Shown one piece after another: positions 1-64,000 of a stretch of DNA of 64,000 bases. Below the pieces are notes generated by a model. The model did no database searches, had not been told where the DNA came from, and worked only from the letters and a program-made list of their open reading frames with translations. Position 1 is the stretch's first letter, and every line of letters begins with the position of its first letter. This DNA comes from Dehalococcoidia bacterium (GTDB lineage Bacteria; Chloroflexota; Dehalococcoidia; UBA6926). Where the stretch lies: positions 494,197 to 558,196 of the forward strand of contig OZ252041.1 in assembly GCA_965247995.1 (NCBI GenBank), read 5' to 3'. The translations under genes were made by a program, and so were the position numbers.

Positions 1-1
1 G

Positions 2-169
2 CTCCGGATCACCGAGACTGCTCCATCGTTCCGCGGTGACACGGCAACCGCCGGCACGAAGCCCGCGACGCTCGAAACAGGCCTGGTGGTGAACGTCCCC
101 ATGTTCGTGGAGAACGGCGCGTCGATCGTCGTGGACACGCGGACCGACGAATACCTCGAGCGGGCATAG
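2..169 (+). CDS. efp: Elongation factor P, C-terminal fragment (5' end lies outside the window)
   Basis: Frame-2 translation ...[36 protein letters not shown] matches the conserved EF-P C-terminus; stop at 167-169. Confidence 0.6.
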
Positions 170-196
170 CGCCCCAACCTCGGTCAGCGTCTGCTA

Positions 197-874
197 ATGC
201 GTGCAGACTTCCACATCCACACTCAGGTCTCGCCCGATTCTTCGATGAGCCCCCAGGCATTGGTGGCAGCGTGCCAGCGCGCCGGCCTCGACGCCATCGC
301 CGTCACAGACCACCACACGATCCGCGGCGCCCTCGCTGTCCGAGACGTCGCGCCCTTCATGGTCGTCATCGGCGCGGAGTTTCGGACCGCGGACGGCGAG
401 GTCATTGGACTCTTCTTGGAGGAGGACATTCCGCGGGGTCTGTCCGCTGTGGAGACCATCGGCCGCATCAAGGACCAAGGCGGAGTTGTTCAGATCCCAC
501 ATCCGTTCGACCGGTTCCGCCGCAAACACATCACAGAGGATACGCTCCTCCAGGTCCTGCCCGATGTCGACGTGATCGAGGCGTTCAACGCGCGCACCAC
601 ACTGAAGAGCGACACGATGCGCGGCGTCGAGTTCATCCAACACCACGCGGCGGCACATCCGGTCCTTCCGACCGGTGTTACCGACGCCCACACTCCCTTC
701 GAGATCGGCCATGCGTACGTGGAGATGCCATCATTCGATGGGTCCACCGGGTTCCTCCAAGCGTTACAACATGGCCGCATCGTCGGACGCCGGACCACGC
801 CCCTCATCCATCTGTCGACGCGGTGGACCGTCGTCAAGAAGAAGCTCAGCCAACGGTTGCCGATTCGCACCTAA
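197..874 (+). CDS. PHP-domain metal-dependent phosphoesterase
   Basis: N-terminus MRADFHIHTQVSPD has the PHP His motif; 225 aa; ATG start. Confidence 0.6.
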   Translation: MRADFHIHTQVSPDSSMSPQALVAACQRAGLDAIAVTDHHTIRGALAVRDVAPFMVVIGAEFRTADGEVIGLFLEEDIPRGLSAVETIGRIKDQGGVVQIPHPFDRFRRKHITEDTLLQVLPDVDVIEAFNARTTLKSDTMRGVEFIQHHAAAHPVLPTGVTDAHTPFEIGHAYVEMPSFDGSTGFLQALQHGRIVGRRTTPLIHLSTRWTVVKKKLSQRLPIRT

Positions 875-909
875 CGTCGCATAGCCAGGCCCCATAAAGG
901 AATGAACGC

Positions 910-1995
910 ATGATCGTCCAAGACCGGATTGTTCGGACCTTCACCCAACTTGCGCAGATCGACAGCCCTTCCGGCGACGAGGGTCAGATCGCGCGCGACC
1001 TGACGGCGCGCCTCACGGCGTTGGGATTTGCGGTCCAGCGAGACGCGTACGGAAACCTCATCGCAACGGAGGCTGGCGACAACCCGCTGCTGCTCTCGGC
1101 ACACATGGATACCGTCGAACCTGGCCGCGGGATCGTTCCCATCATCAACGGCAATCGGCTGGAAACGGACGGTTCCACCATCGTCGGCGGGGACTGCAAG
1201 GCGGGCATCACCACAATCCTTGAAGCGCTGACCTCCATCGCGGAGGACGGCGCTTCCCGTACGCCCGTTCAGGTCGTCCTCTCCCGTGAGGAGGAGCTTG
1301 GCCTCGTCGGGGCAAAGAACTTGGACTACTCGTTGATCACCGCGCGTGAGGCGGTCGTGTTCGATGGCGAAGGACCCATCAACCACGTCACATCGGGTAG
1401 CCCCACGTATCTCAGTTACGATGTCGCCATCACCGGCAGGGCCGCGCACGCGGGCGTCGAACCGGAGAAGGGTATCTCTGCCATCCGTATCGCCTCTGAG
1501 ATCATCGCCAACCTGCCGAACGGCCGGCTCGACGACGAAACAACCTTCAACGTCGGCATGCTCCAAGGGGGCTCCGTACGAAACGCGGTTCCTGAGCACG
1601 CCTCGTTCGGTGGCGAGACGCGGAGCCACAACCGAGCGACGTTGGACGGGCTGCGCGTCGTTATCCAAAACGCCATCGATGATGCCCGAGGACGCTACCC
1701 GGATGCCGTCATTGAAGCGGCGTTCAACGTGGAGTTCGAGACCTACCTGCTCGACCCGGAGACGCCGATCGTCCGGTCGGTCACCGAGACGCTTGGCTTT
1801 ATGGCATTGGTCCCTGAGTTCGCACGGTCGGGAGGAGGAACGGATGGCAACGTGCTCCGCTCCCATGGGGTCCAGTCCGTTGTGATGGGCGTGGCTGCTC
1901 ACAACGCGCACACCGTCCGCGAATACGTGAACATCGACGAGCTAGAACAGGCGGTCAGGTTCTGCCAACAGCTACTCATTGACCGGAAAGCATGA
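910..1995 (+). CDS. M20/M42-family metallopeptidase (peptidase T-like)
   Basis: 361 aa with metal-binding motifs HMDTV, GGDCKAG and EEELGLVGA typical of M20 tripeptidases; AAAGGA RBS upstream of ATG. Confidence 0.6.
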   Translation: MIVQDRIVRTFTQLAQIDSPSGDEGQIARDLTARLTALGFAVQRDAYGNLIATEAGDNPLLLSAHMDTVEPGRGIVPIINGNRLETDGSTIVGGDCKAGITTILEALTSIAEDGASRTPVQVVLSREEELGLVGAKNLDYSLITAREAVVFDGEGPINHVTSGSPTYLSYDVAITGRAAHAGVEPEKGISAIRIASEIIANLPNGRLDDETTFNVGMLQGGSVRNAVPEHASFGGETRSHNRATLDGLRVVIQNAIDDARGRYPDAVIEAAFNVEFETYLLDPETPIVRSVTETLGFMALVPEFARSGGGTDGNVLRSHGVQSVVMGVAAHNAHTVREYVNIDELEQAVRFCQQLLIDRKA

Positions 1996-2063
1996 GGCGA
2001 ATGCGGCCTCGCGACACTCGCTGGTCGGACGTCTAGACCGGCCAGATCGCTACCTCGAGAATC

Positions 2064-2092
2064 TTGACCGCCCCAAGGGCCAGACGTATACT
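2064..2092 (+). promoter_or_regulatory. Sigma-70-type promoter for the 23S rRNA transcription unit
   Basis: TTGACC, 17-nt spacer, TATACT, about 115 nt upstream of the mature 23S 5' end. Confidence 0.5.
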
Positions 2093-2206
2093 TCGCGTTC
2101 GCCGGTAGAGTCCTTGAAGGACTCTGCGTGGCTGGCGCCTTAACAAGTGAATAGGTCAATTTTTGTTGGCCAAGAGTGTTCTGAACGCGGCTCAACGTGA
2201 GAATGA

Positions 2207-5210
<3,004 letters not shown>

Positions 5211-5309
5211 ATTAAAGACCCTCATGTTTGCCTCGTTCACGAACACTCTTGATCACCAACAAAGTTGGCCTGTTCACTTGTTAGGGCACCAGCTACCCGT
5301 CGGCTTCGG

Positions 5310-5384
<75 letters not shown>

Positions 5385-5393
5385 AGACCAAAA

Positions 5394-5424
5394 CGAGGCC
5401 CCTCGGATGAGGGGCCTCGTTTTT
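5394..5424 (+). terminator. Rho-independent terminator after tRNA-fMet
   Basis: CGAGGCCCCTC-GGAT-GAGGGGCCTCG hairpin followed by TTTTT. Confidence 0.7.
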
Positions 5425-5457
5425 GATTGTTCTGCAGTGCGCGGTGCGCCCGGCAGG

Positions 5458-6384
5458 TCAGGCCACGTCCCGCAACACCCCCAAAAGCCACCGCTTGAAG
5501 TCGCGTTGTTTCACGCCGAATAGCCGCCCCAGCAACCCCATGTCAGGAGCCGGTTGCAGGAAGCGCGCCGAGATCTCTTCCCGAGCAAGTTGGTGCGCCC
5601 GCGGCCAGTCTTCTTCCTTCTCCGCGGCCTCGCGAAGCGGGACGATGTCGTCCGGGTCAACGTACTCGACCTCCGGCTCGCGCCCCACAATCGTCCCCAA
5701 GTACTCCCAATACTCGCGGCGCGTCGGTGAGACCGGACCCCCCAGCTCGAATGTGCGGTTCCGAGTCCGTCGGTCGACGTGCGCGTTGATGCAGTAGTCG
5801 GCAAGCTCGTCCAGGAAGATGAAGACCATCGGCTGGTCGGGGGTCCCAACGATGCGGAACGTCTCTCCCTCCGAAGCCCGCTTCGCCATCCCCTTGAACA
5901 TCGCCCCCGTCGTATCAATGATGCCACCCGGTCGGAGGATCGTGTACGGCACTCCGGACGCCATGAGGTACTGCTCGGACCGCGCCTTCGCCGGATATAC
6001 GGGGTAGAACGACCACTCGGTGCCCGCCGACCGCACCGTGATGAGCGTCATATGCCTGACGCCCTGCCGTTTAGCAGCGTCGACCATATTCGCCGTCCCT
6101 TGGTATTCCACCTTCTCGATCTTGTCGATCCCGCGCTGAGCCGCTTGCGCCCCCACGGTCGCGATCACGTAGTCGACACCTTGAGCGGCGGCAACGAGCG
6201 AATCGACATCCTCGTAATCGCCCTGGACGTACTCGACGCCGACGTTCGGAAGGTGGTCCGGCGAGGTCGAATGGACGAGTGCCCGCACCTGAGCACCAGC
6301 CTGCACTAACTTCCGCACAACGTGGCTTCCCGTCCTTCCGGTCGCGCCGGTAACCAGGTATCTCTCCCGAGTGGCAGTCGTCAT
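5458..6384 (-). CDS. NmrA-like / atypical SDR NAD(P)H-binding protein
   Basis: Rossmann motif LVTGATGRTGSHVV. Start set at the internal ATG (MTTATRERYLVTGATG, about 6384) behind an AGGAG RBS; the longer ORF overlaps the upstream gene. Confidence 0.6.
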   Translation of the reverse strand: MTTATRERYLVTGATGRTGSHVVRKLVQAGAQVRALVHSTSPDHLPNVGVEYVQGDYEDVDSLVAAAQGVDYVIATVGAQAAQRGIDKIEKVEYQGTANMVDAAKRQGVRHMTLITVRSAGTEWSFYPVYPAKARSEQYLMASGVPYTILRPGGIIDTTGAMFKGMAKRASEGETFRIVGTPDQPMVFIFLDELADYCINAHVDRRTRNRTFELGGPVSPTRREYWEYLGTIVGREPEVEYVDPDDIVPLREAAEKEEDWPRAHQLAREEISARFLQPAPDMGLLGRLFGVKQRDFKRWLLGVLRDVA

Positions 6385-6409
6385 GCGTTCTCCTGTGTCG
6401 TCAGCTGCG

Positions 6410-7621
6410 TCACCTCGGTAGACCGAGACCCCGCTGCGCAATGATGTTGGGCCCAAGCAGGATTCCGCCGCCGCCGCCGAATCCCAGTGCCAACGCGAGG
6501 TCCGCGTTCGTCCCGTACATCCCGTTGTTCGGTGCGCGGCTCTCACCGTTCAGACACGCTGCATACTGCTGGACAATGCTTCCGAGCGTCGGCCAGAAGT
6601 GGAACTTGGCGGTCACCTGATTGTGATACCCAGAGATCGCCCCCTCGGCCTGTGGCACGTCGCCCCGGGCTTCCATCCATGCGACACGGTAGGCAAGCAT
6701 CCGGTCGGCTTCGACCATCACCCGGAGGTCGGCCAACTTGTTTCGCACGATGGGGTCCGACAGCACCGGTTCACCGTTGAACGTGGTCTCGCGCATCACA
6801 TCCAAGAATCGGTCCAGCACACCGATGTGCCGCGCCGGCCCATCGACCCCAGTCCGCTCGAAGTTCAACGTAGTCATCGCCGCGTACCATCCACGGTTGA
6901 CCTCACCGATCAGGTTGGTCTTCGGTACGCGCACCTCATCCATGAAGATCTCGTTCCAACGACGCTTCCCTAGCATGTCGTACAGCGGACGGAGCGTCAC
7001 ACCGGGCGTGTACACACCATCGTCGTCCCGCAGCCGCATCGCCAGATACGTGATTCCCCGATGTTTCGGCGCGGCCGGATCGGTCCGGACGAGCACGTGG
7101 TACCAGTCTGCGAAGTGCGATGCGGAGCTCCATATCTTCTGGCCAGTGACCACATAGTCATCGCCGTCCTCGACGGCGCGCGTCTGCAGATTCGCCAAAT
7201 CGGTTCCCGCATTCGGCTCGCTGAAACCCTGCGCCCAGTGGATCTCGTTCCTTGCCATCCCGGAAAGGAAGTAGTCCTTCATCCAGTCAGACCCGTGGAC
7301 CATGATGGCGCCGGTGATGTTCCCGCCAGGCGACCCAGCAGGTGCATCCGCGTAGGCTAGTTCCTGTCGGTACACGAACTGTTTGCTCAGTGGAACGTCT
7401 TGCCCACCGTGTTCCTTGGGCCAGTGCATCGTCCACCAGCCCTTCTTAATGAGTTTCTGCGCGAACTCGTCCGCGAGGTCGCGCGCCTCCGCGTTGTCGA
7501 AGTCGAACGACCTCGTCGTCATGCTGTACGCGTCGAACCCCTTTGAGTCCCATTCTGCGGCCAGGAAGGCTCGCACCTCGTCACGGAACGCCTCATCCTC
7601 TGCGGTCAGCGTGAAATCCAT
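6410..7621 (-). CDS. Acyl-CoA dehydrogenase family protein (paralogue F, subtype II)
   Basis: 403 aa. Starts MDFTLTAEDEAFRDEVRAF; contains GFSEPNAGTDLA, GQKIWSSASHFADWYHVLVRTDP and TTLNFERTG; ends GGGGGILLGPNIIAQRGLGLPR. Homologous to the five tandem copies at 51-58.5 kb. Confidence 0.8.
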   Translation of the reverse strand: MDFTLTAEDEAFRDEVRAFLAAEWDSKGFDAYSMTTRSFDFDNAEARDLADEFAQKLIKKGWWTMHWPKEHGGQDVPLSKQFVYRQELAYADAPAGSPGGNITGAIMVHGSDWMKDYFLSGMARNEIHWAQGFSEPNAGTDLANLQTRAVEDGDDYVVTGQKIWSSASHFADWYHVLVRTDPAAPKHRGITYLAMRLRDDDGVYTPGVTLRPLYDMLGKRRWNEIFMDEVRVPKTNLIGEVNRGWYAAMTTLNFERTGVDGPARHIGVLDRFLDVMRETTFNGEPVLSDPIVRNKLADLRVMVEADRMLAYRVAWMEARGDVPQAEGAISGYHNQVTAKFHFWPTLGSIVQQYAACLNGESRAPNNGMYGTNADLALALGFGGGGGILLGPNIIAQRGLGLPR

Positions 7622-7630
7622 GTCACCCTC

Positions 7631-9154
7631 CTACTCCTCTTCGGCTAAGTCCAGGACAAAACTCACCAGTGTTCGTACCGGTTTTCCGGACGCGCCACGT
7701 ACCTGCCACCCCTTCTCGCTCTCCGAGTTCATCACACCAGCAATGTCCAGGTGCGCCCACGGTGTGTCGCCGGCAAACTCGTGCAGGAACTGCGCTGCGG
7801 CGATCGCGCCTGCGGGTTGGCCGCCGGTGTTCTTTACATCTGCCACCCGGCTCTTGTTCTGTTCTTTGTACTCATCCCAGAGGGGCATCCGCCAGACTTT
7901 CTCCCCCGCCCCTTCACCGGCCCGCAATACGCGGTCCGCCACATCGTCGTCGTTCGAGAAGAGGCCGATTGCCACGGTACCCAGCGCGACGCGGATTGCC
8001 CCCGTCAGGGTGGCAACGTCGACCAGCGGACGCATACCCTCGGCGTTCGCGTACGAGAGCGCGTCCGCGAGCACGAGCCGTCCCTCCGCGTCGGTGTTCT
8101 CCACCTCGATCGTCTTGCCGTTCATGGCTACCAACACATCACCGGGTTTCGTTGCGCCCCCGCCGGGCAGGTTCTCGGTCGCCGGCACTAACGCGGTCAC
8201 ATTGATCGGAGGCGCGAGCTTCGCGATCGCCTGCATCGCCGCGATCACCGACGCGCCGCCCGCCATATCACCCTTCATCGCCCCCATGTTTGCCGCCGGT
8301 TTGAGCGAGATCCCGCCCGAGTCGAACGTGATGCCCTTCCCGAGCAGGCCGATCGTGGGTCGACGGCCCTCAGGGTCGCCAAGGTAACGCATGACGATGA
8401 ACTGGGGAGGCTCATGCGACCCTCGGGCCACACCGAGTACGGCGCCCATCCCGAGCCGTTCCATCTCAGCCCGATCAAACCGCTCGAATTCCAGCCCGTT
8501 CGCTTCGGCCACTTCTTGGGCCCGGTCAGCCAGGACCGTCGGCGTCATGTAGTTCGCCGGTTCGTTCACCAGGTCCCGTGCAAGCGCCGTGGCTTCAGCG
8601 AGCGCGCTTCCACGCAAGACGCCAACCTCGGCTTCAGCAGCGCGGGCCGTATTGTTTTCGACCATCATGAACTCGGCGATCTCCTTGGCGGAGTCACCGT
8701 CATCTTCGTCCTTCTTACTGAAGTGGCGCCGAAAGCGGTAAAGGCCCAGCGACACTCCCTCCGCAAAGGCCTGCGCGGCCGCTGACGGTTCCATGCCACC
8801 AATCCCCGCACCGTGCAGGATGCTGGCGACGCGCGCGTACCCCTTCCCGCGAACGAAGCGGGCCACATCGCCTCCCAGGTTTCGAAGTGTGTCGATCGAT
8901 AGCTTCTCCGCCGAACCGAGCCCTGCAACGACGACACGTTTCGCCTGGATCTTGCCTTGCGTGTGGATCAGCGTGAGCTCCCCGGATTTGCCGGTGATGT
9001 CTCCGTCGCTGATCAGCGCGGTTATGGTCCCTCCCATGGCGCGGTTGACGGCCCCGGTCGCCCCCGCCGGCTCCTTCACTCCCCGGAACAGGTTGACGAC
9101 CAGACAATCGGCGTCCGTCTCCAGGATGTCTCCGACGACGAGCTTCAACTCCAC
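7631..9154 (-). CDS. pepA: Leucyl aminopeptidase (M17 family)
   Basis: 507 aa with the M17 signature NTDAEGRL, plus VGKGITFDSGG and MKGDMAG motifs. Confidence 0.85.
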   Translation of the reverse strand: MELKLVVGDILETDADCLVVNLFRGVKEPAGATGAVNRAMGGTITALISDGDITGKSGELTLIHTQGKIQAKRVVVAGLGSAEKLSIDTLRNLGGDVARFVRGKGYARVASILHGAGIGGMEPSAAAQAFAEGVSLGLYRFRRHFSKKDEDDGDSAKEIAEFMMVENNTARAAEAEVGVLRGSALAEATALARDLVNEPANYMTPTVLADRAQEVAEANGLEFERFDRAEMERLGMGAVLGVARGSHEPPQFIVMRYLGDPEGRRPTIGLLGKGITFDSGGISLKPAANMGAMKGDMAGGASVIAAMQAIAKLAPPINVTALVPATENLPGGGATKPGDVLVAMNGKTIEVENTDAEGRLVLADALSYANAEGMRPLVDVATLTGAIRVALGTVAIGLFSNDDDVADRVLRAGEGAGEKVWRMPLWDEYKEQNKSRVADVKNTGGQPAGAIAAAQFLHEFAGDTPWAHLDIAGVMNSESEKGWQVRGASGKPVRTLVSFVLDLAEEE

Positions 9155-9247
9155 AGGCCTCTTCTCCTCTCCCGATCCACGGGATCCCCCACACCAACAC
9201 TTGTGGCGGTAATTATAGGAACGCCGGCCTCGTCCTTGCGGTTCGGT

Positions 9248-9955
9248 TCAACCCTTCCGCTCCAGCGCCGCCGGCGGCCGCGCATATGTCGGCGCAACCG
9301 TCATCGGGTCGTCGGCATCGTCCGCAGCCAACCGGCTCCAACCGAGTATCGCAAGAGACTGGACCCGTCCGATCCCCATCGGTCCGTCGAAGATCTTCAC
9401 GCTCTCCGGGACCGCCGTCCGGACTGTCTCCAGCACCCCACCCGGAATCTCCCCACAGAGCACCGCATCGGCCCCGTCACCCGATCGAACGGCCTCCGCC
9501 AACTCCTCCGGCGTCATGATCTGGTCCTCTGCAACCCGACCCCAGTCCAAGGCCGTGCCGTTCAGCCCGGATCCATGGAACGGTGCGCCAACCACCTGTC
9601 CACGCCCCGCATCCAGCACTCCCCAAACGGTCTTTCCGGTCCACCAGAACGCATAGGTTGCGGCCGCCAGGGTACCCACTCCGGCCAGAGGAAGATCGAG
9701 CCCGATCGCGAGGCCCTTTGCCGTCGCTAGCCCAATACGGATCCCGGTGAAACTGCCTGGACCCACGGCCACGATCACTCCGCTGAGGTCAGATCGAGTG
9801 ATCCTTGATTGCTTCAAGATCCCCTCGATGGCCGGGAACAGCTCGGCTGTGTGGTTCCGACCGGCGTGCCAGGACAACCCCGCATCAATCTCGCCGTTGT
9901 CCCTGATTGTGGCCACACCAGCAACAGAGGTCACCGTATCTATAGCCAGGTGCAT
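9248..9955 (-). CDS. tsaB: tRNA threonylcarbamoyladenosine biosynthesis protein TsaB (YeaZ)
   Basis: 235 aa, MHLAIDTVTS...VAVGPGSFTGIRIGLATAKGLA typical of YeaZ/TsaB; adjacent to tsaE. Confidence 0.75.
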   Translation of the reverse strand: MHLAIDTVTSVAGVATIRDNGEIDAGLSWHAGRNHTAELFPAIEGILKQSRITRSDLSGVIVAVGPGSFTGIRIGLATAKGLAIGLDLPLAGVGTLAAATYAFWWTGKTVWGVLDAGRGQVVGAPFHGSGLNGTALDWGRVAEDQIMTPEELAEAVRSGDGADAVLCGEIPGGVLETVRTAVPESVKIFDGPMGIGRVQSLAILGWSRLAADDADDPMTVAPTYARPPAALERKG

Positions 9956-9980
9956 CGGAGGAACCTAACCGTCGTCCAGC

Positions 9981-10502
9981 TCAGCTTCCCAGACCGGTTT
10001 TCGCTCGATCCAGCGCTTCGGCCGATACGCGGCCCCCCGCGGTGATCCTGAACGCCCGCCGGTCCTCTCCCATGGCTTCGATCTCGATCGTGATCACATC
10101 ATCCGGGAACGCACCGCGAGCGCGGTCGCCCCATTCGACCGCCATCACTCCCTGCGCTGACAAGTACTCATCGAGCCCCAGGTCCCACGCCTCTTCAACC
10201 GTCTCAATCCGAAACAGGTCCAGGTGGTACAACGGGACCCTGCCGTGATGCTCGTGCAACAGCACGAACGAAGGACTCTTCGTGTACGCATCCACATCGA
10301 GACCGATCGCCAAACCCTGGGTGAATGTCGTCTTCCCTGCGCCCAACTGGCCGATCAAGAGCAACGTTTCGCCTCCGCGCAGGGCGTGTCCAAGCGTTTC
10401 CCCGAGATTGCGCGTTTCTTCGGCGGACCCAGTCGTCACGTTCCACACGTGGTCGGAGGTCGGGTCGGTCTCGAACGCAGTTGCCACCGATTGTACCTGC
10501 AT
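9981..10502 (-). CDS. tsaE: tRNA t6A biosynthesis ATPase TsaE (YjeE)
   Basis: P-loop GQLGAGKTTFTQGLAIGL and conserved TsaE N-terminal region; the N-terminal start may lie further downstream. Confidence 0.7.
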   Translation of the reverse strand: MQVQSVATAFETDPTSDHVWNVTTGSAEETRNLGETLGHALRGGETLLLIGQLGAGKTTFTQGLAIGLDVDAYTKSPSFVLLHEHHGRVPLYHLDLFRIETVEEAWDLGLDEYLSAQGVMAVEWGDRARGAFPDDVITIEIEAMGEDRRAFRITAGGRVSAEALDRAKTGLGS

Positions 10503-10586
10503 TGACCAGGGTTGGCGCCCGAATCGCCCCTGCCAGCGCCGACTATCGCGCCCGATTATAGAGACGCCCGTTCTTCAGCGTCGCGG

Positions 10587-11891
10587 TCACCGTGCAAAAA
10601 GAAAACGTGGTTGGACCGCGGCCAGAAGCGCGACTGTAACAACCAAAAGCCCGCCCAGGAGCATCAGCGCCACGGATGCCGAGTATGTCTCCGCCATGTA
10701 TCCAGCGGCCAAGCTTCCGATGGGAACGAATCCACGGTCGAGCAGATACAGGCTCACGATCCGTCCGTGAAAACTGGGGTCTGTCTGCGTCAGCAGAAGC
10801 GAGTTTGTAAGCACCCGCTGTACCGAGTCAAACAGTCCCAACCCAACGACCAAGCCCATCGTCATGAGCATCACCGGAGCGAGAGCGATACCCGCCAGGG
10901 CTACCCCACTCAACATCATCGTGAGCACGACCACCCCGCCCTTGAGGCGTAACCCTCCGCGGAACGCGATGAGCAGTGCTCCGGCCACGGATCCGACACC
11001 AGACATCGCAATCAAGTTTCCGTAGCTCCCCGGTCCCGCATTGAACTTGTCGGCGAGGACGACCGGGATGATCGTCGACCACGGCTGCAGCAGTAGCAAC
11101 GAGAGCAGGCCAAATAAGATCAGCAACAAGACCACCCGATTGCGAGCCGCATAGGCGAGTCCGTCCACGGAGCTCCGCAACGCGCTCGCGCGCGGTCCGC
11201 CGTCCTTGGTCACCATCGGGGGGACCCGCAACATCAACCACGCAATGATGATCAATACCTCGACCGCAACAATCATCGCGAACGCGGCTTCGGCTCCTCC
11301 GAAAAGGTACAGTCCGCCCGTCAGGAAGGGCGAAACGACGCGTGTCCCGTTGAATCCCAACTGCTGGAGCGCCACCGCGTTCGGCACCTGGCCAGGCTTC
11401 ACTAGGCTGGGGATCAACGCCTGCCGCGGCGGTTGATTGAAGGTGATCGCGACTCCCCGCGCGAAGAACAGCGCGTATGCGTGCCAGATCTCCAGCAGGT
11501 CCGCCACCAGCAACCCCAGCAGCAGCGCGTAAACAGCCAAGATCACGAACTGCGTCACGATGAGGATCAGCTTCCGGTTTACGCGGTCCGCAACAACGCC
11601 CGCGGGGATCGCCAAGAAGAGGACGGGAATCGTCCGCCAGAAGTTAATGAGGCCGAGCGCGACCGCCGATCCCGTCAGTTCCCATACAAGCCAATTTCGC
11701 GCGACGATCTCCATCCACAGCGTGAAGGAGTGGGCGCTGACCCCGAACCAGAGGATTCGGAAGTCGCGGTTCTCAAGGGACGAAACCGCCGACAGCAACA
11801 CTCCCGCCACACCCCGGCGTTTCGGCAGTTCGATTATCGAATCGCTGTCAGCTCCAGGAGGCTGCCCAAGGCCAAGACCTCGCTGTGTCAA
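10587..11891 (-). CDS. MFS transporter
   Basis: 434 aa, about 12 predicted TM helices with MFS-type loops (GVVADRVNRK). Confidence 0.65.
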   Translation of the reverse strand: MTQRGLGLGQPPGADSDSIIELPKRRGVAGVLLSAVSSLENRDFRILWFGVSAHSFTLWMEIVARNWLVWELTGSAVALGLINFWRTIPVLFLAIPAGVVADRVNRKLILIVTQFVILAVYALLLGLLVADLLEIWHAYALFFARGVAITFNQPPRQALIPSLVKPGQVPNAVALQQLGFNGTRVVSPFLTGGLYLFGGAEAAFAMIVAVEVLIIIAWLMLRVPPMVTKDGGPRASALRSSVDGLAYAARNRVVLLLILFGLLSLLLLQPWSTIIPVVLADKFNAGPGSYGNLIAMSGVGSVAGALLIAFRGGLRLKGGVVVLTMMLSGVALAGIALAPVMLMTMGLVVGLGLFDSVQRVLTNSLLLTQTDPSFHGRIVSLYLLDRGFVPIGSLAAGYMAETYSASVALMLLGGLLVVTVALLAAVQPRFLFAR

Positions 11892-11916
11892 CAGTCGCCG
11901 TCTTTAGTCGGGTTAA

Positions 11917-13395
11917 CTAGTCAAGCTGACGGAGTCGCGGAACGAACACAATGGAGAGCACAGAAACCACGACCAGTCCGATCGCCAGGGCGCCGATCGC
12001 CGTTTGGGGACTCATCACGTCTGCGAGCACAGCCGTGAAGAACACCGCAAAGCTGCTGATCCCCCATTCCATCATGTAGAAGGCCATGACCCGCCCGCGA
12101 TAGGCGTCCTGCACGTAGTACTGGAGTAGCGTGTTGGCCAGCGTCATCCTTCCGGTTTGACCGAGACCCACGAATATGATCGCGATCAATGCGATTTGGT
12201 AGGTGGGAGCCCACGCGAACCACATGAGCGCGCCGCCCAGCACCACGCCGCTCACCAGCAACATCAGACCCCGTTTCTTATCGGGCAGGGACGCTAAGAC
12301 CAGTGATCCGACGATCGCCCCGATGCCGGACACCGCGTACAGGATCCCAAGCTCGCTTGCGCCAACGTTCCAGACATCTTCGGTAAACATCGGGAGCAGC
12401 ATCATGTACGGCATCGAAAGGATGACCATCGCTAGCGTCACCAGCAGAACGATCAGGATTATCGTTTCGCGCCGGATGTACTCGACCCCCGCCATCGCTT
12501 CGGAGAACGCACCGCGACCGTGAAGCGCGATCGTCCCTGTCTTCGGCATCAACATCACGAAGAACACAGCCGCCGCGTACAGCCCGGTCATCACGAAATA
12601 GATGGCGTAAAAGTCGAACCGGTCGATCAAGAAGCCCGCGCCCGCGGGCGCAATCAACCGCAGGGCGTTCATCCCAAGCGTGTTCAGGGAGACCGCGTTC
12701 ATCAGCTCGCGCTGCTCCACGATCTCAGGGATGATCGCCTGCCGCGCGGGCATCATCAGCCCCATGATCGTCCCTTGGATCAGCGAGGCAATGACCAAGA
12801 GCCACCACGACCCAAACGAGACGAATCCCACCGAGTACGTAATGCCAGCATCCATCGTTCCGGTGACCAAGGCCACCGCGACCCCAAATGAAACGACCGC
12901 CGAGGCCGCTTGGCCAACCAACAAGACGCTCTTTTTCTGGATCCGGTCTGCGATCACACCACCGAACATTGAGAACATCAACATCGGCAAGGCGTTTGCC
13001 AGAGACATGATTCCGAGCGCCGTGCCCGTCCCAGCCAACCGATAGACGAGTAACGAACGGGTCAATAGCTGCATGTTCATCGCAGCCATCTGTCCGAGCA
13101 TCGCCATGTAATACAGGCGGAACACCCCGTTCTTGAACGAGGCGAACGTTCGGAGGTTGCGGAGCGAGAACCCGGCGCCTCCGCGGCCCCCCATGCCCAT
13201 GCCCATGCCGCCCATCATCGCGCCAGGATCTCCGCCGCCGCCTCCAGGACCGCGTCCGCGCTCATTGCCGTTTGGGGCGGGCGCCGCAGCCGCCGCGCCG
13301 TTCCGTTCCGGCGCCGCGACTACATCCCGGTTGTCCGGCGTCTCGACGCCGGTACCACCTTCGCGCTCTCTATCGTCGTCAGGATCGTTGAACAT
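11917..13395 (-). CDS. MFS transporter with Gly/Met-rich N-terminal low-complexity extension
   Basis: 492 aa. The N-terminus ...GRGPGGGGGDPGAMMGGMGMGMGGRGGAG precedes a 12-TM MFS core (GGVIADRIQKK). Confidence 0.65.
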   Translation of the reverse strand: MFNDPDDDREREGGTGVETPDNRDVVAAPERNGAAAAAPAPNGNERGRGPGGGGGDPGAMMGGMGMGMGGRGGAGFSLRNLRTFASFKNGVFRLYYMAMLGQMAAMNMQLLTRSLLVYRLAGTGTALGIMSLANALPMLMFSMFGGVIADRIQKKSVLLVGQAASAVVSFGVAVALVTGTMDAGITYSVGFVSFGSWWLLVIASLIQGTIMGLMMPARQAIIPEIVEQRELMNAVSLNTLGMNALRLIAPAGAGFLIDRFDFYAIYFVMTGLYAAAVFFVMLMPKTGTIALHGRGAFSEAMAGVEYIRRETIILIVLLVTLAMVILSMPYMMLLPMFTEDVWNVGASELGILYAVSGIGAIVGSLVLASLPDKKRGLMLLVSGVVLGGALMWFAWAPTYQIALIAIIFVGLGQTGRMTLANTLLQYYVQDAYRGRVMAFYMMEWGISSFAVFFTAVLADVMSPQTAIGALAIGLVVVSVLSIVFVPRLRQLD

Positions 13396-13407
13396 CCACT
13401 CGGCTCC

Positions 13408-13893
13408 TTAGCCCGTTGGAACGGTACGTTCGAGGCGCGACAGTCCTTCCAGCAAAGCACTCAATCCCGTTCGCGCGTGCGCGACCTCGGCGTCGGTGAG
13501 CGCACTGAACCGCTCCTCCCACTCACTCCGACGCAGATACAACAACCGCTCCACAAGGTCTTGCCCCTCCGCAGCCAGCCGCACCACCACCGATCGGCGG
13601 TCTTCTGGGTCGACCCACCGTTCCACCAAGTGTTTCTCCACTAGGCGGTCCACAAGGCCCGTGGCGCTCGAGAGTGATACGCCCAACTGCGACGCCAGGG
13701 TCCCCATACGGGACTCCCCCTCTCGCAGCAGGGCGAACAATGTCCGTACCTGCGGCATCGTCAGTTCCAGCCGGAACCATTCCTCCGGGATCCGCGATCG
13801 CAACGCGCGGAGCACAGACTCCAACTCCACGACCAGGCCTTGTATCGAGTCGGAAGCCGCCCGCTGGTCTCGCTCCGAAGAGTTTATCGTCAT
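13408..13893 (-). CDS. MarR-family transcriptional regulator
   Basis: 161 aa with the winged-HTH pattern LTMPQVRTLFALLREGESRMGTLASQLGVSLSSATGLVDRLVEKHLVER; first gene of a MarR-MFS-MFS operon. Confidence 0.75.
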   Translation of the reverse strand: MTINSSERDQRAASDSIQGLVVELESVLRALRSRIPEEWFRLELTMPQVRTLFALLREGESRMGTLASQLGVSLSSATGLVDRLVEKHLVERWVDPEDRRSVVVRLAAEGQDLVERLLYLRRSEWEERFSALTDAEVAHARTGLSALLEGLSRLERTVPTG

Positions 13894-14042
13894 GGGATAG
13901 TTCCCTCACCAGGAACACTTCACATCACATGAATTATCAATGCCAACGAACAGCCTGTCAATCGGCTCGCTCAGGTTGGTACCATCTCCCAGTGCGGCGC
14001 GCCATCCCGGTTCCCCGCGCGACTCTATCTCCAGGAGCGTGA

Positions 14043-14501
14043 ATGGCCATCCAAAGGACCCTGATTCTCGTCAAGCCGGACGCGATGCAGCGCGGCCTCG
14101 CCGGCGAAATCCTCGCCCGGCTCGAGCGCCGCGGCCTCAAGATCATCGGTGCCCGTCTCGTCCAGGCAGACCGCGCGCTGGCCGAGCAGCACTACGCCGA
14201 GCACGTCGGCAAGGGGTTTTACGAAGGTCTGGTTGCCTTCATCACATCGGTGCCCGTCCTCGCCCTCGTGTTCGAGGGTGACCGGGCGATAGAGATCGCT
14301 CGCCAGAGCATGGGCGCAACCGACCCCGCGAAAGCAGCTCCGGGTACGATCCGAGGTGACTTCGGCCTAACCGTAGGCCGAAACCTCGTCCACGGTTCCG
14401 ACTCGCCGGAGCGCGGCGAACAGGAAATCGCCCTATGGTTCCCCGCGGGCGACCTCGCCGATTACCCGCGCGACATCGAGCCCTGGCTCATTGAATCCTG
14501 A
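14043..14501 (+). CDS. ndk: Nucleoside diphosphate kinase
   Basis: 152 aa; MAIQRTLILVKPDAMQRGL, GDFG and NLVHGSDS (active-site His) motifs. Confidence 0.9.
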   Translation: MAIQRTLILVKPDAMQRGLAGEILARLERRGLKIIGARLVQADRALAEQHYAEHVGKGFYEGLVAFITSVPVLALVFEGDRAIEIARQSMGATDPAKAAPGTIRGDFGLTVGRNLVHGSDSPERGEQEIALWFPAGDLADYPRDIEPWLIES

Positions 14502-14877
14502 CCAGCGGCACAGCCCGTCGCCACATCTCCTCCAGGCCGTAGAACGCTCGCTCCTCCGGCCCGAAGATGTGCACGATCATGTCGCCGAAGTCCATCAGCA
14601 CCCAGCCGGCATCGGCCTCCCCTTCTGTGTGAGACACCGGGTGACCACCGGCCCGCAGCGACTTCCCGATCTCTTCCTCGATCGCTTTGACTTGGCGCTT
14701 CGTCTCCGCGGAGAGGAGCACGAAGGCGTCCGCGTACGAGCAGATTCCTCGCACGTCCAAAAGCAGCACGTCCTGCGCTCCCCGGTCCACGGCGATATCG
14801 ACCACGTGACGCGCGACGCCGATAGCGTCGTGGGCGCGGATTTCGCTCTCGGTTCGCTCAGCCGACATCAATTCCAT
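14488..14877 (-). CDS. rsfS: Ribosome silencing factor RsfS (Iojap)
   Basis: 129 aa; core DVLLLDVRGICSYADAFVLLSAETKRQVKAI...GWVLMDFGDMIVHIF is typical of RsfS. Confidence 0.75.
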   Translation of the reverse strand: MELMSAERTESEIRAHDAIGVARHVVDIAVDRGAQDVLLLDVRGICSYADAFVLLSAETKRQVKAIEEEIGKSLRAGGHPVSHTEGEADAGWVLMDFGDMIVHIFGPEERAFYGLEEMWRRAVPLVRIQ

Positions 14878-14905
14878 TCTACTTCGAGACCGTTCTCTTG
14901 CTGCG

Positions 14906-15775
14906 GTGCGTCACGTGGATGACGCTACGCTCGCCATCGCACTCGCGTTGGGTGCGTTGGTCGTGGGTGCAATCGCCGATTTGCTCTACCGCGTTGGCCA
15001 GACCCGCGGCATAGACACGGGCGTCTTCCTTTTCTGGCAGTCGACGATCTTTACCACCGGGATTTGGATCGGGTCCATCGCAACGGGCCAAGTCAACGAC
15101 ATCATTACCTCCACTTGGATTTGGGGGCTCCCCGGCGGGCTGCTCAGTTACATCGGCCTCTACCTATTTGTCCTCAGCCTCCGGAACGGCGACGCCAGCG
15201 TCAACGCACCCGTGTTCCGCCTCAACTTCGTCGTGGCCGCCGCGGGCGGGATCCTGCTTCTAAACGAAACAGCCTCACTTGCCAAGACCGTTGGTATCCT
15301 CCTCGCCGTCCTCAGCGTCCTCTCTCTCCTCAACCTTCGCGCGATCAAGGAAGGGGGGAGCGCTCGCCAATCTCTGATCACTGTGGTCGCCGCATCGTTA
15401 CTCTTCGGTTCCGTCGGCGTGCTCGCGAAGCAAGCGTTGAACGAAGGGAGCACCGCTGTGCCGTTGATCCTCACGCAGACGGTCGCCTTCCAGTCCTGCG
15501 CGGTCCTCTATGTCCTCTTCACGCGCCGCTGGCGCCCCAATACGCCGACGGTCCGCTACGCGCCGCCGATCAGCCTCCTCCAACTCGTCTGGTCGATCTT
15601 GCTGTTCCAAGCGCTGGCGCTCGGCGACGCCAGCGTCATCTACCCCGTCGTTCAACTCAGTTTCGTCGTAACCGCAGTCTTGGCCGTCGCGTTCTTGAAA
15701 GAGGCCATTACGCGGACCAAAGCTGGCGGACTGGCCCTCGCCGTGCTCGCCGTGGCAGCCCTGGCCCTCGCTTGA
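14906..15775 (+). CDS. EamA/DMT-family membrane transporter
   Basis: 289 aa, about 10 TM helices with a duplicated EamA-like architecture; GTG start, and 14915 is an alternative. Confidence 0.55.
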   Translation: MRHVDDATLAIALALGALVVGAIADLLYRVGQTRGIDTGVFLFWQSTIFTTGIWIGSIATGQVNDIITSTWIWGLPGGLLSYIGLYLFVLSLRNGDASVNAPVFRLNFVVAAAGGILLLNETASLAKTVGILLAVLSVLSLLNLRAIKEGGSARQSLITVVAASLLFGSVGVLAKQALNEGSTAVPLILTQTVAFQSCAVLYVLFTRRWRPNTPTVRYAPPISLLQLVWSILLFQALALGDASVIYPVVQLSFVVTAVLAVAFLKEAITRTKAGGLALAVLAVAALALA

Positions 15776-15842
15776 CTGGATTCCCCCACACGCCCTCAGC
15801 GTCTGGTTTCCAGATAGGCGATCCGGTATTCTGACCCTCGGT

Positions 15843-16952
15843 GTGAGCAACAAGAATCGGGTTGTCGTAGCGATGAGCGGGGGTGTTGACTCCTCGGTCG
15901 CCGCGTACCTGCTCACCAGACAGGGATACGACGTCGTCGGCGTCACCATGCGGCTCTGGAGCGACGAAGTCGCCGGAGCGTCGTCTCACAATCGTAGTTG
16001 CTGCTCCGTCGAGGATGCACTCGATGCGAAGCGCGTCGCTCAACTCCTCGGCATTCCTCATTATGTCTTGAACTTCGAACAGGAGTTCAAGACCCACGTG
16101 ATGGACTACTTCGTTCAGGAGTACCGGCGCGGACGCACACCGCACCCCTGTATCGCCTGCAACGACAAGATCAAGTTTGCGTTCTTCCTTCAGCGCGCCC
16201 TGTCCTTTGACGCAGACATGATCGCCACCGGACACTACGCGCGACGGGCGGACGGGCCCGGTGGGTCGCGGCTGCTCAAGGCCGTGGATCAGTCCAAGGA
16301 CCAGACCTACGTCCTATATGGATTGAATTCTGACGAGATCGCCCGGTCAATGTTTCCGATCGGTGACCTTCAGAAATCAGCCGTGCGCGAGATCGCCCAC
16401 GAGTTGTCCCTTCCGACAGCTGACAAGCCAGATAGCCAGGAGATCTGTTTCGTCCCGCAGGGCGACTATCGTTCCTTCCTTGCCGCTGAAGTGCCCGTCA
16501 CGCCGGGACCAATCATCGACCTCGACGGCAAACAGGTCGGGGTCCACGCGGGTGTGAGCGGCTACACGGTTGGCCAGCGCAAAGGTCTACCACCCAGCCA
16601 CGGTGGACGGCGCCTCTACGTCGTTTCCCTCGACGCGGCCGAGAATACGGTGTTCGTCGGGCCCGAAGACTCGCTCTATGCGACCGGGCTCCGCGCGTCA
16701 GGCGCCAACTTCCAGATCAAACCTGATGAGGTCTTCACCGGGCCTGCTACGGTCAAAATCAGGTACAAGTCACCCGAAGTCGGCGCTTCGGTCTCGCCGT
16801 TGAACGGTGACGGGACATTCCAGGTACTGTTCAATGAGCCGCAACGTGCCGTGACCCCAGGTCAAGCCGTCGTCATCTATCGTGGGGACGAGATGGTCGG
16901 CGGTGGGGTCGTCGACGAGGCCATCACGGAGGTTCAAACAGCCGCTGGCTAG
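15843..16952 (+). CDS. mnmA: tRNA-specific 2-thiouridylase MnmA
   Basis: PP-loop VVVAMSGGVDSSVAAYLL; catalytic Cys region HPCIACNDKIKF; GHYAR motif; GTG start. Confidence 0.85.
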   Translation: MSNKNRVVVAMSGGVDSSVAAYLLTRQGYDVVGVTMRLWSDEVAGASSHNRSCCSVEDALDAKRVAQLLGIPHYVLNFEQEFKTHVMDYFVQEYRRGRTPHPCIACNDKIKFAFFLQRALSFDADMIATGHYARRADGPGGSRLLKAVDQSKDQTYVLYGLNSDEIARSMFPIGDLQKSAVREIAHELSLPTADKPDSQEICFVPQGDYRSFLAAEVPVTPGPIIDLDGKQVGVHAGVSGYTVGQRKGLPPSHGGRRLYVVSLDAAENTVFVGPEDSLYATGLRASGANFQIKPDEVFTGPATVKIRYKSPEVGASVSPLNGDGTFQVLFNEPQRAVTPGQAVVIYRGDEMVGGGVVDEAITEVQTAAG

Positions 16953-16981
16953 ATGAGGGTCTGCTCAGGGGGGGAGACGAT

Positions 16982-17584
16982 ATGTCGATCATCGCGGTGT
17001 CGCTCGCGACCCGGAACTTGCTTCGTAGGCGCGGATTCTTCGAGGAAGACACGCAGGGATTTGACGGTTTCGCACCCGCCGATTTCCTATCCGGCGCCTT
17101 CCAGAGATGCCATCGCACCATCCTGCAGGCCGTCGAGCCGCTCACGGAAGCAGAGATGTCCTGGAAACCCTACGCAGGTGCCGGGTCCGCCGGCTTCGTC
17201 GTGTGGCACATTGCCCGCGCGCAAGATGCGCTCGTTCATCGGCAACTGCTCGACAAACCCGAGCTTTGGGTCACACAAGGGTGGGCCCAGCAGTTCGGAC
17301 TGCCAATCGACGAGACCGGACAGGACTACGCTGAAGACCAACTTGCGACCTTCCAAGAACCACCCAAAACCGAGCTCTTGGACTACCTCGCGGCCACGTA
17401 CCGCGCACTCCAGCGGGCCATCGACCATCTCGGGCCCAGCGGGTTGAACCCGGCAACCGAACGCGGGCTTGAGCGTGTCCGATACCTGGTGGTGCTCACC
17501 AATCACGCCAATATGCACGCGGGCGCGATCAACTACATCCGCGATATCCTCGCGGCGTCACGAGGTGCCAGAGCCGAATTCTGA
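16982..17584 (+). CDS. DinB/YfiT-like (DinB_2) metal-dependent hydrolase family protein
   Basis: 200 aa with a His-containing four-helix-bundle signature (WHIARAQDALVH ... NHANMHAGAINYIRDIL). Confidence 0.5.
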   Translation: MSIIAVSLATRNLLRRRGFFEEDTQGFDGFAPADFLSGAFQRCHRTILQAVEPLTEAEMSWKPYAGAGSAGFVVWHIARAQDALVHRQLLDKPELWVTQGWAQQFGLPIDETGQDYAEDQLATFQEPPKTELLDYLAATYRALQRAIDHLGPSGLNPATERGLERVRYLVVLTNHANMHAGAINYIRDILAASRGARAEF

Positions 17585-17598
17585 GTTCAACGGCCCCC

Positions 17599-18291
17599 GT
17601 GTCACCTGCCCGTCAACGTGAACAACAACCTCCCACGCGGCAAGTCCACCCGACGTTCGCCGAGGAGCGAGGACTCCGCGAGAGTGGCTTCGTTTCCATT
17701 GCCGGCGTGGACGAAGTCGGACGGGGCGCTTTGGCTGGTCCCGTCGCTGCAGCTGCTGTTGTGCTGCCTCAACGCTCGCTCGAATGGTTCGACGACGTCC
17801 GCGACAGCAAGCAACTCCCACCTGCGTCCCGGGAAGCACTGGCCGACCTTATTCTCATTCATGCAGCAGTCGGCCTCGCTATGGTCCCTGCGGCACGCGT
17901 AGACGCAGACGGCATCGTTTCAGCGACACGAAGGGCAATGTCGCAAGCCGTTCGCACGCTCGGATCCGGTGTAGACGCGGTGTTGATCGATGCGATGACT
18001 GTCCCGGGCCTGCCAGTACGGCAGGTCCCGCTGGTCCATGGCGACCAACGGTCCCTTTCCATCGCCTGCGCTGCCATCGTGGCCAAAGTGTCGCGCGATC
18101 GCCTCTTGTCCCAAATACACGAACAGTATCCGCAGTACGGATTCGACCGGAACAAGGGTTACGGGACGGAGGAACATCGGAGCGCCCTCGCACGCTATGG
18201 CCCGTCACCGCTCCATCGAATGAGTTTCTTGACCAAACTGGAACACGAGCCGACGGAGGGATCCTTGACACCAGACGAGCCCCATCAATAG
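17599..18291 (+). CDS. rnhB: Ribonuclease HII
   Basis: Catalytic N-terminal motif IAGVDEVGRGALAGPV; C-terminal GYGTEEHRSALARYGPSPLHRMSF. Uses a GTG start; a downstream start is possible. Confidence 0.8.
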   Translation: MSPARQREQQPPTRQVHPTFAEERGLRESGFVSIAGVDEVGRGALAGPVAAAAVVLPQRSLEWFDDVRDSKQLPPASREALADLILIHAAVGLAMVPAARVDADGIVSATRRAMSQAVRTLGSGVDAVLIDAMTVPGLPVRQVPLVHGDQRSLSIACAAIVAKVSRDRLLSQIHEQYPQYGFDRNKGYGTEEHRSALARYGPSPLHRMSFLTKLEHEPTEGSLTPDEPHQ

Positions 18292-18598
18292 CATGACGGC
18301 GACTCTAATGTCCGCGACAGACGAGCTCGCTTCCGCGCGAGCGCATAAGGAACCCGAGACCCGGCAGCGAGTCGACCGGAACCTATGACGCCGCTCGCGG
18401 ACCAACCTCCATCGCGGAGGCCGGGTCATTCCGGCCCTCTACCCACGGCGCGACTCCCTGCCCCAGCGACACCCGCTAAACCGTTGAGTCGACACGCGTA
18501 AACGCTTTGCGGAAGACGATGGATCCCTCAGAACCTCCAAGACCGGGACTTCACTGTTCCTTCACGTCCCTCCGGACCCTGTGCCGAGGTAGCTGACC

Positions 18599-19915
18599 GT
18601 GTCCGCCTCCGCGTTCCTCCTCGTTCCAGTCGCTTTCGTCGCACTCGGCCTTGCCATTGTCTTCGTTTCGGCCAGTGCCGCGTTTTCACGCCTCCGGGAC
18701 GATCGGATAGAGCGGCTCGTCCAGCGCCGCGTGGACGGTGCCCGACGCCTTGCTTCCCTCGCCAACAGGCGCGAATCCCTCGAGATGGCGCTCCTCATCG
18801 TCCGCGGCGCAACCACCGCCACCTTCGCCATCACCGCGTACGCAGTAACGTTGCGCCTCACCCCCATGGAGTGGTTCGAAGTGCCGTTGGGCATTGCAGT
18901 GGCAGTGGGCGGAGTCGTGCTCGCACAGGCAGCCGGAGGGGTGTGGGCAACATCCGACCCGGAGAAAACCGCCCTTAAGTTAGCTCCCGTCGGAGCGGTC
19001 TCGCTCGCCATCTTCAGGGTCCCAGCGAACGCCCTTCTCACGCTGTACCGACCGCTCACACATCGCCTGGTGCACGGCCGGAATGGCGCCGCGTCCAACG
19101 CCAGCAGGCAGGACACGGGCAGCGACGACGCTGGCACAGACACATTCGCCGAGGTCCTCACCGATACCGACGAGGAGCTCGAACGCAGGATCAACCGTGG
19201 CGTCTTGAACCTAGAATCGATGGCGGTTCGGGAGATAATGATCCCCAGGCCGGATATCATCGGGATCTCTACCGACGATGATCTCAATAGCGCCGTGGAG
19301 CTCGTGAACAACGCTGGTTTCAGCCGGCTCCCTCTCTACCACGAGACTCTTGATGAAATCCGAGGTGTCCTCTACGCCAAGGACCTCCTTGCCGCCATGC
19401 ACCGGGCGCCCGAGAACGGCAACAGACTCGAATCCTTGGCGCGGTCAGCCTATCTGGTTCCCGAGACCAAGCGACTCGGTGACCTGCTTCGCGACTTCCA
19501 GGAACGGCGCGTCCACATCGCGCTCGTCGTCGACGAGTACGGCAGTATCGTCGGCCTAGTCACGAACGAAGACGTCCTGGAGGAGCTCGTCGGCGAGATC
19601 GATGACGAGTTCACGGCCAGCGAGCAGCTCATCGAGTCCCACGGCCCGGGCGAAGCCATCGTCGACGCCCGCGCGCCGCTCAAGTCGGTCGGTGAGGCGT
19701 TTGGAATCGAGTTCGAGGCGGAGGGCTTCGACACACTCGGCGGTCTGATCTTCCACAAGCTCGGACGCATCCCCACCGTCGGTGAGACCGTCACGGAGGA
19801 CGGCGTGACGCTCAAGGTGCTGTCGACCGCCGGCCGCCGCATACGCCGCGTGCAGGTCACGAGCGACTGGGCATCACCCCGAGGTACACACGCATCAGGA
19901 CGGGATCCGGCATAG
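18599..19915 (+). CDS. CNNM/HlyC-CorC family protein (DUF21 membrane domain + CBS pair + CorC_HlyC)
   Basis: 438 aa; N-terminal TM helices; CBS region LESMAVREIMIPRPDI...; C-terminal transporter-associated domain; GTG start behind a GAGG RBS. Confidence 0.7.
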   Translation: MSASAFLLVPVAFVALGLAIVFVSASAAFSRLRDDRIERLVQRRVDGARRLASLANRRESLEMALLIVRGATTATFAITAYAVTLRLTPMEWFEVPLGIAVAVGGVVLAQAAGGVWATSDPEKTALKLAPVGAVSLAIFRVPANALLTLYRPLTHRLVHGRNGAASNASRQDTGSDDAGTDTFAEVLTDTDEELERRINRGVLNLESMAVREIMIPRPDIIGISTDDDLNSAVELVNNAGFSRLPLYHETLDEIRGVLYAKDLLAAMHRAPENGNRLESLARSAYLVPETKRLGDLLRDFQERRVHIALVVDEYGSIVGLVTNEDVLEELVGEIDDEFTASEQLIESHGPGEAIVDARAPLKSVGEAFGIEFEAEGFDTLGGLIFHKLGRIPTVGETVTEDGVTLKVLSTAGRRIRRVQVTSDWASPRGTHASGRDPA

Positions 19916-19954
19916 CAATCACGCTCGAACCCAGACGCCACGGGTTCGACCAAG

Positions 19955-19984
19955 CAAAAGGCCCGCCGGATGGCGGGCCTTTCT
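19955..19984. terminator. Bidirectional rho-independent terminator between convergent genes
   Basis: AAAGGCCCGCC-GGAT-GGCGGGCCTTT perfect hairpin flanked by A/T runs. Confidence 0.65.
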
Positions 19985-20016
19985 CGCACTTGCTGAAACC
20001 AGTGTTGCGAATAGCG

Positions 20017-20649
20017 CTACTTCTCTACGTCCGGTGGCGGAACCTCGTCTGCGGCCCGCACCCACAGCGCAGCACTTGCAACTGTCGGCCCGGACCTGTC
20101 GCTCGGGACTCGCTCACCCATGATCCGCACGGTGTAGATCCCAGGCTCAAGATCCATCGGGATCGCAGGCCGTTCGGCCGATCCAAGCGTCAAAACGAGA
20201 GCACCTTTCGCGTTTACCTGGCTCGTGCCCATTACGTAGTCTTGGGCGGGGCCAAACGCCTCAGTGATCATCGCCGTCACGTTGTCTCGACGTAGGAAAC
20301 CGGACAGCACGACCGTTACCGTCTCCGATCCCGGCACGTACACATCTGTCATAGCGATCATCGCCGCAGCCTCAGACGCTGCAGCATCTTCACCCGGGGC
20401 GCCATCGGCGCCATCCATCCCGTCAGCACCCGCAGGACCAGCCGAGCCTGTCGCACCAGGCGCGCCAGGCGCACCTGTAGCGCCCCGCGCCCCATCGGCG
20501 CCATCAGCGCCATCAGCGCCTGCTGCCCCATCGGCGCCTGCCGCCCCTTGCGCACCGATTGCCCCTTCGGGCCCAGTGCATGCCGCGATCAGAAACAGGC
20601 CTAGTACAGACAGTCCGAGGGCTTGGAACAATGTCTTGCCTCTGAACAC
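20017..20649 (-). CDS. Collagen-like (Gly-X-Y) repeat lipoprotein, highly acidic
   Basis: GTG start behind a GAGGAGG RBS gives MFRGKTLFQALGLSVLGLFLIAAC (lipobox). This is followed by 20 uninterrupted GXY triplets (GPEGAIGAQGAAGADGAAGADGADGADGARGATGAPGAPGATGSAGPAGADGMDGADGAPGE) and a ~110-aa C-terminal domain. The longer track ORF (to 21075) is spurious because it runs through two tRNA genes. Confidence 0.65.
   Translation of the reverse strand: MFRGKTLFQALGLSVLGLFLIAACTGPEGAIGAQGAAGADGAAGADGADGADGARGATGAPGAPGATGSAGPAGADGMDGADGAPGEDAAASEAAAMIAMTDVYVPGSETVTVVLSGFLRRDNVTAMITEAFGPAQDYVMGTSQVNAKGALVLTLGSAERPAIPMDLEPGIYTVRIMGERVPSDRSGPTVASAALWVRAADEVPPPDVEK
20397..20576. repeat. Triplet-periodic GC-rich tandem repeat encoding the collagen-like GXY tract
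   Basis: Reiterated GGCGCCATC / GGCGCCTGC nonamers. Confidence 0.6.
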
Positions 20650-20846
20650 GCGTTGAGACCTCCTCACTACGATTAGCAATCGAAAGAATATGCCGAATCG
20701 AGCCTCTGCTATCTGCGAGACCCACGCCATAGTAGGGAGCCGCCTCAAACCCGTCAAGTCAGCTCGAGTTGGACGTGCGTCTTCCGTCCACCGGCACCGC
20801 GATTCCGTACGTATAATGCGCCGCGGAGGGGCACCGGCTTCGCACC

Positions 20847-20933
20847 GGAGAGGTGGCCGAGTGGACGAAGGCGCCGTTCTCGAAAAGCGGAGTCCTTTAA
20901 CCGGGACCGTGGGTTCGAATCCCACCCTCTCCG
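20847..20933 (+). tRNA. tRNA-Ser (anticodon CGA)
   Basis: GGAGAGGTGGCCGAGTGG...CCGTT-CTCGAAA-AGCGG anticodon stem-loop, long variable arm, GGGTTCGAATCCCAC T-arm, discriminator G. Confidence 0.8.
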
Positions 20934-20937
20934 CCGC

Positions 20938-21026
20938 GGAGAGGTGCTGGAGTGGCCGAACAGGCACGCCTGGAAAGCGTGTAGGGTCTTCACGGGCCCT
21001 CGCGGGTTCGAATCCCGCCCTCTCCG
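20938..21026 (+). tRNA. tRNA-Ser (anticodon GGA)
   Basis: GGAGAGGTGCTGGAGTGG...CACGC-CTGGAAA-GCGTG anticodon stem-loop, long variable arm, GCGGGTTCGAATCCCGC T-arm; sits 4 nt after the preceding tRNA-Ser. Confidence 0.8.
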
Positions 21027-21184
21027 CCGACCCAGCCCCAAGAATCCCGATCAACTCGCAATGCCTTGTGAGCACTGTCGGTCGAGTGAGTACCGGATAC
21101 CAGCAGTCCGACGGGGCCCCGGCACACGGCCGCCAAACACGTGGCGCAACGCGGAGGCTTGGCTGAGCGTCAGCGTCCTCCGAG

Positions 21185-21634
21185 TCAAGCGTTGGACAAG
21201 CGCCGCATCAGATTCGCCATCTCGATCGCGGCGTTCGCGGCATCCGCCCCCCGGTTCGAACCCTTCGCGCCGGTCCGCGCCATCGCCTGCTCAATCGTGT
21301 CCGTCGTCAGGACACCGAACACCGCAGGCACGCCGGTCTTTGGCCCGATCCGCCCGACGCCCTCCGCGGCCACCTTCGCCACGTAGTCGAAGTGCGCCGT
21401 TTCGCCTCGGATCACCGCGCCCAGACAGATGATTGCTGCATAGCGGCCCGACGTGGCCATCTGCATGGCGACGGTCCCAAGCTCAAACGACCCCGGAACC
21501 CGCACGACATCGATGTCCTCATCTGCGATATCGTGCCCGTCCAGCGCGCCCAGCGCTCCCTCGAGCAACCGGTCCGTAATAAGCTCGTTGAACCGGGCGA
21601 CGACGACTGCTAACCGCATTCCGCCCGCATCCAT
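21185..21634 (-). CDS. ribH: 6,7-dimethyl-8-ribityllumazine synthase
   Basis: MDAGGMRLAVVVARFNELITDRLLEGA...VFGVLTTDTIEQAMARTGAKGSNRGADAA aligns with RibH; start chosen at the internal Met (track ORF extends to 21754). Confidence 0.85.
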   Translation of the reverse strand: MDAGGMRLAVVVARFNELITDRLLEGALGALDGHDIADEDIDVVRVPGSFELGTVAMQMATSGRYAAIICLGAVIRGETAHFDYVAKVAAEGVGRIGPKTGVPAVFGVLTTDTIEQAMARTGAKGSNRGADAANAAIEMANLMRRLSNA

Positions 21635-21666
21635 TGAGGTCTTGATGACGTTCGGCACGGTGAGGC

Positions 21667-22995
21667 CTAGTCCCGCGCGACGGACGTGAGCTCGAGCCCG
21701 CACTCGGAGCAGAATCGGGCGTCCGCCACATGGCCGGTACCGCACCGCGGACATGCCACGACGGGCCCTTGGGGAACGTCGGGTATCGGCTCCAATCCAC
21801 CACCCAAAAGGTGTCCGAGTTTGTCTCGCTTCGTCTCGAGGTATCGCCGGTTGTACTCGTTCGGTGCTGCCGCGATCGGGACTCGGTCAACCAACTCCAG
21901 CCCGAACGCGTCGATGCCGACGACCTTACGTGGATTGTTGGTCATCAACGCGACTTTTCGCACACCCAACTCGACCAGAATCTGCGCGCCGACACCGTAG
22001 TCCCGGAGGTCGGGCGGGAAGCCGATCCTCTCGTTGGCCTCGACCGTATCCAACCCGGTGTCCTGAAGCGCATACGCTCTGATCTTGTTGTGGAGGCCAA
22101 CCCCCCGGCCCTCCTGCCGCATGTAAAGAAAGACGCCCTTCCCGGCCTCCGCGATCTGTTTCAGTGCCAGGTCGACCTGTTCTCCACAGTCACACCGCAG
22201 TGAGCCGAACACATCACCCGTCAGACACTCGCTGTGCACCCGCACCAGAGTCGGTTCGTCCGGGTCGATCTCACCCATCGTCAGTGCAACATGCTCCGCC
22301 GGGTCTATCGAACTCCGGAAGCCGACAGCGGTGAAGATGCCATGTCGTGTCGGCAACCGCGCCTCAGCTTGCCGCTCCACCAGGCTCTCGCTCTGGCGTC
22401 GATGGGCAATGATCTGTGCGACGGTCACGATCGGGATTCCCCACTTCGCGGAGAACTCCTCAAGGTCCGGCATTCGCGCCATCGTCCCGTCGTCGTTCAT
22501 GATTTCGCAGATAACCCCGGCAGGGTAAAGCCCCGCCAGGTTCGCGAGGTCGATGACCGCCTCGGTCTGCCCAGCGCGCATCAACACCCCACCCTCCCGA
22601 TAACGCAGTGGGAAGACGTGGCCAGGCCGTGCCAGATCGGTCGGTTGTGTCAGCGGATCAACCAATGCTTTAATCGTCTTCGATCGGTCCGCGGCCGAGA
22701 TACCGGTCGTCACCCCTTCTTTCGCATCGACGGACTGCGTGAACGCGGTGGCGAAAACCGCCGTATTGTTCGTGACCATCAGCGGCAGGTCCAGCTGCTC
22801 GAGCCGCGCGCCCATCAGGGGGGCGCACACCAGCCCACGGGCATGGGCCGCCATGAAATTGATCTGCTCCGGCGTCACCATCTCGGCGGCCAGCGCGAGG
22901 TCTCCCTCGTTCTCACGGTCCGCGTCATCCACAATGATCACGAACTCGCCCTGACGGATCGCTTCGACGGCCTCGTCGACGCTAACGACTGGCAT
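21667..22995 (-). CDS. ribBA: Bifunctional DHBP synthase / GTP cyclohydrolase II with a C-terminal zinc-ribbon extension
   Basis: DRENEGDL (RibB) plus the RibA core (CDCG...GRGVGLHNKIRAYALQD). Extra C-terminal ~60 aa ...ACPRCGTGHVADARFCSECGLEL carries a CxxC...CxxC motif. Start is probably MPVVSVDE (about 22995); the longer ORF runs to 23037. Confidence 0.85.
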   Translation of the reverse strand: MPVVSVDEAVEAIRQGEFVIIVDDADRENEGDLALAAEMVTPEQINFMAAHARGLVCAPLMGARLEQLDLPLMVTNNTAVFATAFTQSVDAKEGVTTGISAADRSKTIKALVDPLTQPTDLARPGHVFPLRYREGGVLMRAGQTEAVIDLANLAGLYPAGVICEIMNDDGTMARMPDLEEFSAKWGIPIVTVAQIIAHRRQSESLVERQAEARLPTRHGIFTAVGFRSSIDPAEHVALTMGEIDPDEPTLVRVHSECLTGDVFGSLRCDCGEQVDLALKQIAEAGKGVFLYMRQEGRGVGLHNKIRAYALQDTGLDTVEANERIGFPPDLRDYGVGAQILVELGVRKVALMTNNPRKVVGIDAFGLELVDRVPIAAAPNEYNRRYLETKRDKLGHLLGGGLEPIPDVPQGPVVACPRCGTGHVADARFCSECGLELTSVARD

Positions 22996-23608
22996 CGTTC
23001 TCGCCCCCGATCTCGACGAACGGCGTTGCTCGGTCACCTCCGAGCAGACGCTCCGCGTACTTCGCGAGGATGTCGATCTCCAGATTCACTTCGTGGCCCG
23101 GTTTCATCGTGCTAAACACCGTGTGTTCGAGCGTGTATCGCACCAAGGAAACCGAGAACGACTCGTCGTCCAAGCCCACTACCGTCAAGCTCACCCCGTC
23201 GACGGCAATGAACCCTTTCTCGACCACGTAGCGGAGGATTTCCGGCGCCGCCGAGAAGCGGACGACGATCGCATCCCCATCTGGTTCCATCGCCAGCACC
23301 CGGCCGGTCCCGTCGACATGCCCCTGGACCAGATGTCCACCCATGCGGCCATTGAACGCCAACGATCGCTCGAGGTTCACGATGCTCCCGGGACCAACCT
23401 CTCCGAGGTTCGTCCGCCTGAGCGTTTCCGGCATCAGGTCGAACGCAATCCGGTCGTCCATGATGTCCGTCACCGTCAGGCACGCACCATTGACCGACAC
23501 GCTGTCGCCGACCGCCGTTTCCTCTATTGCCGTCTGCGCGTGGACGATTAACCGCCCTTCACCAACGGCCGCGACTTTCCCGACTTCTTCGACGATCCCT
23601 GTGAACAT
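22982..23608 (-). CDS. ribE: Riboflavin synthase
   Basis: Canonical MFTGIVEEVG start and duplicated lumazine-binding repeats; internal ATG chosen. Confidence 0.85.
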   Translation of the reverse strand: MFTGIVEEVGKVAAVGEGRLIVHAQTAIEETAVGDSVSVNGACLTVTDIMDDRIAFDLMPETLRRTNLGEVGPGSIVNLERSLAFNGRMGGHLVQGHVDGTGRVLAMEPDGDAIVVRFSAAPEILRYVVEKGFIAVDGVSLTVVGLDDESFSVSLVRYTLEHTVFSTMKPGHEVNLEIDILAKYAERLLGGDRATPFVEIGGENDASR

Positions 23609-23712
23609 CAGACCTCTGGGGGTACGAATCTCCGGATTGCTGGCCGTCTCGCGCGCCAACACACCCACAGTTTGGATTATACGCCTCTGCCCGTCGGCCC
23701 AAGCAGTTCGCC

Positions 23713-24837
23713 TTAGGCTCCTGCCCACCACCGAAACGAACCCTCGACCACCACGTCCTCTTCGATCCGGTCGACCCGTACGTGGCTCAGCGCGGCCGCG
23801 TCGCTGACCCCGACTATCCCTGCGCCAGCCACCGGTCCAAGCGCCTGAGCCCCACCGAACACCTTCGGTGCGATGAACGCCAATGCCCTGTCCGGCAAGC
23901 CATCGTCAAACAGCGAGCCGAGCAATACCTCGCCAACTTCAGTCAGCACTTGCAGCGCGCCCGTATCCCCCAGGTATCGGAGGAGCGCTCGCAGGTCCAC
24001 GCGGCCGTGTTCGTCCGGCAACGACACCACGGAAACGGAATCCCCCAACGCTTTGAACGGCTCGTGGTACTTGTCACCCGCGGTGGCCACTAGTGTTCGG
24101 CCCGGTTCTCGAAAGAGCCGGGCTGTTACTGGCGTCCGACCCCGGCTGTCAGCGATCACGCGCAACGGTTGGCGCGACAGTGCATGGCCCTCTGCATCCC
24201 TCGCCGTCAGCTGCGGATCGTCGACCGCCACGGTGCCCGGAGCGGTGAGAATGGCGTCCACCTGTGACCGCACCTCGTGGACATAGCGACGCGACCCTTC
24301 ACCCGACACCCACCGCGAATCGCCCGTCTTCGTCGCGATCTTCCCATCCAACGTCATCGCGTACTTCGCGATCAGCAGCGGTTCGCCGGTCCGGACGTGC
24401 TTGTAATACGCCTGGTAGTGCTCGTTTGCTTCGGCCGATCCATCCCCTACGTCCACGACGATCCCCGCGTCGCGGAGCGCTTGGACTCCCCGGCCGTTCA
24501 CTTCCGGGTTCGGATCCAACACCGCCAGGCGCACGGCGGCGACTCCGGCTTCGATGATGGCCCGCGCGCACGGCGGTGTGCGACCAACATGTGCGCAGGG
24601 CTCGAGCGTCGTGAATAGGGACGCCCCCCGCGCATCAACTCCGGCGGCGGCCAGCGCCACCGCCTCGGCGTGAAACCCACCCGGCTCCTGCGTAAAACCC
24701 TCGCCAGCGACCGTTCCGTCCGCCCGGACCAGGACCGCGCCTACCGCAGGGTTCGGGCTCGACAAGCCGAGCGCCCGACGTGCGAGGCCGAGCGCCCGTT
24801 CCATATCGGACGATGCCGGAGGGCTCTGATCAGTCAC
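23713..24837 (-). CDS. ribD: Bifunctional riboflavin biosynthesis deaminase/reductase RibD
   Basis: Deaminase HAEAVAL...LEPCAHVGRTPPC plus C-terminal reductase domain. Alternative start at MERALGLARRAL (about 24804). Confidence 0.85.
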   Translation of the reverse strand: MTDQSPPASSDMERALGLARRALGLSSPNPAVGAVLVRADGTVAGEGFTQEPGGFHAEAVALAAAGVDARGASLFTTLEPCAHVGRTPPCARAIIEAGVAAVRLAVLDPNPEVNGRGVQALRDAGIVVDVGDGSAEANEHYQAYYKHVRTGEPLLIAKYAMTLDGKIATKTGDSRWVSGEGSRRYVHEVRSQVDAILTAPGTVAVDDPQLTARDAEGHALSRQPLRVIADSRGRTPVTARLFREPGRTLVATAGDKYHEPFKALGDSVSVVSLPDEHGRVDLRALLRYLGDTGALQVLTEVGEVLLGSLFDDGLPDRALAFIAPKVFGGAQALGPVAGAGIVGVSDAAALSHVRVDRIEEDVVVEGSFRWWAGA

Positions 24838-24931
24838 GGGGTCGCGAGTGGGAGAAAGCTGGTGGCACCATACCCTGTCAGAATACCGCCGCTTCCCGGT
24901 ACGCGCGCACCGGACGGCCTTCGCTGGTCCC

Positions 24932-25825
24932 CTACGGGATCGCGAACACGGCGTTCACCGTCACGACGACCTCCAACTCGCCGCTCTCGATCGGCGGAGC
25001 GGATGATCCGGCTGAATCGAACGCCGCCATCGACCGTGCGCTCTCCACCATCAACTGCACCTGCGGAGCGCCAATCTCGCTCAGTGAAATCGGTTTACCC
25101 AACTCCACCCCGGCAGCATCCGCGATCTCCTGCGCATGTGTCACCGCAGCACGCGTCGCCTCGGCTCGCGCTTGTGTCTGTGCCGCCGTGGCATCCTCGA
25201 CCGTGAACTGCAGCCCACCCACGCGTACGTCGTCGCCGCCCGCCTTCGCCGCTTCGTCGATCACCGTGCTCACCGACTCCAGGTCCCGGACACGCACTGC
25301 AACCGAATTCGTCACCATATAGCCATCCAACACCCGCTGGTTCCGCTGTCCGCCGTTCGGGTTGATGACCTCTTCCCACCGGTAGATGGGCTGGATGCTG
25401 AATCGCTGCGTCTGAATGTCACGGTCCTCGACTCCCGTTCCCTTGACCGCGGCCGAGACCGCAGCCATCGCAGCCGTCGCCCGCTGATGGGCGGCCGCTA
25501 CCGACTCGTCTTGGACCTCGATCCCGAGCGCCAGGATCGCGAGGTCCGCATCCACCGCGACACGCCCAGTGCCGGAGACGAAGATACCTTCGGACTGAGC
25601 ACTCGCTGCTTGTGTCAACGAACGCGCCGTTGCAGTGGCATACTGCGGCGTCTCCGTCACCTGGGTCGCCGCAGCGTCGATCGACAAGGCATTGGTCGGG
25701 GGTTCAGTCCCCACGCTGGGCTGCGGCGTCGTTTCGCCGCCCCCGTCGGAGCAAGCAGCTCCCACCAAGGCCGCGAAGACGGCCACCAATGCAACGGCGA
25801 ACGTCGCTTTCTTCGCTCGCTTCAT
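24932..25825 (-). CDS. SIMPL/DUF541-family secreted lipoprotein
   Basis: Start MKRAKKATFAVALVAVFAALVGAAC (lipobox) behind a GGAGGA RBS; DUF541/SIMPL core (...RFSIQPIYRWEE...GYMVTNSVAVRVRDL...). Confidence 0.6.
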   Translation of the reverse strand: MKRAKKATFAVALVAVFAALVGAACSDGGGETTPQPSVGTEPPTNALSIDAAATQVTETPQYATATARSLTQAASAQSEGIFVSGTGRVAVDADLAILALGIEVQDESVAAAHQRATAAMAAVSAAVKGTGVEDRDIQTQRFSIQPIYRWEEVINPNGGQRNQRVLDGYMVTNSVAVRVRDLESVSTVIDEAAKAGGDDVRVGGLQFTVEDATAAQTQARAEATRAAVTHAQEIADAAGVELGKPISLSEIGAPQVQLMVESARSMAAFDSAGSSAPPIESGELEVVVTVNAVFAIP

Positions 25826-26014
25826 CTCGTGTCCTCCGTTCATTTCACTCCCGCGCGACCTCGCCAAGACCAACCGCTCAGTTTCCTCTGCTGCTTACAA
25901 GTGCAATAACGCACGCGCTGGCAACTCCGTTAGCAACCCAGAGCAACCAGCCACACACCGATCGGATGTCGTGAACCCCAACCTTCCCTCAGGGGCCTTC
26001 TTATACTGGCAACA

Positions 26015-26743
26015 ATGGCCATGTCACGCCATCCCGACGCTGAACCGGACCTCCCGGACGACAGCTACTGGGCCGCCGTCGGCCTCCAAACTCGGTCGGA
26101 CACTGGACCGGGCAACAACGATGGGCACCGGGGCCGCCGGTTCCTACGTGAGGTCGTGGAGACCGTTGCCGCCGCTGCCATCCTCTTCTTTGTCATACAG
26201 GCCATGGTCCAAAGCTACCAGGTTCAGGGTCCCAGCATGGAGCCGAGCGTTCACAACAACGAGCTCTTGCTCGTCAACAAGGCCGTCTACTTCAACGTTG
26301 CGCGGTCCACCGTCGACCTGCTGCTCCCCTTCGTCGACCTCCAGAATGGCAACGACATTTACCCCTTCCATCCCCCTCGGCGTGGTGACATCGTCGTCCT
26401 CCGGGGTCCGGACGGCTCGACGCGAGATTTCATCAAACGCATCGTCGCCATCCCCGGCGACACGCTAGAACTCCGTCGCGGTGAGCTCTACGTCAAAGAC
26501 GAACTGGTGGACGAGCCATACCTCGCCGATCTCGACTCCCGCGGCTCCGTTGGTCCGATCGTGATCCCACCCGGCTCCTACTATGTCCTCGGCGACAACC
26601 GGTCTGTCAGCCGCGACTCCCGCTCCTGGGGCCCAATCTCGGAGGAGATGATCGTCGGCAAGGCCTGGATCGCCTACTGGCCGTTCGGCGAACTCGGATT
26701 CCTCGGCCACACCCCCGCACCAGTCAGCGCCACGAGCACCTGA
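26015..26743 (+). CDS. lepB: Signal peptidase I
   Basis: Catalytic Ser box GPSMEP, Lys box, and GDNRSVSRDSR motif; N-terminal TM anchor. Confidence 0.85.
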   Translation: MAMSRHPDAEPDLPDDSYWAAVGLQTRSDTGPGNNDGHRGRRFLREVVETVAAAAILFFVIQAMVQSYQVQGPSMEPSVHNNELLLVNKAVYFNVARSTVDLLLPFVDLQNGNDIYPFHPPRRGDIVVLRGPDGSTRDFIKRIVAIPGDTLELRRGELYVKDELVDEPYLADLDSRGSVGPIVIPPGSYYVLGDNRSVSRDSRSWGPISEEMIVGKAWIAYWPFGELGFLGHTPAPVSATST

Positions 26744-26782
26744 TCGGTTGCGCCGCGACGGCGCTTCAGCGAGGGACGAGAG

Positions 26783-27202
26783 ATGCAGACAGATGAATCC
26801 GCGCGGAAATCACCATCACCGGCACGATGCGTAGCCGGAGCCTTGATTAGGGATGACGAAATCCTACTCGTGAAGCGGAGCTTGCAAGCCTCCTACTACC
26901 CCGGCGTCTGGGATCGGTTTGGAGGGCATGTTGAGAAGGACGAAACTGCGCGCGACGCCTTACACCGTGAAGCTGTAGAGGAGCTCCAAGTGCGGATTGA
27001 ACGGTTCCAACCTTTGGGTTCCGCCCACGACCCGGTTGAACCTGCCGACATCACCGTCTTCGCCGTTTGGGAGTGGAAAAGGCGAGCCCGTCAACGCTGC
27101 ACCTCAAGAGCACAGCAGCATCCGCTGGTTCTCAAAGTGGGACCTTCCTCAATCCCCAGCTCTAGACCTTTATGGCGAGTTTGCTGGCGAGCGTTCGGCT
27201 AG
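26783..27202 (+). CDS. NUDIX hydrolase (apparently frameshifted near 27075)
   Basis: Nudix box GGHVEKDETARDALHREAVEELQV in frame. After ...VFAVWEWK the Nudix-like continuation (GEPVNAAPQEHSSIRWFSKWDLPQSPALDLY...) lies in the +1 frame (track ORF 26997..). An AAAA run sits at the frameshift junction. Confidence 0.45.
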   Translation: MQTDESARKSPSPARCVAGALIRDDEILLVKRSLQASYYPGVWDRFGGHVEKDETARDALHREAVEELQVRIERFQPLGSAHDPVEPADITVFAVWEWKRRARQRCTSRAQQHPLVLKVGPSSIPSSRPLWRVCWRAFG

Positions 27203-27329
27203 AGTCCGCGGACCGAAGCGCGGGACAGAACAGGCAGCGCGACGAAGCGGGAATACGCAAGGCAAAATCGAGATTAGGTTTCCGCTAACGAAGTCTTGCC
27301 GTCGCCTCCGAGCCGTTACAAACGCAAGG

Positions 27330-27761
27330 CTATTGATCGCCCTGCGGGGATGCCCAAAGGTGCCAGCCGGCTGCGCCTCCGACCAACACGAACAACGGGT
27401 CCACGAGAGCCCAGATGACCATACTCACCGTGGTCTGCGGGTCCTCGCCAACGACAAGGTTGTCGAACCAATTCCAAAAGAACCAAAGCGTCAGCGTGCC
27501 CGTTGCGTAGAAGGCCAGGTCCGCGCTCAGACGTGCACTCGACATGGGCTCGTCCGGACCGGCGCGGTGCGCTTCAGCCTTTCGAAGGTAGCGGGTAACC
27601 AAGGCAATCACGATTGCGGGCGCCATGAACCAGTCCAAGATGTCCCAAACGAACTCAACGTCAACGGCTTCTGTGTAGAACGGCGCAAACACAAAATGCA
27701 CCGCAACCACGGCTGCCAAAACCAACAAATAGATAGCTGCCAGCCTCTTAGCTATGTCCAT
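27330..27761 (-). CDS. Hypothetical small membrane protein (4 TM)
   Basis: 143 aa, strong AAGGAGGA RBS, four hydrophobic helices; no recognisable family. Confidence 0.5.
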   Translation of the reverse strand: MDIAKRLAAIYLLVLAAVVAVHFVFAPFYTEAVDVEFVWDILDWFMAPAIVIALVTRYLRKAEAHRAGPDEPMSSARLSADLAFYATGTLTLWFFWNWFDNLVVGEDPQTTVSMVIWALVDPLFVLVGGAAGWHLWASPQGDQ

Positions 27762-27880
27762 GGTTCTGTCCTCCTTCGACGTTCGCGCGACGGCATGGTA
27801 ACAGTCGGTCGAAGTCGGATCTCACTTTGGGAGCACTCCTTGGAGCCCTAACTGGGTGATCCTTGGCCACCGCTACGTTG

Positions 27881-28393
27881 CTAGCCGAATGCGGTGCGGA
27901 AGAGACGGCGAACGGAATCGTCGGTCTCGATGCCGGCGAGGTCGCGGAGTGTGAACCAGCGCAGATCGAGCGATTCACCGCTCATGCGCGGCGCGGTGCC
28001 GGGACCAGCACGGAGGAGGAAGCGGGTATCGAAGTGCAGGTGCTCGGGCTCGCCGGGGCGGGCCGGTATCGTGTGAATATCGAGGTCTACCGGGGTGGGG
28101 TCAATCGCAAGATCGGCAATACCGCTCTCCTCAACCGCCTCTCGAAGCGCGACGCCGGCGAGGTTGGCGTCGCCGTCGGCGTGCCCACCGAGCTGGAGCC
28201 AGCGGCCCAGCTTGCGGTGATGGGTGAGCAGGGCGCGCCGCGCCTCGTGGTCAAGCACCAGAGCGGAGCCGGTGAGGTGCCCCGGCAGGCAAGTCCGAAG
28301 GTGCGCGTCCCCGGGGTGAGTTTCGATGAATGCCAGCACACCCGCTTGGACGGCCCGTTGCGCCTCGTCCGGCGCGTCGTACGCCAACAGCAC
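27881..28393 (-). CDS. NUDIX hydrolase
   Basis: Nudix box GGHADGDANLAGVALREAVEESGI; 170 aa. Confidence 0.7.
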   Translation of the reverse strand: MLLAYDAPDEAQRAVQAGVLAFIETHPGDAHLRTCLPGHLTGSALVLDHEARRALLTHHRKLGRWLQLGGHADGDANLAGVALREAVEESGIADLAIDPTPVDLDIHTIPARPGEPEHLHFDTRFLLRAGPGTAPRMSGESLDLRWFTLRDLAGIETDDSVRRLFRTAFG

Positions 28394-28702
28394 CCGCCAA
28401 GCCGCGCCGAGGTCGGAGGTCGACGGAAATGGTCCCCGAACAAATTGCCCAGCCCTGCCTACAGCGTCACCCCTACCAACTTTCGGCCTTCTCGATAGAC
28501 ACAGATCCGATTCTGGCCGACCGCGCGTGGCTCAACGACGCAGCCCCCGTCTGCCGACATCACAACTCGTCAACGTGTTGGCGTCTGCACCTAACGACAC
28601 GCTTCGTTGATCAAACACAAACCCATCTTCAACATAATCCACCAATTCTAGGTCTCCCTCGCGCCTGCCCGGCCCCCTCTCGCCAGGACCGCGGTCTGGA
28701 CG

Positions 28703-29638
28703 TCATTGCCCTAACAGGGGGCTGATATGCACTCGCAATTGTGAGGACGGTGTTGATCTAAGCGAGAGGATATCCCCCACCAGAAGGTAGGTGTAGACGA
28801 CGCACCGGTCTGCCTCTTCCCTCGTCAGCGTGTCGTGAGACCCCTTTTGAGCCGCTTTGAAGAGAGCGTCGAGTCTGTGGCCCATGTAGTGCAAGTGAGA
28901 CCCAACTATTTCCATATAACGCTTGGATTCTGACGAGTCATCAACGTATGCCATCAACCTGTTGATGTATTGACCGTCTCCTAGCTTCACTTCGGTCCCA
29001 TTCCGTGTCCGCGTTCCATCCTGTGGAGGAAAAATGGCGTCAGCCAAAGCCTCGAGTACTCTCCGCCAGCTATGTGCTGCGTTAGACCAGTCTTCAGGGT
29101 TGTTCGACGCAAGATCATTGTAAGCGGGTACTAGCTTCTCTACAGCGTCTGGCACTGTAATCCCGATCAATGAGTCTACTTGAGCGGGCGTCCGTTCGAA
29201 TACATTATTGACAAGTCCAGAACACCCAATCGCATAGTGCTTGTTGGCGACGTAGCTGTGAATGTGGGTGCGTCGAGAGGCAAGCTGCTTAATAGTCGCG
29301 TCCATACCACTCAGAATCCATTTCTTCTCGTATAGGGCAGTCCCCGGAGCAGTGCCCTGATATGTGCCCTGAAGCACGGCGTCCCCTTTGGCAACATCGT
29401 ACTCGCATTTCTCGATGGCCTTCGGTCTTCCTGCTGAGGGATCATAGCCACTGCTCATCCGCTCGCACTCCCGCTGAACGTCGGGATCATTCAGGATGCC
29501 GGCTAGGCGTATCACTCTCAGTACCACGTTAGACAGATGCTCTCGCCCCATCTCGATGTCCTCGAGAATCTCGCTAGAGAGAGCCTCGGCCTCCTCCGAG
29601 ACCTTAGTCGCGATGTTGAACGTGGGACTAGTTTCCAC
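28703..29638 (-). CDS. Orphan hypothetical protein on a low-GC islet (possible Abi/defence-type protein, unassigned)
   Basis: 311-aa ORF at about 50-52% GC and with atypical codon usage (AGA/AGG/ATA/TTA) in a ~66% GC genome; next to tRNA-Lys; no confident family match by eye. Confidence 0.5.
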   Translation of the reverse strand: METSPTFNIATKVSEEAEALSSEILEDIEMGREHLSNVVLRVIRLAGILNDPDVQRECERMSSGYDPSAGRPKAIEKCEYDVAKGDAVLQGTYQGTAPGTALYEKKWILSGMDATIKQLASRRTHIHSYVANKHYAIGCSGLVNNVFERTPAQVDSLIGITVPDAVEKLVPAYNDLASNNPEDWSNAAHSWRRVLEALADAIFPPQDGTRTRNGTEVKLGDGQYINRLMAYVDDSSESKRYMEIVGSHLHYMGHRLDALFKAAQKGSHDTLTREEADRCVVYTYLLVGDILSLRSTPSSQLRVHISPLLGQ

Positions 29639-30130
29639 TCAAGCCTACCTTGCCCAGCATCAGGTTCCTGCAGGGAGCCCAAACTGTTACTTGAGAACCG
29701 AAGTCAGTTGGTACACTTGCAACGGGTCTGCTTGAGTGCTAGTTCCTTCAATCCCATTGCCACCCAGGCCCCGGCTTCTAAGGGATATTTTAGCACGCAA
29801 TATAACCCACGGAGAGATTCGTGACACGGCATCTTTTCTATCTCGCATCCCCACTGACCGCCGCACCATCGACTGACGGCAGAATGCTTGAACCTGTGAG
29901 AACCAGGTGGCACGATTCGGGACGGGAGAATCCCACCGGACCGCGGGCCTCCCGGATCCGCATTAGTGAACGTGGGGAGGACGCGAGCAACCCCACCTAC
30001 GGCCTCTCCTGAGCAGCGCATTGGTTTATCGGATGCCGAAGGCAGGGATGCTGACACCATGGGCGCCGAGCCTCCCCCGGTTACAGGACAAGGACGAACC
30101 TCAATACAAAGGTTGTTGATTTTGTCAAGT

Positions 30131-30205
30131 TGGTGGGCCGTGAGGGGATCGAACCCTCGACCTTGGGATTAAAAGTCCCCTGCTCTCCCGCTGAGCTAAC
30201 GGCCC
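30131..30205 (-). tRNA. tRNA-Lys (anticodon TTT)
   Basis: Minus strand: GGGCCGTTAGCTCAGCGGGAGAGCAGGGGACTTTTAATCCCCAAGGTCGAGGGTTCGATCCCCTCACGGCCCACCA; good cloverleaf; CCA encoded. Confidence 0.85.
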
Positions 30206-30222
30206 GTCCAAGTCTACGCCCG

Positions 30223-31092
30223 CTACGGCTGCGACCGCGCTGGCGTTCCCTTGCCGCCCTGACAAGTCGGGCATGTGTACGTCCCGCGGCCTCCAACCAC
30301 GGACCGCTCGATCGGTGTCCCACACGCGATACACGGCGCCCCGGCGTTCCTCGGCATCCGTAACACCTCCGCGGCGCCCTCCTGCGACTCGGTCGGAGGC
30401 TCCACGATGTCACCCGCCCACACCAGCGCGTCGAGCGTCCGGACCGCCCGCGCCAACGTCGACACGACCGCGTCCCGCAGCGTCTCGACCTCTCTCTCGT
30501 CGAGCGACCCCGCAGCCCGCAGCGGATGCAACCTCGCCGCGAACAAGGCCTCGTCCGCGTAGATATTCCCCACACCCGCAGCAACACCCTGGTCCAACAG
30601 CAGCGCCTTCACTGGCGCCCTCCTGCCCGCCAACTGTTCCCGTAAGAACGCAACCCCGAACTCGGGATTCGGCGACAAGTCCTCCATCAGCGGCTCCGGC
30701 CCCAGACCACTCACCAACTCAACCGGGTCCGCGACCCACCACACGCTCCCGAACACGCGCGGGTCGACGAACCGCAGCGACCGGCCTCCGCCCAACGCCA
30801 GCACGAACCGCGTGTACGCTGGTAACTCCGCTGACGATGGTTCGATCCGCGGCGCCCCGGTCATCCCCATGTGCAGGACCAACGAGCCTTCATCCAGCGC
30901 CGCCAGGAGAAACTTCGCACGCCGGTCGAGCCGCTGGACCGTCGAACCAAGCACCCGTTCCACGAACTCCCCAGTAGAGGGAGCCTTCACGATCGATTCC
31001 CGCAGCACATCCACGCCAACGATCCTCGCGCCGACCGCGCCGTCACGGATCAGCGACTGTCGGAACGCCTCGACGTCGGGCAGTTCAGGCAC
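30223..31092 (-). CDS. mutM: Formamidopyrimidine-DNA glycosylase
   Basis: GTG start gives (M)PELPDVE with the catalytic Pro2; C-terminal zinc finger CIACGTPIERSVVGGRGTYTCPTCQ. Confidence 0.85.
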   Translation of the reverse strand: MPELPDVEAFRQSLIRDGAVGARIVGVDVLRESIVKAPSTGEFVERVLGSTVQRLDRRAKFLLAALDEGSLVLHMGMTGAPRIEPSSAELPAYTRFVLALGGGRSLRFVDPRVFGSVWWVADPVELVSGLGPEPLMEDLSPNPEFGVAFLREQLAGRRAPVKALLLDQGVAAGVGNIYADEALFAARLHPLRAAGSLDEREVETLRDAVVSTLARAVRTLDALVWAGDIVEPPTESQEGAAEVLRMPRNAGAPCIACGTPIERSVVGGRGTYTCPTCQGGKGTPARSQP

Positions 31093-31244
31093 GGTACACA
31101 CCTCTCGAACCCGGATTCCTCGTTAGACGCATCGAGCAGAGCCCGACGCGCTGCGACATTGCCCCCCTCCCTGACTCGTCACCCCGCGTTTCCGGCCTGC
31201 ACTTGGAGGTTCCCCCGTCCCGCCGATAGACTGGACACATTCCG

Positions 31245-33011
31245 ATGGCCACCGCGCGAGACCACGACCCCGCAGAGGAACTCGAAGGCCCCTATTCGGG
31301 CGCCGACGACCAGCTCGTCCGCCTCCGTCACTCCTGCGCACACATCATGGCGGAGGCAGTCCTCTCGCTTTTCCCCGACGCCAAGCTCGGGATCGGTCCA
31401 CCCATCGAAGACGGCTTTTACTACGACTTCGAGCTTCCCCGCGCCCTCACACCCGACGACCTGCCGGAAATCGAGTCCCGGATGCGTGAGATCATCGACT
31501 CGCAGTCCGAATTCTCCCGCCAGCAGGTCCCGAAGCACGAAGCTCTCGACTTCTTCGCGGCCCAACCCTTCAAACGCGAGTTGATCGAGCAGATCCCAGA
31601 CGCCACTGTCTCCACCTACACCCAGCACGGCTTCACCGACCTCTGTCAGGGGCCCCACGTCGAGTCGACCGAGAAGGTCGTCGCCTTCAAGTTACTCCGC
31701 ATCGCTGGCGCCTACTGGCGCGGTGACGAGAACAACCCGCAGCTGCAGCGCATCTACGGCGCCTGCTTCGAGTCCCAGGAAGAGCTGGACGCTCATCTGC
31801 ACCGACTCGACGAAGCGGCACGCCGTGACCACCGGCGTCTCGGCCGCGAGCTCGGGCTCTTCTTCATGGACCCCATCGCCCCAGCCTCACCGTTCTTCCT
31901 GCCGAAGGGCGCGACCGTCTACAACCTGATGGTTTCCTACATCCGGGAGCAGTACACCCGGTACGGGTACCAGGAGGTCGTCACCCCGCAGATCTTCTCC
32001 ACCGACCTCTGGCGCACGTCCGGTCACTACGACAACTACCGGGAATACATGTACTTCACCGATGTCGACGAGCGCGAGTTCGGCGTCAAACCGATGAACT
32101 GTCCCGGCCACTGCATCATCTACCGCTCCCAACTCCACTCCTACCGCGACCTCCCGCTGAGGATCGCCGACTTCGGTCGGTTGCACCGCAACGAGCGCTC
32201 CGGCGTCACCCACGGCCTCACCCGCGTCCGCAGCTTCTCGCAGGACGACGCGCACATCTTCTGCCTCCCGGATCAGGTCGCCGGCGAGATCTCCTCGCTC
32301 CTCGAGATGACCTATGCGGTATACCAGGCGTTTGGCCTGGGAGAACCGCGCGTCACCCTGTCGCTGCGCCCCGAGAAACGCCTCGGCGACGATGCCCTAT
32401 GGGACCGCGCCGAAGCCGCTCTCCGAGACGCCCTACGCGTCGCCGGCCGTACGTTCGAGGAAATCCCGGGCGAAGGGGCCTTCTACGGACCCAAGATCGA
32501 CCTCTTTATGCGCGACGCTATCGGCCGCGAATGGCAACTGGGCACGTTCCAGCTCGACTTCAACCTCCCGGAACGGTTCGAGCTCGAATACATCGCCGGG
32601 GACGGCTCCGCACACCGGCCCGTCATGGTCCACCGTGCCATCCTCGGCTCCCTGGAGCGGTTCCTCGGCGTACTGATCGAGCACACCGCCGGCGCTTTCC
32701 CGGTCTGGCTCATGCCGGTGCAAGCCGTCCTCATACCCATCGCCGACCGCCACCACGACTACGCCCGCACTATCGAGACCCGCCTCCGAGACGCCGGATT
32801 CCGGGTGGAGGTGGACGCCCGCAACGAACGGATGAACGCCAAGGTGCGGGACGCGCAGATCCAGCACGTGCCCTATATGCTCGTCGTCGGCGACCGCGAG
32901 GCCGAATCCGAAGCGGTCTCCGTCAGGCTCCGCTCGAACGAAAACCTCGGCGCCATCACGATCGATGACTTCGTCAAGATGGCCGCGAAAGCCGTCGCCT
33001 CACGCACGTAG
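31245..33011 (+). CDS. thrS: Threonyl-tRNA synthetase (lacks the N-terminal TGS domain)
   Basis: Editing-domain motif RHSCAHIMAEA at residue ~28; class II catalytic core and anticodon-binding domain; 588 aa. Confidence 0.85.
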   Translation: MATARDHDPAEELEGPYSGADDQLVRLRHSCAHIMAEAVLSLFPDAKLGIGPPIEDGFYYDFELPRALTPDDLPEIESRMREIIDSQSEFSRQQVPKHEALDFFAAQPFKRELIEQIPDATVSTYTQHGFTDLCQGPHVESTEKVVAFKLLRIAGAYWRGDENNPQLQRIYGACFESQEELDAHLHRLDEAARRDHRRLGRELGLFFMDPIAPASPFFLPKGATVYNLMVSYIREQYTRYGYQEVVTPQIFSTDLWRTSGHYDNYREYMYFTDVDEREFGVKPMNCPGHCIIYRSQLHSYRDLPLRIADFGRLHRNERSGVTHGLTRVRSFSQDDAHIFCLPDQVAGEISSLLEMTYAVYQAFGLGEPRVTLSLRPEKRLGDDALWDRAEAALRDALRVAGRTFEEIPGEGAFYGPKIDLFMRDAIGREWQLGTFQLDFNLPERFELEYIAGDGSAHRPVMVHRAILGSLERFLGVLIEHTAGAFPVWLMPVQAVLIPIADRHHDYARTIETRLRDAGFRVEVDARNERMNAKVRDAQIQHVPYMLVVGDREAESEAVSVRLRSNENLGAITIDDFVKMAAKAVASRT

Positions 33012-33094
33012 CTCCTTCGGCGCTCCGCACGGACCCGTGCGTCTCCACTCGAAACGACAGCCAGTGAGCTGCTGATAAGCCGCCGGAGAACACG

Positions 33095-33799
33095 ATGGCG
33101 CTCATCGGGACCAGCGGGTACAACTACAACGAATGGAAGGGCAACTTCTACCCGCAGGGCCTCCCAAACGCGCGGATGCTTGAGTTCTACGCCAGCCAGT
33201 TCTCAACCGTTGAGATCAACTACTCCTTCTACCGGATGCCCAGCGAGAAGGTGATCGCCGATTGGGTCGCCACGACGCCCGACGGTTTCACGTTTACGCT
33301 CAAAGCGCCGCGCCGGATCACACACGACGCGCGGTTGCAACCGGAGCCCGGCCTGTTGGAGACTTTCCTCGACCGGGCTCGCCAGCTGGGAGACAAACTT
33401 GGCGTCGTGCTCTTCCAACTGCCACCGTCGTTCCGTGCCGACCTCGATGTCTTCGACGGTTTCGTGGACTGGTTGCCACACGGCGTTCGGGTGGCGCTCG
33501 AATTCCGCAACCGTTCCTGGCTCACGGACGACGTGTACGACCGCATGAGAGTCCGAAACCTCGCCCTCTGCGTGACCGACAACGAGGATTCCACGACCCC
33601 CGACGTCGTGACCGCCGACTACGGCTACCTCCGGTTACGCGACGAGGGTTACTCCCCGGACGACATCGGCCGGTGGGCATCGTTGGTCACCGAACGCGAG
33701 TCCGGCGCATGGAATCAGATCTTCGTCTACTTCAAGCACGAGGACGAGGGCAAAGGGCCGGAGTTCGCTCGTGCACTCGCCGCCCGGCTGGCCGGGTAG
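33095..33799 (+). CDS. DUF72 (YecE-like) family protein
   Basis: 234 aa with the conserved N-terminus GTSGYNYNEWKGNFYP. Confidence 0.7.
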   Translation: MALIGTSGYNYNEWKGNFYPQGLPNARMLEFYASQFSTVEINYSFYRMPSEKVIADWVATTPDGFTFTLKAPRRITHDARLQPEPGLLETFLDRARQLGDKLGVVLFQLPPSFRADLDVFDGFVDWLPHGVRVALEFRNRSWLTDDVYDRMRVRNLALCVTDNEDSTTPDVVTADYGYLRLRDEGYSPDDIGRWASLVTERESGAWNQIFVYFKHEDEGKGPEFARALAARLAG

Positions 33800-33869
33800 C
33801 CGGACCGGGGCTCATTGACCCCCTAGACCGCGGAACCTATCGTTGCCCAATCCTGGGGGTGGGGCGAAC

Positions 33870-36275
33870 ATGACTACCAACGGCACGAACGGGGCATCAC
33901 CAAAAGCGCTCGGCCACCTGCGCGTCATCGAGCTCGGTCAAATGCCGGCAGCTTATGCGGCGGGTTTCCTGGGCGGCCTGGGCGCAGACGTCATCAAGAT
34001 CGAGCCTCCCGGGGGCGACCCGAACCGCTCCCTCCCGCCCTTCGCCGGCGGTACCGCCGGTCCGGAACGGAGCATCCCGTTTCTAAATGCCAATCTGAAC
34101 AAGCGCAGCATCGTCCTCGACGTCAACGAAGCCGCAGACCGTAAGAACGTCAGGGCCCTTATTGACCGGTCAGACATTCTCATCGAGGCTACCCCTCCGG
34201 GCTACTTGGATTCCATCGGCCTCGGCGAAACCGCGCTTCGCGATTCCAATCCCGGCCTCGTCACCGTCTCCATCACCCCCTTCGGCCAAGACGGGCCATA
34301 CAGTCACTATCTCAGTGGGGACGCTATTGCCGCCGCCATGTCTGGCCTCATGATGAGCCAGGGAGACAACGAGCGCGCACCCGTCGTTCCCCCCTGCCAG
34401 ATGTCCTATCAACTCGCCGGCATCGAGAGCGCGTACCTCGCCGTCGCCGCGGTCAGGCATCGGCGGCGGACAGGATCGGGTCAACGGATCGACGTCTCCC
34501 TCCAAGAAGCCCTGACCTTCGCAACCGTGAGCACCGTGGCGCGCTACGGTCAACGGAGCGAGATCGCCACGAGACCCGGAGCCGCTGGCGGCGCATCCAA
34601 CATCTACCGCTGCAAAGACGGCAGATACGCCGCCCTGGCCATCTTCATGACAGGACACTGGCGCGTCCTCACCCGTGGTTGGATGGAGGACCCCATCCTG
34701 TCCGACGACGAATGGGACTCGTCTCAGTACCGCACCGACAACCAAGACGTCGCCCAAGTGCTCATCGGGCAGTTCATCGAGCAGTTCGACCGCGACGAGT
34801 TCGTCGCCGAAGCGCAGGCGCATAGATTGGCCTGTTCTCCGGTCAACACGTTCGAGGACTTCGTCACAAGTCAGCACATGCGCGAGCGCGGATGGTTCCG
34901 GACGGTCGACCACCCCATCGTCGGTCGGTACGAGGCCCCGGGCCCTCCGGCAACGCTGGAACGAACGCCGTTCGCCATCAGCCGCCCAGCGCCGTTGCTC
35001 GACCAACACCGGGACGAAATCCTCGCCGAACTCACGTCGGTTCCACCCCGAGGTCAGACCTCCGCAGCCGACCCGGCAGCGGCCCCCGACGCGCCGCTGC
35101 TCGAAGGGATTCGTGTCGCCGACATCACACGTGCGTTCGCGGGACCAATCGGGACCATGTTCCTGGGGTTCTACGGCGCCGAGGTCGTCAAGGTCGAGTC
35201 CACCAGCCTCGAGGCAAATCGCGAGCCGAACCGCCCAGTGTTCGCCGACCTCAACCGCAACAAGATCAGTTCCACGATCGATCTCCGCTCCCAGGACGGA
35301 AAGGACTTGTTCAAGCGCCTTGTCTCCAAGAGCGACGTGGTCGTCGATAACTTCAGCGCCGAGGTGATGCGGCGGTTCGGCCTCGGCTGGAACGACCTCA
35401 GACAGATCAAGCCGGACATCATCCAGATCGGCATGCCTGGTATGGGCTCTACCGGGCCCCTCAACTCGTGGGTCACCTACGGGAACCAGCTCCAGGCCTA
35501 CACCGGCCTCACGCTACTCTGGGGCCACCCGGAATCGGAGATGTCGGCCCACGCCAAAGGCGTCATGCCGGACTACGTCGGCGCAGCGTTCGTCGCGCTC
35601 GTCAGCGCCGCCGCTATCGAGTACCGAGACCGAACAGGTGAAGGTCAGTTCATCGAGATCAGTCAGGTCGATGGGCAAGGCGCGCTCATGGGACCACCAG
35701 TGCTCGACTACACGATCAACGGCAATTCGTGGAACTCCGTCGGCTACGACGAGCCGTTGACGGCGAACCTCGCGCCCTTCGGTGCGTACCCGTGCAGCCA
35801 CCCTGACAGTTGGATCGTCATCACCTGCGAGTCCAACCAACAGTGGGACGCGCTCAAGGCAGTGATGGGAGCTCCCACTTGGGCCGAGAATCCGGACTTC
35901 GCGGATCTCGCCGGACGCCGCGCCAACCGCGACGAGATCGACCACGAGATCGCCGAGTGGACTCGGGCCTTCTCTCCTCAACAAGCCCTGCGCCTACTCC
36001 AAGGCGGAAGCGTTCCTGCTGGCATCGCGATGAACGGCGAGCAGATGTTCAACGACATCCACTTGAGGCACCGCAGCCACTTGGTGGAAGTCGATGCACC
36101 CCCATGGGGTGTGCTGACCCATCAGGGCCTGCCCGCGATTCCCGCCAGGTCGAAGGCCTCCGCTGCCGTGCGCGCGCCCTGGATCGGCGACCACAACGAC
36201 TATGTATTGAAAGACATCCTCGAACTCTCCGATGACGCGATCAAAGCGTGGCAGGAAGCGGGAGTCATTCGCTGA
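33870..36275 (+). CDS. Class III CoA-transferase (CaiB/BaiF family), tandem two-domain fusion
   Basis: About 800 aa with two complete CoA-transferase III units (LRVIELGQMPAAYAAGFLGGLGADVIKIE... and IRVADITRAFAGPIGTMFLGFYGAEVVKVE...). Start moved to ATG 33870 behind a GGGGTGGGG RBS. Confidence 0.7.
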   Translation: MTTNGTNGASPKALGHLRVIELGQMPAAYAAGFLGGLGADVIKIEPPGGDPNRSLPPFAGGTAGPERSIPFLNANLNKRSIVLDVNEAADRKNVRALIDRSDILIEATPPGYLDSIGLGETALRDSNPGLVTVSITPFGQDGPYSHYLSGDAIAAAMSGLMMSQGDNERAPVVPPCQMSYQLAGIESAYLAVAAVRHRRRTGSGQRIDVSLQEALTFATVSTVARYGQRSEIATRPGAAGGASNIYRCKDGRYAALAIFMTGHWRVLTRGWMEDPILSDDEWDSSQYRTDNQDVAQVLIGQFIEQFDRDEFVAEAQAHRLACSPVNTFEDFVTSQHMRERGWFRTVDHPIVGRYEAPGPPATLERTPFAISRPAPLLDQHRDEILAELTSVPPRGQTSAADPAAAPDAPLLEGIRVADITRAFAGPIGTMFLGFYGAEVVKVESTSLEANREPNRPVFADLNRNKISSTIDLRSQDGKDLFKRLVSKSDVVVDNFSAEVMRRFGLGWNDLRQIKPDIIQIGMPGMGSTGPLNSWVTYGNQLQAYTGLTLLWGHPESEMSAHAKGVMPDYVGAAFVALVSAAAIEYRDRTGEGQFIEISQVDGQGALMGPPVLDYTINGNSWNSVGYDEPLTANLAPFGAYPCSHPDSWIVITCESNQQWDALKAVMGAPTWAENPDFADLAGRRANRDEIDHEIAEWTRAFSPQQALRLLQGGSVPAGIAMNGEQMFNDIHLRHRSHLVEVDAPPWGVLTHQGLPAIPARSKASAAVRAPWIGDHNDYVLKDILELSDDAIKAWQEAGVIR

Positions 36276-36307
36276 TCGCCGCATCCGCATCAGGGCGTCC
36301 GTTCTGC

Positions 36308-36336
36308 TTGACCGTCGACGTGGCTCTGTGTATATT
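36308..36336 (+). promoter_or_regulatory. Sigma-70-type promoter of the infC-rpmI-rplT operon
   Basis: TTGACC, 17-nt spacer, TATATT. Confidence 0.5.
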
Positions 36337-36347
36337 CCAGCGTCGAA

Positions 36348-36983
36348 TTGGCTCGCTCAGATGAGCGAAGGGGGTACCCGAACATACCAAGGGACTATCG
36401 CGTCAACAATCGGATCACGGCGCGTGAAGTGCTCGTTGTCACGGACGACGGGGATCGCCTCGGGATCATGCCGGTACGCGAAGCAGTTGATGTTGCCTTG
36501 GAACGCGGAGTCGACCTGGTCGAAGTCGCCCCTAACGCCCAACCGCCGGTCTGTCGGCTGCTGGATTACGGCAGGTTCCGGTACGAGCAATCCAAGAAGG
36601 AGCGCGAACTCCGAAAGGGCCAGAAGACCGCTGAGCTCGGCGAAGTCCGGCTTCGGCCCAAGATTGGGCAGCACGATGTCGACTTCAAGACCCGGCAGGT
36701 GCGGAAGCTGATCGACGGAGGAGACAAGGTCAAGGTTTCGGTCATCTTCCGAGGTCGAGAAAACACCCACCCCGAGTTGGCCGTCGCGCTCCTGCGAAGG
36801 GTCGCGGAAGCCGTTCAGGACATCTGTGCGATCGACACGCCGCCACAGCTCGAGGGCCGCGGGATGAGCATGATCCTCGCCCCGGGCAAGGCACGGCGGC
36901 GCGCTGTCGCGGTGACGGCGCCTGCAGCCGATGCCGAGGAGACCGAAGACCATGCCGAAGAAGTACAAGCTCAAGACACATAA
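36348..36983 (+). CDS. infC: Translation initiation factor IF-3 (start codon uncertain, probably non-canonical)
   Basis: Conserved RINNRITAREVLVVTDDGDRLGIMPVREAVDVALERGVDLVEVAPNAQPPVCRLLDYGRFRYEQ. The track uses TTG 36348, only about 5 nt past the predicted TSS. An in-frame ATA at about 36384, preceded by GGGGG at about 9 nt, would mirror the AUU/AUA starts typical of infC. Confidence 0.8.
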   Translation: MARSDERRGYPNIPRDYRVNNRITAREVLVVTDDGDRLGIMPVREAVDVALERGVDLVEVAPNAQPPVCRLLDYGRFRYEQSKKERELRKGQKTAELGEVRLRPKIGQHDVDFKTRQVRKLIDGGDKVKVSVIFRGRENTHPELAVALLRRVAEAVQDICAIDTPPQLEGRGMSMILAPGKARRRAVAVTAPAADAEETEDHAEEVQAQDT

Positions 36984-37164
36984 GGGCACCCAGAAGCGCA
37001 TCGGCGTCACGGGGTCCGGTAAGCTGACCAAGGGCAAAGGGCACCAGAGCCACCTCCGGCGCAAGAAGCCCAAGTCCGTGAAACGTCAGTACGGCAATCA
37101 GCAGGCGCTGAGCGAGGCGGACACCAAACGCGTGAAGCGCCTTCTGCCATACGGCGTCAAGTAG
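36952..37164 (+). CDS. rpmI: 50S ribosomal protein L35
   Basis: [39 protein letters not shown]...; internal ATG start; overlaps the 3' end of infC. Confidence 0.85.
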
Positions 37165-37186
37165 TCCACACCCAAAAGGAACGTAT

Positions 37187-37564
37187 ATGACCCGCGTGAA
37201 GGGCGGCCCGAAGACACGGCGCCGACATAAGGATGTCCTGAAGCAGACGAAAGGGCAGTGGAAGTCCCGCCACACCCTCTATCGGCGCGCGCATGAAGCG
37301 CTGCTCCATTCGCTCCAGTACGCCTACGAGCACCGTCGCGAGCGCAAGGGAGACATGCGCAAATTGTGGATTGCGCGTATCAACGCTGCGGCCCGCCTCA
37401 ACGGCCTCCCGTACGGGCGTTTCGTTCATGGCCTCAAGCTGGCGGGCATAACCATCGATCGAAAAGTCCTCGCGGACATCGCGGTGCGGGATCCTAACGC
37501 CTTTACCCAGGTGACGGAAGCCGCGAAGACCGCACTCGCGCCCGAACTATCAGCGGCCAGTTAG
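37187..37564 (+). CDS. rplT: 50S ribosomal protein L20
   Basis: [38 protein letters not shown]... is typical of L20. Confidence 0.9.
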
Positions 37565-37576
37565 GCCCAAGCGCCG

Positions 37577-37618
37577 AACAGAAAACGCTGGGCTCGTGGG
37601 CCCAGCGTTTTCTGTTTG
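37577..37618 (+). terminator. Rho-independent terminator after rplT
   Basis: AACAGAAAACGCTGGGC-TCGT-GCCCAGCGTTTTCTGTT long perfect hairpin followed by a T-rich tail. Confidence 0.75.
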
Positions 37619-37641
37619 TACCCGGATTGCGAGCGGTGTGC

Positions 37642-37911
37642 CTAGCCCGCGGAATCACCCCTGTTGAGGAGCTTCCGCAACCGTCCCTTTCGGCGCGACG
37701 CGTTGTTCGTGTGGATAACCCCGTGCGATGCCGCCCGGTCAAGGGCTGCGGACGCAACCCGGACACGTTCCTCGCGGTCTGCGGTACCCTCCGTTGCTGC
37801 TTCACGCGCACTTCTCATGAGCGTCCGAAGCGTTCGCACCCGATGCCGGTTCACGTCTCTCCGCCGCACGGACTGACGGTGCCGTTTCGCTGCCGAAATT
37901 CCCTTAGTCAC
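37642..37911 (-). CDS. rpsT: 30S ribosomal protein S20
   Basis: MTKGISAAKRHRQSVRRRDVNRHRVRTLRT...ASRRKGRLRKLL; its GTG start overlaps the rel stop (GTGA). Confidence 0.8.
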   Translation of the reverse strand: MTKGISAAKRHRQSVRRRDVNRHRVRTLRTLMRSAREAATEGTADREERVRVASAALDRAASHGVIHTNNASRRKGRLRKLLNRGDSAG

Positions 37912-40181
37912 GCCTTAGCTACTCCTGATTGTGCAGGCCGTCCTCGACCCGCTTCCTTCGATGCCGCTGTTATCCGGTGAACGCTCACGACCTCCTGCAC
38001 TTCTTCCAGCCGCGAGAGCAGCCGGCTGACCTGTGCAAGGCCCGATGTCTCAACCGTAATAGATATCGTAACCGAGCGGTCAGGATTGCGTCTATCACGT
38101 ATGTCCGTGATGTTGATCTGTTCCGCCGAAACGATCGTCGTGATATCGCGCAACAGTCCCGTCCGATCGTGGGCGGTGATCACGATCGACGACGGGTAGA
38201 GCTGATCGACGTGGGGCCACCGCACGTCCACGATCCGCTCCGGCTCATCCTCGTTCGCAAGGTTCGGACAGCCTTCCCGGTGCACGGTCACGCCGCGGTT
38301 CCGCGTGATGAACCCCACGGCCGGTTCTCCAGGAAGCGGACGGCAACACCGGCCCGTTCGCGCGGATACAACCCCGCCGCCAAGGACCTCGACTGCAAGC
38401 TCCCCGGCTCCAGGAGTGATGCGGACCGTGGGTTGCCGCTCTTCCGCTGGCGTCAGCCGCGTCGCAACCTGGCTCGTGCTCACCGTCCCTGTTCCGAGGG
38501 CCAGGATGAATTCATCCTCTGTCTCGTAGCTGAACATCTCAGCTAGCTTCATCGGATCGAGGCCGATTCCTAGCCGCTTCGCTTCGCGTTCCAGCAGCTG
38601 CTTCCCGCGCGCCAGGCTCTCCGTCCGTTTCTGGCGGCGGAACCACTGGCGGATCTTCGATCGTCCGGTCTCGGTTCGCACATAGCCCAGATCTGGGTTC
38701 AGCCAGTCAAGGCTCGGGCCTTTCTCCGCTTTGGAAGACATGATCTCAACCGTGTCGCCGTTCTTCAGCTGGTACGCGTACGAGACCAACCGGCCGTTCA
38801 CCTTCGCCCCCACGGCCCGGTATCCCAAGTCGGTGTGAATCCGGAATGCAAAGTCGAGCGGCGTGGACCCCGCGGGCAGCTCGCGAATCTCGCCCGCCGG
38901 CGTGTACACGAATACCTGGTCCGGAAGGATGTCTCCCTTCACCTGCTCGACGAACTCCTCCGCTCCGGACACCTCCCGTTGCCAATCGATCAACTGGCGC
39001 ACCCACGCGATCCGCTCCTCGAACTGCGAGTTCGATACCGCCCGACCTTCCTTGTAGCGCCAGTGTGCCGCGACGCCGTATTCCGCTAGCCGGTGCATCT
39101 CTGGGGTGCGGATTTGGACCTCAAGCGGCTTGCCGGATTGCACCAACACCGTCGTATGGAGCGACTGGTACCCGCTCTCGCGCGGGCTTGCGACGTAGTC
39201 GTCGAACTGCCCTGGCACCGGCCGCCACAACCCGTGCACAGCGCCTAACGCCGCGTAGCAGTCCTGCACCGTATCCACGATGATCCGGACCGCCAGGAGG
39301 TCATAGATGTCACCGAACTGCCTGCCGGACGTCTCGTAACGCTGCATCTTCTGGTGGATGCTGTACAGGCTCTTTGGCCTCCCAACCACCTCTGACGGTT
39401 TCAAGCCAGCGTTCCCCAGCTCGCCACGAAGCTCGTTGATGGCAGCTTGGACCTGCTCCTCGCGCTCCGCCCGCCTGGAGTCAACCAGCGCTACGATCCG
39501 CTCGTAGTCCTGTGACTCAAGGTGGCTGAACGCGAGGTCCTGCAGCTCCCACTCGATCGCATAAAGCCCCAACCGGTGCGCCAACGGCGCATAGATCTCT
39601 CGCGTCTCGAACGAGATGCGCCGGCGCTTCTCTTCAGGGAGCGCACCAAGGGTCCGCATGTTGTGGAGCCGGTCCGCCAGTTTGATAAACACGACGCGGA
39701 TGTCTTGCGCCATCGCGACGAGCATCTTCCGGAGACTCTCGGCTTGGGCTGACGTCATTCGCTCCGGTTGGCCTGGTGCCGTCCCACGTCCATCGGTTCG
39801 GTCGTTCTCGGCCGGCGACGGTTCATCCGTCAATCGGCCCAGCTTCGTGACGCCGTCCACCAGCCGTGCCACATTTGCGCCGAACTCACTCTCGATCTCC
39901 GCGAGCGAGACCGGAGAGTCCTCCACGACATCGTGAAGGAGCGCCGCCTGCAGGGCCTCTGGGTCGTTCAACTGGAGGTCAACGAGGATCATCGCCGTCT
40001 GCAGGGGATGCGTGACGAACGGATCGCCAGAGAATCGGAGTTGACCTTCGTGCGCTCGCTCGGCGACGTCCCACGCTTGGCGCAACGACTGGAGCCGTTC
40101 CGGCTCTATCTGTCCCTGCAGTCGCGCGCTGAGTTCATCAAACCCCGCCGCGCTCGGTCGCGACGTCGATACGGTCGCCAT
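37908..40181 (-). CDS. rel: Bifunctional (p)ppGpp synthetase/hydrolase Rel/SpoT
   Basis: 757 aa: HD hydrolase (HDVVEDS), synthetase domain, TGS and ACT domains. Confidence 0.9.
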   Translation of the reverse strand: MATVSTSRPSAAGFDELSARLQGQIEPERLQSLRQAWDVAERAHEGQLRFSGDPFVTHPLQTAMILVDLQLNDPEALQAALLHDVVEDSPVSLAEIESEFGANVARLVDGVTKLGRLTDEPSPAENDRTDGRGTAPGQPERMTSAQAESLRKMLVAMAQDIRVVFIKLADRLHNMRTLGALPEEKRRRISFETREIYAPLAHRLGLYAIEWELQDLAFSHLESQDYERIVALVDSRRAEREEQVQAAINELRGELGNAGLKPSEVVGRPKSLYSIHQKMQRYETSGRQFGDIYDLLAVRIIVDTVQDCYAALGAVHGLWRPVPGQFDDYVASPRESGYQSLHTTVLVQSGKPLEVQIRTPEMHRLAEYGVAAHWRYKEGRAVSNSQFEERIAWVRQLIDWQREVSGAEEFVEQVKGDILPDQVFVYTPAGEIRELPAGSTPLDFAFRIHTDLGYRAVGAKVNGRLVSYAYQLKNGDTVEIMSSKAEKGPSLDWLNPDLGYVRTETGRSKIRQWFRRQKRTESLARGKQLLEREAKRLGIGLDPMKLAEMFSYETEDEFILALGTGTVSTSQVATRLTPAEERQPTVRITPGAGELAVEVLGGGVVSARTGRCCRPLPGEPAVGFITRNRGVTVHREGCPNLANEDEPERIVDVRWPHVDQLYPSSIVITAHDRTGLLRDITTIVSAEQINITDIRDRRNPDRSVTISITVETSGLAQVSRLLSRLEEVQEVVSVHRITAASKEAGRGRPAQSGVAKA

Positions 40182-40218
40182 AACTCATTGTACCGGCGAG
40201 CGCCCGCGCGTGTTCGCG

Positions 40219-40914
40219 CTATTCGACTAGTCGGTATCGCAGCGCCCGCAGCTCATCTCGGTCCTTCTCCGACGAATACCGGAGCGTTACGAGGTAGGCA
40301 TAGAGCAGCAAGAACGCAACCATGCCAATCAAGAACGGCATCAGAAACGCCGCGGGCATGTCGAACGGGATCGTTGGCACCGGATGAAGATAGGTCCACA
40401 GGTAAACCGAGAAATAGGTTATCGGGACGTTGAAGAAACCCAGAACCCCGATAACCCCCGCGAAGCGAGCAGTGCGCGGCCCCGGTTCTCCGAGCGACCG
40501 CAACATCAAATAGCCGACGAAAATCATCCAGAGCACCAGGGTCGTTACAAGCCGGGCATCGTTCCAACTCCAGAACGTGCCCCATACTGGTCTTCCCCAA
40601 AGGGAGCCCGTGATCAACGTCAACGTCGTCGTGACGACGCCGATCTCCGCCGACACCCGCGCCAAGCGGTCCCACCGCACCTGACCTCGCCACAAGTAGC
40701 CCACACTGCCCACGAACACGACGCCGAACGCCACGTACGTGGTCAGCGCGATCGGAACGTGAATGTAGAAAATCCGCGAGTGGACACCCTGGACCGCGTC
40801 GACCGGTCCAACAACCAGGGCCAGGTACATGGCCGTGACCATCGTTCCAGCTGCCGCGTACCCCAGCAACTGCTGGCGGCTCAGCCAGGGGTTTGACTTG
40901 TCTCTTGCTACCAC
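40219..40914 (-). CDS. ccmC: Cytochrome c-type biogenesis heme exporter protein C
   Basis: WWD motif WGTFWSWNDARL with conserved His residues; about 6 TM; 231 aa. Confidence 0.75.
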   Translation of the reverse strand: MVARDKSNPWLSRQQLLGYAAAGTMVTAMYLALVVGPVDAVQGVHSRIFYIHVPIALTTYVAFGVVFVGSVGYLWRGQVRWDRLARVSAEIGVVTTTLTLITGSLWGRPVWGTFWSWNDARLVTTLVLWMIFVGYLMLRSLGEPGPRTARFAGVIGVLGFFNVPITYFSVYLWTYLHPVPTIPFDMPAAFLMPFLIGMVAFLLLYAYLVTLRYSSEKDRDELRALRYRLVE

Positions 40915-40920
40915 GCGCGG

Positions 40921-41661
40921 TTAGCTGGCCTCGCCGGCCCGAGCATTCGCCGTGAGCACCGCTCCGCCCGTTGACTCGGCTCGGGTGGACCACCGGGTCG
41001 CCACGAGAAATCCGCTGAACATCAACGCTCCCGCAACGATCTCGCCAGCGTAGAGATACTCGCCGTCGCCGAATCGCGTCAGCGTGCTCGCCGACGCGAT
41101 CACCAGTGCACCCGCCGCGATCAACATGTTTCCCCACATCCGGTTGATCAGCGTCTTCTTCCTCCAGAACAAGTATGCAGAGTAGATCGCCCCGCCGACG
41201 AGCGCCACGACACCAAAGATATTGAAAATCGGCGTCAACCCACGCACCCATGCTCCGTCCGCCATGATCTCCTTATACTGCCCGCTCAGCGGCATTGATG
41301 GGTCGAATCCGGACCCGTCAATCGGCACCGTCATGACTCCATAGAGACCCACTAGCGACCCAAACACCACGACCGCCAGGGTGGCCTTCGCGAATCGGGG
41401 GCGGCTGAGCAAATAGACCGTCCCTAACCCAATCCACGCCGCGTTCAAGAGCGCTCCGCTCGCGTACCAAGTGCGGAAGATCAGCCCGTTCCATGCAATC
41501 GACGAAGCAAGTTCCGCCATACTGCCAACCCCGAACAGCGCGAGCCCAATTCCCCAGAAGAGCAGCGCGGGCCTCCGTGACCGTGTCCACCGCGTGAACA
41601 CTAGGACGACGAAGGTCCCCATAATCGCGCTGGACACCAGCGGGAGGGCCGTCGTCATCAA
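40921..41661 (-). CDS. Polytopic membrane protein immediately upstream of ccmC (possible CcmB-like, unconfirmed)
   Basis: 246 aa, about 6 TM; the operon position suggests a heme-exporter permease, but the sequence does not obviously match CcmB. Confidence 0.4.
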   Translation of the reverse strand: MMTTALPLVSSAIMGTFVVLVFTRWTRSRRPALLFWGIGLALFGVGSMAELASSIAWNGLIFRTWYASGALLNAAWIGLGTVYLLSRPRFAKATLAVVVFGSLVGLYGVMTVPIDGSGFDPSMPLSGQYKEIMADGAWVRGLTPIFNIFGVVALVGGAIYSAYLFWRKKTLINRMWGNMLIAAGALVIASASTLTRFGDGEYLYAGEIVAGALMFSGFLVATRWSTRAESTGGAVLTANARAGEAS

Positions 41662-41865
41662 CGCGTAGTCCTCCGAGTTCGTTTGGCGAGTCCGTTTAGT
41701 TGTTCCCGGGTAAATCTGAAGAAATCTGTAGATTACTCAGATTCGCCGGTTTCGCATGCTACCACGGCCCCTCGGTTGACTCTGAGCCAAACCGCCATGT
41801 ACGCTCGTTTTTGGTTTGGGACTTACGTAACCCGTGGATCGTGGCATCCTCGCGAGAGGTGAATC

Positions 41866-42615
41866 GTGGAGCTGAAGCAGCTCCTGCATCAGGTGCCCGG
41901 GCTGACCAAGCGGTTCGTCTATTACCTCGAAACACAGGGGTACATTCACCCGACCAAAGTCCCCAAGAAACGCATCGCACGTCGCGACTACTCCGAGAGC
42001 GATCTCCGGATCATCCAGGACGTGTGGCGCTTCTATCAGCGTGGCTACGCTGTCCAGCGCGCCCATGCGCTCGCGACTCGTACCGACCGGACCATCGCCT
42101 ACGTCGCCTTCGCCGCTCCCGCCCGGACTTGGCGGGAGGTCGTTACGCTCCTCCGGTCGTTCCGCGAGGTGGTCGAAGCGTCACCGGTCTATGGCGAAAC
42201 CTGGGACATCTTCGCGAAGACCGACTCTACCGATCCAGCAGGCATCTATCAGAACCTCGCCCCTGCCCTCGCCGAAGCTGGCATCCAAGCAATGCCACGC
42301 ATCTGGAGGGCACGGGAGTACTACATCCGCCAGAGGGAGGACACTACCGTGACGCTCGAGGATTCGGGGCTCATTGCCTACATCCTGATGACCGTCCCTA
42401 GCAAGCACATTGAGATCGTCGCGGAAGACCTCAAGGCCTTCCCAGCCGTCCACGAAGTCAGCGTGATCTATGGCGCTTCGGACATCGTCGCCAAAGTCGT
42501 CGTCCCCAGCGCCCGGGATCTCGATAGCCTCGTCATGGACCAGATCCACGGCATCGAAGCCATCGAGTCCACCCGGACCTTCATTACGGTCGCAGACCTC
42601 CACTGGACCCGATGA
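41866..42615 (+). CDS. Transcriptional regulator with MerR-type HTH N-terminus and Lrp/AsnC-type RAM C-terminal domain
   Basis: N-terminus LTKRFVYYLETQGYIHPTKVPKKRIARRDYSESDLRIIQDVWRFYQRGY is MerR-like. C-terminus IAYILMTVPSKHIEIVAEDLKAFPAVHEVSVIYGASDIVAKVVVPS...IEAIESTRTFITV is RAM/ACT-like. GTG start behind a GAGAGG RBS. Confidence 0.55.
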   Translation: MELKQLLHQVPGLTKRFVYYLETQGYIHPTKVPKKRIARRDYSESDLRIIQDVWRFYQRGYAVQRAHALATRTDRTIAYVAFAAPARTWREVVTLLRSFREVVEASPVYGETWDIFAKTDSTDPAGIYQNLAPALAEAGIQAMPRIWRAREYYIRQREDTTVTLEDSGLIAYILMTVPSKHIEIVAEDLKAFPAVHEVSVIYGASDIVAKVVVPSARDLDSLVMDQIHGIEAIESTRTFITVADLHWTR

Positions 42616-42644
42616 CCGGACGCGACAACGTCCACGGGCCGACA

Positions 42645-42673
42645 AAGAAAAAGGCCGGGTCGCCCCGGCCTTT
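42645..42673. terminator. Bidirectional terminator between convergent genes
   Basis: AAAAAGGCCGGG-TCGC-CCCGGCCTTT hairpin with A-run upstream and T-run downstream. Confidence 0.65.
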
Positions 42674-42696
42674 GGCCTCGGAGTACACGAACTGAA

Positions 42697-42891
42697 CTAG
42701 GTCTTCTTCGGCAGGACCATCTCAATCGCGTTCTTCGACTCGTTCGCGTGGCAAAGGGCAGGGTCGCCCCCGCACTCACACTCCTCGCCGTTCTCGCACT
42801 GGCAATCAGCCAACAGTTTGCCGCACGCACAGGTCGCAGCTTCAATCTGCCCGGTAACGCCCTCGACCCTGCGCTCTTGCTCGATCGTCAT
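42697..42891 (-). CDS. Small Cys-rich protein (metallothionein-like candidate)
   Basis: 64 aa with 8 Cys + His clustered as CxC(x6)CxC(x4)CxC(x7)CH; no signal peptide; terminator-flanked. Confidence 0.4.
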   Translation of the reverse strand: MTIEQERRVEGVTGQIEAATCACGKLLADCQCENGEECECGGDPALCHANESKNAIEMVLPKKT

Positions 42892-42930
42892 GCTTACTCC
42901 TGTGCCCCGGCGGTACGAGTCTTGTACAGA

Positions 42931-45591
42931 TTATACGCCTTCCGCCATCCGTCTGCCCGCTCGACTACCGGTTCTCCGTCTGCGTCCCACAATGGACGTG
43001 CCAACGAGTCCCATCGCCAGAAGTGCGACCAAACTGACATCTGTCGTCGAGCCACCCAGACATCCGCCTCCGGACTCCGTGGCCGGCGTCGGCGTGGCCG
43101 GGACCGGCGTTGCATCCTCGCCGACCAGCGTCCCCTCAGGGGCTCGCGCCTGCTCCGAACCCCCACCTGGACGCACCGCCCCCGGGGGCGCTACCTCGAC
43201 GGTCAACGTCCGCTCCGCAACCGTCGATAGTGCGTCGCTGAAAGCCGTGAGCGTCAACTTGTACAGCCCCGGAATGAGCGCTCCTGTCTCCCCAGCGGAG
43301 AGCGCAACGGCGAAGGCGTCCCCGGCCGCCTCCGCCTCGCCAGTCTTGATGACCCGGCCGGACGCCGGATCCGTGAAGACATACTGAACACCGTGCGTAC
43401 CCGGTCCCTGGACCATCGCCTCGATCCGGGCATCCGCACCGATTTCAACGAACGGGTCCGTCGATGACGTGATCCTTAACTGCTCCACCGAACCGAAGTA
43501 CCAATCGCCCGGTTTGAACGGATATGTCGGGTCGCGGAACGCTTCAAGCTCCGCGTACTGCGCCGGCGGGTCGAATCGTACGAGCTGGTACGGCCCGTTG
43601 CTGATGACCATCATGTTCTTGTCGGCGAACCACGCCCGCGCCGCGTCATACCGTGACTCGGCCTCCGCTGGCGTCACGAACGACCGCCCGCCCATCTGGA
43701 ATACCGCTTCCGGATAGCTTCCGTCCTGCTGGAATTGCCGCAACGTCCGGTCCACCAAGCGCGAGTCGCGGCTCTGGACCAAGCTGATCCACGGGACGCT
43801 GAACCGCCCAGCCGCGGTGTCGCTGTACGCCGCGCGGCGCTGCGCGAACACCAAGTCGTCCATCGCCGCGAGGATCTCCCACGGCATGCTCAACCCTGAC
43901 GGCACCGCATACTCCGCGATGTAATCGTCGACGAAGTGCCAGTAATCCACGTACGCCTCGATCCGGTTGTCGTCCAGCACCCGATACGCCTTCACCGTGT
44001 CCAACAGCGGCCGAGCAGTCACCGCCAATGCGAACTCAATCTGTGACTTCTCGTCGCTGTACGTCAGGTCGAACGACTGGTAGATCCCGTAAACAACGTC
44101 CGCCATTGTGATCGGCTCGCCGTGGTGCCACGTCGACTGGAAGTACTTGGAATAGTCGTACGTCACTTTGCTCGTCGCCGTCACACCCGCTCCGACACTC
44201 ACGAACGCTCCTGCCGCAGCGTCCCACCGCGCCGCGTCGGCTGGCACCTCGATCGTCCCCGTCGGGCCCGCCGTCTCAACCTCATACGCCGTCCGAAGCG
44301 GCATTGGAATCCCCGTGAATGGGTGCCGTGCGGTCGCCGAATCGTGCAGGTTCCGCCAGATATCGACGCTGTACACATCCCCAAGTCCGGCAACCGGATT
44401 CCACGTGCTCCGTTCGGTCCACACCCACAGGTTGCCGATGGTCACTTGATCCGCGCCCGGGACGAACGCCTCTCGGAGCGTCCACTGCGCCTTCGGCCCC
44501 GCGACAACGTCTTCCGTCACGCCTCGGATCTCCGTCTTAGCCGGGAAGGTATTCACCACGGTCGCAAGCCAGATCCGCACCGAGTCGTCGAGCGCGATCT
44601 GAGTCGCTTGCCGGTACAGCTCATCCCGCTCCGCCTGATCCGCAAAATCCCCGCGGAAGATACGCTGACCAACGTCGTCCAACATCGGGTTCTCGTACTG
44701 CCAGAATCCGATCTCTTGCCATCCCGGCATGTTTCCCAACCACGGCGCCGCCATCTGGTTGATGGTCGCGTAGTCATACCGTTCTGCCGCCCCTCGACCC
44801 CAACCTTCTGTGTACATGTGCCAGTCGAACTGCTGCGGGTCGGTCCCGTACACCGTGAGAATCGCGGGCGCGAACTGGTGATATACCGGGGATACCTGGA
44901 AACCTGCCGCAGCCAGCTCGGCACGGATGAGGTCGCCCACCTCCCGCCGCTCGTCCTCAACGCGGATCAAGAACTTGATCCGAATCGGGTGTCCGCCAAA
45001 GCTCCATACCCCGTCCACCATCTCTGCACCGGCCTTCTGCATCGCTGCCGAGATCGCCGCGCGCCCTCGCTCCGGGTCGTACCCGAGGTCCGCCTCGGCC
45101 AACATTGCCGTGAGGATCGTGTAGTCGAAGTCAAACGGGCTGACGTGCGTGAACATGGGCCGTGCCAGGCCCTTATAGATTTCCTGCGCGATGAAGTTCC
45201 GGTTGATCAAATGTTGCATCGCGCGCCGCACTTCGGGAATCGAGAAGGGGTTCAACTCCCCCTCCCGAGCAGGCGCCGGATTCAAGATCAACGAATTTGT
45301 CGACGCCGGCGCTTCGAACAACTGCACCCCATCGTCATCCCGCAGGTCCTGCGCCGCTTCCGTCTTCAGGTTGAAGACGTACATATCCATCGAATCGCGG
45401 GCAAGCTCCTGAGGAGCCAGGTCGACGTGGAACGAACGGAACACGATGCGGTCCGACGCCGGGCCCGGGCGGTCATGGGGCGGTTCGTAGTCGCTCGACT
45501 GCGCCACCGCGACACCGCCAACGGCCGCGACGGCCAGCAACCCCAGCGCAACGCGCGAAGCAGTACGAATCAGTCGCCTCACGGTCAACAC
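42931..45591 (-). CDS. ABC transporter substrate-binding protein (family 5) with long C-terminal extension and a C-terminal TM/Arg-rich anchor
   Basis: N-terminal signal peptide; SBP_bac_5 core; about 250 extra C-terminal residues ending ...GGGCLGGSTTDVSLVALLAMGLVGTSIVGRRRRTGSRAG. Confidence 0.7.
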   Translation of the reverse strand: MLTVRRLIRTASRVALGLLAVAAVGGVAVAQSSDYEPPHDRPGPASDRIVFRSFHVDLAPQELARDSMDMYVFNLKTEAAQDLRDDDGVQLFEAPASTNSLILNPAPAREGELNPFSIPEVRRAMQHLINRNFIAQEIYKGLARPMFTHVSPFDFDYTILTAMLAEADLGYDPERGRAAISAAMQKAGAEMVDGVWSFGGHPIRIKFLIRVEDERREVGDLIRAELAAAGFQVSPVYHQFAPAILTVYGTDPQQFDWHMYTEGWGRGAAERYDYATINQMAAPWLGNMPGWQEIGFWQYENPMLDDVGQRIFRGDFADQAERDELYRQATQIALDDSVRIWLATVVNTFPAKTEIRGVTEDVVAGPKAQWTLREAFVPGADQVTIGNLWVWTERSTWNPVAGLGDVYSVDIWRNLHDSATARHPFTGIPMPLRTAYEVETAGPTGTIEVPADAARWDAAAGAFVSVGAGVTATSKVTYDYSKYFQSTWHHGEPITMADVVYGIYQSFDLTYSDEKSQIEFALAVTARPLLDTVKAYRVLDDNRIEAYVDYWHFVDDYIAEYAVPSGLSMPWEILAAMDDLVFAQRRAAYSDTAAGRFSVPWISLVQSRDSRLVDRTLRQFQQDGSYPEAVFQMGGRSFVTPAEAESRYDAARAWFADKNMMVISNGPYQLVRFDPPAQYAELEAFRDPTYPFKPGDWYFGSVEQLRITSSTDPFVEIGADARIEAMVQGPGTHGVQYVFTDPASGRVIKTGEAEAAGDAFAVALSAGETGALIPGLYKLTLTAFSDALSTVAERTLTVEVAPPGAVRPGGGSEQARAPEGTLVGEDATPVPATPTPATESGGGCLGGSTTDVSLVALLAMGLVGTSIVGRRRRTGSRAGRRMAEGV

Positions 45592-45656
45592 CAGTTAGGA
45601 CCTCCGCCCAGGCATCGCTCGATCGTCATTACGAGAACTAGCGGGACCGGCAGCGG

Positions 45657-48185
45657 TCACGCCTCCGCCGCCCCGGAAGGCGTCCGGCGCCGCAACAATG
45701 CGATACCTGCAACGATCACCGCGAGCAACGCCGCAGCCCCTGCCGCGATCCCCACCGCGAGCATCGTCGTCATCAGCACTTCGTTGGAAGGACTCTCCGG
45801 CTCCGCCGCCTGCCGCGCCAGGTCCTCGACGCCACCCAAGTCCGACCGCAGATCGGCTTGGGCCGTCGCGAGGTCGGCGAGCGCGGTCTCCAAGGTCGTC
45901 AGCATCGCGGCCTGCGACTCGAAGTCCGCCGTCAGTTCGGACCGCAAACCCTCAGCGAAGTTGGGCCCCAGCGAGTCTTGCAACTCCTGGACCTGCTCCG
46001 CCGTGTCGCGAATGTTGTCGAATCCAAAGCTCATGAAATACGACGCTGGCGCCACGTTCCCTGATGCATCCAACACGAGCACGTCGTGAGCGCCCTCACC
46101 AGCAATCGGAATGAACAGATTCGCGGTGAACGTTCCCAGCGGACTCGTGCGTGCGGTCGACACAATGCTCCCGCTCAACTGAATAAACAGGTTCTGGTCG
46201 CCCTGGAAGTTGAACCCTTGAATCGTGACGGGCTGCCCACCAGCGCCCTCCGGCGGAGAGAGAAAGATCGACGGGTTCGGCACCTGCCGTTGGCGGGCGA
46301 ACGCGATCTTTTGGTTCGTTCCCTGGAATTCTCCCAACCGCGAGTCCGACCACACCAAGTACACATCCTCATCCGTCGCCGCGATCGAAAAGTAATCTCC
46401 GATGAACACGCCTCCAGGGAATCCCCAGTTCGGGTTCGACGATGAGTCCGTCACGCGCGCGTTCAGGCCAAAACTCTCGCCTTGGTCCTCCGACACCGCG
46501 TAGTAGATGTGGTACCGGAGCTCCGTCGGGTCATCACGCATGTCGCCCCACATCGCGTGCAACCGTCCATCGGGACTCGTCGCGATCGACGGGAAGAACT
46601 GCATGCGCCCGGTATCGTCATCGTTCACTTTCACAGGCCTGCGCCACGTCCGCCCCTTGTCTAGTGAGCGCACCACATATAAGTCCCCGTCGTCCGACGG
46701 CGCTCCAGCCGGGAGGCCAACGTACCCCACGTACACCTCGCCCTCGGGGCCCGTCGCCATCTGTGCGAAGCCAGAACCCCAGTAACGGAAGAACGTCGTG
46801 CGTGGCCTGAATCCCGGCTCCAGGAACGTGGACACCCTGCGGCCTCGGCTCCACGATTCTCCACCGTCCTCGGACGTCGATACGTACATCTGTGCGAGAC
46901 CCTCGAACGGTCCATCGTCGGTCGTATCCATCCACCCGACGTACACCGTGCCGTCCGGACCGACCACGGGTTGCGACCCCTGCACCAGCCTCAGCCGCCC
47001 CTCGATGACCTGGCCCCCCGGTGCGGTGTATGGGCTCTCCCCATTCTCGCCAACGACCCCAGAAGTTGACTCCTCTGCGGCGGGCCGCGTGCCGATCTCG
47101 AAGACTTGGCGGATCCGCGGACTGATCTCGATCGGATCAGACCACGTAAGCCCGTTGTCCCCGGACCGGACCAATTCGATCACCGTCTCGGTGATCGGCG
47201 ACCCAATGAACGGCAATTCGTCCGTGTAGAAGATGCGGTAACGGCTGATGAACTTGGTGTACGTCACATAGATCGTGTCCCGTGATGGGTCGTCGGGGTT
47301 CGGACCGATCGCCAACCACGGCTTGTCGAGGAAGGCTGCCGCGAGCGTCCCTCTTACGCGCCCCGTGGAATCCACAGCAAACTCCGTCTCGACCGTGCTG
47401 CGTGATGTCGGAATGCCGGTGGACCAGCTAAACCCACCGTCCGTAGAGGACCCCAAGGAGATGCTCGACACTTGAGCGGTCCCAATGATGTTCCCCAGGC
47501 TGAATTCTTCTGTGTCGATCGAGATGAAAACCATGTGCGCGTTGCCGTCGCTGTCGAACGCTACGACCGGGTCGCCCGCCGATGCGATTTCGTCCCTGGC
47601 GTGCTTCAACTGCACGGGACCGTCCCACGACTCGCCACCATCGATCGACACGTAGCTCGTGACCGCCGGGAAGTTGTAATCGATCATCCCAGCGATGAGG
47701 TGGTCGGGATCGTGGGGGTTGACCGCGATGTGCGGTTCGGTTTGTATCGGGGTTGCGCTGAAGTCGCGCGGGATGAGGATGTTCCGGCTGAACTTCGCAG
47801 ACGGGTCTCGGTACGGCACCAGCGTTCCTGCCGCGCCCTGTGTACTCACAGCCCCCTGTGGAGCCAATCTCGGGCCCGCCATCTCCACGGAGCCACCAAA
47901 GGCTGAGACGTCTGCACTAAGCGGGTTGAGTCCGTTCGCGACCAACCAGACCGAAGTGGACAGGTAGTCGACATACGGTGGCGTGAACTCGGTGCCCATA
48001 GCGCCAGCGGGGCTCGATATCCGGACATTCAGGTTGTTTAGGGTCGGGGGACCCCCGTAGGTCGGAGAGTCTTGCTTCCCGCTGAGGACCACGCCGCCGC
48101 CATCCGCAGCACCAGCAGTCCCCGACGCCAGCACACCAATGAGCAAGCCACTGACGGCCAAAACTGGCACGAACCAGCGTCTCAT
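45657..48185 (-). CDS. BNR/Asp-box repeat exported protein (sialidase-like fold) with C-terminal coiled-coil and TM/Arg-rich anchor
   Basis: Start MRRWFVPVLAVSGLLIGVLASGTAGA (signal peptide, GGAGGTGG RBS). Six or more S-x-D-G-G-x-S-W Asp-box repeats. C-terminus ...MLAVGIAAGAAALLAVIVAGIALLRRRTPSGAAEA. The longer track ORF (to 48590) is an upstream extension. Confidence 0.7.
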   Translation of the reverse strand: MRRWFVPVLAVSGLLIGVLASGTAGAADGGGVVLSGKQDSPTYGGPPTLNNLNVRISSPAGAMGTEFTPPYVDYLSTSVWLVANGLNPLSADVSAFGGSVEMAGPRLAPQGAVSTQGAAGTLVPYRDPSAKFSRNILIPRDFSATPIQTEPHIAVNPHDPDHLIAGMIDYNFPAVTSYVSIDGGESWDGPVQLKHARDEIASAGDPVVAFDSDGNAHMVFISIDTEEFSLGNIIGTAQVSSISLGSSTDGGFSWSTGIPTSRSTVETEFAVDSTGRVRGTLAAAFLDKPWLAIGPNPDDPSRDTIYVTYTKFISRYRIFYTDELPFIGSPITETVIELVRSGDNGLTWSDPIEISPRIRQVFEIGTRPAAEESTSGVVGENGESPYTAPGGQVIEGRLRLVQGSQPVVGPDGTVYVGWMDTTDDGPFEGLAQMYVSTSEDGGESWSRGRRVSTFLEPGFRPRTTFFRYWGSGFAQMATGPEGEVYVGYVGLPAGAPSDDGDLYVVRSLDKGRTWRRPVKVNDDDTGRMQFFPSIATSPDGRLHAMWGDMRDDPTELRYHIYYAVSEDQGESFGLNARVTDSSSNPNWGFPGGVFIGDYFSIAATDEDVYLVWSDSRLGEFQGTNQKIAFARQRQVPNPSIFLSPPEGAGGQPVTIQGFNFQGDQNLFIQLSGSIVSTARTSPLGTFTANLFIPIAGEGAHDVLVLDASGNVAPASYFMSFGFDNIRDTAEQVQELQDSLGPNFAEGLRSELTADFESQAAMLTTLETALADLATAQADLRSDLGGVEDLARQAAEPESPSNEVLMTTMLAVGIAAGAAALLAVIVAGIALLRRRTPSGAAEA

Positions 48186-48361
48186 CGCACCACCTCCAGG
48201 AGCAACATGGCGGATCAATTGTCCGGGACCCGCGTGCCGCCCCAACCACAGCCGCGATTCGCCGAATTCGCCGCGACCAGTATAGTGACGGAAGGAAATG
48301 ATAGGCGTGGGCCGGGTCGGCGTCGGACCGGTTGCGCCAACGGATAATCCGGAGGAAACGT

Positions 48362-50641
48362 ATGGGTGGTGGACTATTGGGCCTCGGCCTCGCACGAGGG
48401 CTTGCTCTGGCCGTCGTGAGCCTCGCGATCGCGGTCGCCTGCACGTCCGAGCCAACCAGTTCCTCTTCCGACACGACGCCCGTCTCGACGGAACCTGCCC
48501 CCGCAGCGCCGGCGGCCCCGACCCCTGAACCATCCCCAATAACGTCGGATACCTCCGATTCCGCATCAGCGGCCGCGACACCAGAGACACCGACCGCCAC
48601 TCCTACATCCGCGCCGGAGCCCGCAGCCACCGCAACCGCAACCAGAGTCCCCGCTACGCCGACGCCCACCCCCTCGCGCACCCCCGCCGCGGAGCCGGTG
48701 GCCTCGTATGTCAACGGGCTATACGGATTCTCCGTGCAGTACCCCGACACCTGGTCCGTCAACGAGACCGATAGCCCATCCCCCGTTGCCATCTTCGACG
48801 CCGGCACGGAAGACCTCAGCGTCCAGGCATACGTCCGCTACTACCGTGCGCGCCTGACCGCGTCAGAAGCCGCTGAACAGGAAATCGCCCCACTCGCTGG
48901 CCTGCCGAACTTCCGGACGATCATCGAGGCGCCGGTCACCCTTGAAGACGGCACCGAGACCTACCAGATCCTCTACGGCTTCGGCACCGGACAGGAAGAA
49001 CGTCGCGGCGGCCTGACCTTCGTTACCGAGGACACGCGAGCTACCGTCCTCCACGCCGTCGGGCCACGCCGCACGTATGAAGACAACCTGAACGGTATCG
49101 ACGCGTTCCTGAACAGCATCAAGATCGAACCCCAGCGCCCATTCGGAGTCGCGCGCGGGGACGCGCTCGTCCTGTCGCTGGACGACGGCCCTATCACTCT
49201 CGATCCCGCCATAGCAGTGGAGAGCCAATCAGGCCAGTACATCGGCCAGGTGTTCGACGGCCTCGTCGCGTTGGATGGCGATCTCAATGTCGTCTCCGAC
49301 CTGGCCGCGTCGTGGGAGGTCTCCGACGACGGCCTCACTTACACCTTCATTATCGACCCCGAGGCCACGTTCCACGATGGGACCGCTGTACTCGCATCGG
49401 ACGTCGTGTACTCCTGGGAGCGGGCAGCGGATCCGGATCTTGCCTCGTCCATCGCACGCACATACCTAGGTGACATCGTCGGGTTCGAAGAACGGGCTAG
49501 CGGCGCCACTGAGTCGATCAGTGGGCTGCAGGTTGTCAACGATCAGACGTTGACCGTCACGATCGACTCACCAAAGAGCTACTTCCTTTCTAAGCTCACA
49601 CACACGGCTGCTTCGGTCGTTCAGCGTGCGAATGTCGAGTCCGGAACGGGCACTTGGTGGCTCCAACCTGTCGGGACCGGGCCGTTTGCGGTCGCGGAGT
49701 GGATCCCTGATGTCGCGATGCACCTGGAACGCCACGCGGACTACCATGGACTGCTTCCGGAGGTCGAGAATGTCGTCTTCCGATTCCACGCGGGCGTCCC
49801 CTTGCGGATGTTCGAGGACGGTGAGATCGACGCCACTCGACTCTCTCTTGCCGAGTTCAACATCCTCGGTGACGAGCAGAGTCCGCTGCTGGACAACATC
49901 ACGACCCAACCACAGCTCTCCGTGAACTATCTCGGTTTCAATGCCGCCGTTGCCCCGTTCGACGATGTGAACGTCCGAAGGGCGTTCTTGCTCGCACTCG
50001 ACCGTCAGTCCATCGTCGAAGAGACGCTCAATGGGATCGGCGTGCTCGCGCACGGGTTCTTACCGCCCGACCTCCCGGGCTACGACCCGGATATTGAGGA
50101 GATCGTCTTCTCGCCCGCGGCTGCACTCGCGGCGCTCGAGTCCTCAAAGTACGGCAGTGCGGATGGCCTGCCGGAGATCACAATTTCGACACCCAGTCTT
50201 GCGCCTCACGTAATGGAAATGATCGCCATGTGGCAAGAACACCTTGGCGTCTCTGTCGGCATCGACTTGGACCCGGACACTAGCTACTTCTACGACTTCG
50301 ACAACGACAGGCCAGGCCTCTTTGTGTCCGGGTGGATCGCCGACTACCCAGACCCGCACAACTTCTTGGATGTCCTGTTCCATTCGACCTCGGACAGCAA
50401 CTTCGGCCGGTTCTCCAGTGCCACGGTCGATGACTTGCTGGTCCAGGCGCGTACCGAGACAGACGCGGACGAACGCATACGCCTCTATCGCACCGCCGAG
50501 CGGATCCTCGTCGCAAATGGCGCGGCGATTCCGCTCTGGTTCGGGCAGGTCAAGGTCTTGACCGCACCCCAGGTCCAGGGTTTCGTGATAGACGCCCAGG
50601 GCAGGATTGACCTCGCCAAGGTCACGCTCACTGAGCCCTAG
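48362..50641 (+). CDS. Lipoprotein: Pro/Thr/Ala-rich linker + unknown domain + ABC substrate-binding domain (family 5)
   Basis: Start MGGGLLGLGLARGLALAVVSLAIAVAC (lipobox) behind a GGAGGA RBS. About 100-aa low-complexity PTA linker, then an SBP_bac_5-like region (VARGDALVLSLDDGPITLDPA...). Confidence 0.7.
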   Translation: MGGGLLGLGLARGLALAVVSLAIAVACTSEPTSSSSDTTPVSTEPAPAAPAAPTPEPSPITSDTSDSASAAATPETPTATPTSAPEPAATATATRVPATPTPTPSRTPAAEPVASYVNGLYGFSVQYPDTWSVNETDSPSPVAIFDAGTEDLSVQAYVRYYRARLTASEAAEQEIAPLAGLPNFRTIIEAPVTLEDGTETYQILYGFGTGQEERRGGLTFVTEDTRATVLHAVGPRRTYEDNLNGIDAFLNSIKIEPQRPFGVARGDALVLSLDDGPITLDPAIAVESQSGQYIGQVFDGLVALDGDLNVVSDLAASWEVSDDGLTYTFIIDPEATFHDGTAVLASDVVYSWERAADPDLASSIARTYLGDIVGFEERASGATESISGLQVVNDQTLTVTIDSPKSYFLSKLTHTAASVVQRANVESGTGTWWLQPVGTGPFAVAEWIPDVAMHLERHADYHGLLPEVENVVFRFHAGVPLRMFEDGEIDATRLSLAEFNILGDEQSPLLDNITTQPQLSVNYLGFNAAVAPFDDVNVRRAFLLALDRQSIVEETLNGIGVLAHGFLPPDLPGYDPDIEEIVFSPAAALAALESSKYGSADGLPEITISTPSLAPHVMEMIAMWQEHLGVSVGIDLDPDTSYFYDFDNDRPGLFVSGWIADYPDPHNFLDVLFHSTSDSNFGRFSSATVDDLLVQARTETDADERIRLYRTAERILVANGAAIPLWFGQVKVLTAPQVQGFVIDAQGRIDLAKVTLTEP

Positions 50642-50769
50642 CGCCCGCCAAGCATCCCCTCAGGCCATTAACGCGAGCGGCCCGGCCGATGCGGCGTTCG
50701 TTGACACCTCAATTGGCCGCAAACTAGAATGAGCCGCTTTTTGGGCTGGAATTTCAGGGGGTAGCATCT

Positions 50770-51009
50770 TTGGGTACTCGTGCCTTCATCCTCATCGAGA
50801 CCTCGGTCGGCAAGACACAAGACGTCGTCACAGCGCTTCGGGGCGTCTCCCAGATTAGGTCGGTCGACGCCGTCACCGGCCCGTACGACGTAATCACGGT
50901 TATCGAGGCGCCCGATCTCAACACGGTAGGGAACGTCGTCACCACGAGCATTCACACCATTAGCGGTGTCCTGCGCACCGTTACCTGCCTGGCCGTCAAC
51001 CTCAGCTAG
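50770..51009 (+). CDS. Stand-alone RAM-domain (Lrp/AsnC C-terminal ligand-binding domain) protein
   Basis: 79 aa; AFILIETSVGKTQDVVTALRGVSQIRSVDAVTGPYDVITVIEAPDLNTV has a RAM βαββαβ pattern; TTG start behind a GGGGG RBS; immediately upstream of the ACAD array. Confidence 0.55.
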   Translation: MGTRAFILIETSVGKTQDVVTALRGVSQIRSVDAVTGPYDVITVIEAPDLNTVGNVVTTSIHTISGVLRTVTCLAVNLS

Positions 51010-51076
51010 CGCTGCTCCCCGCCACGTACCCGGCTCACCCGGGCGGGCTGACGCCACTTCCCTCAAGGAGGGTCTC

Positions 51077-52264
51077 ATGGACTTCCAGTTTGCGCCCGAA
51101 GATGAAGCGTTCCGACAGGAGGTCCGTGACTTCGTCCGCTCCGAATGGGACCCAAAGGGCCACGACGTCGTCGGGGCCTCAATCGCCTCCTACGATCTCC
51201 ACACCCATGAGGCCATCGAGCTCGTCAAACAGTGGCAGAAGAAGTTGGCCGACAAGGGTTGGTGGACGCTCCACTGGCCTACCGAGTTCGGCGGGATGGC
51301 AGCCCCCATCAGCCGCCAACTCGTCTACCGCGAAGAGTTATCGTACTGGGGAGCCCCCGCGACCGGCGCAAGCGACCTCGTCAGCCCGGTGCTGATGTTC
51401 CACGGCAACGATTGGCACAAGCAGGAGTTACTCCCGCACTACGCCACCGCGGAGATTGAGTTCTGCCGCCTGTTGTCAGAGCCCGGCTCGGGTTCCGACC
51501 TCGCCTCCGTCACGACGAAGGCCGTCCGCGACGGCGATGACTTCGTCGTCTCCGGTCAGAAGATCTGGACCAGCATGGCGGAGATGGCGGACTACGGGCA
51601 GGCCATCGTCCGCACCGATCCCGAGGCTGCCAAGCACCGCGGACTGACCTATCTGATCATCGACATGAAATCCCCCGGCATCGTCCTCCGACCGCTGCAC
51701 GACATGCTCGGGCAACGCCGGTGGAGCGAAGTCTTCCTCGACGAGGTCCGCGTGCCCGTTCGCAACATGGTCGGTGAGTTGAACCGTGGCTGGTACGCGA
51801 CGATGACCCACCTCAGCTTCGAACGGTCGAACATCGGCGGACCGGCCCGGATGCTCCGGTTCCTCGAGGAGTTCACCGATTGGGCCCGGACCGCGAAGGT
51901 GAACGGCACCCCGCTGCTGGACGACGTCCGGCTCCGCCACAAGCTCGCGGACTACCGGTTGCAGATCGAGGTCGCCCGCATGATTTCCTACCGCGTCGCC
52001 TGGATGCAGACCAAGGGCGAAATCCCGGTCAAGGAGTCCTCGATGACGAAGAACTGGGGCGACGTCCTCCATCAGGGCATCTACCGTGGCCTCGCGTCCG
52101 TCCTTGCCGACGCCGGACAACTCCGGCCCGAAGACCCCAAAGCCCCTGCGAACCGCTTCCTCGGCGTCAACGCCTTCCTCAGCACCGGTCTCAGCATCGG
52201 CGGTGGCACACGCGAGATCCAGAAGAACATCATCGCGCAGCGCGCCCTCGGCCTGCCACGCTGA
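51077..52264 (+). CDS. Acyl-CoA dehydrogenase family protein (paralogue A, subtype I)
   Basis: MDFQFAPEDEAFRQEVRDF...; LSEPGSGSDLAS; MTHLSFERS; C-terminus GGGTREIQKNIIAQRALGLPR; ATG behind an AAGGAGGG RBS. Confidence 0.8.
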   Translation: MDFQFAPEDEAFRQEVRDFVRSEWDPKGHDVVGASIASYDLHTHEAIELVKQWQKKLADKGWWTLHWPTEFGGMAAPISRQLVYREELSYWGAPATGASDLVSPVLMFHGNDWHKQELLPHYATAEIEFCRLLSEPGSGSDLASVTTKAVRDGDDFVVSGQKIWTSMAEMADYGQAIVRTDPEAAKHRGLTYLIIDMKSPGIVLRPLHDMLGQRRWSEVFLDEVRVPVRNMVGELNRGWYATMTHLSFERSNIGGPARMLRFLEEFTDWARTAKVNGTPLLDDVRLRHKLADYRLQIEVARMISYRVAWMQTKGEIPVKESSMTKNWGDVLHQGIYRGLASVLADAGQLRPEDPKAPANRFLGVNAFLSTGLSIGGGTREIQKNIIAQRALGLPR

Positions 52265-52289
52265 CCTACCTAGGGGAGAACAACCGAGC

Positions 52290-53495
52290 ATGGACTTCAC
52301 ATTCGGATCAGAGGACGAGGCCTTCCGACAGGAGGTCCGCGAGTTCATCCAACGAGAGTGGGACCCCAAGGACTTCAACAACGACCTCGGGGTCTTCGGC
52401 TACGACTTCGACAGCGCCGAGTACCGCGACCACAGCCGTGAGTTCACCAGGAAGCTCATCGAGAAGGGTTGGTACACCATGCACTGGCCCGAGGACTGGG
52501 GCGGCCAGGGCGCGCCGCTCTCGAAGCAGGTCGCCTACTCGGAGGAGTTGGCCATGGCCAGCGCCCCAGCCGGCACCCCAGGTGGCAACATCACCGGCGC
52601 CATCATGTTCCACGGCAGCGACTGGCTAAAGCAGGAGTTCCTGCCCAAGATGGCCGACGCCGAGATCAACTGGGCACAGGGGTTCTCGGAGCCCAATGCC
52701 GGTACCGACCTCGCAAGCCTCTCCACCCGCGCTGTTGAGGACGGCGACGACTTCGTCGTCACCGGACAGAAGATCTGGTCATCCGGCTCCCACTTTGCCA
52801 ACTGGTACCACGTCCTCGTTCGCACCGACCCCACCGCGCCCAAGCACCGCGGCATCTCCTACCTCGTCATGCAGATGAAGAACGACGACGGAAACCAGAT
52901 GCCCGGGATCACGCTCCGCCCCTTGTATGACATGTTCGGCCGCCGGCGCTGGAATGAGGTCTTCATGGACGAAGTCCGCGTTCCCAAGCGCTACATGATC
53001 GGCGAGGTCAACCGCGGCTGGTACGCCGCTATGACCACGCTCAACTTCGAGCGCGCCAGCGGCACCGGCGCCCGCAACATCGCTGTCTTCGAGAGCTTTA
53101 TCAAACTCGCCAAGCGGCTCAAGTTCAATGGCACGTCCGTGCTCGAAGACCCGATTGTTCGGAACAAGCTCGCCGATGTCCGCGTCCGGCTCGAGACGGC
53201 CCGCATGCTTGCCCTCCGGTTGGTCTGGCTCCAGTCCACCGGGGAGGTCCCACAGGCCGAGAGCGCAATCTCGAATTACTTCAGCTCGACCTTGAATAAG
53301 TTCCACTTCTGGCCGACGCTCGGCGAGATCATGGGCCCCTACCGCGCGCTGCTGAAGGGAGAGAAACGCTCACCCGACAACGGCGTTTACGGCACGAACT
53401 ATGCCCTCAGCATGGTCACCGGCTACGCCGGCGGCGGCGGCATCCTCCTCTCGCCCAACCTCATCGCACAGCGGGGTCTCGGCCTCCCGAGATAG
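52290..53495 (+). CDS. Acyl-CoA dehydrogenase family protein (paralogue B, subtype II)
   Basis: MDFTFGSEDEAFRQEVREF...; GFSEPNAGTDLAS; TTLNFERAS; C-terminus GGGGILLSPNLIAQRGLGLPR. Starts 25 nt after paralogue A, so likely co-transcribed. Confidence 0.8.
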   Translation: MDFTFGSEDEAFRQEVREFIQREWDPKDFNNDLGVFGYDFDSAEYRDHSREFTRKLIEKGWYTMHWPEDWGGQGAPLSKQVAYSEELAMASAPAGTPGGNITGAIMFHGSDWLKQEFLPKMADAEINWAQGFSEPNAGTDLASLSTRAVEDGDDFVVTGQKIWSSGSHFANWYHVLVRTDPTAPKHRGISYLVMQMKNDDGNQMPGITLRPLYDMFGRRRWNEVFMDEVRVPKRYMIGEVNRGWYAAMTTLNFERASGTGARNIAVFESFIKLAKRLKFNGTSVLEDPIVRNKLADVRVRLETARMLALRLVWLQSTGEVPQAESAISNYFSSTLNKFHFWPTLGEIMGPYRALLKGEKRSPDNGVYGTNYALSMVTGYAGGGGILLSPNLIAQRGLGLPR

Positions 53496-53704
53496 GTCCC
53501 TCCGCCGAGTTCCCTCTACAGGGAGTCTATGCGCCGCCCGTAGCCACATGCGCACGATCGAATCGCCGAGCAGGCGCAGCCAGTCGTCCCGCCCCCTGCC
53601 CGAGTCCGTCTCCGGACACGTGCCTTGCTGCACGACCGCCACCCACAGGCGTACGATGCTCCCAGCCCAACGACCCACGCTAAACGACCACGGAGGTTCG
53701 TGAC

Positions 53705-54904
53705 ATGGATTTCCGACTCTCAACCGAAGACGAGGCCTTCCGACAAGAGATTCGTGACTTCGTCCAACGCGAGTGGAACAACCACGGCTACGACCTCGTC
53801 AGCACCATGAACACGTCCTATCACCTCGACGACGTGGACGCGCTCAGCCTCCAGCACGACTTCGAAAAGAAGCTCGTCGATAAAGGCTGGTGGACCATGC
53901 ACTGGCCCACCGAGTTCGGTGGCCAGGCCGCCTCCGTCGAGCGGCAACTCGTCTACCGCGAGGAAATGGCTTACCGGGGCGCTCCGTCTTCCATGGGCGG
54001 AGGCCTCGTCGCACCCCTCCTCTGGCTCCACGGGACCGAGCGGCAGCGCAACCAGTTCCTCCCACAGCTTGCGAACGCAGACCTCGAGTTCGCTCAAGGG
54101 TTCAGTGAACCAAACGCCGGCTCCGACCTCGCCAACCTCCAGACCCGCGCCGTCAAAGACGGCGATGATTTCGTCATCAACGGCCAGAAGATCTGGACCT
54201 CCACCGCCCACCACCCCCTCGCCCACTGGGGCCACATGCTCGTCCGCACCGACCCAGACGCCGTCAAGCACCGCGGCATCTCGTACCTGTTCATCGACAT
54301 GCACAGCCCCGGCATTTCGCTCCGCCCTTTGTATGACATGCTCGGACGCCGGCGCTGGAGCGAGTGGTTTCTGGAGGACGTGCGCGTCCCCGCAGAAAAC
54401 CTTATCGGCGAGCTGAACCGCGGTTGGTACGCGGCCATGACCACCCTCAGCTTCGAGCGCGGCTCCGTCGACATCCCTGCCAGCCTCCTCCGAGGCCTCG
54501 AAATCATCACGGACTACCTCCACAAGACCCGCGTCGACGGCAAACGACTCACCGACGACCCGCTGGTCAAGAACACCCTCGCCGACCTACGGATCGACAT
54601 GGAACTCGGCCGCATGCTCGCCTACCGCGTCGCTTGGCTCCAGGCCAAAGGACAAGTGCCGGACATGGAACCGTCCATGGCCCGTGTGTGGGCTGGCGAA
54701 GCCACCCAGAAGGTCTACCGCACCGGCGCCCGCCTCATGCGCGACTTCGGGACCATCGTCCCCGGAGGCCCCAGACGCTGGTCGCCCCTCGGCGGCTTCT
54801 TTGGCGCAAACCACTACCTTTCCACCGGCCGCACCTTCGGCGGCGGCGCGAAAGAGATCCAGCGCAATATCATCGCCCAACGCGGACTCGGCCTCCCCAG
54901 GTAA
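53705..54904 (+). CDS. Acyl-CoA dehydrogenase family protein (paralogue C, subtype I)
   Basis: MDFRLSTEDEAFRQEIRDF...; TTLSFERGS; C-terminus GGGAKEIQRNIIAQRGLGLPR. Confidence 0.8.
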   Translation: MDFRLSTEDEAFRQEIRDFVQREWNNHGYDLVSTMNTSYHLDDVDALSLQHDFEKKLVDKGWWTMHWPTEFGGQAASVERQLVYREEMAYRGAPSSMGGGLVAPLLWLHGTERQRNQFLPQLANADLEFAQGFSEPNAGSDLANLQTRAVKDGDDFVINGQKIWTSTAHHPLAHWGHMLVRTDPDAVKHRGISYLFIDMHSPGISLRPLYDMLGRRRWSEWFLEDVRVPAENLIGELNRGWYAAMTTLSFERGSVDIPASLLRGLEIITDYLHKTRVDGKRLTDDPLVKNTLADLRIDMELGRMLAYRVAWLQAKGQVPDMEPSMARVWAGEATQKVYRTGARLMRDFGTIVPGGPRRWSPLGGFFGANHYLSTGRTFGGGAKEIQRNIIAQRGLGLPR

Positions 54905-55026
54905 CCCACGCGGCCCGAAACGCGAATCCCGTTACTCCTCTGGCCGCTGCGTTAGGCGTACTGAGTCTGGCTACTACCTGCGGCGACGCCGCAGGTTGCC
55001 GGCATCGTCCTAGGCGCGAGTGACAA

Positions 55027-55425
55027 TCACTCCCTGGCGTCCAGGCGGTCGATATTCCCTGGCCAGTCCAAAATCCGCCGGTCAGCGGTCAGGAGCAGGT
55101 GGCCCTCAAGAGCGGTCGCCACGATCAAACGGTCCGCAGGGTCGCGGTGAAAGTCCGGTAGCGCGGCGGCGCGGATCGCGATTTCGCCGCTGATGGCAAT
55201 CTCGACGAGACCTTCGCGCAACAGCGTCTGCCGCCATCGACTCACCTCTTCATCCAAAGCGATTCGATTCCGGTCTTTGAGCAGGCTCACCTCCCAGAAA
55301 GATATGGCCGACGCCGCCAGCTCATTTGCTCCGAGCGCACGGTCAAACTCCTGCTGGGCCAGGGGGCCCATTGTCCGGTCCCCAGTCCTTTGCCAGACCA
55401 AGATATGGGTATCAACGATCATCAC
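55027..55425 (-). CDS. vapC: PIN-domain toxin VapC
   Basis: 132 aa: MMIVDTHILVW...D...E...D acidic PIN triad pattern; 4-nt overlap with the upstream antitoxin. Confidence 0.7.
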   Translation of the reverse strand: MMIVDTHILVWQRTGDRTMGPLAQQEFDRALGANELAASAISFWEVSLLKDRNRIALDEEVSRWRQTLLREGLVEIAISGEIAIRAAALPDFHRDPADRLIVATALEGHLLLTADRRILDWPGNIDRLDARE

Positions 55426-55703
55426 GGGTTCAGCACGCGGTCAGGATCTGAATCGGCTTCCCATTCCACGTTAACGGGCGAGATGATGTCGCCAAGGATT
55501 TCGAGCTTGCCCCGGTCCCGCCCGAACCAGCTCACCGGCCTCTCCCGATGGGGCACCAGCTTCGCCACCGGGCGGCCGTTCTTCGTGATCACGATCTCGT
55601 CGCCACTCTCCGCCACCTCGTCCATGAGCTGAAGGCATTTGGCCTTGAACTCAGAGGCCTTCATGGTCCGGGGCCCGATTGGCTTGTCGGTCTTTGCTTC
55701 CAT
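55422..55703 (-). CDS. vapB: Phd/YefM-type antitoxin (VapB)
   Basis: MEAKTDKPIGPRTMKASEFKAKCLQLMDEVAESGDEIVITKNGRPVAKLVP matches the Phd/YefM fold consensus. Start at the internal ATG (AAGGA RBS); alternative start 55664. Confidence 0.6.
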   Translation of the reverse strand: MEAKTDKPIGPRTMKASEFKAKCLQLMDEVAESGDEIVITKNGRPVAKLVPHRERPVSWFGRDRGKLEILGDIISPVNVEWEADSDPDRVLNP

Positions 55704-55880
55704 GGTTGCGTCCTTAGGTTTGGATACATGTATCGTACCATGGTCACGACCATAGTCATTCACGCGGACCCAATAGACCTGAGCATGTGATTCCCACAAC
55801 CCCAGCCCCGCCAACCCCGACCCAATCAGATAAACTGCCGACGCGCACAACCCGTTGCGATACGACAGGGGGATTGACCC

Positions 55881-57095
55881 ATGGATTTCAAACTCACGAC
55901 AGAAGAAGAGACCTTCCGGCAGGAGGTCCGCCAGTTCATCAGCGATCACTGGGACCCAAAGGGCTTCGACGCCCACACCCTCAACGTCCGCGCCTACGAC
56001 TTCGATAACCCGGACTCCCGCGCCCACGACGACGAGTTCGTCAAGAAGCTCGTAGAAAAAGGCTGGTACACGATGTCCTGGCCCAAGGAATGGGGCGGCA
56101 TGGACGCCCCGATCGGCATCCAGATGGTCTACGGCCAGGAGCTCTCCTACGCCGGCGCACCCGCGGGCTCACCAAGCTCGAACATCACCGGCGCACTCAT
56201 GTTCCACGCCTCGGACGAGATGAAGAACTGGTTCCTCCCGCGCATGGCCCGGAACGAGGTCGATTGGGCCCAGGGCTTCTCCGAGCCCAACGCCGGCACC
56301 GACCTCGCTAGCCTCCAGACCCGTGCCGTCGAGGACGGCGACGACTTCGTCGTCACCGGACAGAAGATCTGGTCCTCCGGCTCCCACTTCGCCAACTGGT
56401 ACCACGTCCTCGTCCGCACGGACCCGTCAGCGCCCAAGCACCGCGGCATTTCCTACCTCGCCATGCAGCTCAAGGACGAGAACGGCAATCAGACGCCCGG
56501 CGTCACGCTCAGGCCCCTCTACGACTTCTTCGGCCGACGGCGCTGGAATGAGGTCTTCATGGACGAGGTCCGCGTCCCCAAGAGCCGCATGATCGGCGAA
56601 CTCAACCGCGGCTGGTACGCAGCCATGACCACCCTCAACTTCGAGCGCACGGGTGGCGCTGCCGCCTCCGCAGGGAGCCTCGGCGTCTTGGACCGGTTCG
56701 TGGCCACCATGCGCCGCACGAAGTTCCAGGGCGAATCCCCCCTCAAGGACCCGCTCGTCCGCCACAAGCTGGCCGATCTCCGCATTACGCTCGAGACCGA
56801 CCGCATGCTTGCGTACCGCGTCGCTTGGATGCAGGCCAAAGGCGAGGTGCCCCAGGCCGAAGGCGCGATCTCCGGATACCGCACCCAGCTGACCGCCAAG
56901 TTCCACACCTGGCCAACGCTGGCCAAGATCGTTGGCGACTACAGCGTCCTGCTGAAGGGCGAGAAGCGTGCGCCCGGTAACGGCATCTACGGCACCAACA
57001 ACGCGCTCGCCATGTCCATCGGGTTCGGCGGTGGTGGCGGCATCCTCCTTGGCCCCAACATCATCGCCCAGCGCGGATTGGGCTTGCCCCGCTAG
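55881..57095 (+). CDS. Acyl-CoA dehydrogenase family protein (paralogue D, subtype II)
   Basis: MDFKLTTEEETFRQEVRQF...; TTLNFERTG; C-terminus GGGGGILLGPNIIAQRGLGLPR. Confidence 0.8.
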   Translation: MDFKLTTEEETFRQEVRQFISDHWDPKGFDAHTLNVRAYDFDNPDSRAHDDEFVKKLVEKGWYTMSWPKEWGGMDAPIGIQMVYGQELSYAGAPAGSPSSNITGALMFHASDEMKNWFLPRMARNEVDWAQGFSEPNAGTDLASLQTRAVEDGDDFVVTGQKIWSSGSHFANWYHVLVRTDPSAPKHRGISYLAMQLKDENGNQTPGVTLRPLYDFFGRRRWNEVFMDEVRVPKSRMIGELNRGWYAAMTTLNFERTGGAAASAGSLGVLDRFVATMRRTKFQGESPLKDPLVRHKLADLRITLETDRMLAYRVAWMQAKGEVPQAEGAISGYRTQLTAKFHTWPTLAKIVGDYSVLLKGEKRAPGNGIYGTNNALAMSIGFGGGGGILLGPNIIAQRGLGLPR

Positions 57096-57126
57096 CCAAA
57101 CACCGCGTTCCAGATAGTTAGACAAA

Positions 57127-57160
57127 CGCCTCGGGGGCAATCCCGGGGCGCTTTGTTTTT
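57127..57160 (+). terminator. Rho-independent terminator after ACAD paralogue D
   Basis: CGCCTCGGG-GGCAAT-CCCGGGGCG hairpin (one G·U) followed by CTTTGTTTTT. Confidence 0.55.
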
Positions 57161-57328
57161 CCCGACCCGCGCGGTCCATATCCGATGGATCGAACAAATG
57201 GGGGACGCTGCGTTTTTGGGCCCGATCCTCGGGTCTGCTTTACGCACTATTGGCCCGATGCTATCGTGCGGTGTTCTCGCCACCGATCTGTTCGGACCCG
57301 AGCAGTATCTCGGGCAAGGGGGTATCAC

Positions 57329-58540
57329 GTGGACCTTCGTTTATCAGCAGAGGACGAGGCCTTCCGGCAAGAGTTGCGCGCTTTCCTTCAGTCCGAATGG
57401 GACCCAAAGGACTTCGACGCGTACTCCATGAACGTCTGGTCGTACGACTTCGACAATCCCGCCGCCCGTGACCACGCCCAGGACTTCCAACGCAAGCTCA
57501 TCGACAAGGGTTGGTGGCTCATGTCCTGGCCCAAGGAGTTCGGCGGTGAGGACGCCCCCATCAGCCGCCAGCTCGTCTACTCGGAAGAGATGGCCTATCA
57601 CAACGCTCCAGCCAGCCAACCCCAGGGAAACGTCGCCGGCGCGATCATGATCCACGGCACCGACTGGGCGAAAGAAACGTTCCTCACGGGCATGGCCGAC
57701 AACACCATCAATTGGGCCCAAGGCTTCTCGGAGCCGAACGCTGGGACCGACCTCGCAAACCTCCAGACACGAGGGGTCGAGGATGGCGACGACTTCGTCG
57801 TTACCGGACAGAAGATCTGGTCCTCCGGATCGCACTTCGCCAATTGGTACCATGTCCTCGTCCGCACGGACCCGTCGGCGCCCAAGCACCGCGGCATTAC
57901 TTACTTGATGATGCAGTTGAAGGACGATCAGGGCGACCAGATGCCCGGCATCACCCTCCGCCCGCTCTACGACATGCTCGGCCGCCGGCGTTGGAACGAG
58001 GTCTTCATGGATGAAGTCCGCGTGCCGAAACGCCAGATCATCGGTGAGGTGAACCGCGGCTGGTACGCCGCGATGACCACCCTGAACTTCGAACGCACCG
58101 GCATCGAGGGGGCGACGCGGCTCATCGGCGTCCTCGACCGCTTCATCGCCGTCATGCGCCGGACCAAGTTCAATGGCGAAAGCCCGTTGAGTGATCCCGT
58201 CCTCAGAAACCGCCTCGCCGACGCGCGCATCACGCTCGAGTCGGACCGCATGCTCGCCTACCGGGTCGCCGCCATGCAGGCCCGCGGAGAGGTGCCGGAG
58301 AAGGAAGGCATGATGTCCGGCCTCCGCGCCCTCCTCACCGCGAAGAACACCTTCTGGCCCGCGCTCGGCCACGCCATCGGCCCATACGCCGCCCTCCTGA
58401 AGGGGGAAAAGCGCGCGCCCGCGAATGGGATCTACGGCACGAACTACGCGCTGAGCATGACGACCGGATTCGGTGGCGGCGGCGGGATCCTGCTCTCACC
58501 AAACCTGATCGCCCAGCGGGGCCTCGGTCTACCGCGTTAA
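57329..58540 (+). CDS. Acyl-CoA dehydrogenase family protein (paralogue E, subtype II)
   Basis: GTG start behind an AAGGGGG RBS gives (M)DLRLSAEDEAFRQELRAF, homologous to the other N-termini; the track ORF starts earlier, at 57185. TTLNFERTG; C-terminus GGGGGILLSPNLIAQRGLGLPR. Confidence 0.75.
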   Translation: MDLRLSAEDEAFRQELRAFLQSEWDPKDFDAYSMNVWSYDFDNPAARDHAQDFQRKLIDKGWWLMSWPKEFGGEDAPISRQLVYSEEMAYHNAPASQPQGNVAGAIMIHGTDWAKETFLTGMADNTINWAQGFSEPNAGTDLANLQTRGVEDGDDFVVTGQKIWSSGSHFANWYHVLVRTDPSAPKHRGITYLMMQLKDDQGDQMPGITLRPLYDMLGRRRWNEVFMDEVRVPKRQIIGEVNRGWYAAMTTLNFERTGIEGATRLIGVLDRFIAVMRRTKFNGESPLSDPVLRNRLADARITLESDRMLAYRVAAMQARGEVPEKEGMMSGLRALLTAKNTFWPALGHAIGPYAALLKGEKRAPANGIYGTNYALSMTTGFGGGGGILLSPNLIAQRGLGLPR

Positions 58541-58566
58541 CGACGCCCCGAAGGAACCGACAACAT

Positions 58567-58596
58567 AAGACCCGAGGCATTTTCGCCTCGGGTCTT
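58567..58596. terminator. Bidirectional terminator between ACAD E and the HAD gene
   Basis: AAGACCCGAGGC-ATTTTC-GCCTCGGGTCTT perfect hairpin. Confidence 0.7.
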
Positions 58597-58601
58597 AGTC
58601 T

Positions 58602-58937
58602 TTAGATGTCCCGGGAACCGAGGTTGTCCCTGAACGCGGTCCAGTAGTTCGGGTGCACGTACTCGAACCCCACTTCAGCCGATAGGTGGTCGTCACCGTC
58701 GTTGTCGCTGATGTAGACAGGATGCTGCCCCGGGTGGGCCGCCTGTGCTTCCAGCAGGTTCTTCTTCCGGTCCACGCTCAGATACTCAGGGAACGGCGGG
58801 GGGTTCGGGCGCAGCGGGGACGGCGACACGATCACCACCCGATGGCCGGATGCCTCGAGCGCGTGCAACTCCTCGACCGGAATCGGGCCAATCCCGGAAA
58901 CCAACGTCCCATCAACATCGAAGCACAGTAAAGCCAT
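58602..58937 (-). CDS. Small HAD-superfamily phosphatase-like protein
   Basis: 111 aa; motif I FDVDGTLV and motif IV ISDNDGDD. Confidence 0.5.
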   Translation of the reverse strand: MALLCFDVDGTLVSGIGPIPVEELHALEASGHRVVIVSPSPLRPNPPPFPEYLSVDRKKNLLEAQAAHPGQHPVYISDNDGDDHLSAEVGFEYVHPNYWTAFRDNLGSRDI

Positions 58938-59139
58938 AGGTCAGCATCCCCTCACCGGATAATGAGATGAGTCTATCGCACCCGCGTGGGGACCCCGGCG
59001 GCCCGGTGGCACTGCGGTGTGGGATCTTCCTTCTCGCTCCGCGCCTGCTACCTGCCGCTATACTAATTCGACAAACGACGAAGAATCCATCAGGTCAGGC
59101 CTGGCATCATCCGGCCACGGTTAAGGGGGCATCGAAGCG

Positions 59140-59979
59140 ATGGCGACGGCAACAGCGGCACCAGTCCGCACGTTCACTCCAGAGCAGGTACAGCGGTACA
59201 GCCGCCATATCATCATGCCGCAGGTCGGGAGCATCGGACAGCGCAAGCTGATGGACGCCAGTGCGCTCGTCGTCGGCGCCGGAGGACTCGGATCGCCGCT
59301 CGCGATGTACTTGGCCGCCGCAGGCGTCGGCAAGCTCGGCATCGTCGACTTCGATGTCGTTGACATCACCAACCTGCAGCGCCAACTCCTCCACCGGAAC
59401 CAGGACGTGGGCCGGCCCAAGGTGGATTCCGCGGAGGACACCGTTCACGCGATCAACCCGGACGTCGAGGTCGTCAAGATCCCTATCCACCTCAACTCTT
59501 CCAACGTGATGGACATCATCAAGGACTACGACATGGTCATCGACGGGACGGACAACTTCCCGACCCGGTACATGATCAACGACGCCGCTGTTCTGGCGAG
59601 CAAGCCCGTGGTCCACGGCAGCATCTTCATGTTCGAGGGTCAGGCCACCACCTTCCTGCCTGGTGAGGGTTGCTACCGCTGCTTGTACCCAGCGCCCCCT
59701 CCGCCCGGCATGGTCCCTTCGTGCTCCGAAGCCGGTGTGCTGGGAGTCCTGCCCGGGATCGTCGGCAGCACCATGGCCATCGAGGCCATCAAGCTCGTGC
59801 TCGGCATCGGCAAGCCGCTCGTGAACCGGCTGCTCATGTTCGACGCGCTCGATATGGACTTCCGGACGGTCAAGATCCGCCGTGACCCAGAGTGCCCGAT
59901 CTGCGGGGATAATCCGACCATCGACGAGCTGATCGACTACGAGGCGTTCTGCGGGGTTCCCGCAATCGAACCCAGCTAG
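59140..59979 (+). CDS. MoeB/ThiF-family E1-like adenylyltransferase (sulfur-carrier activating enzyme, no rhodanese domain)
   Basis: RYSRHIIMPQVGSIGQRKLMDASALVVGAGGLGSP...; zinc motif CYRC...CPIC; 279 aa. Confidence 0.8.
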   Translation: MATATAAPVRTFTPEQVQRYSRHIIMPQVGSIGQRKLMDASALVVGAGGLGSPLAMYLAAAGVGKLGIVDFDVVDITNLQRQLLHRNQDVGRPKVDSAEDTVHAINPDVEVVKIPIHLNSSNVMDIIKDYDMVIDGTDNFPTRYMINDAAVLASKPVVHGSIFMFEGQATTFLPGEGCYRCLYPAPPPPGMVPSCSEAGVLGVLPGIVGSTMAIEAIKLVLGIGKPLVNRLLMFDALDMDFRTVKIRRDPECPICGDNPTIDELIDYEAFCGVPAIEPS

Positions 59980-60048
59980 CCGCGAGTCACGCGCTCTACC
60001 CCCGGCTGCGTACACGGCCCTTCGCGAACCTCTGAGCGGCGAGGCGTT

Positions 60049-60987
60049 TTGCGCTTTCCCAGCATCCTCGACACGGTGGGGAACACCCCACTCGTCGAGT
60101 TGCGACGCTTCCAGCCGAACGAGAACATCCGCATCTTCGCCAAGCTGGAGGGTCAGAATCCGACCGGCAGCGTGAAGGACCGTATCGCCAAGCTCATGCT
60201 GGAGACCGCGGACGCTGACGGCATCCTCTCCCACGACAAAGTCATCCTCGAACCCTCGAGCGGCAACACCGGCGTATCCCTCGCCATGATCGCCCGCTAC
60301 ATGGGATACCGCGTCAAGATCGTGATGCCCGATAACGTAACGGCCGAGCGTCGCGCGCTCATTGAGTCCTTCGGGGCCGTGGTCGAATTCTCCGACGGGA
60401 CCAAGGGCACCAACGGCGCGATCGAAGTGGCCCAGCAGATGGTCGCCGCGGAACCCGACGAATACGTCATGCTCTATCAGTACGGCAACGAGGCGAATCC
60501 GAAGGCGCACTACGAGGGTACCGGCCAGGAGATCATCGACGACCTTCCGGAGGTCTCGGTGTTCATCGCGGGCCTCGGCACGGGCGGCACGCTCATGGGA
60601 GTCGGTCGGCGGCTGAAGGAACACCGTAAGGACATCCGGATCGTCGCGGTCGTCCCGCACCCAGAGGAACGGATTCAAGGTCTGCGCTCGCTGGAAGACG
60701 GCTTCATCCCCCCGATCTTGGACCCTTCTCTGCTCGATGGACAGTTCATCATCACAAGCCGCGAGTCGTTCGAGATGACGCGCGAGCTGCTCGACCGAGA
60801 GAGCATCTTCGCCGGCATCTCTTCCGGCGCGGTTCTCGCCTGTGCAGTCCGCCTCGCTGAGCGGATGGAAACAGGCAACATTGTCTGCCTCATGGCTGAT
60901 GGCGGCTGGAAGTACTTGTCCACCGGCGTGTGGACGCGGCCGCTTGAGGAACTCGAAGCGGAGATGGGCCGCAAGATCTGGTGGTAA
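60049..60987 (+). CDS. Cysteine synthase family PLP enzyme (CysM/CysK-like)
   Basis: PLP Lys motif NPTGSVKDRIA; SSGNTGVSLA; GLGTGGTL glycine loop; 312 aa; TTG start. Confidence 0.8.
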   Translation: MRFPSILDTVGNTPLVELRRFQPNENIRIFAKLEGQNPTGSVKDRIAKLMLETADADGILSHDKVILEPSSGNTGVSLAMIARYMGYRVKIVMPDNVTAERRALIESFGAVVEFSDGTKGTNGAIEVAQQMVAAEPDEYVMLYQYGNEANPKAHYEGTGQEIIDDLPEVSVFIAGLGTGGTLMGVGRRLKEHRKDIRIVAVVPHPEERIQGLRSLEDGFIPPILDPSLLDGQFIITSRESFEMTRELLDRESIFAGISSGAVLACAVRLAERMETGNIVCLMADGGWKYLSTGVWTRPLEELEAEMGRKIWW

Positions 60988-61093
60988 CCTAAGGTTGGTT
61001 GCGGCTCGTTGACCGCTCCGGTCGACTACGGACCCGTCCGGGCCGCCGCTCCCCAAACAACCGTCGACACTCTTCCGAATCAAGGACCGCCAC

Positions 61094-61774
61094 ATGACCA
61101 CCAACGAGACCCTAAAAATAGAAGGGCGTGCCCGCGAGGAGCACGGGAAACGTGTCCGCTACCTCCGCCGCGCGGGCATTACGCCGGCGAACCTCTACGG
61201 CCGCGGCATGGAGTCCATCTCGTTCCAGGTCGATACGCGTGAGCTGGAACGCATCGTCCATCAGGGGGCCCGGTCAGCACTCGTGGACCTGTCTATCGAT
61301 GGCCAACTCCATAACGCACTTCTTCGCATCCTACAACGGCACCCCGTCACCAGAGCGCCGCTCCACGCCGAGTTCTTCCGCGTTCAGATGGACCGGATGA
61401 TTCAGACACAGATCCCGTTGCATGCTGTCGGTGAGGCGCCCGCAGCCAGGTTGCCCGCCTCCCTGGTGAGCCAGGTCATGCACGAGATCACGGTCGAGTG
61501 CCTCCCCGCCAACATCCCGCACGCAATAGAGGTCGACCTGTCACCGCTGGTCGAGATCGGTGACACGATCATGGTCCGTGACCTCGTCGCTCCGCTCAAC
61601 GCGGTCATCCTCGCCGAACCTGATCAAGTTGTGGTCAGAGCTGGCCAAGCCCGCGTCGCTGCAGAAGCGGCGGCCCTCGATGCAGCCGACGCCGCTGCCG
61701 CCGAAGGCGCAGAGGAAGAGGCCGAGGCCGCACCAACGGATGGTGGTGCCGAGGACGGGGGTGCGAGGGACTAA
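61094..61774 (+). CDS. rplY: 50S ribosomal protein L25 / general stress protein Ctc
   Basis: 226 aa; conserved L25 N-terminal β-barrel region plus an acidic Ala/Glu-rich C-terminal tail. Confidence 0.75.
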   Translation: MTTNETLKIEGRAREEHGKRVRYLRRAGITPANLYGRGMESISFQVDTRELERIVHQGARSALVDLSIDGQLHNALLRILQRHPVTRAPLHAEFFRVQMDRMIQTQIPLHAVGEAPAARLPASLVSQVMHEITVECLPANIPHAIEVDLSPLVEIGDTIMVRDLVAPLNAVILAEPDQVVVRAGQARVAAEAAALDAADAAAAEGAEEEAEAAPTDGGAEDGGARD

Positions 61775-64000
61775 CCCGCTTTCACAACCCCGAGTTCGAT
61801 AGCGAGACCATCGAGCGAGATCCGAGTCCCGGTCGCGTTGTCGGGCGGTACATCGGTCGCCAGGTGGTCGGCAAGTGTTTCTTGGCCGACGTAGTTGCCA
61901 TGCGCTGCCAGGACGGCTTCCAGATCGCCCCGACGGTCTTCGTCCACAACAGCCACGAACGCCGTGATCCGGTCGGAGATGTCCAGGCCAGCGGTCCTCC
62001 GCAACTCCTGGAGGTGACGCACGATCTCCCGCGCCTGGCCCTCCATGACCAGATCGGCCGTCATGGTCACGTCCACCGCAACCATAGCGGGCCCATCGCT
62101 GACGGAAACAAACCCCGGCCTGTCGTCCGATTCGACGATCAGGTCGTTCGCCTCCAGTTTCACGCCGTCGAGGTCTGTTGGTAGCCCGGCCCGGGCCCTC
62201 TCTGCCACGCGGGTGACCTCGGCGTCGTCGAGCGAACCGATCAGCTTGGACACTCGATCCAAATCGCGCCCGAGCTTGGGCCCAAGATGTGCAAGGTTCG
62301 GCTTGACCACGTGGCGGACCAACGCCGATTCGTCCTCCGCGGCAACCACTTCCTTGACGTTCAACTCGTCTCGCAGCTGCTCTGCCACGAGCGGCAAGGC
62401 GTCTCGTTCCAATCGAGAGGGAAGTACAGCATAGGCGGCCGCCAGCGGCTGACGCACCTTGATGCCCGCCTTTGCCCGAGCAGCACGACCGACGCTCGAT
62501 AGCTTCATCACGAGCCGGACCGCTTCGTCCGCCGTAGGGTCGATGAGCGCAGCATCGGACTCTGGCCAATCAGCAAGGTGAACGCTGTCCGGAGAACCGA
62601 CCACCCGGTTCGCGACCAAGTTTCGATACATCTCATCCGCAACGAACGGCGTCAACGGCGCCAACAAATGACACAACGTCGACAGCGTCTCGTACAGCGT
62701 GGAGTAGGCAGCACGCTTGTCCGCATCGTCCTCGGTCCTCCAGAAACGCCGCCGGCTCCGCCTCACGTACCAATTCGACAGTTCGCCCACGAATCCTTCG
62801 ATCAGCTTGGCCGCGTCGCCGATCTCGTAGCTCTCCAACTGTTCCGTGACGCTCGTCACCAGGCGCTGGAGGCCGGAGACCAGCCAACGGTCTAGCACGG
62901 GCCGCTCCTCGACCGGCGGCGCGCTGGCGTCCTCCGGGTCGAACCCGTCCAGGTTCGCGTACGTCACGAAGAAGCTGTAGGTGTTCCACAACGGCAGCAG
63001 GAACCGCCGCACCGTGTCCGCGACCAACTCCTCTGAGAAACGCCGCGGGTTCCCCGCCGCCGTCGCCGTATACATGTACCAGCGCAACGGGTCAGCCCCC
63101 CGCGACTCGATCACGCGCCAGGGGTCGACGACGTTCCCCCGGGACTTACTCATCTTCTCGCCGTTGCCATCCAGGATGTGGCCCAGGCTGATCACGTTCT
63201 TATATGCCGGACCGTCAGAGAGCATCACCGCCAGGGCGTGCAGTGTGTAGAACCACCCCCGCGTCTGGTCCACCGCCTCGCAGATGAAGTCCGCAGGATA
63301 GTGTTGCTGGAAATGGTCGCGGTTCTCGAACGGATAGTGCCACTGCGCGATCGGCATCGCTCCAGAGTCGTACCAGGCGTCCATCACCTCCGGGACGCGC
63401 TCCATGCGGCCGCCGCACGCGGTGCAGCGAAAGGTTACTGCGTCCAAGAACGGACGGTGCAAGTCCATCCCTTCGACGAACCCATCCAGCTCCGCTTGGC
63501 CAACGAGCTCTCCGATCCCACCGATGGCTTGTAGGTCCTCACACGACGCGCAAATCCAGACCGGGATCGGCGTGCCCCAATACCGTTCGCGTGAGAGCGC
63601 CCAGTCGACGTTGTTCTGGAGCCATTCGCCGAACCGCCCCTCACGGATGTGTTCCGGGTGCCACCCGATCTCACGGTTCGCGCGGATAAGTGACTCCTTT
63701 ACGGCCGTCGTTCGCAGGTACCAAGACTCCTTCGCGTAGTAGAGGAGCGGCGAGTCACAGCGCCAACAGAACGGGTACGTGTGTTCGATCGTCCCGCTGC
63801 GGTACAGGTGCCCACGCCGCCGGAGATCTTCAGTGATCCCGGGGTCGGCGTCCTTGAAATTCAGGCCTGAATGCCGGACCCCCGGGAACTCCGCAACGGT
63901 GCCATCGAGCTGCACCGTGTGAACGATCGGGAGTCCTTCCGCTCGCCCGACCTCCAAATCTTCAGCTCCGTACGCGGGAGCAACGTGCACGATGCCGGTC
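61771..64000 (-). CDS. ileS: Isoleucyl-tRNA synthetase, C-terminal ~740 aa (5' end lies outside the window)
   Basis: KMSKS motif; zinc-binding CWRCDSP...CASCE...CTACGG; anticodon-binding and C-terminal domains; stop overlaps the rplY stop. Confidence 0.9.
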   Translation of the reverse strand, partial: TGIVHVAPAYGAEDLEVGRAEGLPIVHTVQLDGTVAEFPGVRHSGLNFKDADPGITEDLRRRGHLYRSGTIEHTYPFCWRCDSPLLYYAKESWYLRTTAVKESLIRANREIGWHPEHIREGRFGEWLQNNVDWALSRERYWGTPIPVWICASCEDLQAIGGIGELVGQAELDGFVEGMDLHRPFLDAVTFRCTACGGRMERVPEVMDAWYDSGAMPIAQWHYPFENRDHFQQHYPADFICEAVDQTRGWFYTLHALAVMLSDGPAYKNVISLGHILDGNGEKMSKSRGNVVDPWRVIESRGADPLRWYMYTATAAGNPRRFSEELVADTVRRFLLPLWNTYSFFVTYANLDGFDPEDASAPPVEERPVLDRWLVSGLQRLVTSVTEQLESYEIGDAAKLIEGFVGELSNWYVRRSRRRFWRTEDDADKRAAYSTLYETLSTLCHLLAPLTPFVADEMYRNLVANRVVGSPDSVHLADWPESDAALIDPTADEAVRLVMKLSSVGRAARAKAGIKVRQPLAAAYAVLPSRLERDALPLVAEQLRDELNVKEVVAAEDESALVRHVVKPNLAHLGPKLGRDLDRVSKLIGSLDDAEVTRVAERARAGLPTDLDGVKLEANDLIVESDDRPGFVSVSDGPAMVAVDVTMTADLVMEGQAREIVRHLQELRRTAGLDISDRITAFVAVVDEDRRGDLEAVLAAHGNYVGQETLADHLATDVPPDNATGTRISLDGLAIELGVVKAG

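Follow-up and report, generated by a model that had tools for sequence, protein, structure and literature searches.

A predicted collagen-like lipoprotein with an Ig/macroglobulin-like C-terminal domain at a conserved locus of marine Chloroflexota

Comparison with described collagen-like proteins

Bacterial collagen-like proteins are known chiefly from pathogens, spores and phages, where an LPXTG motif or an exosporium-targeting peptide serves as the anchor, or the protein is a component of a tail fibre. A search of the literature on collagen-like proteins with a lipobox recovered Bucl8 from Burkholderia only, a lipoprotein of the outer membrane that belongs to a fusaric-acid efflux pump and has a collagen-like tract (PMC7682875). 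In this protein, a (GAS)n tract with Ala in the X position and no Pro forms a triple helix as determined by CD (PMC7682875). The protein studied here is encoded in a 64-kb stretch of DNA, all of which was analysed and is referred to below as the window. It is similar to Bucl8 in having an N-terminal lipidated Cys at residue 24 (predicted for the window protein) and about 20 Gly-X-Y (GXY) triplets with Ala in X, and the modelled rod of Bucl8, (GAS)19, of about 163 Å is of similar length to the stalk proposed below. In contrast, Bucl8 is a 594-aa channel of the OEP/NodT type, whereas the window protein has no OEP domain. Furthermore, the tract in Bucl8 is C-terminal and extracellular, and its (GAS)n array is perfect and differs in copy number between strains (6-38 copies), while that of the window protein starts 2 residues past the anchor, has an acidic composition and a degenerate DNA repeat, and leads into a folded Ig-like domain.

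The closest NCBIfam matches of the window protein are the Scl1/Scl2 (SclA/SclB) families, with which it shares a lollipop layout of an anchored collagen stalk and a globular head, and which represent a bacterial triple helix without hydroxyproline, as proposed here for the stalk. However, the Scl proteins have the opposite polarity, with the V domain at the N-terminus and an LPXTG sortase anchor at the C-terminus, and their tracts contain many charge pairs, as compared to an almost purely acidic tract in the window protein. Membership in Scl1/Scl2 (NF038330/NF038329) was rejected, with scores of 32.9 against 400 and 35.7 against 325 that were obtained from the GXY tract only. No LPXTG motif was found in the window protein, which ends in ...EVPPPDVEK.

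BclA from the Bacillus exosporium likewise combines N-terminal attachment, a GXY stalk and a C-terminal globular domain, but is attached via an exosporium-targeting peptide, as compared to a predicted lipid in the window protein. In BclA, the helix is nucleated by the C-terminal domain, a trimeric jelly roll of the C1q/TNF type. Membership of the BclA type was rejected: the head of the window protein is modelled as an Ig/MG-like sandwich of seven strands, and the structural matches listed for it include no C1q/TNF chain. Lcl from Legionella pneumophila resembles the window protein, as predicted here, in being secreted and envelope-associated with a C-terminal non-collagen domain; Lcl is type II-secreted, has no lipobox and has a strain-variable number of repeats. 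The score for the corresponding family (NF046116, adhesin_Lcl) was 27.3 as compared to a cut-off of 500, again from the GXY tract only, and membership was rejected.

Gene structure, signal peptide and acidity

The gene is located on the minus strand, between a convergent gene for a CorC-like membrane protein and a divergent pair of tRNA-Ser genes. The features of the locus are as follows:

18599-19915, plus strand: CNNM/CBS/CorC_HlyC membrane protein of the CorB/CorC-type divalent-cation transporter family (identified with Pfam), convergent neighbour
19956-19983, minus strand: terminator-like hairpin, 8-bp GC core extended to 12 bp, ending in a U-run
20017-20649, minus strand: CDS for the predicted collagen-like lipoprotein, 210 aa, GTG start at 20649-20647 and TAG stop at 20019-20017, supported by orthologues and dN/dS
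20020-20385, minus strand: C-terminal 122 aa, comprising a short Ala-rich linker, a modelled beta-sandwich and an acidic Pro-rich tail
20386-20574, minus strand: collagen-like region of 21 uninterrupted Gly-X-Y triplets, residues 26-88
20578-20649, minus strand: predicted signal peptide and lipobox, residues 1-24, codon for Cys24 at 20580-20578
20659-20665, minus strand: Shine-Dalgarno sequence GAGGAGG, 9 nt before the GTG, AGGAGG invariant at 4 orthologous loci
20729-20757, minus strand: promoter-like site TTGACG, 17-nt spacer, TACTAT, from a consensus scan and conserved in the 4-locus alignment
20847-20935, plus strand: tRNA-Ser (anticodon CGA), divergent from the lipoprotein gene
20938-21028, plus strand: tRNA-Ser (anticodon GGA), 2 nt past the first tRNA

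Translation of 20649 to 20017 on the minus strand yielded the same 210-aa protein as quoted in an earlier, sequence-only reading of this DNA, which had moved the start to a GTG preceded by a Shine-Dalgarno sequence. This correction is borne out by the comparative data, in that both elements are kept at the 4 loci and the GTG is found at the identical position in all five orthologous genes. The reading frame is in turn backed by the orthologues, which are 45-78% identical with dN/dS values of 0.1-0.3. The pN values are far below the pS values in the collagen part as well as in the C-terminal part, and the gene is under purifying selection. Upstream, the TTGAC and TAnnAT of the promoter-like site are kept in the 4-locus alignment. 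Downstream, the terminator-like hairpin is located where the lipoprotein and CorC-like genes converge (-32.4 kcal/mol over a 71-nt stretch, z = -3.1) and was missed by the consensus scan. A conserved RNA structure in the 5' UTR and start region was unsupported (RNAalifold -11.4 kcal/mol, covariation term 0).

The N-terminal segment, MFRGKTLFQALGLSVLGLFLIAAC, contains R3 and K5 followed by an uncharged hydrophobic core (h-region, residues 6-20) and then I-A-A-C24, so that the lipobox reads LIAAC. With a K/R n-region, an uncharged h-region and Cys24, it agrees with the signals of lipoproteins according to a PROSITE-type lipobox rule ([LVI][ASTVI][GAS]C, Cys at 15-35), which was applied by hand. 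The AF2 model represents residues 5-24 as a helix. The lipobox Cys is invariant in all 14 aligned relatives and nearly so in an alignment of 58 sequences, in line with the textbook lipoprotein signal originally described, and the lipidated Cys is the predicted mature N-terminus. A second lipobox protein is encoded in the window, the SBP_bac_5 solute-binding protein at 48362-50641 (lipobox AIAVAC), which agrees with a functional lipoprotein pathway; solute-binding proteins held by a lipid anchor are a typical feature of envelopes with a single membrane. The mature form of the collagen-like protein has a pI of 4.05 and a net charge of -15.5 at pH 7.5. The extreme acidity noted earlier thus holds, as this pI is below those of all 59 long ORFs in the window (lowest 4.2, median 5.7). 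We conclude that the gene is real and was previously mis-called, and that its product is small, very acidic and membrane-anchored, the anchor being predicted.

Collagen-like tract, C-terminal domain and proposed assembly

The sequence-only reading had placed 20 Gly-X-Y triplets at 20397-20576; the tract is indeed uninterrupted, but it comprises 21 triplets and is located at 20386-20574. Ala occupies X in 16 of the 21 triplets and Asp occupies Y in 8, while Pro is found at 5 of the 42 X and Y positions, as compared to 25% for the family. Across all six frames of the window, no other run of at least six GXY triplets was found, and the probability of a 21-triplet run by chance is about 1e-22, with glycine assumed at about 9% of residues. 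The Pfam Collagen model (PF01391) scores 38.7 bits over residues 29-86, above its gathering cut-off of 27.2. The reading had staked its claim on a lipobox, on a region that scores as a collagen repeat and on this reading frame; the lipobox was found, the Collagen score passes and the frame was confirmed. RTX-type Gly/Asp calcium-binding repeats were considered and rejected, since no Pfam match to RTX/HemolysinCabind was obtained in the protein and no hydrophobic position was seen by eye in a nonapeptide register.

The tract had also been suggested to be prone to contraction and expansion, and a comparison of copy numbers among strains had been called for. The repeat DNA is degenerate, with 71-86% matches in the longer arrays and one perfect two-copy unit of 9 nt, and its longest exact repeat is 14 nt. 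The triplet number is the same in the one near-identical contig (L014), a comparison of little power, and a slippage-prone repeat is not supported. Between species, the number of triplets varies from 17 to 23.

The C-terminal domain, previously estimated at about 110 aa, was confirmed as a domain but with a corrected size of 122 aa, including a beta-sandwich of about 103 aa (residues about 95-197, 20059-20367). In the AF2 model of the C-terminal part (pLDDT 87, pTM 0.78), the fold class is shown to be a beta-sandwich with seven strands that resembles Ig and macroglobulin domains, and this folded unit comes directly after the GXY tract. The nearest known domains are the MG and bacterial Ig-like E-set domains (alpha-2-macroglobulin, complement C3/C5, Big_1/Invasin_D3, RbmA), but the structural matches are generic, with TM values of 0.56 or less and identities of 10-21%; such matches assign no ligand to the head domain. 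A search of the C-terminal profile against the PDB gave a single marginal match, to the Hoc Ig-domain (E 0.003), which fits an Ig-like fold, and a Pfam search of the whole protein gave nothing above threshold outside Collagen. In giant proteins, this C-terminal domain is repeated in tandem with as many as 38 copies, and matches to MG2, Gmad2, Invasin_D3 and Big_1 were obtained for these proteins.

We consider it probable that the product is a small cell-surface lipoprotein that forms a homotrimer, in which a collagen stalk holds the Ig-like heads off the membrane. The Sec signal peptide would be processed at the lipobox, between LIAA and C, and the lipidated Cys24 would fix the protein to the outer face of the cytoplasmic membrane. 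Starting two residues on, the 21 Gly-X-Y triplets of three chains would form a collagen triple helix of about 18 nm (63 residues x 0.286 nm), strongly negative, Ala/Asp-rich and Pro-poor, which would keep the three C-terminal Ig/macroglobulin-like beta-sandwich domains distant from the membrane. We infer lipidation, the trimeric triple helix and surface exposure, and propose that the protein, chromosomally encoded and vertically inherited, belongs to the envelope of a marine Chloroflexota bacterium (Dehalococcoidia-type), with a likely structural or adhesive role as a spacer, surface fringe or binding module.

A less probable reading is that of a monomeric lipoprotein in which the GXY tract is a flexible, acidic low-complexity tether to a single Ig-like domain, with no triple helix. 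Lipoproteins commonly have long disordered tethers past the lipidated Cys, and the SBP_bac_5 lipoprotein in the window has a disordered tether of this kind. The collagen region is Pro-poor and is left unstructured in the AF2 monomer (pLDDT 49-62), which speaks against a trimer and, with the strong net negative charge, fits a tether. However, the tether of the SBP lipoprotein is a non-periodic Ser/Thr/Pro segment, and a plain tether therefore needs no GXY periodicity. Gly at every third residue is not required by a tether, yet the Gly columns are all invariant in 14 relatives while X and Y are free to vary. Also, a single uninterrupted GXY run is found in 63 of the 69 family members despite the range of 10-41 triplets (median 21) and free turnover at X and Y, and the length differences between orthologues are whole triplets. 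Moreover, the absence of Pro does not prevent triple-helix formation by the Bucl8 (GAS)n tract (PMC7682875).

Returning to the trimer, the tract carries 10 acidic residues and 1 basic residue, and stabilising ion pairs would therefore be missing from the stalk. In the host-guest peptides that Persikov and co-workers studied in 2000, Asp at Y is reportedly among the less favourable residues, so the helix may be marginally stable or need counter-ions. Ig/MG-like domains are also not known to act as trimerisation modules.

Family distribution, genomic locus and gene annotation

The family comprises at least 69 protein clusters, of which the named ones are all from Chloroflexota/Dehalococcoidia. 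Its members have a layout in which the lipobox Cys is followed by 10-41 GXY triplets and then by one or two Ig/macroglobulin-like domains, and in 56 of the 69 (lipobox plus collagen) the first Gly is located at Cys+2. In the source records they are labelled "hypothetical" or, once, "collagen-like protein". A scan of genomes and of metagenomes with a back-translated pattern, which is narrow, recovered one locus each, and searches at the protein level yielded much more information. No report of this architecture was found in the literature on collagen-like proteins in Chloroflexi, Dehalococcoidia and SAR202. The combination of a lipidated Cys, a stalk and Ig/macroglobulin-like heads is thus apparently undescribed, and it is conserved in many lineages of marine Chloroflexota, all from uncultured organisms.

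The gene is at a conserved core-genome locus. Synteny is kept in L001, L002, L005, L006, L008 and L014, and the GC content is uniform over the region. The divergent tandem tRNA-Ser pair described earlier was confirmed, with both genes on the plus strand 197 nt upstream of the lipoprotein gene, and it is in the same position at L001, L002, L005 and L008. The CorC-like gene is the one neighbour that is common to the window lineage and to distant family members (30-39% identity), the neighbours of which otherwise differ. Together with the acidity of the collagen region throughout the family, this would fit a coupling of the lipoprotein to the adjacent CorC/CNNM-type transporter, as a Mg2+/Ca2+ surface buffer or through cation-dependent folding. 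We regard such a coupling as improbable: the two genes are convergent and therefore not co-transcribed, the CorC-like neighbour is absent at one distant locus (L011), and TopA, GlmU and the tRNA-Ser pair recur close by in differing arrangements, which is better explained by an old syntenic block than by selection for the pair. Also, no known cation-binding motif was recognised, RTX/HemolysinCabind in Pfam included.

A more far-reaching version of the trimeric stalk, which we likewise hold to be doubtful, would make the lipobox-collagen-Ig proteins a main organiser of the envelope, forming a dense, acidic fringe of about 18 nm that spaces an outer surface layer. Because the helix starts at Cys+2, the membrane anchors would set the register of the chains, and cation-dependent folding or stability would explain the deeply conserved adjacency to the gene for the CorC/CNNM Mg2+ transporter.

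It is very improbable that the gene is a remnant or domesticated collagen-like tail-fibre gene of a phage that was inserted beside the tRNA genes. The gene does adjoin tRNA genes, which are frequent integration sites, and a search with the whole protein matched tail-fibre families in PHROG with E-values down to 4.5e-16. However, nearly all of these matches are located within the GXY tract (residues about 25-93), with a few that reach somewhat beyond, and a phage origin was rejected on the grounds that phage proteins match the tract only. Homologues of the C-terminal domain in phage tail fibres, which the sequence-only reading had proposed to look for, were not found: the domain alone gave 0 matches to PHROGs, no tblastn match in 50,697 phage genomes, none in IMG/VR contigs and nothing at E <= 0.001 among BFVD structures. 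Furthermore, the neighbours are housekeeping genes with no phage genes among them, the GC content shows no local shift, and the position of the gene is constant in species in which the protein is only 45-78% identical. The reading as a phage remnant is effectively refuted.

Equally remote is the possibility that the true product is the 352-aa ORF, another frame or the 114-aa ORF of a public assembly. A mechanical ORF of 352 aa does extend from 20017 to 21075, and on a public contig that is 99.95% identical (L014) the gene has been called as two ORFs of 65 aa and 114 aa, both wrong. Since the public gene call is split, the exact 210-aa protein is absent from the records of public assemblies. 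The 352-aa extension overlaps both tRNA genes, and because its AGFEPA and VGFEPT peptides fall within the tRNA coordinates, it is artefactual and reads the antisense strand of tRNA-Ser(CGA) and tRNA-Ser(GGA), as had been recognised from its "GFEP" peptides. The ORFs of 65 aa and 130 aa are shadow frames of the repeat. The Shine-Dalgarno sequence, the GTG start, the signal peptide and the GXY frame are all conserved among the orthologues, and the sole SNP in the tract between the window and the near-identical contig leaves the amino acid unchanged when read in the GXY frame. These alternative products are effectively refuted by the conservation of the 210-aa frame across species.

Automatic gene calling thus fails here, either by an over-long ORF across two tRNAs or by two wrong fragments, and annotation of the family is therefore probably incomplete. 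Should the stalk prove to be a true triple helix, the protein would represent a natural collagen that is minimal, poor in Pro and highly acidic and that carries its own membrane anchor, which would be useful for studies of folding and register in hydroxyproline-free collagens and would provide a first handle on the envelope of these uncultured organisms.

Gene structure, lipobox and collagen-like tract

The collagen lipoprotein is encoded by a real gene with a GTG start at position 20649, and its 210-aa product has the layout MFRGKTLFQALGLSVLGLFLIAAC / T / (GXY)21 / AAASEAAAMIAMTDVYVPG...PPPDVEK (translation of 20649-20017). As the sequence-only reading had it, the gene is divergent from a tandem tRNA-Ser pair and the GTG follows a GAGGAGG motif; the spacer to the tRNAs measures 197 nt.

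Features of the collagen lipoprotein locus (window positions)
20649-20017, reverse strand: collagen lipoprotein coding sequence (GTG 20649-20647, TAG 20019-20017, 210 residues)
20665-20659, reverse strand: GAGGAGG ribosome-binding site, 9 nt from the GTG
20757-20729, reverse strand: promoter-like TTGACG-17-TACTAT, inside the spacer between the gene and the tRNAs
20386-20574, reverse strand: GXY tract of 21 uninterrupted triplets, residues 26-88
19983-19956, reverse strand: GC-rich, terminator-like hairpin, 8-bp GC core extended to 12 bp, U-run at the end
20847-20935, forward strand: tRNA-Ser(cga), identified by ARAGORN and Rfam
20938-21028, forward strand: tRNA-Ser(gga), identified by ARAGORN and Rfam
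18599-19915, forward strand: gene for a CNNM/CBS/CorC_HlyC protein (CorC-type cation transporter), convergent with the collagen lipoprotein coding sequence

Seven full-length orthologues with 45-78% identity, recovered from metagenome assemblies and MAGs, could be aligned end to end. The GTG start was found at the identical position in all five orthologous genes compared (5/5), and four orthologous loci have kept the promoter-like hexamers, the AGGAGG, the GTG and the distance between these last two. Both the collagen part and the C-terminal part have diverged much less at nonsynonymous than at synonymous sites, with dN/dS values of 0.1-0.3 in the range where dS is unsaturated. The hairpin, which is located downstream between the gene and its convergent neighbor, was not picked up by a consensus terminator scan.

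The signal peptide, recognized as that of a lipoprotein already in the sequence-only reading, contains R3 and K5 in the n-region, an uncharged hydrophobic core and the motif I-A-A-C24, which satisfies the classical lipobox rule applied by hand; all 14 aligned relatives keep the cysteine. The mature protein is small and extremely acidic, as had been noted (187 aa, 18 kDa, pI about 4.05, net charge about -15.5), and its acidity exceeds that of all 59 long ORFs in the window. The signal-peptide DNA (20591-20650, reverse strand) is 100% identical to that of the closest relative, locus L001 (pS 0.05), while the remainder of the gene has only about 63-83% identity and nearly saturated synonymous sites; in locus L008, the portion 20591-20620 is 93% identical. 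In the RNAalifold structure the LFLIAA codons pair with the region of the start codon, with zero covariation seen.

The GXY tract scored 38.7 bits against Pfam Collagen (gathering cut-off 27.2), and a six-frame scan identified no other run of at least six triplets in the window. The array is uninterrupted, as first described, but comprises 21 rather than 20 triplets and covers 20386-20574. Alanine occupies the X position in 16 of the 21 triplets and aspartate the Y position in eight, and the tract as a whole includes 5 Pro, 10 acidic and 1 basic residues. Family members generally have a tract with net negative charge, and this protein lies at the Pro-poor, Asp-rich end of the range (Pro 12% vs. 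25%, acidic residues 24% vs. 12% of X+Y). The tract does change length over evolutionary time: triplet numbers of 17-23 were counted in orthologues from different species, which differ in length by whole triplets only. The proposal that the array is prone to contraction and expansion was not borne out as a present-day property: Tandem Repeats Finder reported mainly imperfect repeats with periods of 9 and 18 nt (match rates of 71-86% in the longer arrays) and a single perfect 9-nt unit in two copies, exact direct repeats reach at most 14 nt, and the sole near-identical strain available for a copy-number comparison, the public contig L014, has the same number of triplets. By contrast, the (GAS)6-38 array of Bucl8 is perfect and strain-variable (PMC7682875).

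The C-terminal domain and its family

The C-terminal 122 aa were matched by no Pfam family. AlphaFold2, with an alignment of 58 sequences, confidently predicted a seven-strand beta-sandwich of Ig-like fold (pLDDT 87, pTM 0.78); no C1q/TNF chains were among the structural matches listed. When 1.84 billion cluster representatives were searched with a profile built only from the C-terminal domain, 958 proteins had E <= 0.001, of which 174 had E <= 1e-10. Those proteins present the domain in two settings, the first of which is tandem arrays in giant proteins, with up to 38 copies in a protein of 4536 aa, partly recognized by Pfam as MG2, Gmad2, Invasin_D3 or Big_1. Five such proteins of 1300-4500 aa (P0121, P0122, P0123, P0125, P0126) contain 10-38 tandem copies, and P0126 has two identical copies followed by a trypsin-like protease domain.

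The second setting is many small proteins of 180-300 aa, 69 of which, among those collected, combine a lipobox with a collagen tract followed by one or two copies of the C-terminal domain. The first glycine is located at Cys+2 in 56 of these 69 members, 63 of the 69 have one unbroken GXY run, and the number of triplets is 10-41 (median 21). The named source organisms are Chloroflexota/Dehalococcoidia MAGs, several of which are also recorded in the TARA collection, and the product names are "hypothetical protein" and, once, "collagen-like protein". Locus L010 encodes two members in tandem (5001-5564, single-domain, 187 aa; 5721-6584, 287 aa), both beside a CorC-like gene, which indicates a local duplication within the family.

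Proposed mode of action

After Sec export, Cys24 would be diacylglyceryl-modified and the signal peptide cut off, so that the protein would be tethered at the outer leaflet of the cytoplasmic membrane. Three chains would then wind into a collagen triple helix that begins almost at the anchor, has a length of about 18 nm (63 residues x 0.286 nm) and presents three Ig-like heads. If the cell has a single membrane, such a stalk would be long enough to extend to the cell surface. Envelopes with one membrane typically carry lipid-anchored solute-binding proteins, and the window encodes a predicted one, a 759-aa SBP_bac_5 protein (48362-50641, forward strand) with the lipobox AIAVAC, a non-periodic Ser/Thr/Pro/Ala-rich tether of ~90 aa after the cysteine and an additional N-terminal region ahead of the SBP domain. 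Its presence is consistent with a working lipoprotein pathway.

A single chain serving as an acidic tether is an unlikely, though not negligible, alternative: the tract is unstructured in the AlphaFold2 monomer model, has few prolines and lacks charge pairs. Asp in the Y position is also unfavorable in host-guest data, so that the stability of a triple helix may be low or counter-ion-dependent. Ig-like domains are not known to serve as trimerization modules. A helix is nevertheless favored over a floppy tether because the Gly periodicity is strict across relatives despite heavy X/Y turnover and whole-triplet length changes, because the SBP_bac_5 protein uses a tether that is not periodic, and because the Pro-free (GAS)n tract of the lipoprotein Bucl8, with Ala in X, forms a triple helix as measured by CD, its (GAS)19 being modelled at 163 A (PMC7682875).

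Genomic setting, origin and relation to known proteins

Read from the strand of the collagen gene, the order is the rib operon (ribD, ribE, ribBA, ribH), the two tRNA-Ser genes and the collagen lipoprotein, followed by the convergent CNNM/CBS/CorC_HlyC gene, RNase HII, DinB_2, MnmA and EamA. L001 shares the full order, and the part running from the two tRNAs to EamA is found again in loci L002, L005, L006 and L008; GC content is uniform across the region. The gene belongs to the vertically inherited core genome, because neighbor order is kept in relatives with protein identity as low as 45%. The two tRNA-Ser genes, cga and gga, also stay in tandem in L001, L002, L005, L008 and L009. Close relatives have 2-3 nt between them, and L009 has 101 nt, with the pair at a distance of about 4 kb from the collagen gene. 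Elsewhere in the window, a complete 23S rRNA gene (2207-5212, forward strand) is followed by tRNA-Met(cat) (5310-5384, forward strand); no 16S rRNA was found in the 2.2 kb upstream and no 5S rRNA downstream (5150-7500), even at a relaxed E-value, which suggests an unlinked arrangement of the rRNA genes.

A CorC-like gene tail-to-tail with the collagen gene was also observed in L001, L002, L005, L006, L009, L010, L012, L013, L015 and L016, with one gene intervening in L009 and in L010. It is the only neighbor that the gene studied here has in common with the distant members (30-39% identity; L009, L010, L012/L013, L015/L016), whose other neighbors differ. This retention could reflect functional coupling to the transporter, which would be compatible with an anchored stalk, but we consider it improbable: the two genes are convergent, L011 is the only exception seen to the adjacency, and TopA, GlmU and the tRNA-Ser pair are likewise found in the vicinity, in rearranged order. 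Given the convergence and the rearrangement, an old syntenic block is the simpler reading.

A phage origin, which the sequence-only reading had named among the usual sources of bacterial collagen-like proteins, has very little probability: PHROG tail-fibre matches of the whole protein were mostly confined to residues about 25-93, i.e., the GXY tract, whereas the C-terminal domain alone had 0 matches in PHROGs, tblastn against 50,697 phage genomes and an IMG/VR scan found nothing, Foldseek against BFVD gave nothing at E <= 0.001, and the core-genome locus has no phage genes nearby.

It is equally hard to believe that the gene model is wrong, although other models exist for this DNA. Among the mechanically listed ORFs is one of 352 aa (20017..21075), rejected as the product and correctly called an artefact from the outset, which reads antisense through both tRNA-Ser genes and has "AGFEPA" and "VGFEPT" within the tRNA coordinates. 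An antisense 130-aa ORF and an off-frame 65-aa ORF were discarded as shadow frames of the GXY repeat. L014 (ENA ERZ26167216 ctg468320) matches 6345 nt of the window at 99.95% identity (3 SNPs, 0 indels), and only one of the SNPs lies inside the tract, where it alters the last base of the Ala63 codon and leaves the amino acid of the GXY frame unchanged. Positions 2807-3345 of L014 (window 20017-20555) are covered by two wrong calls, an off-frame ORF of 65 aa and a truncated one of 114 aa, and the 210-aa product has no record in the protein collection. The mechanical ORF for ribH (lumazine synthase; 21185-21754, reverse strand) has 189 aa; its true start is probably internal, since the Pfam domain begins at residue 45 and orthologous calls have 149-157 aa.

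With Scl1/2, BclA, Lcl and Bucl8 the protein would share the lollipop shape and mode of working of bacterial collagen-like surface proteins, but it is a member of none of them. It lacks the LPXTG motif and V domain of Scl1/2, the C1q-like domain of BclA and the OEP domain of Bucl8, whose perfect repeat array also differs from the degenerate tract DNA found here. NCBIfam collagen-adhesin models (Scl1/2, Lcl) scored an order of magnitude or more under their cut-offs, over the GXY tract only. Distinct in combination are the predicted N-terminal lipid anchor with a putative helix immediately after it, the one or two Ig/MG-like heads, and the core-genome residence in free-living marine Chloroflexota. 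No description of lipobox-collagen-Ig-like proteins was found in the literature searched, and the overall kind of protein is already known; the gene is solidly real and its family coherent, if conceptually unsurprising. Its function is most plausibly structural or adhesive, as a spacer, fringe or binding module, and the generic fold matches of the C-terminal domain identified no ligand.

Follow-up and report, generated by a model that had tools for sequence, protein, structure and literature searches.

Organization of the locus at tRNA-Lys(UUU)

The window analysed here is a 64,000-nucleotide stretch of a Dehalococcoidia genome. An islet at 28450–30130 abuts the 3′ end of a tRNA-Lys gene and carries, as the preliminary description of this DNA had reported for both elements, a single 311-residue open reading frame (ORF) on the minus strand (28703–29638). 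The features of the islet and of the adjoining DNA are the following.

26716–28393, no strand: rest of the variable slot that runs from tRNA-Lys to the signal peptidase gene (homology breaks, composition, Pfam, PADLOC)
26783–27202, plus strand: NUDIX gene, frameshifted relative to a second strain, L001 (indel at 27180); GC3 0.59
27330–27761, minus strand: membrane protein of 143 aa
27881–28393, minus strand: NUDIX gene with a native-like GC3 of 0.79
28394–28702, no strand: spacer of 309 nt from the 3′ end of the 311-aa gene to the NUDIX gene (ORF list, codon-position GC, PADLOC)
28703–28738, minus strand: 11-codon read-through tail and new stop codon (SNP at 28737, L301*)
28739–29221, minus strand: c2405-type HEPN C-terminal domain, residues 140–300, the presumed effector
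29222–29638, minus strand: AbiTii-like N-terminal domain, residues ~1–139 (PADLOC, Pfam, alignment, AF2 model)
29639–30130, no strand: non-coding spacer of 492 nt, tRNA to gene, with no PADLOC and no Rfam match
within 29639–30130: RBS-like AAGGTAGG, 6 nt 5′ of the GTG start of the 311-aa ORF, read from the sequence
29704–30060, minus strand: spurious 118-aa ORF (orf118) in the 492-nt spacer, with flat codon-position GC
30108–30130: tRNA trailer of 23 nt, like a repeated motif in a homologue locus, L004
30131–30205, minus strand: tRNA-Lys, anticodon UUU (ARAGORN; Rfam tRNA, 68.9 bits), its 3′ end facing the islet

The islet is compositionally foreign and lies inside a slot of variable gene content next to the tRNA-Lys(UUU) 3′ end. 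Its GC content is 55.4%, against a window mean of 62.7%, which makes 28450–30130 the lowest-GC 1.7-kb stretch in the window, about 4 SD under the sliding-window mean; elsewhere in the window GC is low only across the 23S rRNA gene. The ORF itself has 53.7% GC. The dip had thus been located correctly in the preliminary description, but its depth had not, the values given there being 50–52% for the islet and 65–68% for the window. GC3 of the 311-aa ORF is 0.60, compared with 0.73–0.89 in the 27 other long ORFs of the window, and the four codons previously singled out as rare (AGA, AGG, ATA and TTA) are indeed enriched about 3-fold (10 of its 311 codons; background, 132 of 13362; odds ratio 3.3, p = 0.0015).

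The unconserved block of odd composition exceeds the islet and also takes in 26716–28393. Because two relatives keep the flanking genes and carry other genes between them, the variable slot is 26716–30130. In both of these relatives (n = 2; L085 and L087) ThrRS-Fpg-tRNA-Lys and the signal peptidase gene are kept and the intervening genes differ, homology with the window ending at 30133 and 30124 and restarting at ~26710–26715. Their slot holds FTHFS, alone or with PrkA, and both NUDIX genes are absent from it; the empty site implied earlier, with tRNA-Lys followed directly by the NUDIX gene, is not seen in them. That gene is present in the window, at 27881–28393, but position 28393 is its start and not, as had been stated, its end. 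In the nearest genomes found by a ThrRS scan of GTDB (ThrRS 72% and 64% identical) the Fpg/tRNA-Lys neighbourhood is already lost.

The 309-nt spacer contains no convincing gene, only overlapping plus-strand ORFs devoid of coding signature, and shows no PADLOC match and no homology in the loci examined. No integrase is encoded within 26716–30130, a search of 26500–30400 for further copies of the tRNA 3′ end, allowing up to three mismatches, gave none, and direct or inverted repeats in the same interval were not convincing, in agreement with the initial reading that integrase and clear att repeat are missing. An Rfam search of the spacers with an E-value threshold matched only the tRNA, and a scan for promoters and terminators gave counts no higher than those in shuffled sequence. 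Of the two marks of a tRNA-targeted integrative island, an integrase gene and a directly repeated tRNA 3′ end at the opposite border, the locus shows neither.

The 311-aa protein is an AbiTii-HEPN family member

The product of 28703–29638 (minus strand), formerly taken for an orphan, is a stand-alone member of a family whose proteins pair an AbiTii-type domain at the N terminus with a c2405-type HEPN domain at the C terminus; a search of a 90%-identity database gave 306 matches, and a 50%-identity library contains 1171 representatives. The C-terminal domain aligns with C_RS11400 (WP_001120270.1) of E. coli CFT073 over 177 residues (aa 123–299; BLASTP 2e-29, 33% identity; hhalign 99.5%). C_RS11400, whose RefSeq label is “ComEA family DNA-binding protein”, comes seventh among the annotated features that follow tcpC (= c2398), which leads to c2405 by count, and it carries a helix-hairpin-helix (HhH) tail; from gene order and the tail, it is probably c2405. 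The fusion of an AbiTii N-terminal domain to the “c2405” HEPN domain, with the histidine conserved, the arginine absent and a C-terminal HhH present in some cases, was described by Anantharaman et al. (2013, Biol Direct 8:15; PMC3710099), who placed c2405 in a “DUF4145-like” HEPN group. Both the family, which is common, and its architecture were thus already described computationally in 2013, and the “undescribed function” proposed for the islet finds no support. Among diverse family members, 45 of 60 match PF18864, four carry a C-terminal HhH and two match DUF4145 weakly (E = 0.024); the window protein has no DUF4145 match itself and no meaningful match in NCBIfam.

The N-terminal domain, the presumed sensor, is all-helical in the AF2 model, with helices spanning residues 5–139. 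It is ~45–50 residues shorter than in longer homologues, as judged from alignment gaps, a difference of about a quarter of the AbiTii domain. Only aa 20–66 are covered by its matches to the AbiTii models of Pfam (PF18864, E = 0.11) and PADLOC (E = 1e-3), and the Pfam score of 13.2 bits lies under the cut-off of 27.6, which the full-length aligned homologues pass; longer homologues, of 340–390 aa, reach the PF18864 gathering score.

The C-terminal domain has the fold of the HEPN superfamily, an up-down bundle of four helices in which an insert separates helix 2 from helix 3. Its conserved residues are E182, R192, R193, D200, N226, R227 and the stretch K265-G-S-H268, which in the AF2 model falls in the loop joining helices 3 and 4, where the Rx4-6H motif is located in HEPN proteins (end of helix 3/start of the loop to helix 4; PMC3710099). 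H268 is invariant in alignments of closer homologues and at least 90% conserved in a diverse set, as are K265 and G266 in the latter. The arginine of Rx4-6H is missing family-wide, and in the window protein no arginine precedes H268 by 4–6 residues, the sequence there being AAQKGSH. This R-less motif is a known variant for the c2405 family and no ground for excluding it from HEPN. The histidine-rich patches pointed out in the preliminary description are not a family-wide feature: H125 is derived in the window copy, and within “SHLHYMGH” conservation is confined to H248. Queried with the full-length model, Foldseek returned no significant match in the PDB, and a PDB sequence search with two family profiles returned coiled-coil noise only. 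The early guess of an Abi/HEPN-like single-gene module agrees with the homology and fold evidence.

Comparison with known systems

The window protein resembles the c2405 prototype of E. coli CFT073 in its apparent two-domain architecture, in the conserved histidine accompanied by no motif arginine, and in being encoded by an accessory gene, found in islands and low in GC relative to its host. It differs in lacking the C-terminal HhH tail, in belonging to a ~300-aa subfamily with a shortened AbiTii domain, and in carrying substitutions at otherwise invariant positions. With AbiT of Lactococcus lactis (AbiTi + AbiTii) it shares an AbiTii-related N-terminal region, judged from the PADLOC and Pfam models (in Pfam under the threshold for the window protein itself), and the presumed coupling of a phage sensor to an RNase, AbiTi being a predicted endoribonuclease. 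AbiTii of Lactococcus contains no HEPN domain and depends on AbiTi supplied in trans; the window protein carries its predicted effector in the same chain, and its locus encodes no partner resembling AbiTi. Among other HEPN effectors of the Abi/defence type that consist of one polypeptide (AbiJ, AbiV, AbiD/F, the AbiA C-terminal domain, Tha and HepS), several have demonstrated RNase activity or phage triggers; unlike the window protein, these families carry Rx4-6H, either as such or as a defined variant, and they show no detectable sequence similarity to the window protein. DUF4145 (PF13643) likewise mostly keeps Rx4-6H.

Genomic context of homologues and probable acquisition

Five of six metagenomic homologue loci and the E. 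coli CFT073 locus adjoin defence-type, transposase or mobility genes, in what is a small sample. One homologue locus contains BREX PglZ/BrxL and a ScoMcrA-type HNH gene, and another a type I restriction-modification system with SIR2_2 and Mrr; other neighbours include an OLD-like ATPase/TOPRIM with transposases, HNH and NYN. The CFT073 homologue lies in the TcpC/TIR/macro serU island, and further homologues are found on plasmids. In one metagenomic locus and the two plasmid loci inspected, the neighbourhoods are mainly metabolic or unannotated. The E. coli gene is present in 198 of 5426 complete genomes, and the L004 homologue is bracketed by cassette-like direct repeats. As regards a phage origin, tblastn gave no match in 50,697 phage records, and there was no PHROG match.

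In all seven hosts inspected the GC content of the gene is under that of its flanks, and DNA homology between the window and L002, the closest homologue locus, extends no farther than ~20 nt beyond the gene. Composition and codon usage are consistent with horizontal acquisition, and to this extent, together with the gene-limited DNA homology, the low GC relative to the flanks and the different slot content of the relatives, the acquisition proposed in the preliminary description finds support; its dating as “recent” needs qualifying, since the insertion appears to be older than the split of the two sampled strains.

Apparent loss of constraint in the window copy

The window was compared with L001, to which it is 99.3% identical; the two sequences come from metagenome assemblies and differ by 13 SNPs in the gene. 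Of these, 12 are nonsynonymous and one is synonymous (dN/dS 3.45). The family long-term dN/dS is 0.13–0.30, and ThrRS, Fpg and NUDIX170 together show 6 nonsynonymous to 18 synonymous changes (Fisher p = 1e-4 against the gene). In each lineage derived changes have struck positions at which 56 of 56 homologues agree: R151P and C191W in the window copy, N226D and S238T in L001, which also carries A17T at a position that is alanine in 54 of 56 homologues. The window copy has gained two prolines in predicted helices and has lost the ancestral stop: the SNP at 28737 makes codon 301 a leucine in the window, a stop is retained in the L001 protein (P0001), and the aligned sequences of two further proteins, P0002 and P0003, finish at the ancestral stop point (...SSQ and ...SPQ). 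Relaxed constraint is suggested by the 12:1 changes, which include R151P, C191W and the stop loss, and the window copy is probably evolving free of purifying selection and losing function.

The 12:1 excess, drawn from these 13 SNPs and not significantly different from neutrality (p = 0.15), could equally reflect positive selection, and the gene would then be a fully functional defence gene of the same family caught in an arms race rather than in decay. We regard this reading as possible but rather unlikely. Both strains have an uninterrupted reading frame, the window copy retains H268, R192, K265, N226 and R227, a plausible RBS precedes the start codon and dN/dS exceeds 1; defence genes, moreover, often evolve fast. 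Against it, the 12:1 ratio is not significantly higher than neutrality predicts, the replacements include the two helix prolines and the stop loss, and both lineages have been hit at positions that all 56 homologues keep; diversifying selection usually spares core positions of this kind.

Proposed function

The best explanation for the locus, which we favour with somewhat more than even confidence, is an acquired, presumed defence effector of the AbiTii-HEPN family, of which this copy is probably decaying. From their architecture, HEPN biology and gene neighbourhoods, proteins of this family would act in abortive infection or defence as single-gene effectors. Sensing of a phage cue may fall to the AbiTii domain at the N terminus; in Lactococcus, mutations that escape AbiT map to the major capsid protein and to early phage genes. 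Sensing would release or activate the HEPN domain, presumably as a dimer, and the activated domain would cleave RNA in a metal-independent manner and so arrest the infected cell. The active site would be non-canonical, with H268 at the place of the histidine of Rx4-6H, and the invariant R192 and/or K265 may stand in for the arginine. No experimental test of any c2405/AbiTii-HEPN member was found in the literature searched, and both the defence function and the RNase activity of the family are predictions.

The HEPN domain may not be an RNase, because the catalytic arginine of Rx4-6H is absent. In that case the C-terminal domain would be a HEPN-folded non-nuclease with a binding or regulatory role, like the HEPN domains attached to nucleotidyltransferases, acting in something other than RNA cleavage and possibly outside defence. 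The absence of the arginine across the whole family speaks for this, as do the DNA-binding HhH tail of some homologues and the use of motif-less HEPN families as substrate-binding domains (PMC3710099). We nevertheless consider it doubtful: the histidine is strictly conserved at the catalytic position, and R192/R193, N226/R227 and K265 are invariant or nearly so, a pattern that suggests an active site over a scaffold; replacement of the arginine by another basic residue has been proposed for some HEPN families (PMC3710099); and the neighbourhoods are of the defence and mobile type.

A two-gene, AbiT-like system with orf118 as AbiTi is highly improbable and was rejected: the lactococcal arrangement is abiTi followed by abiTii, both required, and orf118, which resembles AbiTi in size (127 aa in Lactococcus), orientation and position directly upstream and is called as a gene in L001, matches only its own L001 copy among 5.8 billion proteins, has the base composition of non-coding DNA (GC 0.58/0.57/0.57 by codon position), has no PADLOC match and is absent upstream of the L002, L003 and L004 homologues.

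Implications

Under the favoured reading of an acquired and decaying effector, nothing here is surprising to a specialist. A bolder view, which we hold to be improbable, is that the ~300-aa subfamily with the short N-terminal domain constitutes a working single-gene immunity protein, with an R-less HEPN domain using H268 together with R192 and/or K265 and with the 12:1 ratio as the trace of an arms race. If this were true, the direct repeats of L004 and its motif resembling the tRNA trailer would mark a new minimal single-gene mobile cassette.

An apparent orphan of an uncultivated Dehalococcoidia is a member of a large family, with 1171 clusters at 50% identity, for which an effector role in abortive infection was predicted in 2013. 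Annotation of this family is poor, its members being labelled “hypothetical” or, in E. coli, as a ComEA-type protein, and Pfam models the N-terminal domain only, so that the HEPN half is missed by standard pipelines. As an illustration of a predicted defence gene apparently freed from selection after its acquisition, the comparison of the two strains is small and clean.

A low-GC islet beside tRNA-Lys

The ORF of the islet (28450-30130), the tRNA-Lys gene and the adjacent NUDIX gene lie where the preliminary description had placed them. As a minus-strand gene, tRNA-Lys has its 3′ end toward the islet.

Features of the window
2207-5212, 23S rRNA gene, ~57% GC, the only other low-GC tract in the window
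5310-5384, tRNA-Met, following the 23S rRNA gene
26783-27202, plus strand, first NUDIX gene of the variable slot, 139 aa, GC3 0.59 (atypical)
27330-27761, minus strand, predicted membrane protein of 143 aa, between the two NUDIX genes
27881-28393, minus strand, NUDIX gene (ORF listing and domain match)
28703-29638, minus strand, 311-aa ORF (ORF listing)
30131-30205, minus strand, tRNA-Lys(UUU) (tRNA gene search)

The islet is the lowest-GC 1.7-kb stretch of the window, ~4 SD under the sliding-window mean, with 55.4% GC (53.7% in the ORF) against a window mean of 62.7%. The GC3 of the ORF is 0.60, compared with 0.73-0.89 among 27 long ORFs of the window, and AGA, AGG, ATA and TTA codons are together enriched 3.3-fold (p = 0.0015). 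The compositional dip is genuine, although smaller than first reported. A 118-aa ORF (29704-30060, minus strand) upstream of the main gene has the size and position of an AbiTi, but was rejected as a coding gene: nothing in the database matched it except its counterpart in L001, the locus of a 99.3%-identical strain, its GC is even over the three codon positions and PADLOC gave no match. Neither of the two spacers (309 and 492 nt) matched Rfam or had homologous sequence in the loci examined.

The ORF belongs to the c2405 HEPN family

The ORF had been called an orphan, but a word-indexed search found 306 relatives and an exhaustive HMMER scan of 50%-identity representatives 1171, 739 of them with E ≤ 1e-10. 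Relatives of 340-390 aa carry the Pfam AbiTii domain (PF18864) at the N-terminus. The window protein matches the AbiTii model over no more than the first 47 model positions (Pfam E = 0.11; PADLOC E = 1e-3), and ~45-50 residues of the domain are missing from it and from its nearest ~300-aa relatives. The best-conserved region is the C-terminal half (residues 140-300), which none of the Pfam, NCBIfam or PHROG models covers. Across 60 diverse family members R192 is invariant, and E182, C191, D200, N226, R227, K265, G266, H268 and Y284 reach at least 90% conservation. Nor is the earlier suggestion of an undescribed function supported: the c2405 HEPN family was described computationally in 2013 and placed in the DUF4145-like clade, the lactococcal AbiTii itself being without a HEPN domain (Anantharaman et al. 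2013, PMC3710099). No experiments on the family were found in the literature searched.

The probable prototype of the family is C_RS11400 of Escherichia coli CFT073 (WP_001120270.1, 390 aa; NC_004431.1 2207572-2208744), the seventh annotated feature past tcpC (c2398) in the serU island. We infer its identity with c2405 from gene order and architecture, not from the locus tag. It matches the window protein across residues 123-299 (BLASTP 2e-29, 33% identity) and, weakly, in the first AbiTii helices, and it matches the family alignment at 99.5% in hhalign. It ends in an HHH_3 domain, and the RefSeq name “ComEA family DNA-binding protein”, which leaves the AbiTii-like and HEPN parts unannotated, is due to this C-terminal HhH tail alone. 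Within a few genes of it are tcpC, a second TIR gene and a gene with a macro domain; 198 of 5426 complete E. coli genomes carry it.

Predicted fold and active site

The AF2 model of the full-length window protein (pLDDT 78.9) is helical, with a single β-hairpin at 209-218; residues 140-300 modelled alone gave pLDDT 80.6 and pTM 0.77. Generic four-helix bundles (CheA P1, HPt), rival matches in the full-length search, disappeared with the 140-300 model. Neither Foldseek nor sequence search gave a significant match in the PDB. In the predicted models K265-G-S-H268 is located in the loop following helix 3, exactly where the HEPN motif Rx4-6H was placed by Anantharaman et al. (PMC3710099). No arginine is present 4-6 residues upstream of H268, in agreement with the published description of the c2405 family. 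The initial suggestion of an Abi- or HEPN-like protein is supported.

Probable horizontal acquisition into a variable slot

The organism was placed in Dehalococcoidia by its ThrRS, 72% identical to that of MAG S16_98. The gene arrangement in L001 is the same as in the window. RelA...ThrRS-Fpg-tRNA-Lys and, at the opposite end, signal peptidase-SIMPL-riboflavin genes are retained in two more distant relatives (L085 and L087; Fpg 74-76% identical), which carry between the tRNA 3′ end and the peptidase either an 88-aa ORF and FTHFS or a 186-aa ORF, PrkA and FTHFS. DNA homology with these loci, too distantly related to act as a true empty site, ends at 30124-30133 and restarts at ~26710-26715, and therefore defines a variable slot at 26716-30130. 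The slot, which also holds the two NUDIX genes and the membrane protein, is a compositional mosaic (GC3 0.59, 0.72, 0.79 and 0.60).

Horizontal acquisition, as originally proposed, is supported. DNA homology with the nearest homologue locus (L002, 72% amino-acid identity) is limited to 28708-29657, the gene ± 20 nt; gene GC is lower than that of the flanks in all seven hosts inspected, and the homologues occur in settings unrelated to one another, one of them clearly metabolic. None was found among 50,697 phage records.

Settings of homologues
Following BREX PglZ/BrxL and a ScoMcrA-type HNH gene
Following type I R-M, SIR2_2 and Mrr
Amid transposases, OLD-like ATPase/TOPRIM and DUF2971
Adjoining HNH in one locus and NYN in another
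TcpC/TIR/macro island of CFT073
Plasmids of Acinetobacter, Streptomyces, Alteromonas and others

As noted at the outset, the slot has neither an integrase nor a clear att repeat, a search for a repeat of the tRNA-Lys 3′ end having found none. In another homologue locus (L004), the gene (8001-8912) is flanked by 36-nt direct repeats (7898-7933 and 9001-9036, 78% identical), and three direct copies of CCACCATCTTGGACAAAATCGAGAAC come after them (9046, 11384 and 16147). This motif, possibly a recombination site of att-like or cassette type, resembles window 30108-30139, the tRNA-Lys 3′ end with a 23-nt trailer (88-90% over 31-33 nt, blastn E = 1.5e-4); the window contains no second copy.

Divergence from the sister strain

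Between the window and L001 the ORF differs by 13 substitutions, 12 of them nonsynonymous (dN/dS 3.45), a small sample from two metagenome assemblies. In ThrRS, Fpg and the adjacent NUDIX gene taken as a set, 6 changes are nonsynonymous and 18 synonymous (Fisher p = 1e-4 versus the ORF), and long-term dN/dS between family members is 0.13-0.30. When polarised against 56 homologues, F58C, S74A, R151P, A/S171P and C191W are derived in the window lineage, R151 and C191 each being kept in all 56; this lineage has also lost the ancestral stop codon, adding 11 codons. A17T, N226D, E237K and S238T are derived in the L001 lineage; all 56 homologues have the ancestral residue at N226 and S238, and 54 of them have it at A17. 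Positive selection could produce such an excess of replacements, but is not required, since the 12:1 ratio is not significantly above the neutral expectation (p = 0.15). Replacement of invariant residues in each of the two lineages, together with hardly any synonymous change, is the pattern that relaxed purifying selection would predict.

The window and L001 differ at 148 positions overall (142 mismatches and 6 gap columns). Forty-seven fall in 33500-35000 (DUF72 and CoA-transferase genes), which may be a recombination tract, compared with ~0-10 per 500 nt elsewhere; 13 SNPs are grouped in 27000-27500. The NUDIX protein encoded at 26783-27202 has 168 aa in L001 because the two sequences differ by 1 nt near 27180, through a frameshift or an error of assembly; its match to the PADLOC candidate model PDC-S07 (E = 8e-13) may reflect the NUDIX fold only. 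In the membrane protein, which has no family assignment, four of five differences are nonsynonymous, clustered in the last 7 residues.

Proposed mechanism

In lactococcal AbiT, AbiTii acts with AbiTi, which is encoded by a gene of its own and predicted to be an endoribonuclease; the mutations that allow escape lie in the capsid protein and in early genes of the phage. On the model of other Abi proteins, in which a sensor domain at the N-terminus is joined to a HEPN domain at the C-terminus, the AbiTii-like domain would detect a signal from the phage and thereby allow the HEPN domain fused to it to cut RNA. In the predicted active site H268 would serve as the general base, and R192 or K265 may stand in for the missing basic residue, as Anantharaman et al. 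(2013, PMC3710099) proposed for other HEPN families that lack the R. The window ORF is a new, probably decaying member of the computationally described c2405 family, the function of which is predicted.

Follow-up and report, generated by a model that had tools for sequence, protein, structure and literature searches.

Protein A, an exported substrate-binding protein of a Dehalococcoidia bacterium, ends in a C-terminal tail that is almost certainly a real, modular, and conserved signal centred on a cysteine. On balance, this tail is most likely the Dehalococcoidia version of a Cys-type sorting signal, in which the Cys would be lipidated and a CPBP protease would then remove the helix. The gene lies in a stretch of 64,000 nt (hereafter the window; assembly GCA_965247995.1, contig OZ252041.1, positions 494,197–558,196 of the forward strand). 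Among known signals, the tail is closest to MYXO-CTERM, and no earlier report of such a tail from Chloroflexota is known. The original prediction had proposed an uncharacterised signal, a description that does not hold, as Cys-type sorting signals are already known as a class; what is new is the lineage, which is monoderm, and the variant of the motif.

The features of protein A, of the adjacent protein B, and of the divergently encoded protein C are collected in Table 1. Protein C is the third member of a conserved C/B–A cluster that is kept in related genomes (loci L001–L003). Permease and ATPase genes flank this cluster in L002 and L003, and none flank it within the window. When all stop-to-stop open reading frames (ORFs) of at least 100 aa across the 64 kb were considered, only in proteins A and B was an exported ectodomain followed by both a helix at the C-terminus and a basic tail. 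The original prediction had described both in these terms, with signal peptides, large ectodomains, a C-terminal helix, and an Arg cluster, and this description stands apart from the length of protein B, which is 842 and not 843 residues. N-terminal signal peptides, of the Sec type, are present on both proteins (...GGVAVA/QS in A; ...GTAGA/AD in B), and the neighbouring third SBP5 protein does have a Pro/Thr/Ala linker and a lipobox-like ...IAVAC. The tail sequences that it quoted are correct to the letter, although protein A runs on beyond the quoted end (...RAGRRMAEGV).

Table 1. Features of proteins A, B, and C, with positions given in the window.
Feature	Position	Strand	Basis
Protein A gene: 886-aa exported family-5 substrate-binding protein with probable Cys-type C-terminal sorting tail	42931..45591	-	ORF, Pfam
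Protein A signal peptide, aa 1–30, MLTVRRLIRTASRVALGLLAVAAVGGVAVA/QS, signal peptidase I type	45502..45591	-	Sequence; model helix 4–25; same layout in homologues
Protein A substrate-binding (cluster C/SBP5-like) fold, aa ~45–700	43492..45459	-	Pfam, AlphaFold model, PDB matches
Protein A Ig-like beta-sandwich, aa ~706–801	43189..43476	-	Secondary structure of model
Protein A disordered Pro/Thr/Ala/Gly-rich linker, aa 802–840	43072..43188	-	Composition; pLDDT <50 at residues 811–853
Protein A signature motif, G841-G-G-C844-L-G-G-S-T-T-D851	43039..43071	-	Tail alignment; DNA and translation checked
Protein A short hydrophobic segment, V852–G869, 18 aa	42985..43038	-	Model, core-length measurement
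Protein A Arg cluster, R870–R873, predicted cytoplasmic side	42973..42984	-	Sequence, tail alignment
Protein A extreme C-terminus, TGSRAGRRMAEGV, not conserved	42934..42972	-	Different in every orthologue
Protein B gene: 842-aa exported sialidase-like BNR beta-propeller, Ig-like domain, helical stalk, plain anchor	45657..48185	-	ORF, Pfam, model
Protein B membrane helix, aa 807–831, 25-aa hydrophobic core, without Cys or signature motif	45693..45767	-	Model, profile score
Protein B predicted cytoplasmic tail, RRRTPSGAAEA	45660..45692	-	Kept only in five closest orthologues (75–100% identity)
Protein C, divergent SBP5: lipobox-like N-terminal Cys (IAVAC), Pro/Thr/Ala linker, PsbP-like domain	48332..50641	+	Sequence, Pfam

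Protein A is a family-5 substrate-binding protein. It scores 88 bits against Pfam SBP_bac_5 (PF00496; gathering cut-off 32.4), a match that covers profile positions 143–353 only, and its AlphaFold model (pLDDT 84) has the cluster C fold. The best match in the PDB is OppA of Thermococcus kodakarensis (7fi3; E 1.3e-19), followed by NikA, AppA, and DppA. More than 950 homologues were found, chiefly in Chloroflexota MAGs.

The tail itself consists of GGGC, a 7-residue spacer with a final Asp, a hydrophobic core of 18 residues, and RRRR, which sits 13 residues from the C-terminal end. Cys844 is the sole cysteine among the 886 residues of protein A, and the ectodomains of its family contain a median of 0. 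Against a tail profile built without the tail of protein A or that of its nearest orthologue, the tail scores 38.9 bits; 200 shuffled versions of it reached at most 8.9 bits and the tails of all other window ORFs at most 8.6 bits. The informative part of this signal is the stretch ahead of the helix, GGCLGGSTTD, to which the original prediction had drawn attention.

This arrangement—[SG]GGC, 6–8 residues with a final D/E, a short helix, and three to five Arg—ends 37 of the 120 best protein A homologues. In an alignment of 31 tails, G-G-C is invariant and the spacer ends in an acidic residue. The same tail is found on members of the unrelated B family (P0126, P0129–P0135, P0137, and P0140; also loci L002, L005–L012, and L041) from about ten marine Dehalococcoidia genomes, and it forms the only significant BLASTP match between a member of the A family and a member of the B family (E 6e-9). 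A DUF11 protein fragment also bears it, which brings the unrelated families with the tail to three (SBP5, BNR, and DUF11); the DUF11 protein is weak as an independent client, however, because its gene is only a fragment and lies amid numerous insertion sequences. Clients are few in each place: one in the 64-kb window and no more than two at each locus of its relatives. GGC tails were seen in 22 species; complete or near-complete genomes with the tail include OZ242191.1, OZ250138.1, OZ242203.1, OZ241912.1, OZ244736.1, and CBDBLR010000003.1. Other Chloroflexota (Caldilineaceae and Chloroflexia) retain the A–B pair and are GGC-negative.

Larger searches yielded little beyond these families. A profile of the 31 tails gave 14 matches at E ≤ 0.001 among 1.84 billion cluster representatives; nine of these were fragments of the A family and only three were proteins of neither family, so the range of clients may be very narrow or the profile may be too lineage-specific. 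With 37 positions, the profile holds too little information for client counts in a library of that size. In a word index of 5.8 billion proteins, whose candidate step favours short proteins, the same profile found six matches, mostly short fragments, some of them of LPXTG and PEP-CTERM proteins. At the DNA level, a degenerate pattern for the motif was judged too unspecific for a genome collection of 596 Gb, as it would hold an estimated 28 bits or so and meet on the order of 1e5 chance matches.

The A family uses other anchors as well. No C-terminal tail is present in 16 of the 120 best homologues, and in about nine of these 16 an N-terminal Cys precedes a Pro/Thr linker (a lipobox as judged by eye; four fit the strict pattern), whereas tailed members carry signals of the signal peptidase I type. 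A helix-less C-terminus, GGGGFSCSGPPLxxx, is found on 51 of the 120, and plain helix anchors are also used by many family members. Members of the family alternate between the N-terminal lipobox and C-terminal tails of more than one kind, so that the remark of the original prediction that a C-terminal anchor is unusual for a substrate-binding protein has proved fruitful.

Curated models of sorting signals place the tails among the Cys types. MYXO-CTERM (TIGR03901.2) is matched by 27 of the 31 tails at E ≤ 10 (best 5.4e-6) and by seven at E ≤ 6e-4, the estimated equivalent of its 20-bit cut-off, one of them (P0003) with a score of 26 bits. JDVT-CTERM is matched by 21 tails at E ≤ 10 (best 2.2e-5). 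In total, the 31 tails match 35 NCBIfam families and the Cys-type models head the list; GlyGly-CTERM, PGF-CTERM, and exosortase-type models are absent from the 25 most frequent matches. The window tail falls below every NCBIfam sorting-domain cut-off: it has no match to TIGR03901 even at E ≤ 10, none to JDVT-CTERM in either scan, and none to GlyGly-CTERM, and its sole related match is to the C-terminus of the myxosortase-dependent phytase model. Neither LPXTG nor PEP occurs in the tails of proteins A and B, in agreement with the original prediction, and other tails match these signals only weakly and below cut-off.

The length of the hydrophobic core also separates GGC tails from ordinary anchors. 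Its median is 15 residues in GGC tails of the A family and 19 in those of the B family, as against 22 and 26 in plain anchors of the respective families, and the helix of GGC tails therefore looks transient.

A pathway may be outlined from these features. Protein A belongs to an ABC uptake system of the Opp/Dpp type, as its substrate-binding protein. Upon export, the short helix and the RRRR stop-transfer cluster would retain the precursor in the cytoplasmic membrane, with GGGC exposed at the outer face of the membrane under a flexible linker of roughly 40 residues, a topology suggested by the sequence and the model. By analogy, the single Cys would then be lipidated, and a glutamic-type intramembrane protease of the CPBP/Rce1-like kind would cut just after it, releasing the helix and the Arg tail. 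The mature binding protein would be held on the monoderm membrane by its C-terminal lipid, which would do the same job as the N-terminal lipobox of protein C and of other A-family members. Some such anchor is needed because Dehalococcoidia are monoderm and peptidoglycan has been lost in the marine radiation (PMC10284905). MYXO-CTERM is cleaved by MrtX in a Cys-dependent manner, and earlier lipidation is only a proposal (PMC11980579; Haft preprint); by analogy with that system, the odds that the tail is both cleaved and lipidated in the same way are about even. The points against a MYXO-CTERM-type reading are the lack of a nearby enzyme, the sub-cut-off score of the window tail, the small number of clients, and a reference system that is diderm.

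An alternative is simple type I anchoring, with both tails permanent and uncleaved. The conserved Cys of protein A would then have a different role at the membrane surface: it would form an intermolecular disulfide, in dimerisation or in joining the protein to a partner or an S-layer protein, or it would be acylated without proteolysis. The window core of 18 residues, the longest among A-family GGC tails, favours permanence, as do the frequency of plain helices in the family, the few clients, a window tail below all curated cut-offs, and the absence of a processing enzyme from the window and from the flanks of GGC loci. A median core of 15 residues is, however, too short for a stable membrane span, and motif, spacing, and acidic residue are kept across unrelated proteins, whose tails match profiles for which cleavage has been shown (MYXO-CTERM, by MrtX) or predicted (JDVT-CTERM). 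Permanent anchoring is thus rated as rather unlikely, at perhaps one chance in four.

The enzyme itself was sought in several ways. Pfam models applied to 13 window ORFs revealed no CPBP or myxosortase gene. A CPBP motif scan covered 83 loci as well as the window; among all window ORFs of at least 150 aa, its one match was spurious. No CPBP or myxosortase gene lies beside the 24 GGC-tailed loci, with 1.6 Mb of flanks covered. Three CPBP ORFs were considered as myxosortases and rejected: they score 20–28 bits against NF040914 (cut-off 100) and are generic CPBP proteins from genomes that lack the tail. Two unannotated neighbours at L002, of 328 and 118 aa, were likewise set aside, being a collagen-like lipoprotein and a small soluble protein that are not conserved across GGC-positive loci.

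It is conceivable, and about as improbable as permanent anchoring, that marine and subsurface Dehalococcoidia possess a Cys-based C-terminal anchoring pathway of their own, with a narrow set of clients, an enzyme that is possibly no myxosortase, and the helix-less GGGGFSCSGPPLxxx as a separate kind of signal. The clients may then be, in the main, the substrate-binding protein and the sialidase-like propeller that are paired at one Opp-type uptake locus, and the helix-less C-terminus may be a different, so far undescribed signal built on the same sole Cys.

Less probable again is cleavage by a different kind of enzyme, such as a rhombosortase or rhomboid, an archaeosortase/exosortase-like enzyme, or a new family, with an anchoring chemistry unlike that of MYXO-CTERM. 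The Gly-Gly(-Gly) run in the motif, which recalls GlyGly-CTERM, would suit such an enzyme, and so would the lack of a myxosortase-type gene near any client and the distribution of Haft's myxosortase core model, whose members, in a set of more than 14,000 representative proteomes, are confined to Myxococcota and Bradymonadales. Against this, Cys-type models lead the matches of the 31 tails, with GlyGly-CTERM, PGF-CTERM, and exosortase-type models outside the 25 most frequent, and the motif abuts the helix in GlyGly-CTERM and PGF-CTERM, whereas a spacer of 7–8 residues follows the invariant Cys in GGC tails.

Protein B stands apart from the Cys-type reading preferred for protein A. It matches Pfam BNR_2 at 40 bits, its model (pLDDT 74) finds sialidases in the PDB, and a homologue (P0121) is 100% identical to it. 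In the window, protein B scores 0.9 bits against the GGC tail profile and has no Cys anywhere; its best NCBIfam matches, GVDTG (18.4 bits; cut-off 29) and PVV (16.6 bits; cut-off 27), concern the helix and Arg part only, and no signature motif of any known sorting signal lies ahead of its helix. Judged by its sequence, the tail that protein B has in this window is an ordinary membrane anchor outside the GGC class. The protein would stay in the membrane permanently as a type I protein, held by its long plain helix, and would not be a client, although its marine orthologues are. The tripartite, sortase-style signal of the original prediction consequently applies to protein A and not to protein B (38.9 against 0.9 bits), and there is no common signal.

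The shared RRR(R)T(G/P)S ending on which that prediction rested fared no better. Basic residues clustered behind a helix whose N-terminus faces outward are expected of any such anchor under the positive-inside rule. Of the A-family members that end in a helix, one in 53 has the ending (the window protein only), as do two of 117 in the B family, no more than chance, and protein A orthologues of 70–87% identity have RRRWRQRG, RRRRRERSL, RRKRRGRV, RRRRTK, or RKRRK in its place. That proteins A and B share a new lineage-specific signal of helix and RRR(R)T(G/P)S is therefore very improbable: the tails look alike by eye and RRRTP[ST]G.AEA is kept in the five closest B orthologues, but the latter says little because these are 75–100% identical overall, and BLASTP finds no significant alignment between the two proteins, tails included.

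Cys-type C-terminal sorting signals and the CPBP/Rce1-like proteases have been recognised only recently. To our knowledge, such signals have so far been tied to the diderm Myxococcota, some Proteobacteria, Synergistota, and Thermococcales. If the preferred Cys-type reading is true, it would extend the system to an abundant, uncultured, monoderm marine lineage, often without a wall for sortase attachment, and would explain how nutrient-binding proteins are tethered in Dehalococcoidia. The A family further offers a natural comparison series—N-terminal lipobox, plain helix, Cys with helix, and Cys without helix—which could help to identify the lipid transferase and to establish the features by which the protease recognises its substrates. 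In annotation, most GGC tails fall under NCBIfam cut-offs and would at present remain unlabelled.

Of the curated models, MYXO-CTERM (TIGR03901; Myxococcota and Bradymonadales; myxosortases MrtX, MrtC, and MrtP) matches the GGC tails best. Both lie at the extreme C-terminus, open with a Gly-rich motif in which a Cys is invariant, continue through a short helix to an Arg cluster, and follow a disordered linker; moreover, TraA's MYXO-CTERM stretch, GGAFCCGTTAD, is similar to the GGC..G..TAD and GGAFSC variants of Dehalococcoidia tails. The GGC tail differs in its single Cys within a fixed GGC, where MYXO-CTERM has a generic GCGC, and in its fixed spacer of about 7–8 residues with a final Asp/Glu. 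Its clients also appear to be few per genome, whereas MYXO-CTERM has dozens. The hosts differ too, as the nearest relatives of the window are Dehalococcoidia MAGs: MYXO-CTERM clients of diderm hosts are handed to type II secretion, and the monoderm host of the GGC tail has neither an outer membrane nor a type II step.

JDVT-CTERM (NF033191; protease MrtJ, NF033192; beta- and gamma-proteobacteria) resembles the GGC tail in its single invariant Cys, its few clients, and an acidic residue right ahead of the helix. The nearly invariant Asp-Pro before its Leu-rich helix is missing from GGC tails, however, and the MrtJ gene adjoins its single target, whereas no CPBP gene adjoins the clients of the GGC tail; the lineages also differ. 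CGP-CTERM (TIGR04288; archaeomyxosortase MrtA; Thermococcales) is likewise a Cys-type signal in a single-membrane cell with a Ser/Thr-rich linker upstream, and the solved structure nearest to protein A, OppA, comes from Thermococcus kodakarensis. Its Cys-Gly-Pro, however, abuts the helix in a signal of 20 residues, whereas the Cys of protein A precedes a 7-residue spacer without Pro, and only seven of the 31 tails match it, all weakly. GlyGly-CTERM, the rhombosortase signal, differs in the same respect, with Gly-Gly directly against the helix where the GGC tail has its spacer.

Two further comparisons concern the outcome of sorting. The N-terminal lipobox of monoderms (Lgt/Lsp), apparently used by protein C and by some nine of the 16 A-family members that lack a tail, has the same predicted result as the GGC tail, a binding protein on the outer face of the membrane by way of a lipidated Cys and a flexible linker; the GGC anchor is placed at the other end of the chain, and removal of its helix would require a different protease. 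Finally, neither protein A nor protein B reaches a named NCBIfam 'choice-of-anchor' model (protein B scores 15.6 bits against choice_anch_O; cut-off 125), yet both families are like those that Haft described under that name, in which homologous ectodomains bear interchangeable C-terminal anchors from one lineage to another.

Protein A, a family-5 substrate-binding protein (SBP5), and the neighbouring BNR/Asp-box protein B are encoded co-directionally on the minus strand, and both are exported. Among the stop-to-stop ORFs of at least 100 aa in the window, only these two have an exported ectodomain together with a helix and a basic tail at the C terminus. This layout stands as described in the original prediction (with protein B one residue shorter than the 843 aa given), but the RRR(R)T(G/P)S signal said to be common to both does not.

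Features of the window and domains of the encoded proteins
Feature	Position	Strand	Remarks
23S rRNA gene	2207-5212	+	complete
tRNA gene	5310-5381	+	follows 23S
Acyl-CoA dehydrogenase-like gene	6410-7621	-	
CoA-transferase	33843-36275		
Membrane protein gene	40921-41661	-	246 aa, polytopic
C-B-A trio	42931-50641		
Protein A gene	42931-45591	-	ORF, 886 aa, exported
A, signal-peptide helix	N-terminal		AlphaFold model
A, binding-protein fold	residues ~45-700		AlphaFold model
A, Ig-like sandwich	residues 706-801		AlphaFold model
A, disordered linker	residues 811-849		AlphaFold model
A, terminal helix	residues 850-875		AlphaFold model
Protein B gene	45657-48185	-	ORF, 842 aa, exported; Pfam BNR_2 match
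B, helical stalk	45804-46022 (aa ~722-794)		predicted; ~70 residues between Ig-like domain and membrane helix
Protein C gene	48332-50641	+	SBP5 protein, lipobox-like N terminus
Acyl-CoA dehydrogenase-like genes	50966-52264, 53705-54904, 55881-57095, 57185-58540	+	

The match of protein A to Pfam SBP_bac_5 (88 bits) is confined to the second half of the profile. Its AlphaFold model (mean pLDDT 84) lies closest among solved structures to Thermococcus kodakarensis OppA (7fi3, E 1.3e-19), followed by NikA, AppA, and DppA. In the model of protein B, a sialidase-like beta-propeller and an Ig-like domain are followed by a long helical stalk and a membrane helix; the predicted stalk suggests that the protein may oligomerise. 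DET1407, an abundant putative S-layer protein of Dehalococcoides, carries the BNR/Asp-box annotation too (PMC6646388, PMC5102406).

Protein A ends in a GGC tail: a Gly-Gly-Cys motif, a spacer ending in Asp/Glu, a short hydrophobic helix, and an Arg cluster. In 37 of the best 120 among more than 950 homologues, [SG]GGC is followed after 6–8 residues by Asp/Glu, then by a short hydrophobic stretch and three to five arginines. G-G-C is invariant in an alignment of 31 tails (consensus GGCGxGxxTADxxLxxxLxLGLVGxxRRRR), the Cys lies 23–29 residues (median 24) from the Arg cluster, and an acidic residue occupies +7 or +8 from the Cys in 35 of 45 tails. Cys844 is the sole cysteine of protein A; protein B has none, and the median ectodomain count is zero in both families. 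Against a profile from which it and its nearest orthologue were left out, the tail of protein A scores 38.9 bits; shuffled versions (n = 200) reach at most 8.9, all other ORF tails in the window at most 8.6, and that of protein B 0.9.

BLASTP of protein A against protein B yields no significant match, tails included, and RRR(R)T[GP]S is rare among members with a C-terminal helix (1/53 in the A family, 2/117 in the B family). At the Arg-cluster position, orthologues of protein A (70%–87% identity) carry RRRWRQRG, RRRRRERSL, RRKRRGRV, RRRRTK, or RKRRK, and RRRTP[ST]G.AEA is retained just in the five closest orthologues of protein B (75%–100% overall identity). The positive-inside rule predicts an Arg cluster behind any helix with its N terminus outside. 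The motif said to be common to both proteins is not real; the informative signal is the pre-helix motif of protein A. The proposed sorting signal finds partial support, for protein A alone and on different grounds.

The GGC tail also occurs on other proteins. Orthologues of protein B in around ten marine Dehalococcoidia genomes (~2 Mb each) end in SGGC[SG]TGNATAD, a helix, and RRRRR, with the adjoining A orthologue bearing its own GGC tail; between homologues P0003 (A family) and P0126 (B family), the tail is the only significant BLASTP match (E 6e-9). When 1.84 billion cluster representatives were searched with the tail profile, a third carrier emerged: a fragment with a DUF11 domain that terminates in PSGGCGLGGPAADMGLIGLVAIGLLGL, at a locus crowded with insertion sequences. 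The median hydrophobic core of GGC tails is 15 residues in the A family and 19 in the B family, versus 22 and 26, respectively, for plain helix anchors lacking the Cys motif; the window conforms to this split (18 in A, 25 in B). Such short cores would fit a transient, removable helix. The tail of protein A is almost certainly a real, conserved, modular, Cys-centred signal.

A scan of genome collections gave 80 species-level loci, 75 with the B-then-A gene pair. The nearest are Dehalococcoidia MAGs (80% identity), and the isolate name ETNP2_MAG_72 points to the Eastern Tropical North Pacific; other hosts are Caldilineaceae, Chloroflexia, Deinococcota (e.g., Calidithermus chliarophilus DSM 9957), Spirochaetales, Nitrososphaerota, and Acidimicrobiaceae. 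The trio of C (divergent SBP5 lipoprotein), B (BNR propeller), and A (large SBP5) recurs widely across related loci L002–L083. In relatives, the B-A pair usually adjoins Opp/Dpp-type permease and ATPase genes; in the window, the 10 kb on each side of the protein A gene contain none. Nothing obvious accounts for the constant pairing of a sialidase-like propeller with a peptide-type uptake system. Tail class tracks lineage across the 80 loci: in Caldilineaceae both proteins end in plain helices; no tails occur in Deinococcota, Spirochaetes, or Chloroflexia; and Cys-type tails are restricted to records labelled Dehalococcoidia or Chloroflexota (22/80 loci for A). In two marine Dehalococcoidia genomes (L002, 13371-14357; L008), a collagen-like lipoprotein with ~200 residues of Gly-X-Y repeats is encoded just downstream of the A orthologue.

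Besides the 37 with Cys and helix, the best 120 A homologues comprise 51 with Cys and no helix, 16 with a plain helix, and 16 without a tail; the best 120 B homologues divide into 22, 0, 95, and 3 (no tail or partial), respectively. Of the 16 tail-less A members, about nine carry an N-terminal Cys and then a Pro/Thr linker, read as a lipobox (a strict pattern flagged four); the signals of tailed members are of the signal peptidase I type. Because the families swap anchors, this one locus holds three anchoring solutions: lipobox (C), plain helix (B), and Cys-type tail (A).

The helix-less A homologues (within P0019–P0118; loci L003, L014, L016–L019, L021, L023–L025, L027–L028, L030, L045, L064, and L066) end in GGGGFSC[SAG]GPPL plus 0–7 residues. 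Their signal is of the signal peptidase I type, a lipobox is absent, and the tail holds essentially their only Cys. No helix is concealed downstream in L003, where 20 nt separate the stop codon from the next gene. This helix-less relative, GGGGFSCSGPPLxxx, matched no NCBIfam model. The B homologue P0136 is a natural GGC-tail variant with Gly-Cys replaced and the rest kept, SSNGLSTGNATADMAIVGLLALGVIGAVQWSARRRRN (41.9 bits against the tail profile), and is either a signal in decay or a natural experiment on the Cys requirement. A second Cys-type tail in the B family (P0144, P0183, P0187, P0201, P0216, P0225, and others; loci L024, L051, and L066) reads GG[AFLI][FS]SC[NS], a 10–14-residue spacer ending in Gly-Asp, a helix, and RRR; its low score against the GGC profile marks it as a distinct sub-variant.

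Elsewhere in the window, neither 16S nor 5S rRNA genes accompany the 23S gene anywhere in the 64 kb, so that this genome has unlinked rRNA genes. The acyl-CoA dehydrogenase-like genes, at least five paralogues, encode nearly identical endings (...NIIAQRGLGLPR) and, together with the CoA-transferase, point to an expanded repertoire for oxidising fatty acids or organic acids. The 246-aa membrane protein has no Pfam match; its gene sits immediately upstream of a CcsA-like gene for cytochrome c assembly, an order conserved in locus L001.

The evidence directly supports the anatomy, conservation, and modularity of protein A's tail, its sole Cys, short helix, and likeness to Cys-type signals. Following Sec export, the helix and Arg cluster would retain the precursor in the membrane, Cys844 would be lipidated at the outer face, and a CPBP-type protease would then remove the helix, leaving the mature binding protein hanging from a C-terminal lipid via a linker of ~40 residues. 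Protein B here would remain in the membrane permanently, as a type I protein. A processing enzyme turned up neither in the window nor beside any GGC-tailed gene in related loci; 1.6 Mb of flanks of these loci contained no further ORF with a GGC tail, and the client range looks narrow. With no enzyme detected and so few apparent clients, lipidation and cleavage in the manner of MYXO-CTERM is rated at about even chances.

Haft described four Cys-containing tripartite signals, each tied to a CPBP/Rce1-like glutamic intramembrane protease; across more than 14,000 proteomes, he detected the myxosortase core in Myxococcota and Bradymonadales only. Sah and colleagues found MYXO-CTERM cleavage by MrtX to be Cys-dependent and propose that lipidation precedes it (PMC11980579). 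Neither mentions Chloroflexi, and a literature search found no work joining Chloroflexi with myxosortase. Of the 31 aligned tails, 27 match MYXO-CTERM (NCBIfam TIGR03901.2) at E ≤ 10 and seven, P0003 (26 bits) among them, at E ≤ 6e-4, the estimated equivalent of that model's 20-bit cut-off; 21 match JDVT-CTERM, and matches to CGP-CTERM, Synerg-CTERM, and others are weak. The window's own tail, one residue short after the Cys, falls below every NCBIfam cut-off, its sole related match being the C terminus of a myxosortase-dependent phytase model. Among the variants, the GGAFSC of P0144 resembles GGAFCC of Myxococcus TraA. Dehalococcoidia cells are monoderm, and the marine radiation of the class has lost its peptidoglycan (PMC10284905); tethering a binding protein to the membrane by a lipid would be reasonable in such cells. 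The tail of protein A belongs to a recognised type of sorting signal, of which it represents a new, lineage-specific version.

Follow-up and report, generated by a model that had tools for sequence, protein, structure and literature searches.

When six paralogous acyl-CoA dehydrogenase (ACAD) genes lie in one 64,000-nucleotide stretch of the metagenome-assembled genome of a marine Dehalococcoidia bacterium (the 64-kb window, that is, the whole of the DNA analysed), the question arises of how their products work: as independent enzymes, as pairs of unlike subunits, or as alternatives for one place in a larger enzyme. A sequence-only reading of the window had pointed to the second answer, in which neighbouring genes of two subtypes would encode the two subunits of a heteromeric ACAD.

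Two ACAD subtypes and their catalytic residues

All six genes are intact, and a Pfam search found all three ACAD domains in each. Five lie on the plus strand between 51077 and 58540. The first, A (51077-52264; 395 aa, ending …SIGGGTREIQKNIIAQRALGLPR), has an AAGGAGG ribosome-binding site ahead of its ATG and is followed, after the predicted spacer of 25 nt, by B (52290-53495; 401 aa, ending …YAGGGGILLSPNLIAQRGLGLPR). C (53705-54904; 399 aa) has ChsE4 (4x28_A) as its best PDB match, at 1.2e-60. D (55881-57095; 404 aa) and E (57329-58540; 403 aa) complete the series. For E a GTG start is assigned; an alternative ATG at 57185 would give 48 extra residues without homology, and the orthologue in locus L082 is likewise called at 403 aa. 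The sixth gene, F (6410-7621, minus strand; 403 aa), stands alone, beginning 9 nt downstream of the gene for an M17 leucyl aminopeptidase (7631-9154, also minus strand), an adjacency kept in L021, and the NmrA-like reductase gene said to lie beside it is indeed there.

The description of a five-gene head-to-tail array plus a sixth copy thus holds for the genes themselves but not for their continuity, as a minus-strand toxin-antitoxin pair interrupts the array between C and D. It consists of a PIN-domain toxin, VapC (55027-55425; PF01850, E 5e-11), and a Phd/YefM-type antitoxin of about 80 aa (55422-55664; PF02604 match), whose start codon could be located and which overlaps vapC by 4 nt. This VapBC pair is an insertion that splits the array and lies outside the ACAD system: VapC is missing from the C-D junction in L082 and L011, and in L083, from a strain with 99.3% identity across the sequence in common, YgjP and a type I restriction-modification system are found in its place. 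The genomic context of the array is one of housekeeping and peptide-uptake genes, with no steroid catabolic cluster.

As proposed, all six copies share the N-terminus MDFxLxxEDEAFRQE and the C-terminus IIAQRGLGLPR, and they fall into two subtypes. Type I (A and C) ends in GGG(T/A)xEIQxNIIAQR; type II (B, D, E and F) ends in GGGGGILLxPNxIAQR, and its middle domain is longer by a 6-residue insertion. Pairwise identities are 55% for A and C, 47-51% between the types and 67-71% within type II. The copies are old paralogues rather than recent duplicates.

The residues of the active site were compared with those of characterised ACADs, in which the catalytic base is E254 in isovaleryl-CoA dehydrogenase (IVD), E291 in LCAD and E376 in MCAD (PMC11153573). 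The earlier suggestion that a Glu on helix G replaces the MCAD-type base is borne out: in each of the six the Glu of (S/N)FER falls, in a gap-free alignment, on IVD Glu254 and also on ChsE4 Glu247. Loss of the MCAD-type Glu is likewise supported in type I, where G(T/A)xEIQ aligns to MCAD G377-Q382 and the position of Glu376 is therefore Gly. The flavin-site motif SEPxxG(S/T)D is kept in both subtypes, in type II as SEPNAGTD. The AP motif of the Pro-loop (ChsE4 P89, LCAD P132), which has been tied to an unwound helix E and to the accommodation of bulky substrates (PMC11153573), is invariant in the six. Each copy would carry out ordinary ACAD chemistry, with abstraction of the α-proton and hydride transfer to FAD. 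The Glu that opens helix G would serve as base, an arrangement known from IVD, LCAD and ChsE4, and the J-K loop, being all glycine, would contribute no more than a backbone NH.

Type II deserves separate consideration, since the Thr, Glu and Gln of GTxEIQ are all missing from it. It forms a single derived clade found only in this marine Dehalococcoidia lineage. TLNFER is kept in all full type II sequences for which scoring was possible (42/42), as is the GGGG motif. Strong conservation across the 42, which span at least five subclades, extends to the catalytic Glu with the Arg beside it, to the flavin-site motif and to the Trp and Ser of GQKIWSS. Twelve type II-specific positions cluster at residues 98-105, 140, 253 and 387-390. 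The changes that define the subtype concern the start of helix E (Pro-loop), the residue ahead of the Glu base and, on the flavin side, the J-K loop (GGGGG-ILL-x-PN). Type II is under constraint, and we read the pattern as one of altered specificity rather than lost function.

It is very unlikely, in our judgement, that type II is no longer an acyl-CoA dehydrogenase, having become a flavin-free pseudo-enzyme or scaffold, or using the ACAD fold for oxidase, desulfinase or monooxygenase-like chemistry. Such a change would suit a J-K loop and helix K start that have no counterpart among characterised ACADs and cannot by themselves be aligned to the MCAD motif, as well as the low model confidence at this loop (see below) and the fact that no NCBIfam equivalog reaches its cut-off for type II. 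The strong conservation just described speaks against it, and so does the nearness of type II, in sequence and fold, to the α subunits of bona fide dehydrogenases. Moreover, Tcur3483, a FAD-containing α subunit, has GGGVNEVLR, which shows that a flavin-bound α subunit can do without the Thr and Gln of GTxEIQ. We regard FAD binding by type II as predicted.

The leader gene and the conserved layout

Directly ahead of the array, 67 nt upstream of A, lies a gene for a stand-alone RAM (Lrp/AsnC ligand-binding) domain protein of 79 aa (50770-51009, plus strand; PF01037, E 4.4e-12), with a TTG start and a GGGGG ribosome-binding site. Its place as head of the array was correctly recognised, and the linkage proves to be conserved well beyond this lineage. 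RAM genes whose products share 52-90% identity lie directly upstream of an α-type ACAD gene in 25 related loci and adjoin ACAD genes in 27; the adjacency was also recovered in a blind search starting from three RAM homologues. The 79-aa protein is a conserved leader gene product of such arrays. Its best PDB matches are stand-alone RAM proteins (2djw_A, 2zbc_A and 2e1a_A), and it resembles Pyrococcus horikoshii DM1 (2E1A/2CVI) and the proteins of S. tokodaii (2ZBC) and T. thermophilus (2DJW) in its equal size, single PF01037 domain and lack of a DNA-binding domain; for none of these, however, has conserved linkage to ACAD genes been reported. Proteins of this stand-alone type take Ile, Val, Leu, Met or Phe as ligands and are able to enter octamers of full-length Lrp (PMC2995911). 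By analogy, the protein is probably a sensor of a small, amino-acid-type ligand that influences expression.

Two candidate transcription signals fit the gene order by position. A sigma-70-like promoter match (TTGACA-18-TAGAAT, 11/12) at 50701-50730 on the plus strand, 40 nt upstream of the RAM start codon, is the only one in 50500-59200, a count equal to the shuffle expectation (1.0). A strong intrinsic-terminator-like hairpin at 57127-57150 (plus strand; a 10-bp stem with 8 GC pairs, then CTTTGTTTTT) lies 32 nt past the stop of D, such matches being no more numerous overall than in shuffled sequences. RAM, A and B, perhaps with C, are probably transcribed together, and D and E separately from them.

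Across Dehalococcoidia a layout recurs in which a RAM gene is followed by one to six genes of the α type and then by one β-type gene. In 24 loci a run of 1-6 α genes is closed by a single β gene, which is always last where present, and many other loci hold a single α-type gene with no β gene within 10 kb. The array had been called an unusual lineage-specific expansion; this is true of type II, but arrays of 2-6 α-type ACADs are common in Dehalococcoidia.

Alpha-type subunits and their proposed partner

The assignment to α or β type used motif criteria drawn for this analysis from a few sequences together with general ACAD knowledge: an α-type sequence shows SEPxxG(S/T)D and the E-R motif but no QxxGxxGF, and in β-type genes the pattern is reversed. 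The β-type genes scored (L022:9588-10757, L081:4908-6038 and those of L084, L086 and L088) match Tcur3481 and ChsE5, with an E-value of 2.5e-41 for the match of the Dehalococcoidia β-type genes to Tcur3481. QxxGxxGF is missing from both subtypes, and on these motifs types I and II are both α-type, none of the six having features of a β subunit. Comparison with structures agrees, and upholds the suggested kinship with the actinobacterial α2β2 ACADs: the best PDB sequence matches of both subtypes are 4x28_A (ChsE4) and 6wy8_B (Tcur3483), which are also the top fold matches (TM 0.79-0.85) of an AF2 model of D. The model has a pLDDT of 89.4 and is least confident at the catalytic-Glu loop (251-260, pLDDT 64) and the GGGGG loop (381-390, pLDDT 63). 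Type II is an undescribed variant of the catalytic subunit of two-subunit ACADs.

A heteromer of the two types, paired as A+B and C+D and with type II as the non-catalytic, β-like subunit, is improbable. The alternation of the types, whose order (A-B, C-D) is kept in L002-L010, L082 and L083, the short A-B spacer and the degenerate flavin-side motif of type II speak for it. Yet type II retains its catalytic Glu and flavin-site motif, its closest matches are α rather than β chains, and there are four type II genes to only two of type I. Type II also occurs with no type I neighbour, in E, in F and in L079/L080, where a solitary gene lies between ruvC and ruvA. In L001, C follows A directly with no B between; in L008 and L010, A and B are 1.8-3.3 kb apart with unrelated genes between them. 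In a neighbour-joining tree without support values neither A and C nor B and D are sisters, so that no two-gene unit has been duplicated. Finally, genuine β genes exist in relatives and in this genome, and in L081 and L084, which represent a basal type II subclade, a type II gene directly precedes one.

No β gene lies within the 64-kb window or beside F. Exact matches show that one 1,958,694-bp contig (about 1.96 Mb) carries A, B, C, D, F, RAM, ThiF and NDK; it also holds the gene for a β-type protein, P0316, and three more α-type genes. The explanation that we somewhat favour is that the six paralogues are alternative α subunits of the FadE26/ChsE4-Tcur3483-PimC-large branch, each pairing with a shared β subunit encoded outside the window. 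The partner would be P0316, and the outcome a family of α2β2 enzymes with differing acyl pockets; that the β subunit is shared we infer purely from gene counts. Bulky or branched acyl-CoAs are the putative substrate class, a guess because the window shows no gene for a hydratase, thiolase or CoA ligase in linkage with the array.

The main competitor, which we think possible though doubtful, is that each paralogue is a self-sufficient homo-oligomer like IVD or LCAD, independent of the others, and that the distant β gene is irrelevant. The catalytic Glu and flavin-site motif of all six, the lack of a β gene nearby, the solitary copies and the many loci with a lone α-type gene are what one would expect of such enzymes. 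Against this, the six lack the QxxGxxGF segment that is present in canonical homotetrameric ACADs as in β subunits, and a β gene closes the α runs of relatives and is encoded in this genome. Furthermore, the relatives of known structure that stand closest to the six copies are α chains of heterotetramers, whose activity depends on hetero-assembly (PMC8399759).

Comparison with known ACAD systems

Among the closest known systems is ChsE4-ChsE5 (FadE26-FadE27), the α2β2 enzyme of Mycobacterium tuberculosis (4X28), ChsE4 being the best or near-best match in sequence and fold for both subtypes. In common with ChsE4 the copies have the Glu base on helix G (E247 position), a GGG J-K loop, an LGLPR C-terminus and the AP of the Pro-loop, but they reach only about 28-40% identity, and type II has GGGGGILLxPN where ChsE4 has GGGTNEVQ. 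The loci differ too: the window has six α-type genes rather than one, no adjacent β gene, and housekeeping and peptide-uptake neighbours in place of a steroid cluster.

Tcur3481-Tcur3483, the steroid ACAD of Thermomonospora curvata (6WY8/6WY9), provides the top match for type II. Tcur3483 keeps the Glu of N-E-V, which type II lacks, and has an adjacent β gene, whereas type II has one extra residue and a Pro ahead of NIIAQR. A third two-subunit ACAD, pimeloyl-CoA dehydrogenase (PimC, large; PimD, small; TIGR03204), supplies the best NCBIfam model, pimC_large, for all six copies. Their scores of 170-216 bits are far under the 624-bit equivalog cut-off, so they are not PimC orthologues.

IVD and LCAD share with the six copies the placing of the catalytic base on helix G (IVD E254 aligning to the (S/N)FER Glu), Gly at the MCAD Glu376 position and, in LCAD, the type of Pro-loop. 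They are, however, homotetramers with a canonical C-terminal FAD/ADP-binding segment, and they are much weaker matches, with E-values of 1e-22 to 1e-27 against 1e-45 to 1e-60 for ChsE4.

The six acyl-CoA dehydrogenase genes

Domain searches bore out the proposed array of five acyl-CoA dehydrogenase (ACAD) genes behind a RAM gene, with a sixth copy elsewhere in the window. PF02771, PF02770 and PF00441, the N-terminal helical, middle beta-barrel and C-terminal helical ACAD domains, respectively, all exceed the gathering score in each of the six proteins, which are encoded on the plus strand by A (51077-52264), B (52290-53495), C (53705-54904), D (55881-57095) and E (57329-58540, with a GTG start) and on the minus strand by F (6410-7621). 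Gene calls and orthologues take the GTG as the start of E, ruling out the ATG at 57185, and a minus-strand ORF at 59107-61104 was discarded as a shadow ORF of ThiF and PALP. The G+C content of the window is 62.7% and the coding frames have the usual high third-position G+C. The sequence-only reading had described A to E as a head-to-tail run; the gene order holds but the run is not uninterrupted, since a VapC/Phd-YefM toxin-antitoxin pair (PF01850, PF02604; 55027-55664, minus strand) splits C from D. In this VapBC pair the PIN-domain toxin gene is preceded by a small antitoxin gene with a 4-nt overlap.

The ACAD spacers serve as landing sites for small defence or mobile genes that differ between strains, both in the window (54905-55880) and in related loci of other assemblies, here given L numbers (L083 14136-20240, L082 7717-8741, L002 16158-17099, L008 11188-13040, L020 1681-3548 and L086 7629-8820). 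The contig L083, 49.9 kb long and from a different sample, matches window 40906-54906 at 99.3% identity. The identity stops 2 nt past the stop codon of C, where YgjP and a type I restriction-modification system follow in place of the VapBC of the window. The A-B, B-C and C-D spacers of other relatives hold HNH endonucleases, HicB antitoxin, PaREP1, a GmrSD_C/Excalibur fragment or a PIN gene. As for transcription, TTGACA-18-TAGAAT at 50701-50730, 40 nt 5' of the RAM gene, is the region's only sigma-70-like match, and a 10-bp GC-rich hairpin with a T-run lies 3' of D (57127-57150). Since promoter-like and terminator-like matches are no more numerous than in shuffled sequences, these two are simply well-placed candidates.

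Alignment of the six paralogues confirms both the shared termini and the division into two subtypes. All six have a common N-terminus and the common C-terminus …IIAQRGLGLPR, within which A and C (type I) have the form GGG(T/A)xEIQxNIIAQR and B, D, E and F (type II) the form GGGGGILLxPNxIAQR, the latter also having a six-residue insertion in the middle domain. Pairwise identity is 55% for A and C, 47-51% between the types and 67-71% within type II. The idea that the copies are recent, near-identical duplicates is ruled out by these identities of 47-71%; the six are old paralogues. Type II differs from type I at twelve positions, which are grouped in four regions: the start of helix E (P98, N101, G104 and A105 being specific to type II), the flavin-site motif (T140), the neighbourhood of the catalytic Glu, which N253 adjoins, and the J-K loop with helix K (G387 and L390).

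The catalytic base of MCAD is Glu376 in the J-K loop, and the helix-G residues Glu254 of IVD and Glu291 of LCAD are topologically equivalent to it (PMC11153573). Comparisons were made with an IVD fragment verified against 1ivh_A (residues 242-322, 100% identical) and an MCAD C-terminal fragment verified against 1ege_A (residues 355-396). IVD Glu254 pairs with the Glu of (S/N)FER in all six window proteins, the stretch from RGWY to FER being free of gaps; residue 247 of ChsE4 (4x28_A) pairs with the same Glu in a HMMER alignment, and this residue (E255) is invariant across a 61-sequence alignment. MCAD G377-Q382 pairs with G(T/A)xEIQ of type I, so that glycine occupies the Glu376 position, and the J-K loop of type II has no acidic residue at all. 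Because alignments and published structural points agree, the proposals that the MCAD-type Glu has been replaced and that the helix-G Glu serves as the catalytic residue are both supported. The isoalloxazine-site motif, as recognised by sequence, namely (S/T)EPxxG(S/T)D plus the W and S/T of GQKIW(S/T)S, is likewise present in 6/6. An AP motif, at the position of ChsE4 Pro89 and LCAD Pro132, is also invariant among them; in LCAD, ACAD11 and ChsE4 this Pro unwinds helix E to give a larger pocket for bulky substrates (PMC11153573).

Alpha-type and beta-type genes in Dehalococcoidia

D, modelled with AlphaFold2 (pLDDT 89.4), has the ACAD fold, and Foldseek ranks 4x28_A/B and 6wy8_B first among its matches (TM 0.79-0.85). 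By sequence, too, the nearest solved relatives of both subtypes are ChsE4 (4x28_A) and Tcur3483 (6wy8_B), with E-values of 1e-45 to 1e-60. The 4X28 and 6WY8 structures are steroid alpha2beta2 ACADs, of which ChsE4 and Tcur3483 are the alpha chains; beta chains are absent among the matches listed for the window ACADs. The earlier suggestion of kinship with alpha2beta2 ACADs was thus right at the family level. Among NCBIfam models, all six score best with TIGR03204, the large subunit of pimeloyl-CoA dehydrogenase, and orthology with PimC is ruled out since scores of 170-216 bits are far under its equivalog cut-off of 623.85.

In alpha2beta2 ACADs the alpha subunit carries the Glu and binds the isoalloxazine while beta holds the ADP-ribose (PMC11153573). 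A profile derived from A to F was run over all related loci; the 78 related loci and the homologues all belong to Dehalococcoidia/Chloroflexota MAGs, from marine water, sponges and corals, and also from Baikal and groundwater. The scan shows that runs of alpha genes often close with one lower-scoring ACAD of ~375 aa (e.g. L022:9588-10757 and L081:4908-6038) that, among the canonical ACADs, matches the beta subunits Tcur3481 (E 2.5e-41) and ChsE5 (E 6e-32). These proteins have LEP…EL where the window six have SEPxxG(S/T)D, Gln at the helix-G Glu position and Phe at the MCAD-Glu position, and they keep a QxxGxxGFxxE segment. On the strength of these four differences they are beta-type subunits, and A to F all show the opposite, alpha-type pattern. 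A strict PROSITE-style regex for ACAD signature 2 gave zero matches, beta genes included; the looser core QxxGxxG(F/Y/W)xx(E/D/Q) separates alpha from beta cleanly.

The further proposal that A+B and C+D are alpha+beta pairs, type I supplying alpha and type II beta, is not supported. Type II retains TLNFER and SEPNAGTD and lacks QxxGxxGF, the genuine beta genes being the opposite in each respect, and its identification as beta is rejected. Every type II sequence examined keeps the Glu and the flavin-site motif, and the nearest chains by both sequence and fold are alpha. Type II genes also occur alone, F beside an M17 aminopeptidase gene and those of L079/L080 between ruvC and ruvA, and in two independent contigs (L081, L084) one lies directly 5' of a genuine beta gene. 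In the close relative L001, C starts 42 nt past A with no B, and in other relatives 1.8-3.3 kb of unrelated genes separate A from B. In a neighbour-joining tree without support values, type II forms a single clade nested among marine type I genes, with the beta-adjacent subclade basal, and A is not sister to C nor B to D. The Thr and Gln of GTxEIQ missing from type II are missing also from Tcur3483, an FAD-containing alpha subunit, and their loss is therefore no argument for loss of the flavin. From these sequence features type II is read as a putative specificity-shifted alpha variant, one that looks new against the literature searched.

In 24 loci a run of 1-6 alpha genes closes with a single beta gene. 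The relatives' beta gene lies at the end of an extended array (L022, L024) or directly 3' of a type II gene (L081, L084). Within the 64-kb window there is no beta-type ACAD, nor is there an adjacent beta gene in the operon. By exact-sequence look-up, A, B, C, D, F, RAM, ThiF and NDK all lie on one 1,958,694-bp contig, which also encodes a beta-type protein, P0316, along with three further alpha-type genes. P0051, encoded on the same 1.96-Mb contig outside the window, is a type II fragment cut short at 254 aa; it shares 81% identity with D, its last residues are out of frame, and it probably represents an extra copy in decay. A longer array is found in a clade ~84% identical to the window (L002 12592-14808, equivalents in L003-L010, and L022 5779-6963). 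There A and B are followed by a thiamine-diphosphate enzyme (562 aa) and a c-type cytochrome; C and D come next, then an SBP_bac_5 protein and DUF1761, then E, a LivJ-type binding protein and two further type I genes, and beta closes the array, giving seven alpha genes and one beta gene per locus.

We lean towards reading A to F, on these patterns of motif and gene order, as a battery of alternative alpha subunits that would use a beta subunit encoded elsewhere and that is headed by a conserved RAM gene. A serious, albeit less likely, rival is that they are self-sufficient homomeric ACADs. They share the helix-G Glu position with the IVD and LCAD homotetramers, and they have no counterpart of the canonical C-terminal FAD-binding segment, QxxGxxGF, of those enzymes.

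The RAM gene

The RAM ORF (79 aa; 50770-51009, plus strand) begins with TTG behind a G-rich ribosome-binding site, and gene callers in two other assemblies likewise make it 79 aa long. The Lrp/AsnC ligand-binding domain (PF01037, E 4e-12) spans residues 7-75 of the 79, leaving a single-domain protein with no HTH, and the top PDB matches are the stand-alone RAM proteins 2djw, 2zbc and 2e1a/2cvi. The ligands of such proteins are Ile, Val, Leu, Met or Phe, and hetero-octamers with full-length Lrp can form; in DM1 and STS042 an amino-acid-type ligand sits at the dimer-dimer interface and the oligomeric state changes (PMC2995911). Elsewhere in the window, a 249-aa protein (41866-42615, plus strand), conserved in L083, has a C-terminal RAM domain (residues 175-242) after a long N-terminal part without a Pfam match, and is a possible full-length partner of the stand-alone RAM.

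The linkage of RAM and ACAD genes is real and predates the lineage of the window. In tblastn searches 25 loci had RAM 80-350 nt 5' of the first alpha gene and on its strand; in the distant ones among these RAM is 52-72% identical and stands next to an ACAD with only 41-47% identity to A. The reverse comparison, in which three RAM homologues were picked regardless of context and their neighbourhoods then read, showed a same-strand ACAD downstream in 3/3, one layout being RAM-alpha-[PIN insertion]-alpha-beta. In L088 (6001-7568; L088/L089) a beta-type ACAD comes straight after RAM, without an alpha gene, and in L085 (6001-11774) RAM, a class-III aminotransferase and a PKD/alpha-beta-hydrolase protein precede the alpha ACAD. 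Because of these two layouts, the link is with the ACAD system generally and not with one subunit type. The named RAM homologues are all from Chloroflexi. A literature search found no paper on a RAM-ACAD link, which looks new in that light.

Genomic context, possible substrates and known systems

The remainder of the window consists of housekeeping or uptake genes: 23S rRNA, tRNAs, RelA/SpoT, riboflavin genes, ThrRS, IleRS, L25, TsaB and TsaE, together with three SBP_bac_5 proteins, a BNR protein and MFS transporters. The 23S rRNA gene (2207-5212, plus strand) is complete and followed by tRNA-Met (5310-5384, plus strand); as it has neither 16S on its 5' side nor 5S on its 3' side in the window, the rRNA operon is unlinked. 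Two tRNA-Ser genes (CGA and GGA anticodons) lie head to tail 2 nt apart at 20847-21028 (plus strand). Directly 5' of RAM, 42931-50641 encodes three large SBP_bac_5 proteins (886, 769 and part of 977 aa) and a BNR-repeat protein; the order SBP-RAM-A is kept in L001, L082 and L083, and the L002 clade has an alpha/beta-hydrolase instead. No hydratase, thiolase or CoA ligase linked to the array was found within the window. The only CoA-handling gene near it, 15 kb off (33843-36275, plus strand), encodes an 810-aa tandem fusion of two complete family-III (CaiB/BaiF-type) CoA-transferase domains, for which the top NCBIfam models, succinyl-CoA:mesaconate and succinate-glutarate CoA-transferases, all score under cut-off.

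Two weak hints to substrates emerge. A peptide or branched-chain context is suggested by the SBP_bac_5 genes upstream of the array, the LivJ-type binding protein inside the relatives' extended array and the preference of the RAM family for branched amino acids. A 9-nt gap separates the end of the M17 leucyl aminopeptidase gene (7631-9154, minus strand) from the start of F on that strand, and the two are probably co-transcribed; their adjacency, kept in the relative L021 (2875-5616), does no more than hint at a connection with the breakdown of peptides or branched-chain amino acids. A bulky or alicyclic context is suggested by kinship with the steroid ACADs and by the Pro-loop. In the close relative L084 (1-3801, 8683-11128) a type II 'GHGFAGGGGLWLAPN' alpha gene precedes a beta-type ACAD 91% identical to P0316, and a MaoC/FAS1_DH dehydratase, Thiolase_C_1, zf-ChsH2/OB_ChsH2_C (DUF35) and three enoyl-CoA hydratase ORFs lie 6-10 kb from beta, an igr-like set drawn from the enzyme families of the mycobacterial igr side-chain operon.

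A more ambitious and distinctly tentative proposal is that of a combinatorial ACAD system, in which one beta would serve many interchangeable alphas, type II included, with RAM as a dedicated ligand-sensing partner. There would be as many as six consecutive alphas, and no fewer than nine or ten in each 2-Mb genome; type II (GGGGG-ILL-x-PN) would be an undescribed alpha subfamily with a remodelled flavin-side loop and substrate Pro-loop; and the ubiquitous 79-aa RAM might either regulate the ACAD system or bind the enzyme. If true, this would give small-genome marine Chloroflexi a compact route to oxidising many bulky or branched acyl-CoAs, the source of which would be refractory organic matter, sterol-like lipids or peptides. 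As it stands, this abundant and largely uncultured marine class has many diverged catalytic subunits, few betas, a lineage-specific alpha variant and a small conserved sensor gene ahead of them. Should beta indeed be shared, the arrays would offer a testable handle on which acyl-CoAs are oxidised, and so on the long-standing question of SAR202-like Chloroflexi and refractory carbon, as well as a natural series of alphas for studying the evolution of the ACAD pocket and flavin-side loop; should it not, they would be an ordinary though large paralogue family.

Our literature search found no paper on ACAD expansion in SAR202/Dehalococcoidia. What is known of two-subunit ACADs comes mainly from the breakdown of steroids and pimelate in Actinobacteria and Proteobacteria, where each beta gene has one alpha gene, and against the literature searched the many-alpha, one-beta arrays of Dehalococcoidia look new.
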